Shown here: one piece after another, positions 1 to 64,000 of the stretch | How positions within the stretch are numbered: the first letter of the stretch is position 1 | Layout of the letters: each line of letters begins with the position of its first letter | NCBI GenBank assembly: GCA_964247055.1 | Contig: OZ176054.1 | Coordinates: 6,448,001-6,512,000 of the forward strand | Length of the DNA: 64,000 nt | DNA from: Paragordius varius | Taxonomy: Eukaryota; Animalia; Nematomorpha | Reading direction: 5' to 3' | Notes under the pieces: model-generated | The model's database searches: none | Told to the model about the DNA's origin: nothing | Seen by the model: the letters and a program-made list of their open reading frames with translations, nothing else | Program-made: the position numbers and the translations under genes

Positions 1-769
1 AAGAACCGTTGCTATGGAAAGGACAGGAGGTGGGTGGCAATATCGTTTATTTTTTAATAATAAACTTATATTAATAAATCTGGGTAAATAAAATAACTCA
101 TTTCCATAATGCCGCAAAAATATTTGAAGTAGTTTGTTTAATTATCGTCCAATAATATTGTAACTCGTAGAATTATGAATTTTCCCCATTATATTGGTGC
201 GAAGAGACAGGTAAAAAGTTGGTAACATGCTTAAAAAGCCATGAGCGAATAAATACATACTATTTCAATATAAGGGGACAAGAAGAAACCGTATCAAGGA
301 TCTGTCAACCAAAATTTGTACGCTATATACTTAGTTTTTCTATATATTTATGCCTGGATTTTCGCTTTTAACCGTTCAAAAAGATTACCGGTCTGACCTC
401 GAAACGAGTACAGTCACATTCATATACTCAAGTAATATCAATCAAATAAATCCAACTATATAATCAATGTGAAGTTTACCAATTAAGAAATAGCTAATGA
501 TAAAATATAAATAAATTTTTAACAATTTTAAACAAAACCACAAAATCCAAAAATGGCAGCAAATGGTTTGAGATGTTTAAACATAATAATTTTCCTGAAA
601 AGTCATTGTTATTTTTATTAATTAAATATCATCGATACTTATAAAAAGTATATAAATTTAACTCGTTATTTTTGACGCAAATGAATTGAAATTTATATAT
701 CTCTTAAAAGTATTGGGTGCCAAAAAAATTTTGTTTTAATCAAAGTTATCAAATTATGGAAATGATTTA

Positions 770-1057
770 TTAATATGAATCATTGGAATCGAGATAATGT
801 TTCCGATTTCGGTAACGATGATTTCGTTTGATATGGAACGAATGTGGCGTTGTATTTTTATCAGTTATGAAGTTAATTTTCATTTTATCCGTATGAAATG
901 TTATTAAACCAAAGCCTGCTATATCTCTTGCGAATTCACATTTATTTGAACGTTTAACTCCATAAATTTTGGATCCGGAACCAAAGATTACGCAATTTAA
1001 TTGGTCTTCGGTGTAATGCTAAAAAAATTTAAAATTTATATCGTATATTATACAGTA

Positions 1058-1094
<37 letters not shown>

Positions 1095-4000
1095 TTTTAA
1101 TAGAAAAACATTAATATTAGTGAGGGAAACAAAAAAATGAAAAACTTAAGAACAATAACATAGTTCTGCATAAAATCTCAATATGACTAAGTATATATTG
1201 CTAGTTATTGATTATTGCCAAATAGCATATGCAGCAAAGATTTTTTTGGCTAATAATAGTAAAAAGTGAAAAAATAAGCCAATAATACTGCCCTTGTAGT
1301 ATATACTATTTGGCAATAAATATATTAACTTTCTACCAATATACACTTACTCATACTTATTATATTGTATATTAAAAAATTCAATAATTTTAATCATAGA
1401 CAAGTGATATTAATTATTATACTTGCATGTTATGATCATGTCCACTAACATATAAAGACGCATAATCTGAAATTAAATCACGAATTTTTTTGATCTTTGG
1501 AAACGAATTGTATTTCCCGCAACTTTTAAATGGATGATGCCCGCTCACAACTACGTAATCATGATATCTAGTCAATTAAATATAACACTATCACAAATTT
1601 TAAACTCAGCAATTACAGTAATGAAAGCATAAAGAGAAAAATTTATTAAAAGACAAACATATTTTTTTAACCATATTTTTAATCATGAATTTTTATAAAA
1701 TTTAGCTTTTGGGCCTAAAATAAATAATAGTTGGTAACACTATATATATATATATTTAAAATTGTAAAAAGGAAAAAATCAGGTTTAAAAAAGTATGGTA
1801 CCCCACAAACCTATTGAGGAAATGGGCACAAATAAATTAAGATATTTGACCCTGAAAGTACTAACAACCCGCCAAGGATGAATAAATAAAAAACTTCAAA
1901 ATTTGAAAGTTTACTATTTATGTGGAAACTAATTCAGCCTAACCAAATGGCTTCACAGGCCGCATTTTTTGGAAAAACTGGGCAGGGCATTTATAAAAAA
2001 ATTTCATTACAAATATAAATCTTCAAAAATTAAGATCACAATATAATTATTATTTTTTAATGATTTTGATTGATAGACAATTCGGAAAGAGAGAGATGCG
2101 TACACAGGAAATTGGTTTTAAAATTAATTTACTTAGATTCTGTGAACTCAAAATGAGCGGAACGCTTATTATTAAAGGATCCACGTACTTTTATTTTGGT
2201 AAATTTTAACCTTTAAACGTTATTTAGCTCGATTATACTAGTGTACACAATAGATAAAATTTTCCATGATGCCTACTTTAATTCTAATTCTAAACTTTCC
2301 AACCATTCAAATTGTTTTTCACCCAAAACAGTTCCATTAGTTTTGCGAGCTTTTTCCTCCTCCTCGTAAAAATTGGTGTCCAACATGATAAATGAGATTG
2401 TCACATTGTCAATATATTTGTCATGTCGATACATATGGATAACATAGGTACGTTTGTAAAAGAAATATGGGAACACCCTATTAATAGTACAGACATAGAT
2501 AGCATTTAAAAAATTGAATATCAGGCAAGTATGTTATTTATTCGACTCCATTAATATTATAAATAACATACTATATACTAATATATAAGGCCAGGTTTTG
2601 TAATTATAATTACTCACTAATCCATTTGATGCAGATAACTGATTTTAACATTTTTACAAGATTCACTGGGAAATTAAATGAATAAAGTCAAACCGACCTA
2701 TTTTTTTACGATTGCCAGTTTATAGCGGTTTATCTAAGACAAATGCATCCATTCTTTAAAATATCAAAAGTAGAAAACTAACGCAAAAGTTAAGTGTAAT
2801 TTATATGAAAATACTATTACATATATATTTATCTTTTTGGAGAAAACTCTATTTTACTGAAAAGTTGTAAATTATAATAATTGTAAAAAAATAAAATACA
2901 GTACCATCGATGAGATTTATTTGAATAAAAAATCTGTGAATGGACATCCTGGCGATAATCGTGATTGCCAGCTATCGTCAACCATTTAATATCATTCAAA
3001 CTATCAGTATACACATCTTCAAACGTTTTCTATTATTATATGAAGAATTGTTAATTGGAATACATACATTATGTGTTAGATTTGGGATTTGCCTGTTTGC
3101 ACGCTTTGGTAAACCCAAATTTATAGCTGATGAGCTTTTACCATCCGAAAAAGTAAGTTTTTTTCTTCTTATGGCGTTTGACCTACAAAGCTTTTTACGA
3201 ATTATAGAAACCATTATTTACTCAAAATGAGCCTCCCGAAACAAAGAAACCCAAAAATTTGACAGTTTATAGAGTGAATTTCATGCGCAAAAAATTCTTA
3301 GTGTTTAAACTCTGAAAAACAAATGGGTCGTATATGAACTGAGTCTTTATGTGAATGAATAGGATTGATTTATTATTACATTATATTTAAAAAAATTTAT
3401 TAATAAGATAAATATATCAGGAATATAAATCTTTTGTTACCTGAAAGCGATGATCATACAAAGATGCTACCCCATCACTGTAAAAGTTATCACCAAGTAA
3501 AAGAGCCACAGTTTTGCTCGTATCCTTAACAAATTTAGGCAATATTTTCGCAATATTTGATTGTATATCTGAAACATAAGGTTTTTTCGATGTCCCTCCG
3601 GTATCACCAATAGCAATAACACGAAATATTTCATCCGAATCTAATCAATCATAGTATAAATTTATATTATAAAGTCAGAATTATTAATTATAAGACAAAG
3701 ATTTTTAATAATTACAAGCCAATCCTTCCTTTTTTAAAGGTAAATTTGAATTACAACAAAAGACGGATCAGAGAAGATTGTTAACCCCACACTAAATTAA
3801 ATATTACACAATTATTAAAATCAAGAATTAAAATTCATTTCTGTTTAAAAATATAATCGATTATGCTTTGTATCGTTAATAACATTTGCGTGTAGTGTTA
3901 TTCATTACCAAATTCTATCATCCAATTTTATCAATATTGACTCTTTGTCTATATTCATACAATTTTATGATAGTCAGGTGAGTTTTTATATTTTTTTAAA

Positions 4001-4413
4001 AAACTACATTTTTCTCAAATTTTACCGTTTTTCAAGTCATGACGGAGATGATAGGTTACATCAAAATCAAATACACTCAATTTACTGTCTTCAAAGGTTG
4101 GTGCTTCCATATCCGGAATACCTGAGCCTGAACTAGACCATTGTTGTTGATTTGCAAACTTAGTTCGACCAACTTCTTTTGCGTTGAATGTGTAAGTAAC
4201 ATAATCAATTTCGTCGTATGGAATGGCCGGGTGATATATGTTATCATACTTTTGTGGATCGAATGTCAAAGTATTTGTGTGGTGGTAATTTTTACTCTTT
4301 TTGCTTTTTTTGCTTTTCCTTCGAGCCTCTGTTACATCGAACAAAGCTACCAAGATACCAAATAAGAGAAATAAATAAATAATGGTTTTAGTACTGAAAA
4401 AATATTTATTCAT
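770..4413 (-). CDS. ACP5: Tartrate-resistant/purple acid phosphatase (ACP5-like), intact copy, ~435 aa; exons 4026-4413, 3441-3640, 2905-3029, 2277-2477, 1423-1567, 770-1018
   Basis: Six GT-AG exons splice in phase with no stops. All purple acid phosphatase metal-ligand motifs occur in order: GDTG, GDNFY, GNHD, GHHP, GHDH. The N-terminus has a hydrophobic signal peptide (MNKYFFSTKTIIYLFLLFGILVALFDVTEA). Confidence 0.9.
1061..1092. repeat. (TA)n microsatellite; paralogue at 18565-18599; other (TA)n tracts at 19108-19180, 34426-34472 and ~54058-54100
   Basis: Directly visible dinucleotide runs, all intronic. Confidence 0.95.
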
Positions 4414-6260
4414 TTTCGATTTGGGAACACAAAATTATAATCCTGAAAAATATATAATGGGTCAGATAACATTTGTGCTGTCCTTTATATATAACCTAAT
4501 GAAATGGTTTATTTTTGGTTAAAAATAGAATGTGAAATAGCTTCTCAATGTACATTATCTAGATTTCCTCACACGCCAGACTGAGGTATACATCTAGTTA
4601 CTATTTATAAATTTGATATTGGTAAATGTATATATTTATTACTATTTTTAATTTGATAATCTAAAAATACTCAATCAATCGATCCTAATATGGTAAAGGT
4701 TGATACCCAATTGGGCTTATTATTATAATTAGACTTCTCTTAAACAATTATTTTGGGTTTATTTTTAACTTCATACCAAATTTAATACAATTGTATAATA
4801 AGATACTTAGTTTAAAGAAATATCTAATACTTTTATGTGAAAAATTGATGTAAAAAATCGAAAATATATTATTAAAATATTGTATAAGAAACAAAAATCA
4901 ACCTATTGACAATATATGGGGCTTATTTTAGGCGGAGAGTGCGGGCGACATCTCCTAATAAATTAAAAATTGAATTTGAGATTAATTTGTCATCCAATTG
5001 AAAACTGGATAAAAAATATCGGTTAATAAATGCTAAAAGAAGTTATCCTAAGTTTTTTATTTGATACTCGCCTATATTGTATATTAATGTTTTTTATTAT
5101 ATTGTATAATATGGCGTATTCGATCGCCGTAAAAAACTCAAAATATCTGATATGATGACCATTCCCGTCGGTTGGCTTGTAATATATTTTTATAATTTTG
5201 TAACAGGTAATATAGTTTTACAATTAAAAACTTACTGGAATTCAATTATTTTTGTTATAGTGCTTGAATTAATGGTAGATTGGCTTCAGATCAGCGCAGA
5301 ACGATATCATGTTTGGCTTATCTTTTGGTTTAATATGCAGGCTGTGATAGATTTGGCATAACGTTCGTTTGTGATAATCTTTTGATGTGCTATTTCACGA
5401 AAAATTACAAAAAAGTGACAATAAATGTATACATAAACTTTTAAACAGCATAAAAAATATTTTTTTATAATAGAGCAGTCAATTAAAAAGTGCAGGTTGA
5501 GTTTGATTGGAAATAGGGTGTAGGTTGAAAAAACTTCCCTAAAGAAGGTCATGTTTATTTTTGGGTTAAACATATTTATGACAAAAGATTCTTGTAATCA
5601 AACCATTTTATCGGTTAGCATATGCTGGTTTTTTATGGTTTTGAGTGATTGTGAGTCTATGATAATAAAAAGTATTTTAAAAAATTTATTTATAGACCCT
5701 TTTAGAATATGTAACAAGCGATTATTATTAAAAGCAGTGATAAATTTTACAAGCGATTCCGTGCCATCAATGCAAATGTAATCTTCGATTTTTCACGATA
5801 AATATGGGAATTAGAATTAAAAATAACTTTAAGAAAATTAAAAATGGAGAAAATTATAATTATATTAGCCATTCTTTTAACTTTTTTGGCTTGAGAAGTT
5901 TAAGTACGTATGATTTTTGGCATATCTTTTAGAAATCAATCGCTATCCCATCTAATTGTTACTATTTTTGATAATAGAACTAAATATAAATTTGTACTAG
6001 ATTTAAACGTGTCAGTATCTACCCGTAAACGGCACCAATAAGGTTTAATAACCTTTCTAATTTCTCAGTACAACTATAAATATTATAAAAAATTATTATC
6101 AAACAAACAGACTGATATTTTATAAGAAATATGTGCAATATGCCTTAATATACGAAAACTCAAGGTACCCAAATTTTTTCATTTAAGTTTAAGGAAAACA
6201 ATAATTATCAATGGGTTCTACTAATTCTTATTTTCAGAATATTTAAGAACTAATTTAATA

Positions 6261-6350
6261 GGTTGGTTGGTTTGTTGGTTGGTTGAAAAGTCGATTAATG
6301 ACCGATAGATATCTTAACTACCTCCATACGTTTCTGTCATGGGTTTTTAA
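6261..6350 (-). mobile_element. 5'-truncated 3' stub of an RTE-like LINE with an (AACC)n tail; paralogous stub at ~25301-25390
   Basis: The minus strand reads ..HDRTEWRKLR.. (copy at 25.3 kb), resembling an RTE C-terminus, followed by AACC repeats. The tail type is the same as in the 15 kb element. Confidence 0.5.
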
Positions 6351-6696
6351 GGATACATTTTTGTAGGGAAGATGTTTTAGAAAGGATAAATGTATAAATA
6401 AACTTAATCTCATTTATTTATAACATGGAAAAGGTAAAAACAAAAAGTGAAAAGATTAAATGACAGGTGTTGTGGATAAATTCCATACATATCATTAAAC
6501 TTATCGCATAAAAGGTTTAAAATAATATATAATTTTTGTGACTTTACAATTGTTTATATTATACAATAGATCCGTAATTCATTATCAATAACCTCTTATC
6601 ATAATTTTGATAACCAGCGGTTTAAATAGCTTTATCCCTGAATGATATCAGGCAGTTTTTAGATTTTTTTTAGTTTTGGATATGCAGCTGTTAGAG

Positions 6697-6878
6697 CAGG
6701 GGTGTCCAACACAAATATCTTTGCCGTTGTGATAAATTTTTTTAGTTTTCTTTTATTTGTTTTAGGCCCAATTTCGGATATGTTTTAAATAATAGTAAAT
6801 TTATATTGCAATTTTAATTTTTTTAACATTTTTAGAGGATTTTTGCGTGCCGAAAAATAAGCGTGTTGAGGACTCTTG
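6697..6878. mobile_element. hAT-type MITE, 182 bp; paralogue 25717-25883 has lost its right TIR
   Basis: Starts CAGGGGTGTCCAACAC and ends with degenerate GTGTTGAGGACTCTTG. Flanked by the 8-bp direct repeat TGTTAGAG (6689-6696 and 6879-6886). Confidence 0.75.
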
Positions 6879-7335
6879 TGTTAGAGGTTTAAAATAAATT
6901 GATATTTAAATTTTTAAAAGGGTGAGGATGCGGATAATAAACCATGTATTACACGGTATTATTAAGGGGAGAATGCAATTTTTAAGAACGAAATACACGT
7001 CGATAACCATCAAATTGATTTTAAAAATATTCATTGAGGGTGGTTTATTTTTCGCTGATATTACATAATTAAGCCTTGTATTGTAATTATATCATGGTAA
7101 TCTTACGTTTAATAATAATTTGGCATTATTATATGGCTAGCGGATGTGATAATAACTTCAAAATGATTTAACTGGTAAAAATAATCCCGTTATTAAATTT
7201 ACCATTACTAAATTTATCTATTTAAAAATTATTAAAAAACTAAATTAAAGCCTTTTTTTAAACAACACCATCCTAGGTGCCAGGTAAAGTCATTTCTGGT
7301 TGGTAAAATACAACATATTTTTGAAAAAAGCTCAA

Positions 7336-8227
7336 TTATTTATTATACTTAAAATATTGTTCATCGGTTTTTACACAGTTCCCCCATCTCTCAGGTAATA
7401 TATGAATGGCACAGAAAACATGGCTACCAGTCGTCAAGCCATTTTCCACGTTTCTGAAATTATTGAAGTGCTGCTCTAAGCGCCTGCCTCATTGTGCGAA
7501 GTGGTATTCGTCAGATGGCTCCAGGTCAAGAGAATAGGGCGGATGCGGAATTTCTTATCGAAATTTTAAACTTTCCCTGTTTCGCTGTGGGAGACGGAGC
7601 ATTATCATGCAGCAAAATCCCTTACCATTCTGGCCATTCCGGTCGTTTTTCAATAAAAGCATGGTTTGTATTAATCATTGGTTGGCACCCTTATCTATTA
7701 ATGATTTCTCTAGTCCTCAAGTGGATAATGCACAATACCGCTCTAGTCTCACCACAGCATGGTCTTTTTACGGATTTGACCTTCGTGTTGAACTGGATAA
7801 ACGAAAAGCCATGATTTTTTAAGCTTTGGAATGCAAAAGAAAACTACTTCTCATCACCGGAACAGATTGTTGCAAAAAAATTTCATTGCGTGATTTTAAA
7901 GCAGGAATACACAAGGCACTTTGCATTTTCGATTTGACAATTGTGTACCGAATTGGTTTTTGTCTGCTCATTGTATTTTGTAATACATATGATGCGTCTG
8001 TCATCTGTTGTTTTTGAGTTGGGTTATAATCTAATATCTTTTGTATATTAGCAGCCGCGAAGTTGTGTAGTTTATCAGAGCGCTCCATTTGAGATTTTAA
8101 AACCATGTTTTACATGTTTTAATATAGAGCATATTCAACATATACCAACAAACGATAACTTTCAACGGTCTTGTACATCTGATGACAATGCGTTCCGCAA
8201 ATTTTTTTCAGCATTGAAATTCGACAT
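7336..8227 (-). mobile_element. Degenerate mariner (Mos1/mauritiana-like DD34D) transposase pseudogene
   Basis: Fragments across frames: MSNF.., KTCKTWF, ILDYNPTQKQ, ILLHDNAPSPTAK, PHPPYSLDLEPSD, IHILPERWGNCVKTDEQYF. These match recalled Mos1 motifs (HDNAPSHTAR, YSPDLAPSD, IHKLPERWEKCV). Many stops and frameshifts. Confidence 0.88.
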
Positions 8228-8619
8228 GATCACTGAATGATCATAAAAGGTTGATATTTGCGCACTTAACTTGCGTGTGTTTGTCGTATAATGTCAGATG
8301 AACAAAAGGACGTCTGATCAAATTAATCGTCTGCGTAATTTACCGACGTTTCATTTTATGTAAAATGGTAATTAAGGCTTTTTGGTTGTCTTAATATTTA
8401 ATATAAAGACACTCGTTTGCACAATTATACCATGCTCAAATTTATTCTGTAACTCAATTATTATACTTAACGCCTCTAATCATTAAATTTCTCAATGGTA
8501 CTCTCATAAATATTTTATATACGGTTTTCATATCAATTATATTAGCTACCAGATTAATAAACTTATTTTAAATACTTAATGCATAAAAGTGCTGTTTAAT
8601 TATGAAAATAAATTATTAT

Positions 8620-9260
8620 GAAATCAATAAAAAACTTATCCCTATTTAGAAACACAATTATGCTGAGAGGTAATCAGAATCTAACCGAATACATGAAAAT
8701 ATTAATTCCTGCATATTTTTTTCGCTTCCAATTGACGAAGCCACCGATTATGTGTGGAATTGCGCAATTAGCGCTTTTATTCGTATGGTCTTCCATGACA
8801 TGTCAGCCAGAAAAATTTTAATCAACATATTATCTAACGGAGATAAAATATGGCAATGTATTTGTTATATATTATCAAAATCTTTTCTCATAATGATTTA
8901 GAAGTGCAATATCATCGACATTTCAATAAGATTTCAGATTACGTCATATTGTTTTAATTTAGTGTTTTTTAATTGATTTGTAATGTGCAATTTTTCTGAG
9001 ATATCGCATCAAAAATAAGATGCGGAAGCGATTTTAGATCTTTTGTTTGTGGTATCAATGTTTTTAATAGATATATTTGTAATAAGAATTGCCTTAAACT
9101 TTCTAAAAATGCAGCACGACTTAACCACCTTAAATCTGATTAACTTCACTATGTCAACACCAATTCCTTTTAATTACCCTCAAAACTGAGGGGCAACACT
9201 CTTTTCAATTTGATTAAATTTGAAGCATATGTCCAATATTTAAAACCTGGTATGTAGTAA
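8620..9260 (+). mobile_element. Degenerate hAT (Buster/GTF2IRD2-like) transposase fragment
   Basis: FSLPIDEATD followed, after a frameshift, by GIAQLALLFV resembles the hAT FSL.LDESTD..AQL..FVR motif. The downstream sequence is heavily disrupted. Confidence 0.5.
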
Positions 9261-9282
9261 TCTATAAAATGGTAAATTATTA

Positions 9283-9458
9283 CAGAGGCGTAGCTTTTCT
9301 GGCGCTCGGTGCATGAATCGGTGATGGCGCCCCCTCTCCCCCATGCAACCTCTTGCATATTAAAAAATAATCAAATTCAAACCGTTCTCATTAAAATCCG
9401 GCGCCTCTTCAAATATGGCGCCCGGTTCATCTGCCCATTCACCCCTTATACGCCTCTG
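9283..9458. mobile_element. hAT-type MITE, 176 bp
   Basis: Perfect 10-bp TIR CAGAGGCGTA...TACGCCTCTG. Flanks AATTATTA / AATCATTA (7/8 TSD match). Confidence 0.75.
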
Positions 9459-12400
9459 AATCATTAAGATCTTTGCCAAGAGCTACAAATCCATTTTTAC
9501 TTTCATCATTTAAAATCCGACGCAAGATATAGAGTTAATTTTTGATTGTAAATAATTGAATAATATAAATTTAGTATTTGTTTTTGTGGCAACCAGAAGT
9601 CTTCTAAATCAACATTTATTTATATCTTATATATAAAAATAACTACTAAATAATTATTGGTCTTGATATTTATTAAAAAATGGCCGGTGTTGGTCAGCCC
9701 AATCCGTAAATAGATATAGCATTAGTAGTGTTGAAGTGATAAATGATTTTTTTAAATACTAAATATTCATACGTGCTCGCGGGAAAATTTCACCCAAAAA
9801 AGTGGCCCGCAGGAAAAAAAGGTTGGCCAACCCTGTATTATAGACTTTTGTTTTGGGTTGTTCTTTTTTAGTTACAATAAAAATTAGCTTTGGCATGGAC
9901 AGGTCAATTTATAAGAAAAATAAGCTATTTTTTAAAAGTTAATATTTAATTTGTACAAAATTACCGTTATTCATGATGGTGGGCTCCTTAGATTTATTAT
10001 CTTGAGTTGTCAATTAATTCTATAATTATTTTGTTTTTTACAAATCGGTTATATATGGGTTTGTTTTTAAAATATATATTTTTTTGATCCTTATCTATAT
10101 ATTTTTAAAATGCAGCCTGGAAAGCCCTTTACGTTAAACCGGGTAGATCTATAACAGTGTTACTCAAACGGTATGGCCCTTCATACTTAATTTTCTTTTA
10201 TTAAATTATGGCTCACTAATAGATATAAAACTATTATACATGTAAACTGATTTTACCTTTACATATTTTTATAACATAAACTCGGGTTTAGTTTAAATTT
10301 TTGGAAGCTTTATTATTTTAAATTATAAAACAAATTTATTTTGTCAGAAAAATTTTCTGGCATTCAGAGGTTGTGTTTGTGTTCTTTTCCAAATTTTTAA
10401 TTTTGGCTAAGCTGCCCAAATTATTTATTTTATTGTCTATTTTTTACTAATTTCATCCTCAAAATATCTTCTTTTAATATTTATATTACTTGAACTTGTA
10501 TAGATCATAAAAGCAACATTAATAATCTTCATATATCTTAAAAAATTTCACTGACAATGTTATATACATCAAAGCAAACAAAAATTGCAATGATTTAGCA
10601 TGGAATCCAATAAATATCACCTTTTAAAAAAATTGGGAAAATATTTGTTGTTAAAAACCACAAAATTCTCATTTGTACAGAAAAATTCAAATCAATAACG
10701 TTTGAAACTTTACCTTTTCCCTTTTATCCTAGTTTACCTTTTGGGTTAGTTTGATATCCCAGAGCTCAATTTTATAAATAAACTAAAATATGGAAAGTTA
10801 TATTATTTAAGTTTTAATTATCAAATATTTTTCTCGTATATTAGATAAAGCTAATGTTTTTAATTTTGGGACTCCTAGAATATCAAGTTTTTGCTGGTAA
10901 TGTTGCATGAAAGCTTTTAATTAATTATTTGTATTTTCTAACCATAATATACATTAATTCTGATTAGCGATTTGATCAAATTTAAAAAATGGCGGCAAAA
11001 AAATTTTGATGATTTTTTTTCTATTTTATACATTTTTTTAAAAATATTTATGTATAATGCACCTAAAAGGTTAAAAAAAGCATATTTTAAATTCGGCTTA
11101 ATACCATATATACTTAGGATATTCAACTCGCTCTGGGATATAAAACTACCCCAAAAGGTAATGGAGTGTTAGAAATGTTCTTAAGTTATTTACTGTTTTC
11201 CCATCGTACATGAGAAATGTATTCCGAAACTAAATATTATAAGAAATCCACATTGAAATCGCTTGCAGAATATAGAAAACGCATGAGATTAGCTGTTATG
11301 ATGTTAAACTATATTAAAATTGATGTTCTTCTAAATAAGGTATCAGAATTTTTCTATTTTTCTAACTGAATGTACTATGAAAAGCGTTTCAGCTGCAATT
11401 ATTATGCCACCCGCAAAAATTTTTTGTGTGCTGATATATAAATATGTACATATATATTAGATATCTATGCAAAATTTTATCATATGCAAAACGGTCTCTG
11501 AGTCCAGTAAAATTTTTGGTGAGAACCAACATTAAACTATAAATAACACTGATCAACAAGGTTTTGCACCACCCCATTATTTTTGCATTTTCTGATACCT
11601 AATGGCATGGATAGGCCAAAACAAAAAAGAAAATTGAGGCCACCAATAGGATTTTTTCAAAATTTAATTTTTAAATTTGTATTTAATTCAAAAATAACAA
11701 TCATTCCTCGTGTACATATGTTTAAATATTCAAACAAGCAAGTCGATACAAGTAATTTTTCATGCATGGATAACAAATTCTAGGCATTAAATAAGATACT
11801 AAACAAGCTAAGAGCCAAAGTATTAAAAATCTAAAAGGGCTTAGTATAGTGTGATAGATCCAGGCGGCTGCACAAGCTCTGCATATCCCCCAAGTGATCC
11901 TATAATTATGCCAGATGTGGCAAAGATAACAATTAGTAATCGTAAAGTCCGATAAGAGAGACTTGCAAGCAAAATCCAGGCAAATTGACATGTCAAATTA
12001 ACCAATTTACAGAATAAAGTTAGATAAATACAATTAAATTGAATATAAATTAGGTAAATACAAATGGTCCAACCCCATAACAGTAAATTCTACTAAAAGT
12101 GGCTACACAACATCCATCTGAAATTCAAAATACAAAACAACCAATAATTTTAAAAAAATAAGGTATATCCACTAGATATAAATAAAGGATTTTTTATAAG
12201 AACCAACTCAAGAGAAAAAGTCTAATAAGTACTCGAAAGAACGAAAACTAACAAAAAAATATAGCCTATCTGAAAGCTGAAGGTTTAAACCATAGAATGC
12301 CTTTTTTAGTATTTTTTTAAAAAATTTTTATATGTGTTAAAAATTCACTTGAAAAAAAAGACTAAATTTTGACGTTTAAGTCCGTACTATTTTTTTCTCT

Positions 12401-12689
12401 CTGATATTTAAATGACATATTTATATTCAAAAGATGGAGTTTAAAACGCTTTATTAAATTATATTAAGTTTATAATATAATAACATATTATTATAAAGTT
12501 ATATTTAATTTTCTCTCGATTTTCACTTGTTTTTGAAAAATTGAAAAACCTATAAAATTTCAAAATTCTGATTGGCGGGATCAAATTTTTTTTCAAATTC
12601 GGTTTTAAAACACTGAAATTAGTCATAATTTAAAAAGTGTGAGTGGTGGTGCTTAAAAATGTCCAAATTTGTCGACTAGTGTAATTGAT

Positions 12690-14910
12690 ATTATATTATC
12701 CTCTAAAATCATCACAATATCCCAATAGTGTTTTCGGAAAATATAAAGTTTTATCAACTTATTTAATATCATCACTTCCCATATACGCTATTGTTATATG
12801 TGGTGCACGTACAAAGTTTTAAAAATTATATAAAAAAATAATGCAACTATATTTATAATTTTGTTGTTTTATAATTACATATTAATTTTTGATAATTTGT
12901 GTCTTCTCCTTGATAAAGGAACTTGGATATCATCATCATCATCGGTAGATTCCCCTGTTCCATCATCACTCTCAGTGTCTATTATAATATCGTATACACG
13001 GTAACGAGAAATATTATTTGCCATTTCGGTATTTTAAATGTCAAAGGGGTTAATCTCTATTAAGTCTAGAATTTTTATTTTATCAGTTGCATAATAAAAT
13101 GACAACTCCCCATAATTTCAAAAATTGTTTTAAAAAAAACTTTTAGCATTTAAAGTACCGATATGGCTTATAATAGTTTTCGTTATATTGGACAACTTTT
13201 TCATGCCAGGAAATTATAACATTTACCAGTATCCACGAGTCTTTTAACACGGCGTTCTAAAATAATAACAATATTAATTCATTATTATTGGTTTAATTTC
13301 ATTTTATATAATATACCTCGTTTTAATTCATGTGATTTTATATTTTTCAGGTGAAGCAAAGATTTATGAGGCTTGGATAGTCCATGCTCTTTTTTGGGTA
13401 AAATCAATATAGAATCTATGGCAAACAGTTTTATTAGGCCGAAACATAAAAGGTATACTAATTAAAATTATACGGACAAAACGTAAAAATATAACAAATA
13501 TTATTTTCTAAAAATATCTTTATTTTTTTTGATAACTGATTGTTTAAACTACAAAATAAAAAATAGAGATGTATATTGGTAACACAATCAATGATGTATA
13601 TTACAATTGTAAGATTTTTTAAGGAAAAATTAGGTAAGGTTGTCTTTTAAAAAAAAATTTTACTTAATATTTTAACGTGGTTGTATATTTCAATTTTTAC
13701 TGTAAATTAATTTTTAATGACACCTATATTTTCTTGTAAAATATAAAATAAGTTTGGGTTACCAGTTATATCCCTATTCGTTTAGTTCGCATTCCAAAAC
13801 GATAGCTTAAGTTTTAACACTTCATGACCTTTTGGGATAGTTTTATATCACAAAGCAATTTTTAATTTTAATATTTAAAAAAGTAGGCTGAAATTAAAAA
13901 TATACTTAGCCTTTAAGGCGCATGCTTCATATTTTTTTAAAATGTTAAATTTTAAAAATATCCTTATCTCAAACTTTTTCGCCGCCATATTTTTCTTTAT
14001 TTTTTAAATTGCTAATACAATAGGCAATTGAATGTATTATTCTTAAAAATAATTATTTTTACAGGTTTCTGGTTTTTACCAGAAAAAACTTGATATTTAT
14101 TGATTTTAAAATCAGCTGTTTAATTGAATCGTGTTAGGTAGCTAATTATATTTTAGACTGTAGGATTGAAAAAACTATAAAAAAATAAGATTTTTTATCT
14201 AATGCAGGAGAAAATGTTTGATAATAAATTATTAACTAATATAACTTCAAAATAGTAGTTTATATACAGGATTGAGCCCTGGGACAACTACCCCAATATG
14301 TCATCGTTGGCAAAAAAGTGATAAGATCATGAATAAGAAAACGTTTCAGTATAGATTTCTGGTAAAATTATTGGTATTTTTGCATGTTATGATTCCCCGG
14401 GCTAGTGTCAAAGCTTTCGAGTACATTTTAAATTTTTACTTATAACAAATAAGGGTAATTATAAACAGAGAAACCAAATTAAATGACTATAAAAAATTAA
14501 TATACTCGAATATTTTCCGAACACAAATATCGATATAAGTAATCCATATAGAATCTGGAATAATTGCATGATGTGGTTTCAAATTTAAATTCGATAATAA
14601 TGTCTAAATAAAATATTTTTATCTTATTTATATATGGAACTTTGGAGGTGTCAGTTACCTATTATAGCAAACCAATATTTTTGCATAGAATTTTGGTAAT
14701 ATATTAAGGTTATATATTGTTTTTTGGCATGATTCAGCTATTTGTTATTCAAACAATAGTTTCGTATTTCATTTCGATGTCTCTCCTAAATTGACAAAGA
14801 TACTGATAAATGAATAATGAAAGATATTTAAAATGTGTACATTAATTTTTAAAAATAAATCATAAAAATAAACAAAATTGAAAGGGTTTAATTCCAGTAT
14901 ATGACTCTCG
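12690..14910 (-). repeat. Inverted copy of 27588-29570
   Basis: 13321-13440 is the reverse complement of ~28790-28920, 14521-14590 of ~27905-27970, and 12900-13040 of ~29235-29390. Confidence 0.9.
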
Positions 14911-15066
14911 CGCTGAAGTTACCAAAGATTCTTTCCAAATTTCTCCGTCCTAAAAAGATTTGTTGTTTTTTATTATGATTTCTGATTTTTTTTGCTATTA
15001 TGGATTTTTTTAATTTTCGCTATATTTCACAATGAAGCATTTTGAGCATATAGTTGCTGTTTCAAT

Positions 15067-15742
15067 GGTTGGTTGGTTATTCCTAAGTCGTAAACGACTT
15101 TTTGGATATAGTTTTCACTATTTTTTTCCCATTTCTTCTATCTTTTACCGCTAGATTGAGCTCGTTCAATGTCATTTTAGTCTCCTCTTTTATCATATCC
15201 AACCACTTCATCGGTGGTCGGCCTCATTTCCTTTGTCCTTCTACCTTCCCAAACATTGTATCTTTCTCTAGAGAATTCGATCGCATGACATGACCAAAAT
15301 ATGTTAACTTTCTTTTTAGAATCTCCAGGATGTTTGTTTTTGGCTTTATATCTGTAGTTAGATTTCCATTCTTAATTTTATCCTTCCAGGTGTATCCTTG
15401 CATCCTACGCCAGCAGCTCCTTAAAGCCATGAGCTTTTCTTTGTTACTTTTTCTGAGAGTCCAGCTCTCACAACCATATGTGGTGACCGGGAGAACGAAA
15501 CAGTAGAGTAATCTTTTTTAGTTTCAACTCCTACGCCTAACAAAACCAAAATATTATGTACTGGAGAAAAGCCTACCATTATTATATAGGGAGTGGAAAT
15601 AGAAATAGTTAAACAGATAACGTTTTTGGCAGTAATTTCAGAGGATGGGTCTTCAACTCCTGACATCGGAAAGAGAATAGGATTGGGTAAAAAGATTTGG
15701 AAAAACAAAAGCGTAGGAGTTGAAACTAAAAAAATATTATTC
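15067..15742 (-). mobile_element. 5'-truncated RTE-clade LINE with an inverted 5' segment, (AACC)n tail and 13-bp TSD
   Basis: Minus 15536-15067 encodes ..YGCESWTLRK..SCWRRMQGYTW..LTYFGHVMR..LEKDTMFGKVEG..GRPPMKWLD. Plus 15541-15742 encodes the upstream RT segment (KTKILC..EIVKQITF..DIGKRIGLGK..IWKNKSVGVETKK). The TSD TTGCTGTTTCAAT lies at 15054-15066 and 15743-15755. Confidence 0.9.
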
Positions 15743-15899
15743 TTGCTGTTTCAATAGCTTGATTTTTTATTTGCGAATATCTAATTTGTATTTTTGATAG
15801 TTATGAAGCGTGGTTATATTTCTTTGGACTGAGGGTGGAGTTGCAGATCAAAGAAGTACGATGATCATTATTCATTTAATAAAATAATCTTCTTTCAAT

Positions 15900-16785
15900 T
15901 TATTTCTATAACAATGAATATCTTTAAGCGTTTTTCTGGCTGGAATTTTTGAACATATTAAATAATAAAAGGAAACTTGCTTCTGTTTTTATTGCTAAAT
16001 GAAAACACACAGAAATGAATCAAAGTTCGAATACAATACATATAATTATAAAAAATCGTAACAAGTAAATTTTTTCAAATACAAAATAAAAACACAAATA
16101 AATTAATAATTTTGTGGAAAAAAATTCCATGCAAAAATATTTACAAAAATTTTCGGTGGTCAAGAAGATCATGGTCGACTGTTGACCTCCAGCTGAAAGA
16201 TTATATACCATAATTTCAAAGAAATGTGTAAATTGCCACTAAATTATGAAAAAAATTGAGATTTTATGAAAAATATTTTTTATTGATGCATAAGCGTTAG
16301 AGAAATGTAAAGACGGGTAACGCGTTGGACAACCCCGATTTCGCCCAAAACCCCGATTCTCAAGTTTTTTAGCAGACTAACTTAAATAATTACCGCGAAA
16401 ATATGAAAAATATAATATGTGCCTTAATTGATAGACCTCAGCAATCAAACACATATTAATATTGTGTTAATTTTGTTATTCACAAAAAATTGTTTAATAA
16501 TGAATTAAGGATAATTTTTAAAATATATCAGTTTTACATTAGTTATAAGACGCAAAATAATAATAATAATCAATTTTTTACGCTTGTTAAGAACAGATCT
16601 AACTTACGCAGCAATTTATATTAATTTGGGCTTTAGTTTGACATTTTGATGTATGCATTATCTATCCTATCTATATAATTTTCTTTCGCAATTTTCATGC
16701 GAAAAGAATGAAATTCATGACAATTAAATGGTTAAAAATAAAAATAAAAAACCACACAAAAAATAATAAAAAATTACATATGGAT
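15900..16785 (+). repeat. Direct copy of the annexin upstream region 32320-33262
   Basis: Colinear match, near-identical over ..ATCTATATAATTTTCTTTCGCAATTTTCATGCGAAAAGAATG..CCACACAAAAAATAATAAAAAAT. It stops ~50 bp short of the position equivalent to the annexin ATG. Confidence 0.88.
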
Positions 16786-18563
16786 ATGCTTGAATGCTAA
16801 TGTTATAACGATGCGTGTTTAAAAATATATTGTTAAATAAGCATATTTAAATATTTAATTTATATTTTAAAAAATATAGTAAAAACACTGAAATCTTACT
16901 ATTTCTCTTGCAAAACAAATTTACCGGCATTTCAAAAAACAGCTGTTTTTTTAAATGACCATGGTCAAAAAATAAATAGTCACTGACCTGGTCATGACTT
17001 GGTCAGCACAACCCTACTTACAACATTAAATATTATTTAATTGTGGACAAAATTTCCTTTATATCATACGCTACTGTATTAACAATTCACCAACAATAGT
17101 GTGAATTTACCAACATTAATGTACATACTATATCATAAAAAATCATTATATACTTTATGTAGGAAAAATTAAGGATTGTTTACATTTTATTTGTGTAATT
17201 TCAAATTCATTGAGGAATTGATTGAAGAAGTAGAATTGGTGAAACATTTTTAAAGCTAGATTCAAAGATTACCGAATTCTGAAACAATGAGAGCCAATAA
17301 CCTATAAATAATAATAACCTAAAACATTTAAAAATACTATCCTACTAAAGATTACGTTCCACCAGCGCACCAATCTTTAACAAGTTATCGATTGATCCAC
17401 ATTTTTGGCGTATTAAAAACCGGTCAAAACAGAATTAGAAACCTAATACGGTGACAATTCTAGCCCAAACACCAAATGTCATTAGGATTTCCGCTTGGAA
17501 GAACCGTTGCTGTGCAAAAGGACAGGGTTTATATTTTAATAACAAACTTGTATTAACAAAATAGGGTAAATTAAATAACTCATTCCATAATGCCGCAAAA
17601 ATATTTAAAGTAGTTTGTTACTTATCCTCCAATAATATTGAAACTCAAGTAGTTTTATAAATTTTTCCTATTATATTGGTGTGAAGAGACAGGCTAAAAA
17701 GTTGGTAACATGCTGCAAAAGCCGTGAGCGAATAAATAACACTATTTCAATGAAAGGGAACAAGAAGAAACGGTATCAAGGATCTGTCCAACAAAATGTG
17801 TACGCTATATACCTAGTTTTTCTATTTATGCCTAGGTTTGCGCTTTAAACCGATTATCTGTCTGACCTCGAAACGAGTAAAGTCACATTAATATACTCAA
17901 TTAATATCACGAAATCAAATAAATACCAACTATAATCAATGTGAAGTTTACCAATTAAGAAATAGCTAAAGATAATATATAAATAAATTATAAACATTTC
18001 TGAACAAAACCACAAAATTTAAAAATGGAAAATGGTTTGTGATGTTTAAACATAATAACTTTCCTGAAAAGTCATTAAATATTTTTATTACTTAAATATC
18101 AATGATACTTAATAAGGTATATAAATCAAACTTGTTATATGATTATAAAATATCTTAAATAAAAAAGGCTAATCAATAATTTTGACGCAAATAAAAAGAA
18201 ATACATATGTCTCTTAAAAGTATTGAGTGCAAAAAAAGGTTGTCTAAAAATATATCAAAGTTATCAAACTATGAAATAATTTATTGCAATGAATTATTGA
18301 AATCGAGATAAGGTTTCTGATTTCTGTGATGATGATTTCGTTTGATTTGGAACGAGTGTGGCGTTGTATTTTTGTCAGTAATGAAATTAATTTTCATTTT
18401 ATCCGTATGAAATGTTATTAAACCAAAACCTGCTGCATCTCTTGAAAACTCACATTTATTCGAACGTTTGATTCCATAAATTTTGGATCCGGAACCAAAG
18501 ATTACGCAATTTAATTGGTCTTCGATGTAGTGCTAAAAAAATTTAAAATTTTATCGTATTACA

Positions 18564-18601
<38 letters not shown>

Positions 18602-19105
18602 GGTTTCTTTTAATATTGCCAGATAGCTTATACAGCAAAGAACATTAATATTGGTGAATAACGGGAAAAATATTTTAAGCACATTAACATAGCTCTGCAT
18701 ACTATCTCAATGTAGTATTATAATGTATAATTAAAAAATGCAATAATTTTAATCATAGACAAGTGCATATTTATTGTTATACTTGCATGTTATGATCATG
18801 TCCACTGACATACAAAGACGCATAATTTGAAATTATATCACGAATCTTTTTGATCTTTGGAAACGACTTGTATTTCCCGCAACTTTTAAATGGATGATGC
18901 CCGCTCACAACTACGTAATCATGATTTCTAGTGAATTAAAGAGAACACTATTACATTCAATTTTTAAACTGATCAATTATATTAATTAAAGTATAAAGAC
19001 AAAACGTTATTAAAAGACAAATATATTTTTTGTAAACCATATTTTTAAAACTTAAATTTTCATACAACTTAGCTCTTTGGGCTTAAAATAAAGAATGGAC
19101 TATAT

Positions 19106-19180
<75 letters not shown>

Positions 19181-19566
19181 CAATTGTAAGTAGAAAAAAA
19201 TTCTGGGTTTAAAAAAGTATGGCTACACCACAAAAATCCTATGAAGGAAATGGGCACGAATATAAAAATTCTAATTTAGACATTTGACCCTTAGGGTTAC
19301 ACCCGCCTAGGATGGATAAGTATAGTATTAAATAATAAGGTTCTAGAAAAATTTAAAATTTTTAAAGTTTATTATTTATGTGGAAATACTAATTCAGGAG
19401 CCAACACAATGCACAAGCGGCATTTTACAAAAAACTGGACGGGCCGCATTCAAAAATATTTCGGCATTAATATAAAAATTTTCATATCAAAAAAAAACTT
19501 CAAAAAATACGATCACAATATACTTGATATTTTTTTACTGATTATTACTAATTGATTGACAAAGAG

Positions 19567-21162
19567 CAGGGCTTCTTAAACTATGAGTCGTGCGAAGGAT
19601 AAAAATACAATTTAACAAAAATTTTTTCACTTTCAAAATTATTGTTATAAAGAAAAAAACAATCATCGTAGATAATTATATCATAAAATCTTCTGGTTCG
19701 GAAAGACTGTTTATACCAGCATTTCTAATCATTTTAATCTACATATTTACAAAAAGGAAAATGCTAGATTTGTGATCTGTTTCCGGAAAACCGGTAGATT
19801 CATTCAAATCCAAATGTCCAAAAAATCTAACCCTAACTCCCAGTTCGGGCCCACCCCGTGTAAATAACGGGTTTTTTGAAAGCAGAAGTCCAAAAAATCG
19901 TGTCGTTGATACAATTTTCCGGAAAACGTGTTGGACTATTCGATTTTAAATATGATTATTTTTACTTTTTTGATTGCGCCAAACCTAGTCGGATTACTTT
20001 TTTAATTTAAGCTCTCTTTTTACCTATTCCGCTCGTAAAATGCCATTTTTTTCAAAAAAAAAATTTTTTTGCCCAGGGTAGAAGACCGTTAAAATTCACT
20101 GAGGATTCGAGTCATTCTCAGTTAAAAGGCAAAAATTTTAGTTTTGCGTTTTTTTAATATTGGCGCTGGGTGAACAGATAGCCGCTAAAACTGCGCCACT
20201 ATATAAAAATTGCGTTGTTTTGGAGCTAATTTACAGAAAATTTATGAAGGATATGAGCTCATTAAAATCTCGAAATATAACCCGTAACTAGGTAAAAATC
20301 AAGGTCAGCGTTTTTATTAGCCGTTAATTTGGGCCCTTTATGCCCTAAAACGCCATCATATAACGATTTAGTTTTGAGGTATTTTTTCGAATAACCCAAG
20401 AGACGATGGTATCAACGATGATTTAAATATTTTTTCTATAAAGGCAAAGAATTTAACTCAGCGCTTTTTTCATATAGGTCTATGGTTAGGGGTCAACCGG
20501 TTTAAGACTGAGACGCCATACAAAATAGGCGTATTTTAGAACTAATTTTTAAAAAAACATAAGAAGCCATACGAGTTCAGTTAAACACATTTCTGGGGAA
20601 TTAGTATAATATCATTCTTTCCTTTAAAAAGGGACCACAAATGAATTACTTTTTATATCCCTTGATCCCAGTTGTATGAACAATTTTAAATTAGAACTTT
20701 TAACGATGATTTCGTAAAACTAAAATCTTAAAATAAATCCAATGATTGAATATTAACTTTAATAAGGGACAGATTAAATATGGTCAATTTTGAGTAAATA
20801 ATTCAAAGGCGAAAACCCGTAAAAAATTAAAGACATTCTTTTTATTAAATATGTTTAGTATTATTTTTTCATCTCCATTAACTCTATTTATTGCAAATTA
20901 TTAAGAATAATTATCGGTGAGACTACGCCACACCGAAGCGTGACAGGGCCAGCTAGTATCTTGTATAAATTTACTACGAATCAGAAAATGTTTTAGAAAT
21001 TTATAAAAAATGTCGATTTATTTTTGTCATTTCTCAAAACCGAAATAATCCTGATAAATATAATAAACAAAATTTCTAAGTGTTATTTCGAAGAAATTAT
21101 TATCGTTAAGAAACTCGCAATCATAAATGGGGTCGGGAACTACAAAAGTTTAAGAAGCCCTA
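19567..21162. mobile_element. Non-autonomous hAT element (1596 bp including a nested Helitron) in intron 4 of ACP5 copy 2
   Basis: TIRs CAGGGCTTCTTAAACT / AGTTTAAGAAGCCCTA (15/16). Perfect 8-bp TSD ACAAAGAG at 19559-19566 and 21163-21170. Absent from the paralogous intron of copy 1. Confidence 0.9.
19738..20956 (+). mobile_element. Non-autonomous Helitron nested in the hAT element
   Basis: Inserted as A|TCTACATATTTAC...CTAG|T, with a subterminal hairpin CACACCGAAGCGTG (20929-20942). The 5' ~330 bp is shared with 30952. Confidence 0.8.
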
Positions 21163-24100
21163 ACAAAGAGAGATGCGTATTCATGAAATTGGTTTTAAAA
21201 TAAATTTACTTTGATTTTGTAAACCCAAAATGTGCGGAATGCTTAAAGGGTCCACCTACTTTTATTTTGGTTAAGTTTAAACTTTAAACGTTATTTAGCT
21301 TGATAAAACTAGTGTACACAATAGGTGGTAAAATTTTTCATGATACCTACTTTAATTCTAATGCCAAACTTTCCAACCATTCAAATTGTTTTTCACCCAG
21401 GACAGTTCCATTAGTTTTGCGAGCTTTTTCCTTCTCCTCGTAAAAATTGGTGTCCAACATGATAAATGAGATTGTCACATTGTCAACATATTTGTCATGT
21501 CGATACAAATGGATAACATAGGTACGTTTGTAAAAGAAATATGGAAATACCCTATTAACAGTACAGAAATTGAATTTTAAGCAAGTTTGTTATTTATTTA
21601 CTTCCATTAATATTGTAATGAATTACATTTTATATTTTACTATATTGGGCCAAATAGCATTTGCTGTAGTTTTTTTAAAAAAGTAGTAAATTCCAACCAC
21701 TCAAAAGTCCGTTTGTAGCAAAAGACAAAACAATTTACAAATAACTGCCAAATAAAAAAAATAAAATTAAATCAATAATTTTTTAAAATTAAATTTTAAT
21801 TTAGTCTTTGTAACGGTTTTACTAAGATAATGTATCTTTTTTAAAAATTCTATTACATATAAAAACCCTTTTCTAAAAAACTTTTAAAGATTTAAATATA
21901 AATAAATACAATACCAACGGCGAGATCTGTGCGAATAAAAAATTTGTGAAAGGACATCCTGATGATAATCGTGATTGCCCGCTATTGTTAACCATTATTC
22001 AAATTATCAGTGTACACATCTTCAAACGTTTTCTATCATTATATAAAGATTAGTAAATGCAAAATACATCATACAAAATGTGTCAAATTTCGGAATTTGT
22101 CTGTTTGCACTCTTTGGTAAACCCAAATTTTAGTTATAGCTGATGGGCTTTCAACATCCGAAAAAGTATAGTTTTATTCTTTGAATGGCGTTTGACCTAC
22201 AAAGATTTTTACGAATTCTAGAGACCATAATTTACTCAATTAAAACTTTGAACCTGCCTAAACAACAACCCAAAAATTTGACAGTTTTTTTATGGGATTT
22301 CAATGCAATGCAAAAAAATCCCTAAATCGTTTATCTTAAAAACAAATGGGTATAAACTGAGCCTTTAGGTGAATGAATATGATTGATTTTTTATCACATA
22401 ATATATAAAATATATTATTAATTGGAAAATAAATATCTTTTGTTACCTGAAAGCGATGATCATGTAAGGATGCTACCCCATCACTGTAAAAATTATCACC
22501 GAGTAAAAGAGCCACAGTTTTGCTCGGATCCTTAACAAATTTAGGCAAAATTTTTGCAATATTTGATTGTACATCTGATATATAGGGTTTTTTTGAGGTC
22601 CCTCCGGTATCACCGATAGCGATAACTCGAAATATTTCCTCCGAATCTAATCAATCATAGTAAAAATTTAATTTATAAAGTCAGAATTATCAATTATATG
22701 ACAACGCTGTTAAATAAATACACAATCCTGTCTTTAAATGTAAATTTTGAATTACAACAAATATTTCACAAATATTATTATATTGAAAAAAAAAACCATT
22801 AATCAAAATTCATTTCTGTACATTAATCTTTTACGCTTTGTATCCTTAATAACATTTGCGTGTAGTGTTATTCATTACCGAATTCTATCTCAAATTCTAT
22901 CATCCAATTTTATCAATATTGACTCTTTGTCTATATTCATACAATTTTATGATAGTCAGGTGAGTTTTTATATTTTTTTAAAAAACTACATTTTTCTCAA
23001 ATTTTACCGTTTTTCAAGTCATGACGGAGATGATAGGTTACATCAAAATCAAATACACTCAATTTACTGTCTTCAAAGGTTGGTGCTTCCATATCCGGAA
23101 TACCTGAGCCTGAACTAGACCATTGTTGTTGATTTGCAAACTTAGTTCGACCAACTTCTTTTGCGTTGAATGTGTAAGTAACATAATCAATTTCGTCGTA
23201 TGGAATGGCCGGGTGATATATGTTATCATACTTTTGTGGATCGAATGTCAAAGTATTTGTGTGGTGGTTATTTTTACTCTTTTTGCTTTTTTTGCTTTTC
23301 CTTCGAGCCTCTGTTACATCGAACAAAGCTACCAAGATACCAAATAAGAGAAATAAATAAAGTATGGTTTTAGTACTGAAAAAATATTTATTCATTTTCG
23401 ATTTGGAGAACACAAAATTATAATCCTTAAAAATATATAATGGGTCAGATAACATTTGTGCTGTCCTTTATATATAAACTAATGAAATGGTTTATTTTTG
23501 GTTAAAAATAGAATGTGAAATAGCTTCTCAATGTACATTATCTAGATTTCCTCACACGCCAGACTGAAGTATACATCTAGTTACTATTTATAAATTTGAT
23601 ATTGGTAAATGTATATATTTATTGCTATTTTTAATTTGATAATCTAAAAATACTCAATCAATCGATCCTAATATGGTAAAGGTTGATACCCAAGTGGGCT
23701 TATTATTATAATTAGATTCCTTCTCTTAATTAATTATTTTGGGTTATTTTTAAATACATACCAAATTTAATACAACTGTATGTTAAAAAAACATTCTTAA
23801 ATTAAATAAATATCTCCTAATACTTTTAGATAAAAAATTTGGTATAAAAAATTGAAAATATAAAAATTTATTATTATAATATTGTATAAGAAACAAAAAT
23901 CTACCTATTGACAATATATGATGGGGCTTGTTTAAGGAGGAGAGTGCGGGAGATATCTTCTAATAAATTAAAATAGAATTTGAGATTAATTAGTTATCCA
24001 ATTGAACACTGGATGTAAAATAGCGGTTAATAAATTTTAAAGAAGTCTTTCCAAGTTTTTTATTTGTTACTCGCCTATATGGAATATTAATGTTTTTTAT

Positions 24101-26310
24101 TAGATTGTATAATGGAGCGTGTTAGATCGCCGTAAGAAACTCAAAATATCTGATATGATGACCAAGGGTTCCCGTCGGTTGGCTTCTGATATATTATTAT
24201 AATTTTGTGACAGGTAATATAGTTTTACCTTTTATCAATATTTAAAAATAACTTACTGGAATTAAATTATTTTTGCTATGGTGCTTAAATTAATGATAGA
24301 TTGGCTTCAGATCAGCGACAGAACGATAAACTAGGATATTTGCCTTATCTTTTGGTTTAATATACAGGTTGCGATAGATTTGGCATAACGTTAGTTTGTG
24401 ATAATCTTTTGATGTGCTATTTCACGAAAAATATATACAAAAAAGTGACAATAAATGTATACATAAACTTTTAAACAGCATAAACAATATTTTTTATAAT
24501 AGAGCAGTCAATTAAAAAGTGCAGGTTGAGTTTGATTGGAAATAGTGTGCAAGTTTAAAAACCTCCCTAAAGAAGGTCATGTTTTTTTGGGTCAAACATA
24601 TTTATGACAAAAGATTCTTGTAATCAAACCATTTTATGGGTTAGCATATGCTGTTTTTTCTGATGGTTTTGAGTGATTGTGAGTCTATGATAATAAAAGT
24701 ATTTTAAAGTAAAATTTGTATTATAGACCCTTTTAGAATATGTAATGAGCAATTATTAAAAGCAGTTATAGATTTTGCAAGCCATTCCGCGCCAATGCAA
24801 ATGTAATCTTCGATTTTCCACGATAAATATGGAATTAGAATTAAAAACAACTTTAAGAAAATTAAAAACTGAAAAATATTTAACTATATTAGCCATTCTT
24901 TTAACTTTTTTGGCTTGAGAAGTTTTTATAGTACGTATGATTTTTGGCATATCTTTAGAAATCAATGGCTAACCCATTTAATATTTTGTTACTATTTTTG
25001 GTATAGAACTAAATATAGATTACTAGATTTAAACGCGTTAGTACCTTTCCGTAAACAGCATCAATTAAGGTTTAATAACCTTTTTGATTTCTAGTACAAC
25101 CATAAATATAGAAATTATTATACAAATTTATTATCAAACAGACTGAAATTTTTTTAGAAATTTGTTATATGCCTTAATCTACGAAACAAGGTACCGAATA
25201 TTTTTGTGTATTTAAGGTTTAAGGAAAACAATATATATCTATTGGTTTTACTAATTCGAATCTTAAGAGTATCTAAAAATTAATTTAATATTTGATTGCT
25301 TGGTTTGTTGGTTGGTTAAAAAGTCGATTAACGACCGTTAGCTATCTTAACTTCCTCCATTCGGTTCTGTCATGGCCTCTAATGATACATTTTTATAGAG
25401 AAGATGTTTTAGAAAGGATAAATGTATAAATAAATTTAATCTCATTTATCTATGACATGAAAAAGATAATATAAATAAATAAAGTGTAAAGATAAAATGA
25501 CAAGTGTTGCGGATAAAATCCATAACATTAAACTTATCGCGTAAGTGGTTGTGAGTTTAAATTAATTTATAATTTTTGTAGACTTTAAAATTGTTGATAT
25601 TATACAATAGATTTCCTATCATAATTTTAATAATCAGCGATGTTTAAATAGCTCACTCTCTGAATGATATCAGGCAGTTTTTAGATTTTTTAGGTTTGGA
25701 TATGCAGCTGTTAGAGCAGGGGCCTCCAACACAAATATCTTTGCCGTTGTAATAATTTTTTTGGTTTTCTTTATTTTCAGCTCAATTATGGATATGTTCT
25801 AAATAATGGTAAATTTTTGATTGAAATCCAATTTTTATTTTTTTACCATTTTTAGAGCACTTTTGCGTGCCGAAAAAAGCGTGTGTTAGAGGTTTAAAAT
25901 AAATTGATATTTAATTTTTGAAGGGTAAGGATGCGGATTATAAACTATTAACCGGAATTATTAAAAAAGGTATTTATTTTTGTGTCGCTGATATTATATA
26001 ATTAAGCCTTGTATTATAATTTTATTATGGTAATCTCACGTTAAATAATAATTTGGGATTATTAAATGGCTGGCGGATGTGTTTATATCAATATTATTTA
26101 ACTAGCAAAAAAATCCCATTATTAAATATACCATAACTAAATTTATCTATTCAAATTATTAAGAAAACTAAATTTAAAGCCTTTTAGTAATAAACAACAC
26201 CATCTTATTTTTTTTAAAATATTATATTTTAAAATATATATATATGCCAGGTAGAGTGATAATTCTTCTGTTTGTTGGTAAAATACAACATATTTTTGAA
26301 AAAAACTCAA

Positions 26311-27214
26311 CTATTTATTATACTCAAAATATTGTTCATCGGTTTCTACACGGTTCCCCCCATCTCTCAGTAATATATGAATGGCACAGAAAACTGATGG
26401 CTGCCAGTTGTCAAGTTATTTTCCACGTTTTTGATATTGAAGTGTTGCTCTAAGCGCCTGCCTCATTGTGCGAAGTAGTATTCGTCAGATGGCTCCAGGT
26501 CAAGAGAATAGGGCGGATGCGGAATTTCCAATCGAAATTTTAGACTTTCCCTGTTTCGCTGTGGAAGACGGAGCATTATCATGTAGCAAAATCCCTTACC
26601 ATTCTGGCCATTCCGGTCGTTAAAAAATAAATGCATGGTTTAAATTTATCATTTGTTGGCAGCGTTATGTATTAATGATTTCACTAGTCCTCAAGTGGAT
26701 AATGCACAATACCGCTCTCACCAGAGCATGGTCTTTTTACGGCGATTTGACCTTCGTGTTGAACTGGATTAACGAGGTAATAGCCATGATTTTTTAAGCT
26801 TTGGAATACAAAAGAATAATACTTCTCATCACCTGAACAGATTGTTGCAAAAAAATTTGATTGCGTGATTTTAAAGCAGGAATACACAAGGCACTTGCAT
26901 TTTCGATTTGACAATTGTGTACCGAATTGGTTGTTGTCTGCTCATTGTCTTTTGTAATACATATGTCTGTCATAAGTTGTTTTTGAGTTGGGTTATAATC
27001 TAATATCTTTTGTACATTAGCATCCTCGAAGTTGTGTATATAAGAGCGATCACACTCTTTCACATCATATCAAAACTTTTAAGATTTTAAAACCATGTTT
27101 TACATGTGTTAATTGATAGAGCATATTCAACATATGCCAACAAACGATAACTTTCAACGGTCTTGTACATCTGATGACGTGCCGCAAATTTTTTTCATCA
27201 CCGAAATGTGACAT
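26311..27214 (-). mobile_element. Paralogous degenerate mariner transposase pseudogene
   Basis: Same motifs as 7336-8227, plus FFATICSGDEKY (first catalytic D) and FEDANVQKILDYNPTQKQL. Same position within the duplicated block. Confidence 0.88.
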
Positions 27215-27587
27215 GATCACTGAATGGTCATAAAACATTGATATTTGCGCAATTAACTTGCTTGTGTTTGTCGTATAATGTCAGTTGAACAAAAGGGCGT
27301 CTGATCAAATTAATCGTCTGCGCAATTTACCTACGTTTCATCCTATGTAAAACGGTAATTAAGGCTTCTGGTTTCCGTTGTTTTATGATTTATTACTATA
27401 AAGGCGTTCATTGCATAATTAATCCATCCACTTATTTAAAACTCAATCATTGAACTTTACACCCTAATCATTGATTCGATGGTGCTCTCATAAATATTTT
27501 ATTAACGGTTAAAATATCAGCTATAATAGCTACCTTATTAATAATTATATTTTACAATACTTTATGTATAGCGATTATCATGCTTAT

Positions 27588-29570
27588 TCCGAGAATCACA
27601 TACTGGAGTTAAACCAATTTAATTTTGTTTAATTATATGGTATATTTTTAAAAATGTATACATTTTATATATCTTTCATCATACATTATCGGTATCTTTG
27701 TCAATTTTGGAGAGACGTCGAAATGAAATTCGAAACTATTGTTTGAATAACAAATAGCTGAATCATGCCAAAAACAATATATATTATAACCTTTATATTT
27801 TACCAAAATTCTATGCCAAAATATTAGTTTGCTATAATTGGTACTGACACCTCCAAAGCCCCATATATATAAATAAGATAAAATATATTATGTACACATT
27901 ATTATCAAATTTAAATTTAAAACCACATCATGCAATTATTCCAGATTCTATATGGATTAATTATATCGATATTTGTTTTCGGAAAATATTCGGGTATATT
28001 AATTTTTTATAGTCATATAATTTGGTTTCTCTGTTTATAATTACCCTTAATTGTTATAAGTAAAAATTTAAAATATACTCAAAAGCTTTGACAGTCCGGG
28101 CAATCCATAATGTTCAAAAATACCAATAATTTTACTAGGAAGCTATACTGAAACCGTGTTTTCTTATTCATGATCTTTACACTTTTTTGTCAACGATGAC
28201 ATATTGGGGTAGTTGTCTATCACAGAATCTTGTAAATAAAGTACTATTTTTAAGTTATATTAGTTAATAATTTATTATCAAGCCTTTCTCCTGCATTAAA
28301 AAAAGCTTTTATTTTTAAAGTTTTGTTCTAGAGTCTATAATAAGAATAGCTTCCTAACACGCAATTAAACAGCTGATTTTAAAATCAATAAAAATTAAGT
28401 TTTTGCTGGTAAAATATAACCAGAAAACTTAGTAAAAATAATTATTAATTTTCTAATCATAATACATTCATTTGGCTATTGTATTAAATTTAAAAAAATT
28501 AAAGAAAAAATGGCGTGGCAAAAAAGTTTGAGATTAGGATATTTTTAAATTTAACATTTTTTAAAAAAATTATGAAGCATGCGCATCAAAAGCTTAATAA
28601 ATATATTTTTAAAAATTTAATATTGTTCTGTGATATAAAACTACCCCATAAGGTCATGAAGTGTTAAACATAGGTTATCGTTTTGAAATGTGAACAAAAC
28701 GTATAGAGGTATAACTGGTAACCCCAAGTTATTTTATATTTTACAACTGTAAAATATGGATGTCATTAAAAATTAAACTTTTACCATTTATGTTTTGGCC
28801 TAACAAAACTGTTTGCCATAGATTCTATTTTGATTTCGCCCAAAAAAGAGCATGGATTATCCAAGCCTCATAAATCTTTGCTTCACCTGAAAAATATAAA
28901 ATCACATGAATTAAAACGAGGTATATTTAATAAAATGAATTAAAACAAAAATAATCTATAAATATTGTTATCATTTATTTTAGAACGCCGTGTTAAAAGA
29001 CTCGTGGATACTGGTAAATATTATAATTTCTTGGCATGAAAAAGTTGTTAAATATAACGAAAGCTAATGTTAGCCATATCGGTATTCTAAATGGCTAAAA
29101 GTTAATTTTTCCATGTCTGCCATGCATGAGATTCGTTTTTATTTAAAACAATTTTCGAAATTATCGGGAGTTGTCAATTAAATATGCAACTGATAAAATA
29201 AAAAATCTTAGACTTAATAGTGAAAAACCCCTTTGCCTTTTAAAATACCGAAATGGCAAATAATATTTCTCGTTACCGTGTATACGATATTATAATAGAT
29301 ACTGAGAGTGATGATGGAGCAGGGGAATCTACTGATGATGATGATAATATCCAAGTTCCTTTATCAAGGAGAAGACACATATTATCAAAAATTAATATGT
29401 AATAATGTAACAACAAATTATAAATATAGTTGCATTATTTTTTTATATAATTTTTAAAACTTTGTACGTGCACCACATATAACAATAGCGTAAAAGGGAG
29501 TCATGGTATTAAATAAGTTTACAAAAAACTTTAAACTTTCCGAACATTGATGTTTTTAGAGGCAAATTAC
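27588..29570 (+). repeat. Partner of the inverted repeat 12690-14910
   Basis: Begins within ~20 bp of where the direct homology to 1-8580 ends. Confidence 0.9.
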
Positions 29571-30951
29571 ATATTGTTTAATGTTGGGTCTCACCAAAAC
29601 TTGACGGAGAGGCCGTTTATCATATGATAAAGTGACCAGATAGGCTGTTTTTCGCAGTTACAGTACTGGGTTTTCGAAAAAAAACCGCGCCTGTACTGCC
29701 CTGACTTTTGTACTGCTTTTTGAAAATTTTTTTTATAAATATTTTAATTACCATTTATTTGTACAAATTTTGTTTGTAGAATTCGATAGAGTACCCTTAG
29801 TTAAAATAAATAAATGGTTTTTTTAACTGTAAAAAACTATGGCTTTTAATTTTAATATTTTATTTTCTGCTCTAATTATACATTGAGTTGCGTTTTAAAC
29901 CGGCCATATCGCTTATGAATGCAGCCATTCGCGAAGTGGCGAAACTATCAATATCAGACTCCAGATTTAGGCCAACCTTTCACTCAGGGCTTCCGCAAAA
30001 GCGACCTCAAAAATAACCAAAAAATAAATTAATATTTCAGTAATTTTATCTTTTGAAAATTCATCTTGTTTCATATAAGTTTCAGCTAAATTAAATTTAT
30101 TTGGGTTTACTTTAATTATAATTATCAAACGGAAAATTTTTATATTTCCGCATATTATTTTTAAAATTCATTATATTTGGTTTCGATATAACCTTTTTTT
30201 AGGAATAAAACAACTTTTTTATGTTTTGTGCGGGAGGTATGTTCCCTAATTTTTTGCTTCCTTAAACTTTAATTTTTAGCCAGTCTTTTCATTCTTTTGT
30301 GCATAAACAAATTTATAGACCTATTTTAATTTTGGCACACACACACACACATAATAATTTTTTTATTAATTCCATTTTAATTTTCTTTTCCGTGCCTTTT
30401 CCTATAAACAAAATATGGACTACGGAAAAACACAACTTACAATATATACTTTGAAAGCAAAATAGTCAAAAATATAGAAGAAAATTGTGAAGCTTTTTTA
30501 GAAAAAATTTCGCAAAACCATAAATTATTGGGACAAATACATAAATCTGAAAAAAATATATAATTTATTATTTTTAGATATTATTACTATTATAAAAAAT
30601 AATTATTTATTAATAATTATGTCACGTCATATACCATTGATTGGGTAGACTCAGAACTATTTGAATTATTTTTGAATTTTACACTGTAGCAAAGTCGGCA
30701 TTTGAATAATTTTCAATCCATTCACCTATCTTTTTTTCATCAACGCATAGTTTTACCTGCTGTCAAATAGTCATTTTTTCTAAAAAGCTATGGAACAGAA
30801 CTTTCATAAGATCGTGTGTGAAGGATTTTATCTGCACGGCAACAACTTATAAAAACCAGATATATTGTTTCCCTCTATTTTTATTATCATATATTGGTAA
30901 TTATATTGTTTTTGACAATTAGCATTTTTTAAAACAAACATACCATTATAA

Positions 30952-31510
30952 TATATATATTTATAAAAATGGAAAGCTTGGTGATCTATTTCAGGGAAAC
31001 CGGTAGATCCATTCAAATCCAAATGTCGAAAAAATATAATCATTAATGAATGCCCCGACAATATCTTCGCCCTTTTTTGAATTAGGCCCCCAGTTCGGGC
31101 CTACCCCGTGTAAAAAAACAGTTTTTTTTGAAAAAACAAGTCCACAAAAATCGTGTCTTTGAGAGAATTTTTTGGAAAACGTGTTGGACTATTCAATTTC
31201 AAATATGATTTTTGTTTACTTATATTCGATTGCGCCGAACATAATCCGCTCGCTTTTTTAATTAAGGCCCTCTTTTTACCCGCTCCTCCCGTAAAATGCC
31301 ATTTTTCCAAAAAAATTCAAATTGTTAGAATCGATTTTTCGCCCAAGTAAACAATATATTAGAATGAATGCACCGTTTTGAAATTCCTATGAGATCATAG
31401 CTAATAAATAATGTTTCGAAATAATCCACATATGTGGATCCTTTTTTCAAATAGCCCCACCAGTCCAAAGAACGTCCTCGGGCTGCGTAGCAGCACGAGA
31501 TTTACGCTAG
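30952..31510 (+). mobile_element. Non-autonomous Helitron, same 5' family as 19738 but a different 3' end
   Basis: 30970-31350 matches 19760-20070. Ends with hairpin CTCGGGCTGCGTAGCAGCACGAG followed by CTAG|T at 31507-31511. Confidence 0.75.
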
Positions 31511-31889
31511 TATTATTTTATATATCCATATATATAACATATTATATAATATATGTATATATATTTATATTAAATTTTTAATAAATTTATTGGATATTTT
31601 AATTGTTACTAATGAACTTATAAATAGTAACGAACAATATCATTTAATATAAAACGCCAAAAATCCGGTTAAAAAATAGGCAAAGTATGTTTTAATTTTG
31701 TACTGCGCCAGGGTTCTAAATATCTGGTCACATTATTGTAATATCATGCTTGCCGCCATGTGGTAGGGTGAATTCCCCCTCGCATGTAGAACATTTAACA
31801 AGTGATTAATTTTTCGTTTTTTTGATAAAAGGGATTTTTTCATTAATTCATCGTTGAATTTACAACCTCTTTTTATACTCATATTTTTA

Positions 31890-32105
31890 ACTAATATTAG
31901 TATAAAAAATATTATATTACCTTAATTTTCTGGAGTAAACGTATAAGCTACCGATTTGATGTATTGATTTGCTTTTTTGATAATGTTGGCAGGTAATATA
32001 ACTAAAATATTAGTATAAAAAATATTTTATTACCTTAAATTTCTGGAGTAAACGTATAGCTACCGATTTCTGGTATTAATTTGCTTTTTGATAATGTTGG
32101 CGGTA
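31890..32105 (+). repeat. Local tandem duplication, ~110-bp unit x2
   Basis: AATATTAGTATAAAAAATATT..TTCTGGAGTAAACGTATA..GCTACCGATTT..GATAATGTTGGC occurs twice back to back. Confidence 0.8.
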
Positions 32106-33315
32106 GGATTAAATGCAAAGTGTATAATCATATGACATAAATTCAAAAAAAATAAATAATTTAAATTAAAAAATAAAAAATTTTAAATTTAAAATTGATA
32201 TAGATTTTAAAGATAACTAATGATAAAAAATTTAAACGGACAAAAAAATAATTTTTTTATAAAAATTAAATGTATTTTAAAATTTTTTTTATAATCGTGA
32301 AAAAGCGGGACGTCTGGTCACCCTATCTATAACGATATTTTTAAGCATTTTTCTGGCTTCAAATTTTAATCATATTAAAATATAATATAAAGGATACCTG
32401 CTTCTGTTTTTTTCAATAATTATTTTTTAGAAATTCACATATGATTTGAAGTCCGAATACAATACTTATTAAGTAAATTATTTCGAACGCAAAATAAAAA
32501 CAAAAATAAATTATAATTTTGTGGAAAAAGAATTCCATGCAAAAATATTCAAAAAATTTTTTTCGGCGGTCAAGAAGACCGCAGTCGACCGTTTGGACAC
32601 CCCTGCTGAAAGATTATATCTTAATAACAAAGAAATGTGTGAATTTCCACTAAATTATGAAAAATTAATATGGATTTTCTAAGAGAGCGTGACAATAATC
32701 TGAAACCATCAAAACAATTTAATTCCTTAATAATTATTAAATATACGTTCGAATAAAAATTATTTTTAATGATGAATAAGCATTAGAGAAAATAACGTGT
32801 TGGACGATTCCTCTTTCGCCCAAAACTCCGATTCTCAAGTTTTATAGCAGATTAACTTAAATAAATACCGAAAATATGGAAAATATAATATCGTAAAGCC
32901 TTAATTGATAGACCTCAGCAATCAAACCAATAATAGTATTGTGTTAATTTTGTTATTCACAAAAATTGTATATTATGAATTAAGGATATTTTCGTTTATA
33001 ATATATCAGTTTTATATCAGTTATAAGACGCAAAATACATAATAATAATCAATTTTTTACTCATGTTAAATGAATAGAACAGATCTAACTTACACAGCAA
33101 TTTATATTAATTTTGGCTTGAGTTTGACAGTTTGATGTATGCATTAACTATCTATATAATTTTCTTTCGCAATTTTCATGCGAAAAGAATGCAATTCATG
33201 ACAATTAAATAGTTAAAAATAAAAATAAAAAACCACACAAAAAATAATAAAAAATATACATATCGCGCACAAAAAATCTTTTCTTTTTATATTACAATAA
33301 AAATCAAAACAAAAC

Positions 33316-34419
33316 ATGAAGTTTATACTACCAATCTTAGTGTGCGTTTGGACTTATATTTCGTGCCAAGATTATTATAACATTGGGTATACGTATGCGA
33401 CTCAAGCTCCACCAGTTCCTGGAAATCCATATAATTATCCCTCGAATTATGTTAATTATCCTGCCAATGTGAATCAATATGCTTCATACGAAACAAATAG
33501 GCCCACAATTAATCTAAATTATCCGACTCAGGCTCCATCTCAGGTAAATTGATTTTTAATTTTCTGCTTTTTTGCTAAATATTGTTAGGAAGCTATAATT
33601 GGAAATTGTTAAATTTTTAGTTGTATGGTAATTAAAAAGTAGTTCAGTCGGACCGATTTGTATTGAAGGTAAGCATTCACCATAATTCCATAGACACCAT
33701 AGAAGAGATTATTTGGCTAAAAAAATATGCCATTACGATTACATGCAATTGCCATGTAGAAAGAAAGATTTAATATTTATTAACCAAATTTTTGTCTAAT
33801 TTCTTAAAATTTTATTTTTAAGCACTTTTATAACCCAGCCCAATGAAACGCTATAATAAGGGTTGATAAACTGAGGCTACCGGGTAGCCCAATAGGGATC
33901 CACATCTTAGATTCTTTATTTATTTTAATTTTTGCTATTAAATATTTGCTGAAGAAACGTTTTACTTCGTTAACAAATTATTGATCAATTGGACATATAA
34001 ATTTTTCTGAATAATTATAGGCGATGATGAGCAATGAATACAGAGGTAATCCAACTATTTTCGATTTTCCCAACCTTAATGCCACAGCGGATGCTATTAA
34101 CTTACGGGTTGCCACTCGAGGATTAGGTATGTAGCAAAATCAAAAAATAGATCCTTTTTTTATATAAAATATTCAATATAGAAATATAATATGATCCGAA
34201 ATATCTTATTATTGTTTTTAATATTTTTTTTTAATTAAAACGAGTTATTAATCTATTTAAAACCATATTATGTTTTATGGTAATTTAGGAACTGCGGTTT
34301 CAAGCATGGCTGATATATTAACCAAGAGATCTAATTCAGATCGTCAAAAAATAGCGGCTAATTACAAAGATATGTATGGGAAGGTATAGTTTAAATTTAT
34401 TTTTCGTAATTTCGTCTTA

Positions 34420-34477
<58 letters not shown>

Positions 34478-37232
34478 TTTTGTCAATTTTTATTATAATA
34501 GGATATTCAACATAAATTTAAATGGGAATGGAAAATATTTGGACATGCTAAGGAAATGTTCAATGATCTCTTCGTGCCCAAGATTGATTATGATGCTCAA
34601 ATTATATACTCGTCTATTAAGGTTTCAATTTTTTTATAGTCAAATACCGCAAAAGAAATATTTTTAAGGGATATGTTATAATATCTAGTTAAATTTACCA
34701 TTTTTTATACATATAATTAAATTGTTACAAGGTTAGCAATAAACAATTAACCAGTTTATTTATATTGCAGTAAATAAATTTATAATTTCCATCATTTTTT
34801 TAAAAAATCAGATCATGGCTTGTATATAAACCAATAAAAAGGCATACATGAAACCGATATTTCTATATCAACCTTTTCCTTCAGGTGTGTTTCAATGGAA
34901 AAAAATTGATTAAATTAAAATATTAAGCTCTCTATCTGGATTTAAAAGTGAATTTAAATATCAAATCGTTAATATTCTGATATATTAATGTTCTTTCGCA
35001 GAATCTAATACAAATAAATGTAAATTAATAAAAATGGATCATATGAATAAAAAATTAATTTTTTGCTCTGCATATTTAGAATATGAAACACAAATTCATC
35101 TGGTAAAATATAATTAAAATTCTTCGATAGGGAAAATTATTTATATTTCTTATCTATTTAGCGGTTTTATTCAAATTAAAATATTTAATTATTGATATCG
35201 TCAATGAAAAAAAATATTACAAAGCTCAAATAAATATATGTACGGCTTCAAGGTATATTTTTTAATGGATTTGATGATGTTTTACAACACAAGATTTCAT
35301 CAATCTTTGCAAAATTAATTTTCCTAATGAAAATATCATTACTTATGCAATGTGTTCATATTTATTTCAAAAATTTAAAATTTTTAATTATATAGGGGAT
35401 TGGAACAGATTTGGATACAATAACAGGTGTTTTATGTGGAAAGAGTTTTGAAGAAATCCAACAAATTAAAGCTGCCTATCAACGAAGTATATCTATAATT
35501 TAAAAATAAATAAAAATATAGATATTTTTTTTTGAAATTTTATAATGGGATATTTTGGTTTACTAAACTTTACAATTAAATGGTTAACAACAACTGTATT
35601 ATTGTAACTCAAACAAATAATCAAATCTTAAAAATAACTTTAAAAAATATTGTATAACACAGAATATAAATCAACATTGGAAAATGATCTTAAACGGGAT
35701 ACCTCCGGACCTGTCCGTAACCTATACATGCATCTTTTGAATGTATATGCACAAAATTTTTTTATTAAAGTTTGACACTAAAGTCATTTTTTATGGTAAA
35801 TTTATTTTGCAAATTAGTTTTTTTTTTCAATAATTTGAACCAATTTCTTTTAGACTCCACGCGAGAATGGTGTGAACATGCAACAAGTTGAACAAGATGC
35901 CAAAGTATGCAACATTTATCTAACTCTATATACAGGCATAAATAAAAACATAACGACAAATATTTTTTTAAAAGTGTTTTTTTAAAAATGTAAATTATCG
36001 TTTTGGATTGCAGATAAGGGTAAATATAAATTGGTTACATCAATTATACAGTACACATCAATGTTAGCCAATTCAAATCCGTTTAGGCCGATTGGCAATA
36101 CAGTAGATGAGGAGGGACGGTTGAAATTACGATTTTTGCCTATCTTACAACATTAAATATTTTTTAATTGCGGACAAAATTTCCTTTTCATCATATGCTA
36201 CTGTATTAACAATTAACTAGTGAATTGACCAGCATTAATGTGCATACACTATCAAAAAATAATTATATATTTTATGACGGAAAAATCAAGAATTGTTTAC
36301 ATTTTATTTGGATAATTGCCCATTAAAAAATATATAAAATTATTTTTCTAAAAAAACTTTAAACTTAGGATATCGTTGGAACCGATATAAAACATTTTCA
36401 GGATGAAAATGCTCTCTTTAGAATTTTAGCAACTAGAAGTAAACCGCACATACAACGCGTCCTCGATTCCTACCAAAGACAGGCCAATATTCCATTAATT
36501 GCTGCTCTAAACAAAGATTTGTCTGGTGACATAACTCAACAGGGCAAAGCTGTCCGAACCGTTAAAAATTTATGTATGTGGAGAATAAAATTTAATTTAT
36601 TAATGATGGAAAAATAAGTTTTAGCAATATTTTTACGGATTAAAGAAAATATACATTGATTTTAAATTTGTTAATACTGATAATATTTTTTTTTGATTTT
36701 TTTAAATTTATTATCTGTTAATATACAGTGGAGTGTTATGTGTCACCACCAACGTTTTTTGCGCAACAATTCAACAAAAACATGAAGGTATTTATTTAAT
36801 TAAATATTTAATGCTTCGGGTATCATGTTGACCAAATAATACTTTTAAATCAATCAATCATATAACCATATGTCCCCTTTTAAAAAATATTTTAATTTTA
36901 AGGGAATTGGGACCAGTGATAAAAAGTTGTTTAGACCTATCATCGCCCGCAGTGAAATAGATTTGCAAGATATAAAGGACAAATACCAGGAAATATTCAA
37001 GGAAAATTTGAAAGATCGAATTGGAGTAAAACATTTTTATAGAAAAACACATATGTATATAAAATAATTAAAATTATTACAAATTTATATTTTATGTTAT
37101 TATGAACTTAAGGAATTCAAATTATTTTTTAATTTTTTCAATACTCAGAGAGAAACTTCAGGAAATTTCAAACTTCTTATGCAAGGAATGTTAGACGGAA
37201 ATCGGGATATGATCTCCAAAAATTATCATTAA
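33316..37232 (+). CDS. Annexin (four repeats) with a predicted signal peptide and Y/P/N-rich N-tail, ~413 aa; exons 33316-33543, 34021-34126, 34289-34383, 34502-34621, 35396-35486, 35663-35742, 35854-35904, 36369-36573, 36729-36787, 36903-37025, 37149-37232
   Basis: Annexin repeats: DAINLRVATRGLGT..ILTKRSNSDRQKI; YDAQ..KGIGTD; KRDTSG; DENALFRILATRS; MKGIGTSD..IIARSEIDLQDIK..RETSGNFK. All phases are compatible. The linkage of exon 1 is inferred from phase. The exon 8 donor is uncertain. Confidence 0.88.
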
Positions 37233-37814
37233 TTAAAAATTTATGCCTTAAATCAACCTAATCCAAATTAATTATTATAAATATAATATTTATTAATTCA
37301 TTCAATATACAAAAAAATATGTAAACCACAATGCTAAATTGTATTTTTGCGCATCATTCAAATGAAATTCTTGATGGGGTACTACACTTTTCAATAATTC
37401 TGTGTCGCTAAATAATAAATTATACATGTTATTTTAATACTAATAAAATAGCACGCGTTTCCATAAAGCCTTCATTATTACATTATTAAATCACAAGGAT
37501 ATATATAGTATTGCGTGTTATGTTTGAATTTACACAAAAATTTCCTATCTCTTTCCAACAGCACTATTACGGCCTAGAGTAAGCGAGGAGTAGTAAGCTT
37601 TCCTGATTCCTTAATTCAAAAGACCTTACTACAATAAAAAAATACTCGAAACCAATGAATAATACTCAAAATACGACCTAATATTTTGCGGCTATATATA
37701 TATTATTGGTAAAATAAAAGCATTTAACGGGCTGATACTATGACAAATACATAAAAAATTAAATGAATTAATTATTGAGCACCATAAAAAACCATTTATA
37801 AGGCAGGCCACAAT

Positions 37815-40800
37815 TTAAATACCTCTAAAAAAATGTAAATGTAAGTTTTCATTACCCCCACTTCCACTTCCACTTGCTGCGTGTTGTTGTTCATGCATAG
37901 GCGTTTGTCCACCCCCAGTCAAGAACCCACCACCTGGCGTGTGCATAGGTGTTTGATTCCCTAAGCCCGCGGAATGCATTGGCGTTTGACCGCCGAAAGG
38001 CATCATCATGGGTGTAGCGGAACCGGGTTGTTGGCCAGTACCAGCTGCTGAGTTGGTGTGCATAGGCGTAGCTGCACCATACAGGGGCGTCTTTCCACTC
38101 CCCATCATTCCATACATGGGTGTTTGACCGCCCATCATAGGTGTTCGCCCATACACTGAACCACCACGGCCATCAGCCATGGGTGTAGCACCACCCATAC
38201 CACCAACACCCCCTAAACCACCTAGGTTGCGACCCCTGGGGAATGGATGGAATATAATATTTAGATTTAGTTATAAGTCGATCAAAACATAGCAACTTAA
38301 TGATCTTTTTTGAATCATCAAATTATTTTAAACCATCTTTTGATGGGATACAAAACAAATGTTTTTGCATTTAATGACAAAGGTAAAATTTATCAATAGA
38401 ATAGTAATTTTTCAAGTAAAAAAAGGCAAGTATTCTAAAACAACTCTTTTTCTTAAGATAGATTTTGTTGTATATAATTAATTTTGAACGTATTAACAAG
38501 GTATAAAAAGAAAGATGTAAGAGATGGAAAAAAACTACTTGTACAAAAATAAATTTTTATTAACAAAAAAATAATATTATTTTGGGCCTTTATGTTAAAA
38601 AATATGACTTTTAACCTATTTTTTTACTTTAAATATAAAAACCCGTAAATAACTATTTTAACTTAATAAATTTAAACCAATTTTCAATAAAGTTACCATT
38701 AAATTATACAAAAAAATCTTACGATATATTGGCTATTCGACATCTGTCTACACTTATAGTTTGACAATTGCTGTGCAATTCAACTCTTGCAGTTGATTCG
38801 GTAGCATCCTTAACAATTCCCATGTATCCTAATTAAAACATATAATTTTTATGATTCGCAAATCGTTTATTTTCTTCTTCCCCTAAAAATATCAACGCAA
38901 ATGACAAATAAGTTAAAAATATACGATAAAGAATAACTTGCGATGCAATTTTTAATTTGTTTTTATTAAAATTTTCCATAGAGTCAAAACGAAAATCAAT
39001 ATTGTCCAACATTGACACAATTAATTCCAACCCTTTCATTAACTTAACCCTGTATTACATTTATCAAATATAAGTATCTAATCTTTATTTTTGTAAGAAC
39101 GACCGCTGCCTATTTTAATATATCTGTATACATTTGAATAATATTTTTTTCATTTACTAAAATTACTCTGGATATGGTGGAGTAAAATTTAGTAAAACAA
39201 TTTTTATATAAAATGTTAATCAACGTACCTTTGTAAGGACCGCTAGTTATTTTAACCGTTTGTCCAATGAGTGTTTGATCCCGCGTCGTAGTTCTATGGG
39301 CCGTAAACCGTTTTGGGCCATAATGAGGGGTGTGGGAACCGCCACCACCACCTGGAGTCATTCCAGGAGAAATCATGGCGCTGTTTGGAGTCAGGGTGGA
39401 ACCATCCTAAAACAATCAAATACTTTTTCATGGACATTTGAATAAATTGATGAGTAAGAAAAAATAAGTTAGTTAAACATTAATTTGTGTGCCTTGAATA
39501 TTGCTGTTTTGATTAGATAAATAAATTATTTTAAAAGTGTGTTTAGACAAATAATTAATGAATAAAATACATAATATGATGATAGGGAAACTATGGATAT
39601 GTTGAAAGGGAAAAAAAATAAAAAAGTGATTTGCAGAGCATTTCACTAAAGAGTAAAGGTAAGTAAAAAACCCCTCTTCCTAAAAAAATCTAGGTTTTAA
39701 TCAATGTAGATTATTGATGAATTTTAAAAAAAGTATGAATATATGAACCATAATATCTAGTCTATAAAATATTTAATAATCGATATAGCAGAAAGCATAA
39801 AATAGTAGAATTGGTATAAACTTAAATATTTCAAAGTTTCTAATAACTAATGGGATATTATTTAGTTTAAAATTTAAATTTTTTGGAGATCAGCAATGCA
39901 AAATTTTATTGAAAAACTTAAGTTAGTTACCAAATCATTTCCCCGTTGTGGACTTGGCGCTATACGTGGTGACATTGGAACAAAAGTTGAGGTTAGTGAA
40001 CCAAACGGATCATCGTCCCGTTCTACTGGCTGGTAATAAAATATTTTTAATAAGATTAGATATATATGGTGAAAAATAAGCTTGTAATAACTACAAAGAC
40101 TGTGGTATATTTATATATTAACCTATATGTCACGGTGTCATATATGCGTAAATTTCATATTTTTTTACATATCTAATCAAAGAAATTATTATAAATCAAA
40201 ATTTATGAAATATAAATTATATTTGTTTTAGACATGTTAAAAGATATATTTACGAAAAATTGGTAAAAAGGTAATATATCATAAGAGAAATAAATACCTT
40301 TTGCATTCCACCAACCAATGCCAAATGTTTTGCTCGACACAAAAAAATACCACCAGATTCAGTGTGTAACCTGGAATGGAGGAATACAAAATTACGAAAA
40401 ACGTGTTGAATGGTCCCTTCCTTGCCCTATAAAATGAAAAAAAAATCATTCTATTATATCAATATATGAATGATTATGCAAAGAATTCATCATAATTTAT
40501 TGCCAACAATTAATCAATAACTTTTGGTGTTTTTAATAAAAAAAAAACCAAAAAATCAAAATTTCGGTTCTAAACAATGTTATAAAAAACAGGGATTCAG
40601 ATATATTTGACCTAAATATCTTATAGGTCATGAAAAACAAAAATTTCGGTCCAGTATATAATTGGTTTCGCCCCGGGTCAAAACCAATTATCTTCAATTT
40701 TCCACCTTCTAAACACAAAATTATTTGGCCCTTTTTGTATGAAAATAATATAAAGACAATAATTTTATTTACTGCATGGGGTCCTTCCACGACTTTAACC

Positions 40801-43800
40801 AAGTCTCTAGCCTGTAACCTATTTTGGCAAGAATCCAAACATATGGCCCGTGAAGTATCGCGTTTTTTAAGCAAAGCTTGTGGTTTAACACGTACAACTT
40901 TGCCTGCTGTGTTGAGGATTTGAAATACCTCTTTTTCTATTCGTACGATAACACCCACATTTTGAGGACTAAAAAGCGATTTTAAAATACGTAAAATTTA
41001 GTTTTTTATTGGCAAAATAATAAAAAAAAACATTTTCCCATTAACACTGTTTAAGGTCACCTATATAAAGGCTTTCAATTTCGTTATCAAATATCCATAA
41101 ATTTACTCAAATACAAATTCCAAATTTGCGTTTTACTTATTTTAAATTGTTTTCTACATTTTTTTGTTTATACATATCAAAATTATGAATAAAAAGTTTT
41201 TATCTTCAAATTATAATTTTTTATAAAAAGTAAATAAAGCACTGCTTAATAAAATTATTTATAAAATTTAACTAAAAAAGATATACTCCAAATGTACTAA
41301 ATCACCCAAGGCATATTGTCCAAGAACATCAGAACTTCGATGGGCAGTTTCCCGGCTAAGTTGCAAATCTTTGGGTAGGACTTTGCATTCATGCATAGTC
41401 AAGTCGGAGAGGAGAACAATAGTATTTTCTTCAACGCTAATAACTAAACCAGTGTCACCTTCAAAGCGTCCATTTAAAACCTAATATCAAAATTTATGAT
41501 CAATATTATGAGATGTTATATCAAAAATTTATGATATTCTATAGAGTAAAAGTCTAAAAAAGCGTAAAGCATGTAAATTAAAGGTAATATATAATGATCA
41601 AATCATATGGTTTACAAGAAAAATTAAAAAAAATATGACTCTTTTTATACGTTTTAAACTTTATTGTATATTATTATTTATCCGTAAACTATACAAGCTT
41701 CCTTAGTTTCAAGCTTAAAATACACCACTTTCAGATCGCTTGTATTATAATATTTTAATTCAACATACAGTATGCAATATTCTAGTCCTGAAATTTTATG
41801 CAAAAAGTTTGCCCATACCTTAACATGATCCCCAACTTTAAAGAATTTTTTTAGTTCATGAGCTTGGAAATTGAGTAAATCCTTCAATTCCTCATGGTCG
41901 GGTTGGATAGTTATTGTACTTCCATCAATACTAACCACCTTACCTTGCAGGTATAATAGATCACCTTCCGTCACTTGAACCGCATCTCCAGGTGCAAAAC
42001 TATATTATTTTTATAATAAAATAAAAAAAACCATTTTTTTAAACTTATTTAAATATAAAATTATTGTTTTGGGGTAAAACATCATTTTTTTCAAATCCAT
42101 ATAGTATATATATAAAATTAATAAGAAGTCGAAAGAAAGTTAATATATTTTTTAATGAAAAAACCGTATCTTTAAAACCTCAATTTTATTTATTATGACC
42201 TATCGTCAAGATTGCTAACTAAGGAATGGAAATTTGATTCAATACATTTTAATTTATAGTTTAAGATAATAAAGATAAATTCAAAGATCAGAAGTATTTA
42301 GTTTTTTTTTAAAAAAATATTTGTCTTTTATATTTATATAGTTTATTCGTTATAGTTTATTTTTAAATTTTATTTAATTAAATATACTTACTTATGCATG
42401 TCAAGTAATTGGTGAGGAGCTTTAATGGTTATATCTTCAATCTTCCCGGCATGGTCTTCGAATTTTTCCAATTCATTAAGAGTTGGTACTATTCCTATAT
42501 AAGGGGAGGCGCAAAAAGTGAATAATATAATTTAGAAATTCAAAATTTTGATGAAAATATGCCATTTACAATTCAAATTCACCCTTGAACAATTCAAAAC
42601 CCATTTACAATTCAAATTCACCCTTAAACAATTCAAATTCACCCTAAAAATAAATTATGTGTTTTCGGGCTAATATTACTCATGATTAATAAGAAATATA
42701 TTCTAATCGCATAGTTTAGTATTTTTTCAGTATTATACTAATTTTAAACGTATTTTCATTTTTTAAAAATGTAAAAAAGATATAGGAAATTTTTAATCTT
42801 AAAAATACATAATTTATTTTTAGGGTTTTGAATTGTTCGAGGGTGAATTTGAATTGTTCGAGGTTTAAATTGTTTAAGGGTGAATTTGAACTGTAAATGG
42901 TATATATATGGATGAAATATTAAATACCATCGGCTACTATGGCTGATATGTTGAAATTTTTGAATAGAAATCCACGTTTGTTGTATCTAAATACAAAAAA
43001 TATTAAATAATATATTTTATCTATGTATAATTAGCGTCGCAAGGTAGCACAAAATCACTTGATTTAAAATTGATAAATAAGATAGACTAATATAATATTA
43101 TTATAAAAATGGTTATTTAAAATCCATGAAACCATGTAAAATAAGAATTATTATTTAATATTATATCCATTTTAATGACCAAAATGAAAGTTTGTCATTT
43201 AGCATATTAGCTAAATCCAAACCCTATATTTAATGGTTTAACGCAATAACAAAAGATTAAAAACGCAATTGGGAATAGCCGTATGTTCAATTGATTATAA
43301 ACCAATCACAAATCTCCTCACATATATTGAATATAAATTATAATTCAAATTTATTTTATATAACAAATATGCTAGACTTTCCACAAGACCGCAACAAAAA
43401 ATATTTTTAGATATGTAAAATATCCTAAAACTTTTATAAATACTAATATTTTTTACTCAAGATGTATATAACACAGTTTTTAATATAATTTACATATGCA
43501 ATCTATATAGACCAAAGCCACACAAATTTGTATATAAATAACTGATATTGTTAAAACATTATTATAAATTAGGGAAATTTAAAAATACAATGTGAGTAAT
43601 GATACATTACTAATTTATTATTGATTATTGTCAGATAGCATGTAAGGTAAAATTCCGCAAAATTTAATGAAGAGCTAGCAATATATATTTAGTGACACTG
43701 TAATTACATTTTTCCAAAATATACAACTAAATAACCTATTCCCTTCAAACACATAGTAATCTCCATCGGTTGAAACTTCGCCACCAATAGCTTTTATGGC

Positions 43801-46800
43801 ATCGAGATCAAAAAGTTTAGCGGGCGGTCTTTTACCCCCAAAAGCACCAAAGGCACCTAATAGACAATGTGAAGTAAATGTAAAATATTATATTAATTAA
43901 CTTTCCAACAATAATAATTTGCAATAGATATATATGTTTATTATCAAACGAAGCAAGATAATTTTTGAATAAGCATGTGAGGTTAGAAATATACATTATT
44001 TAAGGTAAATGCATATTATTCAAATTTAAGGTAAAACATATATATAATGTAAAATTTAATTATTTTTCTTCTAAAAGTTTAAAATGTAAGATTGGGCACA
44101 AAATAATGATTACAGTAAAAATTAAAATTATTCAGACAAAATGCAAAAACTAAAAGCCAAATAAATATATTTTAATAAATGACAATCATCTATTTTAAAC
44201 CTTAGTTGAAATTTGTTGTTATGTGTCGCATAATGTTTGAATACACACTCATTTACTTATTTTACAATTGTAATCCTCAAAGTTTTTAAAAGCGTGGTTG
44301 CACTAACAAAAAAATATATATTGACCTTTTGATTTTACGGTGTGTCGGTATAATTTTAATTTTTACCGTAAATCAAAAACAAAAGTACTGACCCCATTTC
44401 TTTTTCCCATCGGGCCCAACAGAATTTTGCTGGGATGCGGAATCTGTTGAGGCGTTTAAATGGCGTAAGACACCTCTATATCTTCCATAATCAATGCGAG
44501 GCAATAATTTCAAATTTACCTATCCATATCCATTTATGTATATAAAATATAATTATTGCTTTTAGCAATTATGTGTACTTATAAAAAATATGGTTAATAT
44601 TATTTAAGCTATTTTTATTTGTTATCATGAAACTCAATTTTTGTCAAAAGGTATAATGTCATGGTTACCTCATACTTAACAAGAGTGTTTTATCCATTAA
44701 TGGCAAATTTATTAAGAAATACACTACACATTTAAATAGCATCTCTGCGTAAAAAACTTATATTAATTCAGCTTAATATATGTGTTTATATTGTAATTAA
44801 CGAAAAAGTCGAAAATCTTTTAAAAATTATAATTTACAATAATAATAATGTCATTAATCACTTACATATACTAAACTAAACAAAAATATGTAATGAATGA
44901 AATAAAAAAATAAAATGTAACCATATTCTGAGCAGATTCGACATAATTAACTTGGGCAATATCGTCTCGATACACACCGCGTTTAAGTCGAACCCATGTT
45001 TTGGGTTTAAGCGTGCCTACCTCCTTAACAACTTTCAAAACATCTACCATTTCATTTATGGGAACCATCTACATAAAAAATAATTTTGTTATAAATTTTT
45101 TTTACGTTTGTTGACAAAGTATTTACCAGTAAACGAAAATTAAGTCTTAAATGAATTTTGAATAATTTACACCATTCTATAATAATATAAATTATAGTAA
45201 GGATGATGAAATTTTGACATTGTGTAAGAAATTTAAAAACCAAAATATAACATAAAACATAAATAAAAAGTTTAGTTGGATTTCATATATAATCATATGA
45301 GTAAGAACCTAAATTCATTAACAATTTTTATTTGAATTTTATCAGATAAATTTAATTATCAACAAAATGTATACCTTTTGTTTCCATTGTCCCATCCGTA
45401 AATTACCAATATCCTGTAAGGCTTGTTTAACTTGACTTTGTTTAAATGATTCAATGTAAATGTATCCTTTAAGCCCTTCTTTACAAATCACTGAGGTTAT
45501 TTGTAAAGGCTAAATATTTTTTTATAAAATTTAACCATATATTAAATAACCTAATATATACCATTTACAATTCAAATTCATCCTTAAACAATTGAAATTC
45601 ACCCTGGAACAATTTTAATTCACCCTTAAATAAATTACGTTTTTAAAAAATTACCCATATTTTTTTATATTTTTAAAAAATTGAAACTCTGTATAAAATC
45701 AAAATAATACCGAAAAAATAATAATCTAAGCCACAAAGACATATTTTTATTAATAATGAATTATATTAGTTCGAAAACACATAATTTATTTTTAGGGTGA
45801 ATTTGAACTGTAGGTGTATCCTAAGAATATAAGTATGATTATGTATTTTTACCTTTTAACCGAAAACTATTCCAAATTAAAGTCCTCAGGAAAAATATTT
45901 CTAAATTTTTTTTAAATTAAATTTGTCAAACAAAAACCTCATCTGTGAATTGATAAGCTATAAATTTGCGCATAAGTTGTACAACGGTGGCTTTTTCTTC
46001 CCCAATACGACATTTAACCATCCAAAGATTAGGGTCTCTAATGATGTTATTAGGCCACACATTAAAAAAAATAAATTAAAATTATCATTATTAACCAAAT
46101 ATTTAAAAATCAAACTTTTAACACTAATTTAATTAAATAGAGACGACATAACATAAAATGTAAAAGATTAGTATTTTTTAATAGACAAAACCATATTTTT
46201 ATTAATTGTGATTTTTAATATTTCTACCTATATGATTAAAATAAAATATAAAATTAATCGTATAACACCATTTTGAATTTCTATTCATTTGTTTGCAACC
46301 CCCAACTAAGATAGTATAAAAAAGCGTGTTTATATAATAAAATTGATGTTTTACAGACAAAGCCAATAACTAAAAGGCCAATCTTTATTTAAAAAAAACA
46401 AGTAACCTCTATATTTATTTATATATATATCTACCCATAAGGAAATGGAGATATAAATTACTTAATTATATATATATTATATATATTATAAAATTTATGT
46501 AGCAAACATCAAGGTATAAAAAATGAAAGTTTGTCTTAAAATATCCTTACGTTTTATCTGTTAAATTTTCAATTTTCCTGTAAATATATTTTCTTTTTAT
46601 ATCTTAAATTTTTTTTATCGGTGTATTAAAATAAAAACTTGATTCCAGGCAGCAATCCTTGATGAGTTATGTCTTCAGACAAAGCTTCATCCCCTTCGCC
46701 ATATTTATCGTAATGACTCGTTTCAGCATACTTTCGCCGATAATACTCTTCAATTTCATCCTCCTTTTGACTAAAAAATTGCAAAATATATATATTTTAT

Positions 46801-48732
46801 ATTAATTTATTGGATTATGCATGCTTATTTGTTGAAATATACCCTTTTTTTAACACAAATAATTTAAACTATAATGAGGCATCAAAACTTGGTAGTTGAG
46901 TATAAAAAAAGGTACTCTATTGAAATGGATGGAATTCAAAACTAACCATTTAACTACAAGTTGATTTCATTTCAAGAAGGTTTAAAAGCAATTTATTTAA
47001 CATAAAATTTAAACTAAAAAAATAGTTTATACAGGGAGAAAAATGACTGTTTTAAACTACTATTTAAGCATAAAAACCAAAAACTAACAAAAGACGACTA
47101 TAAGTCTGTTTTAACTGTATTTTAGCATCGAATAAATTAAAAAAAATGCAAGTTATAATATAAAAAAATAGTTTTTAAAAATGGGGTAAAACAATAAAAA
47201 ATAAAACAACGTATTCAAATTAACAATAATTCAGTTTTAACTGTACATGACATAAGAAAAGTTAGTTTTATCAATATATATATATATATATATATAGGAA
47301 GAAACTGTAGTTAAACAGTTTTAACTGTATTTTTTTTACTAATCCAAAAGTTTAAAACAAAATTTACTTGAGCATATGTGCAAGCCGGCGAGAACCTTCG
47401 GCATCTCGTGCCGTGTTCTCACCACTAACCGAACGTTGATCAATCAAATCTTCGGCGCCCTCTTCCCATTCCTCTTCTTCTTCGCCTTCCTCATCCACCT
47501 CTAAAGATATTTAAGGTATTTCGTTAAAAAAAAATTTGAGTAAAAACCAATTTTTAAAATGTTTTTTCTTTACATTTTTTGCGGTTATATCGGGAAACGG
47601 TTTTTTTTATGTAAAGATATAAAATCGATTTCTTAAGCCATACTTATGCTATGCTATAAAAGAATAGTTTTTCTGGTTTTGCCCATAAACCAGGGTACAT
47701 TGTCTGTGTAGTGACTGTTTTAAAATCAATCATTTGTAAAATGCATCGTTTATATACGGTATAAATTAATATCTAATTTTAAATTTTAGCACCCTAATAG
47801 TTTAATTTATATAAAAAATGTATTACTTTATCTATATAGAATAAACCTTACCCCATAAGACCCTTTTTGTAAAAAATACATAGCTCATGATCGATTATTT
47901 CTTTTTGAGAAAAGTAAAATTATTTAAAGAAATTTTAAAATATTAAGTCGTTTTCCAATAATATATTTGGTTTAATAATATTATACAAAAGTATTAAAAA
48001 ATCATTCAAAATCATTTTATGGCTTACAAGAGCTTAAAATACCTAAGTTACATATTTATTAGGTGTGAGGGTACGCTTGACTTTACACGATAATAACTCA
48101 AAACTAAACCACCCTAGTAATATAAAAAAGCAAGATAATAAGCATAAGTTTTGTTTACAGGATAGCTTTATATATTGAAAACTTTATTTAAGCGAGGTAC
48201 TTTACTGTAATAAATATTTAGTTGTAGTCACACATTTAAAAAAACTAATTGAAAAAAAATATCAATACCGGCTTCATCCAAGATAAATCCCCCAAAACGC
48301 GGTTTTTTCCGTTTATGTTTTTCTCCGTTATTTCCGGTTCCGCTTTCTTCGTCCTCATCGTCTTCCTCCTCGTCATACTCTTCATTATCATTGACTTCAA
48401 GATCGGCTTCGTTTTCCTCATCTAATTCATTCTCTATAAGTTCTTCTGCTTGATCCTTAGAGATAAATTTTACAGACGCATTCAAAATATTTAAACAAGA
48501 AGTAATTATAACTTAAGTGGCTGCTTTATATAATAAAAGTTGTGGTAAAGAGCATTATTGGTTATATAAAAAAGTTTTAACTATATTGATGAATGTAATT
48601 TTGATAGACAAAATGGGACAACAAAAAATTCTTATTATATAACATTAAAGTTAAAAAATAAAACTTAAAAACAACTTTATAAAATTCAATAAAATGGAAA
48701 ACCTGGTCGATCTCATCTTCACTTGCAGACAT
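37815..48732 (-). CDS. SUPT5H: Transcription elongation factor SPT5 (DSIF), ~925 aa; 19 exons: 48703-48732, 48269-48455, 47368-47500, 46639-46770, 45938-46037, 45375-45509, 44922-45068, 44393-44519, 43736-43856, 42928-42986, 42392-42494, 41819-41999, 41287-41480, 40773-40968, 40298-40426, 39931-40029, 39229-39406, 38723-38828, 37815-38235
   Basis: Acidic N-terminus; NGN domain ([35 protein letters not shown]); KOW1 ([16 protein letters not shown]); KOW2-5 ([32 protein letters not shown]); TP-repeat CTR. All phases are consistent. The exact 3' end is uncertain. Confidence 0.95.
42560..42902. mobile_element. Foldback-like MITE family, copy A (SPT5 intron)
   Basis: Long TIRs (T)RCCATTTACA...CTGTAAATGGTA with subterminal 21-bp repeats AACAATTCAAATTCACCCTYG. 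Confidence 0.85.
45559..45818. mobile_element. Foldback-like MITE family, copy B (SPT5 intron)
   Basis: TACCATTTACAATTCAAATTC start. The right TIR is degraded (AGGGTGAATTTGAACTGTAGG). Confidence 0.8.
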
Positions 48733-48782
48733 ATGTAACCACGAATGATGGTAACAAAATTTAAATTTATAAAATTTTTGTG
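48733..48782. promoter_or_regulatory. Putative bidirectional promoter between SPT5 and the BAG1-like gene (50 bp ATG to ATG; 87 bp if ATG 48820 is used)
   Basis: Head-to-head start codons at 48732 (-) and 48783 (+). Confidence 0.55.
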
Positions 48783-49534
48783 ATGATCCAAGTTATTTTT
48801 GGTATTATATTATTTGTTAATGTTTAAAGAAAAAATTAAAAACGATTTGAATTGTAAAGATATCCAAAATTTAAAGGACATAGTTGATAAAATAAGCGAA
48901 AAGCATGGACCAATAAAAAATCCAAAGTTTATTTGGAAAGGTAAAAAGCCGAGAATATTATGTATTATAGGCAAAACACTGACTGATCCCAACCTAAACC
49001 TAAATGAATATGGGATACTTGCTGGTTCAAAAGTTTTAATGATTGGAGAAAGAGTTTACTTATCTTAATCTAAGGTCTCTGATGAAGAAAAAATTATTAA
49101 AAAATTGGCCGCAGTTTATGAATCTCACAAAAATTTACAAGCGAAAACACAAAAGCTAGCTAAAGATTCGCAGGCTTTAAATCAAGTTTTACTACTATAT
49201 ATTGCCAGGGCTTTTTGAGCACAAAAATGACTTTAGACCTTTTGAATACCTATAAGAAAAATTATACAACTTATGTAAGTATATGCCAAACGGCGTTGAA
49301 TTCCATAAAAACTATTCCTATAAACGAAACTTATATACGTGCAATCAGTCAAAAACAATTGGCGATTGAAACATTGGTTATTTTAAATAAACAATATAGA
49401 CCAAAACTTTAAAACAATTGGACAATATCAATTATTTATTAGATAAAACTAAGGCCCATGTGAATGAGCCAGTTGAGCAGGCTCATTCACCACTTTTAAT
49501 GATCCAGGTGAATGAGCCTTCCTCATCCTGTTGA
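48783..49534 (+). CDS. BAG1: BAG1-like protein (UBL + divergent BAG domain); exons 48783-48801, 48830-48940, 48971-49053, 49075-49185, 49209-49376, 49400-49534
   Basis: After splicing, the UBL reads KFIWKGKTLTD..L.EYGILAGSKVLMIG, followed by a helical region with the NQGFL motif as in BAG1. The model needs 21-30 nt introns. The start codon (48783 vs 48820) is uncertain. The last 26 codons derive from a transposon. Confidence 0.72.
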
Positions 49535-50930
49535 GATGGAGGAATTTTTAATCCTGGTTTTTTCAGGATTAAGCTTGTTACAAAAGCCGATATCTCGAGA
49601 ACTAGGAAGAATTTTTTGAATCTGCAAACTGTATTAGCCTTAAAAAAGTATATTTAATATATGTATATGGTAGGTTTTGGAAATTTTGGACATGGATTAA
49701 AAAATATTTTTCGGGCATATGCTTACTAAAGGTTAGATGCTTTATTTTTATATATTTAGGCAAGAAATGGTAGTTAGTTCGAGTTTATAAGCAAGTTTAA
49801 CTGAATATTTAGAAAATCATTGTATAACTACTGATATGTTTTTTCAAGAATTTAGAATATGTCATCAAATAATTTTTTTCTCACTTGAAACCATTCTAAA
49901 TGGTAAAATAATCAGGAATACTATCGAGTATTTTAAATTTGGTTTATTTTAGACATGAAACTATGCTATTTACTAATGATAATCGGAGTATTCGGTAATA
50001 CATATTTCTATTAAAGCGATAGGTAACATTGACGAAAATGAGTTAGCAAACTTTTATCAGAAGATCAGACAACACCTATATTGAATAGCCATCAGACAGG
50101 AGTAGATCGGAGAAACAAAATTTGACATAATTTTATTTATAATTTATTTTTACACAATAAATGAATATATTTTATAAATGTATTATTGGTTTGGCTCAGT
50201 TATTAGGATTCCATGGATTAGTTTACGATATATGTCTCTATCATTTGTTGCGTTTCGAGGTATGTTCAAGAATTTAAAGTCTTATTCTATGATTTGAGTT
50301 TAAGTTGTTATAGGCCTCCTTTTTAGGTTAAGAGCAGGTATCTGTAATTTCTTGTGCAGGTGAGTCTATAATGGATCTGTCTATGTGTCCAAAATACCGA
50401 AGTCTATTTGTTCTGATTAAAGCTGTTATTGGTTCTAGTTCAATGGTTGAATTTATCATCATATAGCATTTTGTCTTCCGTTCTTTTCAATCTCGATTCT
50501 AATGTTTTTGTGATTGCCCAATTTAAATATTGATCATTTCTTCGGCTAAAGCCTCCCAGACCTTGAGCTTTTCGTCATTGCAGAATTTATTTACTGATTC
50601 ATAAAGATGCACAGATATCTCGAAATTATTTAGACAAAAATTTAAAACCCGCATATAAATCGCGTGTAACTGTTTTCATTATATTGATAAAAATACAAAA
50701 CAGGCCTTCGCCATTGCTAAAATTCTTACGGTATTCATAAAGATGAATGGATATCTATAAATTATTTGAACAAAATAACCTAAATAGCGCGTAGAACTGT
50801 TATCCATCATACTGATAAAAATTTTCAAAACTCCCACCTCAAAAACTCAATCACCTCCCTCAAACATATGCTTCCTCATAATCCATAATCCGGGTGAGTG
50901 AGCTTGAAAATTGGCTCATTCACATGGCCC
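49453..50930. mobile_element. Non-autonomous PIF/Harbinger-type element, 1478 bp
   Basis: 18-bp TIR GGCCCATGTGAATGAGCC / GGCTCATTCACATGGCCC (17/18). 3-bp TSD TAA at 49450-49452 and 50931-50933. Confidence 0.88.
50170..50530 (-). mobile_element. Degenerate RTE-like LINE 3' fragment nested in the Harbinger element
   Basis: The minus strand reads ..LESRLKRTEDKML..IRTNRLRYFGHIDRS..NATNDRDIYRKLIHG, with stops. Confidence 0.7.
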
Positions 50931-50976
50931 TAAAAGTGATATAACAACAAATAATGTCAAATAAATTTATTTTATT

Positions 50977-52096
50977 CTATGATGATGATGAGACTTTAGA
51001 TGTTTTTGGATTCATAGATAATATATGTTGTAATATTTCTTTCATATAAATATTTTTCAATGGAGTTATGGCAGGTAATTTTGATTTTTCCAGCTCCAAT
51101 TGTTTGGCATAAGCTTCGGACCAACTTAAACCAAACCATTCGGCTTCTTCCATCTAAAACGAATTAATTAAAATAAATAAAATTCGTATTGTTAAAATAC
51201 TGGCTTTTATGCGATATAAAATTTAAATTGAATTATTTTAACCTTAAATCGCATAAAAAATAAATATTTTAAAATGTACTTTAAAATTAAAAATTCTATT
51301 AAATCATAAAAATATTTTATGGTTGACTTATTTTTATACATTTAAAACGTCATTGGTTTGGATATAATGCATATAATTGGCATTTTCTGAGTTATTTGGT
51401 TGTGAAATCAATTTCATTAACATTTCACGTTTGAGTTGTGCACCCAATTGTGATTTAAGATCAACCAGATGAGTCTAAAAATAAATAAAAAGCGTTAATT
51501 TCATATGTTTATAATTCATTATACCTGATTATTATAAAACAACTTAATAAAAAAGTTAGTTTAATCTGACGAAAATTATCTAACTATTCAAAAAATAAAC
51601 ATTTAAGATGTAATGATCGAATCCGTAATGCTGATCCACCAAATCCTCAGTTCTTTTAGTACATTGAATAATCATGTGTTTGTCAAGCAATTGACTGTAA
51701 AAAATACGTTGATGTATCATAGGGACCCATACATAAGGAATTCTAAAATAAATAAGTTTAGGGCGATCAACCTTTCATAACGATTAGTTTTGTATCCCTT
51801 GATTACTTCTTCCCCTCCCCAAAGTCCTTTATCAGCCAAAGGGGGACAAAACGATTTAATAGGGTCATTTTTCACAAATTGACTAAATTATTTAAAAATC
51901 AAATAAACTTTTGATGGTATTTATTTTTTTGGTATCTTTGTTCTTGAGGAATCCAGTGAACCGGTATTGGTTTTCTCAATTCACAATCCAATTTTCGTAA
52001 AAGATAATGGCGAGGTAATCTTTGCGCAATAGAATCATAGGGCCAATTTTTTGGCCATTTAAGTTGCAAATATTTATCAAGTTTAGCACGATTCAT
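50977..52096 (-). CDS. MRPL28: Mitochondrial ribosomal protein bL28m, ~250 aa; exons 51909-52096, 51772-51882, 51601-51742, 51340-51474, 50977-51153
   Basis: Motifs RLPRHY..PIPVHWIP, KGLWGGE..KGY, WVP....FYSQLLD, TKRTEDLVDQHYGFDHYIL, DLKSQLGAQLKREML, EEAEWFGL..EA..KQLELE..PLKNIY. Phases are consistent. Confidence 0.9.
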
Positions 52097-52128
52097 GTTT
52101 CTGTGAATGTAAGAAACGCACGTGGATT
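52097..52128. promoter_or_regulatory. Putative bidirectional promoter between MRPL28 and FARS2 (32 bp), containing palindromic CACGTG at 52119-52124
   Basis: Head-to-head start codons at 52096 (-) and 52129 (+). Confidence 0.65.
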
Positions 52129-54050
52129 ATGAAATTTATCCGAAAAATTCAAATACCCAAATTATCGACAAACGAGAAAACAATTTCCATAAATAATAAG
52201 ATATATGTAAACGATACTTATTCCAATATTACCGATCATATTTTAAGTTATTTGGATCGTAAATTGCTTCATCAACCTTTTCATCCCTTATCCCATTTGA
52301 AAAATAAAATTCAAAATTTTTTCCATCGTAATTATTTGAATCACAAATTAAGCCCTATTTTTTCTATTCATGATAATATTGATCCAATTGTATCCACAAG
52401 AGATAACTTTGATAATTTATTAATACCTTCTAATCATATATCGAGATCGCCCACGGATACTTATTACATAAATTCGGAGTATGTTTTAAGGACTCACACC
52501 TCTTCGCATCAAATCCCATTAATGAAAACTGGATTGGATAGGTAGATATTAATTCAAATACTTTCTTTGATTTAAAACCATTTTATATTATTAATTATCA
52601 AATAAAAAATGTTTCCATCAAAAGTCTAAATCTTTTCGTTTTTGAAGAATATATCAAATGGTATTTTTTGCTTCAGTTTCTTAATTATGGGGGATGTTTA
52701 TCGCCGCGACACAATCGATTCAACCCATTTCCCAGTTTTTCATCAATTAGAAGGACTGCGGTTATACACGAAAGATCAAGTTGGAATTGTTTTATTATTT
52801 AATTTTTTTATAATTACACGTGATAATTTATTTTATTTAAATTTAAAACAGCTTTTTCAAAACACCAGAGACAATAGCCTGGTTTTTATGTATGGTAAAA
52901 TGGATAGGCAAAATTATACGCGAAATAATGAACGTCAAGCTTGCCATAGTATAGAAACTGCTAAAGTCCTTGAATTAAACCTTAAAAAAGTTTTGCAAGA
53001 TTTGATACTCACTCTATTTGGACCTAGTAATTTATAATAATAATTTTTAAAAGCTTATTTACAAGGGTATCTAAAACAAATGGATACACGGGCCGCCTTT
53101 TTAGACAAAAAACTGGCAGGCGGCATTCGTTTATTATACAAGAATTAACAAATATTTTATAGATTTTAAAAATAGTTTTTAAAACGAGTGTTTATTTCAT
53201 TTTTTGCTACCTCATGGCTGAAATTTGGGAAAATCAATTCAAAAAATATGTTCTGAAAAATCATTCTGCTTAAATTGTTAAAATTCTGTATTTCTTTCGG
53301 GCCGCATAAATATTTTGGCGGGTAAACATACGGACCCCCCGCACATTGGCCAATCCTGATTTGAATCTATTTTTTAATTTATACCTATTTTTTATTTAAT
53401 AAACCTAGCACTTTTCAATCAACATTTTTTCGACAAAACTCCACACCTTTTCATCAAACATTATTTCTATGAATTTTTTAAAATCTTAATGTTAATCACT
53501 TGAAGTCATTTAATTTATTTTCTTTGGTTTTGTAATTTGTTAAAAGAATTTGTTTTAGGTAAATATATTATTTTGAGAGCCACTTTAGTCATGTTAAATA
53601 AGTAAAAAAATCTATAAACCCAATGATTAATCTATTTTTTTCCTATAATAAATTTACTATGACTAAAAATCAATAAATTAAATTTATAATTAATTTTATT
53701 TTTCTTGCTTTATTATGTCATTCTCATTTTACGATACCAACTATAGTTTTAACTTTATATTATAAACATTTGCATTATATTTTGGGATTTAAATAATTTA
53801 ACTTTTGCCATTGATTGTTGTATAAATAATTTTTTGGGGGTATAATCTGTTTTAGAAATCGAAACCCGTTGGGTCCCAACCTTTTTTCCATTTACGCATC
53901 CATCTTGGGAGCTAGAAATCAAACATAATAACGAATACCTCGAGGTGCTAGGATGTGGTATAATGGAGCAAGATTTAATAAATAAAGGTTATAACAAAAA
54001 AACCATTATAAAAAAATTATTTTTTAAATAAATTGTTTTTTTTTCATTAA

Positions 54051-54089
<39 letters not shown>

Positions 54090-55794
54090 TATATATATAT
54101 CATTCACAGTTTAAATTTCAGCAATTTTAATTCACCCTCGAATTCGAATTCACCCTAAATCAAGTTATGTGTTTTTTAAAATTAAAAATTACCCTTATTT
54201 TATTATATTTTTAAAATAAAAAAATCTGTTTAAAGTTAATATAATGCTGAAAAAATAATAAACTATGTCGTAAAAATATATTTCATATTAATGATCAGAA
54301 AACACAAAATTTATTTTTAGGGTGAATTTGAATTGTTCAAGGGTCTATTTAAATTGTATATGGTAGATATTAAGATATATTTAAGTTTTTTATTTAAATG
54401 AAAGTAGCAATATTTTTATCTTATTTATTGATATAATTAAGTTCTATTAAAAAGAACAAGATAAAGCAAAAATTAAATCCATTCAATCATATGAAATGTT
54501 TTTAAAACTGAATTTTATTTTAATTAAAGCCAAAAACGCTTCCAGTTTGACCAGCCTTTAAAAGTTTAATATATTTTTTTCAACAAAATTTAAATAATAT
54601 CCCTTTTCCATATTTTTCATTAAATAGCGGGGGCCGAAAATCGTGTTGGATGGGCTTTTGGGATAGGGCTTGAGCGAATAGCCATGTTACTTTATGAAAT
54701 CCCTGATATCCGGTTGTTTTGGTCTCGTGACTCTGGATTTTTAAATCAATTTAACACAAACGACCCAAATGCAATAATCAAGTTTAAGGTAGTAACTATT
54801 TTTTTATATAATAATATTTGTGGAGTTTTTATTGAGTAAATGGGATTATAATTAAATATAAATTTAATAAAGATCAGGAATCATAGATGCATTTTATATG
54901 ATTTTTTGTTGATAAATGAAAAATTTTGAGGTTAGGAGACTCTTAAAGAAATTTTTATTAGTGACTTATATTAAGCATATTTTCATTAAACTAGAATACA
55001 TACATATAAAAATATGTTAAAATTTATATGTAGTAAATGATTACTTCTAATTAAATTGGATCATTGAATATAAATATTTCCAATTAATAATTTGAAGTTT
55101 TTATGCTATTTATTCTTAGCCTATCAGTAAATTCCCACAATGCATAAATGATATATCATTCTGGCTTAGTGATGATCCAAAATATCCACCCTTAACTCCT
55201 AATGACTTTTGTGATTTGGTTCGTGGTAATACGAACGTAAACATCTCAGAATTTAGCAGCGACAATAGTATATATTGATCTGTTTTAGAAAAAAATTATT
55301 ATGGAAAATGTATAGTATCCCTCTAAAATTACCTCAATTGTAGGAGGACATAACTTATTAGCTATATTATGACACTTTTAACGAAAAAAACTTAAATTTT
55401 TATTTATCTTTTTCTAAATAATTATTTATATATAGCTCAAATTCCAATTATCAAGGTATAGTTTAAAAAAAAGTTTATTTAAATTTAGCACGATCTTCAA
55501 AAATTAGGGCCCCAAAATTAGAAGTTAGGTGGAATCTATCTATTTATTTATTAAAATATTTTCAGTTATTTTTATATCCTATATTCAGATACCAAATCTT
55601 CCGAAACCATAGACTTGGTTGAACAAGTCAAATTGATTGATGAATTTAGGGAGAAAGCTACGGGTCGGAAAAGTATGTGTTTTCGCATTATATATCGACA
55701 CCCAATGCAAACCCTATCCAAAGAATGCGTAAATTTATATCACAAACGGATTGAGCGTGCGCTCATACAAAATTATGGTGTTGTAATACGATGA
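52129..55794 (+). CDS. FARS2: Mitochondrial phenylalanyl-tRNA synthetase, ~431 aa; exons 52129-52541, 52677-52779, 52852-53026, 53856-53987, 54628-54788, 55120-55225, 55589-55794
   Basis: [99 protein letters not shown] and a C-terminal FDX-ACB domain ([27 protein letters not shown]). Confidence 0.96.
54099..54365. mobile_element. Foldback-like MITE family, copy C (FARS2 intron)
   Basis: Degenerate ends with the same TTCACCCT / AGGGTGAATTTGAATTG repeats and internal sequence. Confidence 0.75.
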
Positions 55795-56664
55795 TGTGAA
55801 TAGCTCTTTATTTTAAAGTTAATATAAGTTTTATACAATAAATAAATTAAAAACCGATATTTATCAGATTTATTATTATATTATATTTGAACTAAAAAAT
55901 CGATAATTATTATCACAAAACATTCTTATTACTACTATGTTTTTATCCTCCGATCGATATCTAATTTTTAACCTGCTATTATTCGTGGTACTTACGCATT
56001 TACCGGCCTGTAAGTTTTTGGTTAATTTGCAAGAAATTACAAATGGAAGTCGCCCAAATACAAATAAAAAGGTTGTTATGCTCTTTAAAAATTATTCAAA
56101 CATATTACTTAACCATAAAAATCGCAAAGCCATGACGTATAGCTTTAAATTTTTATATTATTTCAATAAACTATTCAGTCATCTATTAAATTTTTTTAGT
56201 TTGTCCTGAATGTACAAATAAATTACTAATTTATAAAGAAAATTATTTTATACAAGGTATTTATTAAAATTAATATATGATATATCGAGGAATAATAAAA
56301 GCTGTCACACATACAAACAAAAAAGACATGTAACAATTGTCATAGTAATTTTAAGTCATATGTATATGTAAACCAACAAAAATACTACATTGTTGATATG
56401 TATGGTGATAAAAAATTTCCAGTAATAGAAAAATTAACAATAGCCACCAAACTAATACAGTATGAGTGAAATATATTTCTTGTATTTGATTAAATATGGT
56501 AAAGAGCAATAATGGTTAAAACAAGAAAGCGTCGAAAATTCATTTTTTTGCTATTATCCACCATTTTTATGCCAATAATATTTATCCACACTATATAAAA
56601 ATATCAAGCAATCTTGCCAAAAAACTATCAAAGATATTCACTCAATCCCTGTAAAATAATCCAA

Positions 56665-59600
56665 TTATGACTTAAAATATGTGGATATAAAGTTTTGTAT
56701 CGCATTGCGTAAACTAAATCCTCGTGTTTCAAGGGCTGGTACGCTGTTTGCCAACAGACGGTCACACACCTCTCTTTGACGCACATCAGTTTGCGTAAGC
56801 ATTTCTAAACGCCGAGCATATGACCGGGCCCATGTTACAAGGTGCGTTAACGACCTCTGCGCATCAGCTGTTACATGACTAGCGGTATGAGCGGCGGCTC
56901 TTTCCGCTATAACCCTAAGCCGCGTGGCTCCATGTCGAACAAATTGTCGTTTATAGGTACGTTCACGGGCCCGGGCAGTCCAACACGCCCGTTCATACAG
57001 GTAAGTGGCACCATAGAGCGCTCCAAAGACGGAAGCGATTTTAAGGAGCAAACTATTACTACTGCTGCTGGTGCTTGATGATGAGGAGCCTATTATAGGA
57101 TAATGAAAAAAATAAGAATACACCCAAATATAGTTTTCGCAGTTATAATACTGAAATAGTGTCATAAGAAAAAGCAAAATATTTAAGGTTAAGAAAAGTA
57201 AGTTATACAACTTGTGAGACAAATTTGGCCAACAAAACAAAAATCTTCCTAGATTACAAAGTGATTCAATAAGTGTTTTTTCAAAAAAAATTGAGTTATG
57301 ATGGGAATAATTACATAATTAAAATAAAAAAATTAATGATGTGGACTTCGATTTCTGCTAATTATGAAAATAATGGGATAACATATTAAACTTAACTCGT
57401 AAAATTCACACCATCGCTATTAATCATATAATTTTTACAATTATTTATCACCACGCTACATATATATATATATATATATCATAAACTATTCATCTTACGA
57501 GATAAAGGGGCAAACAGTATGAAGTTAGCTATTCTCCAAAGAATAAACATTCCAAGAACTCCGGTTCCGGCCGAAGACAAGCCAAAGAGTGAACCAGTTG
57601 CAATTAATGACAAGTGTCGCAATTCATTCATGGCATTTCTGTGTATGTTATCAAGGTTTTCGTCCCCACTTTCGTCCTCTTCATTGTCGCTTTCATATGC
57701 AGCGTTCTTGTGGTAGGGTTCAGTTTTTTCTAAGGTTCAGTGGAAAAAAAAGATTATGTAAATAATTTTTGATAGTATTTTAGAAAATTATTATAGTGTG
57801 CAATTTAACAATGACTAATTTTATAAGAGAACCAAAATTTTTTGGGCATAAATATCATGACATCCAAATGGTATAAAATTAAACATAGGCTTTTAAAAAT
57901 ATTTGACGAACGCTATATAATAATATATAAATTATACCTTTTTATCATTTTTATGGCATAAATTTAATAATGAAATAATATATATTAACAGGCAATTGTA
58001 TCTTTGCGATTGAAATCTAAAAGAGAGTAGTAGTATGGTAAGAAATTATAAAACTTCGATAAATTTTATTAAGATAAAAAAGGACCTTTTATTAAACTCG
58101 AATTTGTAGGCAACAAATTGTTATCAGGTAGGGAATGCCTACTGACAGAGTTTATGATTGGATTGTTTGCACTTTCATTGGGAGTTAGAGCCATTTTCTT
58201 GTTGAGTTCTTTGCTATCATTCAATAAAAAAAAATATTTTTAATGTGGGAAAATTTCTACCGTGTCTGGAAATGATTAATTTTAGTTTTTTGGTAGTTTA
58301 ATTCGTCATTTTTATGAATAAGAAATAGAATTTTGTAAATTTTTATCTTTTAGTCACAAAATTTTGTCGTAATAATATGGAATTAAGCTCGCTTAAATGA
58401 TTAAACAATTAAATATAACAATAAAAGTTGAAATTATACGGATATACCGTAAAAATATAAAAACAAATATTTTTTCAAAACAACCATACTTTTTAAACCT
58501 TAATTTTCCCCTATAAATTATATAACTACAATGGTAATATATTGATTGTTTTACCGATCTAGATATCGTTTACATACTTTCCAGTTTTCCATTAGTTATA
58601 CTAAAAACATCAAGATTGAAAAAGTTATGGTTGTATAGAAAAAAATATTTGTCTATTTATTTTTACGTTTTCTCCGTATATTTTCAGTTTTTACTGTAGA
58701 CGCAACCAAACAGTTAACAGATTTGATTAAGATATTATAAAGATATTGCTTAATATCCTAATCTTCGCTTGAAAAACATTTGGGCAAAAAAACATAAAAA
58801 ATATAAATCTTTTTGCTAGGTATTACTGTATATTAACTTTTATCCTCGACAAAATCAGAGAACAAAAGATACCGCATACAATAAAATTTACAAAACTTAA
58901 ATATTATAATAATGGGGGCGCATATAGATATCAAAAAAGAGGATTTAAAACATCCTACAATATAATTAACATAAACCATCAAATAAAAATATAAAATTAA
59001 AACGGTTAAATTAATGTTTTACCTTTCATATATGCTTTGTGGTTTTTGCAGTTGTTCCTCAAACTTTTTATGATTCTTATAGCTTTTCCCATAATACTTC
59101 ATCGAGTCATGAGAACGATTTTGTAAACTAGAATTCGAAGTAGTACCTAACATAGGTAATACAAGGCGGTTAATCAACCGCCGAGGACTAAGAGAAAATC
59201 GAAATTCTAGTCGAGGCTCAAAATCTGTCCACAAATCGCGACAATCCATATGGAAGGCCGTTTTTAACATTGCGGCCGTGTCGGGGGACATTGCAATATC
59301 TTGCGTTATTTTATACGTGTTGTTATCATTGTCGCCATCACCTTTTTTGCTACTATCATTTAGTAGGGGTAATTTCAGGTTAGATTTATCAGGTTTTGCA
59401 TGATCCGTTATATCGATATCTTTGCCCACCTTAAAGTCATATTGTTTTGGTGATTTACCTGAAATAGTATACAAATTATAAGGTTTGAATCAATCTACAA
59501 TTAGGGTTAAGTTTTGACCAATCAAATAATAATAATAACTGATGTGACCGCTTTATAGGCAGTTCATGGTGTCATGCTATGTGATGTAATAAACTAAACA

Positions 59601-62600
59601 AAATGAGCTTTGTATTAAATCTTGATAAAAAATTCGAATTTACAATTGTTTCATATAAATTTAAATTTTAACGCATTATTTTACACACGTTTAAAAATTT
59701 TAAACTTATTATATTTATTAAGCGGTTACAACCATGCATTCAAGAATGCATACCATTTACAATTCAACTTCACCCTTGAACAATTCATATTTACCCTAAA
59801 AATAAATTATGTGTTTTCGAACTAATATAACTTCATCATTAGAAAGAAATATGTTCTTATGGTATAGTTTATTATTTTTTCATTATTATATTAATTTTAA
59901 ACGCAATTTCATTTTTTAAAAATATAAAAAAATAGGTAATTTTTAATCTTAAAAATACATAATTTTAGGGTGAACTTGAATTGTTCAAGGGTAAATTTGA
60001 ACTGTAAATGGTGTATTCATTACAAGTCAAACTTTACCCTTTTATAACTATTGGGTACTAATTATTTAAAAATTTGGATAAAAATGTTTGTTAAATGATA
60101 GTTACTTTAACTGCTTCTTGTCAAATTTGGAAGTTTTCATTCCAAACAAAATTTTTTGAATTTTAGAAAATTAAATGACCTAAGAAAAATATTATTAACA
60201 ATAAATTATTATTATACGCATTTTAAACAGACTCTACTACCTTTTATGGGTAATATTTGGGCAAAACTTTCCATCAAATCCCGTTTATAGGCATAGAGAA
60301 ATTCTAACGTATCTGTCAAACATCTGGAACTAATATTTCGACTCAGTCCATCTTCAACAAAGGATACCAGCCCTTTCTTGTAATTAAACAGGGCGCTTTC
60401 CTAAACAAAACAACAATTTTGATAAAATAATAATATTATTTGCCTTCACAATGATTATTTTAAAGTAGAATTTATAATTTGTTACATAAATAAAAATTGA
60501 GCAATTGTAAAAAGGAAAATTAAATTGAGACATAATTCGGAACTTTTTAACAATTCATAATTTTTCGTATTTGATTAAGAATCATAACAAAGGTTTTTAA
60601 CTCAGCAATCCTTCGAAAAAAATGTCCCTTCCCTCATTTTTATAAAATTATCCTTCTGGTAAAAAATAACTCAGATCCTAATCCCAATTTCCTACTCAAA
60701 ACAAAAACAATTCAACTTATGACTCAAATTTAACACAAGTGTGTTCGACATTAATTGTGATATGTTTAATGGATTTATTCTATTAATCCACCAATAATTT
60801 TATTGTATAAAGCGATTATAAATTATTATAACCTTTTAAATTAAATTACTAACATAAGCGTGTTTAACATTCATTGCACCATGTTTAAATAGATTTTGTA
60901 TTGTAACACTGTTCACAAATCGATTATTAATTTAAATATATCCTTGGATAAAGTATAAAATAACGCCAATTACTTACATAGGCATGTTTAACATTCATTG
61001 TACCACTTTTAAAAGGATTTTGATGGTTTACAAAACGACGTTCATCATTAGTGTTAAATTCATCGACCAAGCTTCCCAATCTCCGTATTTCCTGTTCAAG
61101 AGCGGATTCAACGCATTCTTTAACTCGTGTTCCTAAGCGTGTTGCGCGCGTATCAAATTCGGTCTCTCTAACCTTTAAACCATTACGCAAGGCATTAAGT
61201 TTGGTTTGAGTCGCTGCACTGCGTTCAACTAACCGTTCACGTTCAGTGCTTAAAATCTGTAAGAAAAAGTCCAGTAATAATATACCATTTACAGTACAAA
61301 TTCACCCTTAAACAATTCAAATTCACCCTTGAACAATTCAAATTCACCCTCGAACAATTCAAATTCCCCTAAAAATAAATTATGTGTTTTCGGCCTAATA
61401 TAACTCATCATTAATAAGAAATATATTTTTATGGCAAAGTTTATTATTTTTTCAGTATTATTTTGATTACATACAAAATTTCTTTTTTTATAAATATAAA
61501 AAATTTAGGTAATATATAATCTTAAAAAACACATAATTTATTTTAGGGTGAATTTGAATTGTTCGAAGGTGAATTTGAATTGTTCAAGGGTGAATTTGAA
61601 TTGTTTAAGGGAGAATTTAAATTGTTTAAGGGTGAATTTGAACTGTAAATGGTATATGTTAATCGTAAAAATTATTGGGATATTTATTGCCTTACGGGTT
61701 ATAAATAAAAATAATAGTAAAAAAACTTTGAAACATATATGTTAAAATTACACTTATGAAACTATGGTTTAAAACTTTTTATCAAATTTCCACAAATTTT
61801 ATCAATGATGGATGTTATTGATATATTTTTTAAATCGTTGAAATCGATCGGAATGGTAAACTTTATTGGTTTGTACAATTAGGACCATATTTCCTTTATT
61901 GTAGTAGAGTTAACTGATTGTGAACATAAATAACTGTATTTTCAAGCTATCAGTCCGACGGGTTATGTGTATTAAACACTCAAAAACCAACCTTACATTT
62001 ATTTATATTAATTAATTTCGGTTCTAATTATGTACCATTCTTAACTCATGCCCTTACAAACATTAAAAGGAGCAAATTAAACGGTTACAAAAAATAAATG
62101 ATACTGTTACATAATTGCAATAAATAATAGCACCAATCCAACTTGTCTTTTTTTATATAAAGCAGAGAAATATAACTAAAAAATACCTTCAAAAATTAAA
62201 AATAATTTTAATACGATAAATGGGTATATTCATTTCTTATTTAAATACGATTAATTATATATAAATCACATTAATTTTTATAAAATTAAATAGAAACCTC
62301 AATTTGCTTTTCAAGTGCATCCAATAGTGTTTGACATATATTAAGTGCTTGTTGACTATGTTGCTCAAACTTAGTACGTAAGGCTGATCTATGGATACAA
62401 AAACAGTAAATATTTTAAATAAAGAAATAAATTATCATAGAGTCTATAAAAAATTTAAAAATCATAACAATCAATGTAAGTTAAGAGGTAATTTAAAATT
62501 TATATGAGTAGAATTATTTATTTGACATACTTGTGTTCTTAAGATCTTCATTGTTAAAAAATGCAAATTTAGTATCATGTGTATTAAAAAATTAATTTAT

Positions 62601-63714
62601 ATGACACGTTAATCAAAATGGTAGTTTTATCTATAAAAATACCATTTAATAAAAAATGAATTATTCATAAGTGAAAAATCTACTTTGATATGCATTCCTG
62701 AAACCGTTGTTCGAATCGTTTAAACTCATTGTATCGTTCCTCAAAATTTTCCCCGAAAGTTGGTGAGCTGGTGCCAGTACCTTGCAACATATTTGTTCGA
62801 TGATATGAGATGGAATCACCATGGCAACCATCGATATTAGCGCCATTATTTGCTGTTTTATACTTAGTTTTTGCATCAGCTAAAAGTCCAGAACTAGCTA
62901 GACTGGAATCAAGCAAACGTTTTTCCAAAACCTCTTTTGCCGAAATGAAAAAGATACGATCCTTCGATTCTTGCGGGTTGGAAAGAACGCCAAGTTCATT
63001 CAACAAAAAGTGGGTTATGCGTTCCGTGTGTTGCTTAACCACCTTGTGTAGTAAAAATATATGGTTAAATATAATATTTGTATATGAGCAAAGGAATAGG
63101 ATGTAACAGTTAACGTATTATTAAAGTATAAATAACATTTGTTTGTTGGATGATGAAAAGATTATACAACTTGTTAATTATTAAAATATAATGCTCACCA
63201 CTTAGATAAAAAATCCTTATTATACATATATAATATATTATATACATGTATTAGGAATAATTATACGTTAAGTAGATTATAAAAAACTTGAGAGTTGCAA
63301 AAACAGTCATATTAATTAATTACAGTTGAGATATATTTCATATATATTGTAGTCGTTATAAAAGGATCCACAACTTTGTTAAAAAATTAGCTTTCACCCA
63401 TTTTAGGTAAACTTCTACACAATATTATCGGATTATTAGAATCGATAAAACAGCAAAAAAGTAAAACATTTTTAATAGTACATAAAGAAGATGACTCACT
63501 TTATCCGTATAAGCCTTGTCGAATTGGGTTGAGGCGTCCCATCGATTATTGAGGACAAAAACATTTGGGCGACTCAGTTTGCTTGCGACTTTGTGGAAAA
63601 AGTTTTTTTCCGTTTGCATAATGGTGGATTCGGCATTTGCTACAAGGATAAAAACATCGGCATCTTGACAATACTTATCAATCCAAGCATCAACATCCGG
63701 GTTCACATCAATGC
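56665..63714 (-). CDS. MFN: Mitofusin (Marf/fzo-like GTPase), 5'-partial; in-window exons 63500-63714, 62684-63042, 62298-62388, 61032-61256, 60241-60400, 59023-59458, 58143-58213, 57499-57729, 56665-57089
   Basis: [84 protein letters not shown]-type motif, [47 protein letters not shown]. The upstream exons lie beyond the window. Confidence 0.95.
59751..60013. mobile_element. Foldback-like MITE family, copy D (mitofusin intron)
   Basis: TACCATTTACAATTCAACTTCACCCTTGAAC...GTTCAAGGGTAAATTTGAACTGTAAATGGTG. Confidence 0.85.
61283..61654. mobile_element. Foldback-like MITE family, copy E (mitofusin intron)
   Basis: TA|TACCATTTACAG...CTGTAAATGGTA|TA, with 3-4 tandem 21-bp units in each arm. Confidence 0.88.
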
Positions 63715-64000
63715 CTAAGAAAGAAAGAAAGAAAAAATAAAAATTGGTAAAAAAAATTATTTATTTGTTGGAATAAATTATTTATATTTAGTGTTCCGAA
63801 AGGGAACTTGGTAAAAAAATAAAGATTGAACATCTATTATGCTTTATATATATATGATAGAAACGATTCTTAGTTATAACAGTATTATTTATTTAAAATT
63901 AATTAATTTTATACAATATAATTAACATCGGTTTATGATCATATTCACCAAAATTAACGCTTATTAGCGTAAAAATAAAATTATTTTATATGCCATGGTA

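What the first reader, a model, noticed from the sequence alone, without database searches (positions are those of the whole stretch)
33316..34126. Annexin apparently fused to a classical signal peptide: a candidate ER-secreted annexin
Exon 1 encodes MKFILPILVCVWTYISC|QD, a textbook n/h/c signal peptide, followed by a Tyr/Pro/Asn-rich low-complexity tail reminiscent of the ANXA7/A11 tails. It ends in a phase-0 donor (CAG|GTAAAT) matching a phase-0 acceptor at 34021 that leads into repeat 1, which carries an N-A-T sequon (seen). Annexins are cytosolic and normally lack signal peptides (established). A conventionally secreted, glycosylated, Ca2+/phospholipid-binding annexin (GxGT plus acidic cap kept in repeats 1, 2 and 4, lost in 3) could act on host or extracellular membranes (inference). 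It neighbours a secreted phosphatase in the duplicated block.
Basis: partly seen in the sequence, partly recalled or inferred. Interest (0 to 1): 0.75.

Follow-up and report, generated by a model that had tools for sequence, protein, structure and literature searches.

The report
Hairworm annexin with a secretion signal
A horsehair-worm-like genome encodes a normal calcium- and membrane-binding annexin whose first exon adds an export signal and a tyrosine-rich tail, so it is probably secreted; two related annexins in the hairworm Gordionus are built the same way, but no RNA or protein data confirm it, and secreted annexins are already known from cyst nematodes.

Summary
Window 33316-37232 (+) is an 11-exon gene for a 413-residue protein. 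It has a signal-peptide-like leader of 17 residues, a 59-residue Tyr/Asn/Pro-rich linker, and a complete four-repeat annexin core. Repeats 1, 2 and 4 keep G-x-G-T plus the acidic cap. There is one N-A-T sequon.

No RNA run holds the locus, so the 33543/34021 junction is not shown directly. Comparative evidence supports it:
- The closest relatives are two annexins of the hairworm Gordionus (about 60% identity per exon).
- One lies next to Spt5, as here.
- Both have the same 11-exon layout, with a short hydrophobic first exon joined in phase 0 at the same point. These models come from RNA-seq-guided annotation.
- One has a textbook signal peptide.
- The N-A-T sequon is present in all three and in none of 225 equivalent sites in other annexins.

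The remaining rivals are two. Exon 1 could be a separate 78-residue secreted peptide gene. Or an SP-less isoform could start at ATG 34024, since Gordionus is annotated with such an isoform.

Signal-peptide annexins are known in Heterodera (4F01), so this is a new member of a known kind, in a second phylum. Other notes of this scan flag a similar leader on another annexin of this genome. Interest is moderate.

The parts
33298..33300 (+). In-frame stop (TAA) 15 nt upstream of the start codon, with no AG in between. It rules out a 5' extension that would bury the hydrophobic segment.
33316..33366 (+). Signal-peptide-like leader, residues 1-17 (n-region MK, 13-residue hydrophobic core, c-region ..ISC). 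Cleavage is predicted by rule of thumb after Cys17.
   Evidence: Kyte-Doolittle maximum is 2.78, against a median of 0.46 in 140 other annexin N-termini.
33367..33543 (+). Tyr/Asn/Pro-rich low-complexity linker (59 residues). It forms the rest of exon 1, which ends at the phase-0 donor CAG|GTAAAT.
   Evidence: The weak Atlas look-alikes are arthropod cuticle, GYR and pro-resilin proteins (a lead only).
33544..34020 (+). Intron 1 (477 nt, phase 0). It contains an alternative acceptor at 33822/33823 that would add seven codons and then a stop.
   Evidence: No RNA was available to choose between the acceptors.
34021..34126 (+). Exon 2, the start of the annexin core. It holds the possible internal start ATG 34024 and the N-A-T sequon at 34078-34086.
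   Evidence: It is 68% identical to Gordionus P0157 residues 40-64.
34289..34383 (+). Exon 3 (repeat 1)
   Evidence: Pfam Annexin E 1.6e-07
34502..34621 (+). Exon 4 (end of repeat 1, including the acidic cap)
35396..35486 (+). Exon 5 (repeat 2, G-I-G-T)
   Evidence: Pfam Annexin E 1.4e-05
35663..35742 (+). Exon 6 (repeat 2, acidic cap)
35854..35904 (+). Exon 7 (linker between repeats 2 and 3)
36369..36573 (+). Exon 8 (repeat 3, no canonical calcium loop)
   Evidence: Pfam Annexin E 7.5e-12; 61% identical to Gordionus
36729..36787 (+). Exon 9
36903..37025 (+). Exon 10 (repeat 4, G-I-G-T)
   Evidence: Pfam Annexin E 3.6e-08
37149..37232 (+). Exon 11 (repeat 4 acidic cap, stop TAA)
37815..41974 (-). 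Spt5 gene, tail-to-tail with the annexin. It is not part of the annexin gene, but it is the synteny anchor to the Gordionus orthologue.
   Evidence: Pfam Spt5 CTD, KOW2, KOWx, KOW4 and KOW5. Gordionus L009 has annexin then Spt5 on the minus strand.

Best explanation
The window holds one 11-exon gene (33316-37232, + strand) of an AT-rich genome closely related to the horsehair worm Gordionus (Nematomorpha). The gene encodes a 413-residue annexin that enters the secretory pathway.

Shown from sequence:
- Exon 1 supplies an N-terminal signal peptide (about 17 residues) and a 59-residue Tyr/Asn/Pro-rich, probably disordered linker.
- A 477-nt phase-0 intron can join exon 1 to the annexin core.
- The core is a complete tetrad with type II calcium-binding loops in repeats 1, 2 and 4.

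Inferred steps:
- The leader is cleaved in the ER.
- Asn96 (N-A-T, at the start of repeat 1) is glycosylated.
- The protein is exported. In millimolar extracellular calcium it would bind exposed acidic phospholipids more or less constitutively.
- In an animal that grows inside an insect's body cavity, this would place an annexin at the worm's surface or in host fluid. There it could coat phosphatidylserine-bearing membranes.
- The Tyr-rich tail may tether it to the cuticle or matrix.

An SP-less cytosolic isoform from ATG 34024 may coexist with the secreted form.
For: - Annexin identity. Pfam Annexin matches five exons. The Gordionus relative P0152 aligns over residues 38-355 with the whole annexin V core, E 1e-50.
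- Calcium sites. G-x-G-T plus an acidic cap at +39 is found in repeats 1, 2 and 4.
- Leader. It is the only SP-like ORF among 66 ATG-ORFs of at least 50 codons in the window, and it has exon-like G+C. Among 140 other annexin N-termini, only two reach the same hydrophobicity.
- Closest relatives. They are Gordionus XP_065313401 (P0157) and XP_065314273 (P0152), at 50-68% identity per exon.
- Synteny. The P0157 gene lies tail-to-tail with Spt5, as the window gene does.
- Gene structure. Both Gordionus genes have 11 exons. In P0152, exons 3 and 5-10 have lengths identical to the window gene (95, 91, 80, 51, 205, 59, 123 nt). In both genes a short hydrophobic exon 1 is joined in phase 0, across a 4-5 kb intron, to an exon 2 that begins 8-18 codons before the conserved core start.
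- Annotation basis. The Gordionus authors' models were built with RNA-seq intron hints (BRAKER; doi 10.1101/2023.06.26.546503). NCBI's own models give the identical proteins.
- P0152 begins with a textbook signal peptide.
- Sequon. N-A-T at the start of repeat 1 is present in all three hairworm proteins. It is present in 0 of the other 225 equivalent helix-A sites in about 150 annexins.
- Polymorphism. Of the four strain differences listed in exon 1, three are synonymous in this frame.
- An in-frame stop without an AG lies just upstream of the ATG.
Against: - No RNA evidence. All runs that hold the locus are DNA contigs that cover the introns, and none shows a GT..AG joint of the model.
- The exon 1 ORF closes two codons after the donor, so it could stand alone as a 78-residue secreted peptide.
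- Exon 2 has ATG ATG at codons 2-3 in a good context, so an ordinary cytosolic annexin could start there.
- An alternative acceptor at 33822/33823 has the better pyrimidine tract.
- The leader of the syntenic Gordionus orthologue (P0157) carries a Glu in its hydrophobic core and is a weaker signal peptide. Its similarity to the window's leader is marginal (p about 0.02 by shuffling).
- Gordionus also has an annotated isoform without the leader (P0158).
- In a 27% G+C genome, short hydrophobic ORFs arise easily by chance.
- SignalP was not available.
Confidence: 0.75

Rival explanations
1. There are two separate genes. Exon 1 is a stand-alone small gene for a 78-residue secreted Tyr/Asn/Pro-rich peptide (83 residues if spliced to the acceptor at 33823). 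The annexin is an ordinary cytosolic protein translated from ATG 34024.
For: - The ORF ends at 33552, two codons past the proposed donor.
- ATG 34024 sits right after the acceptor with a purine at -3. It would give a short N-terminus like that of annexin V.
- Atlas look-alikes of exon 1 are small secreted Tyr-rich cuticle-type proteins (weak, scores below 0.8).
- There is no RNA evidence for the junction.
Against: - Both Gordionus relatives have a coding first exon joined in phase 0 at the same place. Their exon 2 has no Met to start from.
- The clade-specific N-A-T sequon makes little sense in a cytosolic protein.
- Only 470 nt would have to hold a 3' end and a second promoter.
- Exon 1 has no other copy in the genome, so it is not a member of a peptide gene family.
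Confidence: 0.12
2. The gene makes dual products: a secreted form (exon 1 plus core) and a leaderless cytosolic form. The second would come from an internal promoter in intron 1 or from leaky initiation, with translation starting at ATG 34024.
For: - NCBI annotates the Gordionus orthologue with isoform X1 (leader) and isoform X2. X2 replaces the leader by a single Met from another 5' exon.
- The window's exon 2 carries two in-frame Met codons right after the acceptor.
- Intron 1 has a higher G+C (0.275) than the other introns of this gene, which range from 0.09 to 0.26.
Against: There are no transcript data for this species. The Gordionus X2 model is itself a prediction, and I could not inspect its support. 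This refines the best explanation rather than excluding it.
Confidence: 0.3
3. The hydrophobic N-terminus is not cleaved. It acts as a signal anchor, giving a membrane-tethered annexin with the core in the lumen or outside the cell.
For: Cleavage-site residues are acceptable but not ideal (Ile at -3, Cys at -1). The P0157 leader is atypical.
Against: The hydrophobic core is only about 13 residues, which is short for a membrane span, and it starts at residue 3. P0152 has a standard leader with Ala at -1.
Confidence: 0.05
4. Exon 1 is a chance ORF in AT-rich DNA and is not expressed as protein.
For: Short hydrophobic ATG-ORFs are frequent upstream of the other annexin genes of this genome.
Against: - It is 78 codons long with exon-like G+C, and it is rich in Pro and Ala codons in a 27% G+C genome.
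- It is the only SP-like ORF of its size in 64 kb.
- Three of four listed polymorphisms are synonymous.
- A first exon sits at the homologous position in Gordionus.
Confidence: 0.03

Closest known systems
Gordionus sp. m RMFG-2023 'annexin A5-like' (XP_065313401, isoform X1) and 'annexin A4-like' (XP_065314273)
   Same: - The same annexin subfamily, at 50-68% identity per exon.
- The same 11-exon structure, with a hydrophobic first exon joined in phase 0.
- The same single N-A-T sequon and the same two core cysteines.
- The A5-like gene shares the Spt5 neighbour.
   Different: - The Gordionus leaders are followed by only 10-20 linker residues. The window gene has a 59-residue Tyr/Asn/Pro-rich linker inside exon 1.
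- Gordionus has two paralogues and this genome has one.
- The syntenic Gordionus copy has lost the calcium loops of repeats 2 and 4.
- I found no paper that comments on these leaders.
Heterodera glycines / H. schachtii 4F01 annexin-like effectors (PMC2791119)
   Same: A four-repeat annexin with a predicted N-terminal signal peptide, made by a parasite. The paper stresses that related annexins of C. elegans and Globodera lack the peptide.
   Different: - A different phylum, and probably an independent gain. The nearest nematode relatives found here (Strongyloides, 28-29% identity) have no leader.
- 4F01 has no long low-complexity linker, and it is delivered through a stylet into plant cytoplasm.
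- Expression site and target are unknown here.
- No 4F01 sequence was compared directly.
Vertebrate annexin A5 / A4 (solved structures, e.g. 1ala, 1avr, 2zhi)
   Same: The same core fold by sequence (E about 1e-50 for the Gordionus relative), and the same type II loop motif.
   Different: A5 and A4 have no signal peptide, and they reach the outside of cells only by unconventional routes (established knowledge). They have no sequon at the start of repeat 1.
Annexin A7 / A11 (long Pro/Tyr/Gly-rich N-terminal tails)
   Same: A low-complexity Tyr/Pro-rich segment lies in front of the core.
   Different: In A7 and A11 the tail is cytosolic and is not preceded by a leader. This genome has its own A7/A11-like gene elsewhere (L007 2994-3542), so the resemblance is in composition, not orthology.

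Membership tests
Annexin (Pfam PF00191, four-repeat core) | Four annexin repeats of about 70 residues | tested here: met
   Pfam Annexin hits fall on exons of repeats 1, 2, 3 and 4. The closest relative, P0152, aligns end to end with annexin V.
Annexin (Pfam PF00191, four-repeat core) | Type II calcium site: G-x-G-T followed 38 residues later by Asp or Glu | tested here: met
   Present in repeats 1, 2 and 4 and absent in repeat 3. Calcium and lipid binding themselves cannot be tested here.
Proteins with a cleavable ER signal peptide | N-terminal n/h/c organisation: basic start, 7-15 uncharged hydrophobic residues, small residues at -3 and -1 | tested here: met
   MK, then a 13-residue core, then I-S-C before the site. 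Hydrophobicity maximum is 2.78. This is heuristic only.
Proteins with a cleavable ER signal peptide | A trained predictor (SignalP) calls it, and cleavage and secretion are observed | not testable with these tools
   No signal-peptide predictor and no expression data are available here.
Proteins with a cleavable ER signal peptide | The leader is at the true N-terminus of the annexin mRNA product (exon 1 spliced to exon 2) | tested here: inconclusive
   No RNA run holds the locus. Support comes only from conserved architecture in Gordionus and from phase and position.
Cyst-nematode 4F01-type secreted annexin effectors | Signal peptide plus four annexin domains | tested here: met
   The architecture is as described in PMC2791119.
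Cyst-nematode 4F01-type secreted annexin effectors | Common descent with Hg4F01/Hs4F01 | not tested
   No 4F01 sequence was fetched. The nearest nematode hits are 28-29% identical and leaderless, which suggests an independent gain.
Cyst-nematode 4F01-type secreted annexin effectors | Expression in a secretory gland and delivery into the host | not testable with these tools
   No expression data.
Annexin A7/A11 group | Orthology with the long-tailed cytosolic annexins | tested here: not met
   A distinct A7/A11-like gene exists on C1 (L007). The window gene's best relatives are the short-tailed Gordionus proteins.

The most novel reading that the evidence does not exclude
Horsehair worms may have moved a large part of their annexin family into the secretory pathway.

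- This gene and its two Gordionus relatives carry leaders.
- At least two more annexin genes of this genome (C1 cluster, L004 and L005) gain signal-peptide-like leaders if 25-26-nt micro-introns are spliced.
- The conserved N-A-T sequon marks these proteins as glycosylated extracellular proteins.

The parasite would then export calcium-dependent phosphatidylserine binders into the insect body cavity. There they could mask membranes from clotting, encapsulation or phagocytosis. This would be an animal-host counterpart of the plant-parasite 4F01 effectors.
Probability: 0.2. Interest if true: 0.7.

Novelty: new member of a known kind. Interest (0 to 1): 0.45.

Why it matters
Annexins are textbook leaderless proteins, and how they get outside cells is a long-standing puzzle. 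Natural annexins that use the ordinary ER route are rare. The documented case I found is the cyst-nematode effector 4F01.

A second, independent and evolutionarily conserved clade, in a different parasitic phylum, would show that the annexin fold tolerates ER folding and glycosylation. This clade has a conserved glycosylation site and a retained set of calcium loops.

It would also give a simple candidate for a host-interface molecule in hairworms, whose molecular interaction with their insect hosts is almost unknown.

The practical point for annotation is that the leader sits in a separate small exon. In other annexin genes of this genome it may lie behind 25-26-nt introns, where gene finders can miss it.

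Tried and rejected
- RNA evidence. The one run search found only DNA holders, and the one read-laying run showed intron coverage and no GT..AG joint of the model. It led nowhere for splicing. It gave only strain polymorphisms, from a truncated list.
- Exon 1 paralogues in the genome. None were found, so there is no family to compare with.
- Pfam on exon 1 and exon 2. No family was hit.
- Similarity of the leader to the Gordionus leaders. It is marginal (p 0.02 and 0.12 by shuffling), so it is not used as evidence of homology.
- Atlas look-alikes of exon 1. They scored below 0.8, so they are a lead only.
- Ten larger ORFs of the duplicated block upstream. Pfam found nothing. Only one exon-like ORF gave a sub-threshold Metallophos hit, so the 'secreted phosphatase' neighbour is left weakly verified and no functional link is claimed.
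- Look-up of P0004 in assemblies. It failed because only the longest isoform is on record. P0157 and P0152 worked.
- Literature. I found no paper on hairworm annexins and none with the phrase 'unlike other annexins' plus signal peptide.
- Joined model. Exons were searched one by one by reference. The CDS was joined only inside local scripts, to check frame, length, sequons and loop spacing.
- A possible disulfide between the two conserved core cysteines was considered. It cannot be tested without coordinates.

Full report
**What is there.**
Reading the region and translating it in three frames gives a clean 11-exon gene on the + strand. The exons are 33316-33543, 34021-34126, 34289-34383, 34502-34621, 35396-35486, 35663-35742, 35854-35904, 36369-36573, 36729-36787, 36903-37025 and 37149-37232. 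All introns are GT..AG (two ends were corrected by eye and re-checked). The product has 413 residues. Pfam Annexin matches exons 3, 5, 6, 8 and 10. G-x-G-T followed by an acidic residue 39 positions after the Thr occurs in repeats 1, 2 and 4 and not in repeat 3.

**Exon 1.**
- It begins with MK, a 13-residue uncharged hydrophobic core and small residues before a likely cleavage site after Cys17.
- Then come 59 residues that are half Tyr, Asn and Pro.
- An in-frame TAA lies 15 nt upstream with no AG in between, so nothing can extend the N-terminus.
- The exon has the G+C of the other exons (0.37), against 0.23-0.28 for its flanks.
- Among 66 ATG-ORFs of at least 50 codons in the 64 kb, it is the only one that passes a simple signal-peptide filter.
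- Exon 1 has no other copy in the 110.6-Mb genome.
- I had no signal-peptide predictor, so this is a heuristic call.

**Is exon 1 joined to the annexin?**
Direct evidence is missing. The single run search found five holders, all of which cover the introns and are therefore DNA. The read-laying run shows no joint that matches any intron of the model. The answer has to come from comparison.

A profile-free search of 1.8 billion representatives with exon 8 gave one clearly closest protein, P0004 (57-68% identity on most exons). A word search with it found its kin. All are from the horsehair worm Gordionus sp. m RMFG-2023:
- 'annexin A5-like' isoforms X1-X3 (P0157, P0158, P0004);
- 'annexin A4-like' (P0152).

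The next relatives are 27-29% identical (Strongyloides, a chironomid midge Diamesa, and one EukProt entry whose organism the table does not name) and have no hydrophobic N-terminus. Within this genome only the window gene belongs to the subfamily.

I fetched both Gordionus loci and mapped the proteins on them.
- Both genes have 11 exons.
- In P0152, exons 3 and 5-10 have exactly the lengths of the window gene (95, 91, 80, 51, 205, 59, 123 nt). Exon 4 differs by two codons.
- In both genes, exon 1 is a short hydrophobic peptide (22 and 30 residues). It ends at a phase-0 donor and is joined across 4.2-4.8 kb to an exon 2 that starts 8-18 codons before the conserved core start. The window's acceptor at 34021 is in that same place.
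- Neither Gordionus exon 2 contains a Met, so there the upstream coding exon is indispensable.

The A5-like gene is followed tail-to-tail by Spt5, and so is the window gene (Spt5 CTD and KOW domains on the minus strand from 37815). It is therefore the positional orthologue.

P0152 starts with a textbook leader. The P0157 leader is weaker, with a Glu in the core.

The Gordionus authors' models were produced with BRAKER using aligned RNA-seq (doi 10.1101/2023.06.26.546503). NCBI's pipeline gives identical proteins. I could not inspect those reads myself.

**A second, independent line: the sequon.**
The only N-x-S/T sequon of the window protein, N-A-T at 34078-34086, lies at the start of repeat 1. 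It is conserved in both Gordionus proteins, where it is also the only sequon. At the equivalent helix-A position of about 150 other annexins (227 motif instances), the only sequons are those two Gordionus ones. A conserved glycosylation site confined to the leader-bearing clade fits passage through the ER. With three related sequences it is suggestive, not proof.

Of the strain differences listed inside exon 1, three of four are synonymous in the proposed frame. That table was truncated, so this is weak.

**Rivals.**
- Exon 1's ORF closes two codons after the donor.
- Exon 2 has ATG ATG right behind the acceptor.
- An acceptor at 33822/33823 would give a seven-codon end.

So a small secreted Tyr-rich peptide plus a cytosolic annexin cannot be excluded without RNA (about 0.12).

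More likely as an addition than as an alternative, a leaderless isoform may coexist with the secreted form. NCBI annotates one for the Gordionus orthologue (P0158).

**Caution about base composition.**
In this 27% G+C genome, short hydrophobic ATG-ORFs are common upstream of every annexin gene I looked at. That is why I give weight to ORF length, composition and conserved position rather than to hydrophobicity alone.

**Organism.**
The genome is 110.6 Mb in 44 contigs. Three things point to a nematomorph or a very close relative:
- the best protein relatives;
- the shared annexin-Spt5 arrangement;
- the matching base composition (27.5% here; 26.9% in Gordionus).

Other agents of this scan reached the same view. 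Published hairworm genomes are 200-300 Mb, so the species is not one of those.

**Comparison with what is known.**
Annexins generally lack leaders. The documented exception I could read is Heterodera Hg4F01/Hs4F01, a gland-expressed effector with a predicted signal peptide that related nematode annexins lack (PMC2791119). The present gene has the same architecture and may work in a similar way, as a secreted annexin of a parasite. It sits in a hairworm-specific clade, and its nearest nematode relatives are leaderless, so the gain is probably independent.

The Tyr/Asn/Pro linker recalls annexin A7/A11 tails only in composition. A true A7/A11-like gene without a leader lies on C1 (L007).

I found no paper on hairworm annexins. 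The Gordionus sequences are public, but as far as I could see the leaders have not been remarked on.

**Mechanism.**
- Shown: a leader-like exon, a compatible phase-0 intron, an intact calcium-binding core, and a conserved sequon.
- Inferred: splicing, cleavage, glycosylation at Asn96, export, and calcium-dependent coating of acidic phospholipid surfaces outside the cell.
- Speculative: a role at the host interface, and tethering by the Tyr-rich linker.

Exons were sent one by one by reference. Joining was done only inside local scripts, for frame and motif checks.

**Verdict.**
- It is a new member of a known kind.
- Interest is moderate.

Noticed in passing
L004:933-1030 (+) = G000:C1:3190933-3191030; L005:8941-8824 (-) = G000:C1:3214941-3214824: Two other annexin genes of this genome gain signal-peptide-like leaders if a 26-nt (L004:1005-1030) or 25-nt (L005:8848-8824) GT..AG micro-intron is spliced to the first core exon. 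This matches another first-reader note. Chance hydrophobic ORFs are frequent here, and no RNA was available.
   Followed up: partly
window 35940-36096 and 36139-36317: Annexin intron 7 holds a repeat whose summed contig depth is roughly 45-150 times that of the two neighbouring bins in the three deep runs. The adjacent 36139-36317 is 84% identical to window 17013-17200. It is probably a small mobile element.
   Followed up: no
window 45-8585 / 17527-27570; 12733-14910 / 29544-27590 (inverted); 15918-16781 / 32335-33263: This is a large diverged duplication (73-87% identity). Its last segment ends 53 nt before the annexin start codon. Copy 1 has no annexin exon and no copy of exon 1. The annexin may therefore never have been part of the duplicated unit.
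   Followed up: partly
window 18780-18935 (-) and 23000-23467 (-): An exon-like ORF with a GHDH-type motif hits Metallophos below the cut-off (E 0.0034). Further upstream on the same strand, an ORF starts with a signal-peptide-like stretch.
   Followed up: partly
L009 (Gordionus OX940783.2:17271955-17297405): NCBI isoform X3 of the Gordionus orthologue skips exon 4 (38 residues of repeat 1). Isoform X2 replaces the leader exon by a single Met from another 5' exon. The syntenic copy has lost the G-x-G-T loops of repeats 2 and 4.
   Followed up: partly
window 34421-34470: A (TA)n microsatellite of about 50 nt lies in annexin intron 3. Contigs of the public runs break there.
   Followed up: no
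window 32800-37500, run X5: A run labelled as a different organism (B) holds low-depth pieces of this locus, some identical to it. It could be a host or a mixed sample, or a mislabelled relative.
   Followed up: no
window residues Cys197 (35432-35434) and Cys328 (36734-36736): The only two cysteines of the mature protein are conserved in both Gordionus relatives. Whether they form a disulfide in a secreted annexin could not be tested.
   Followed up: no
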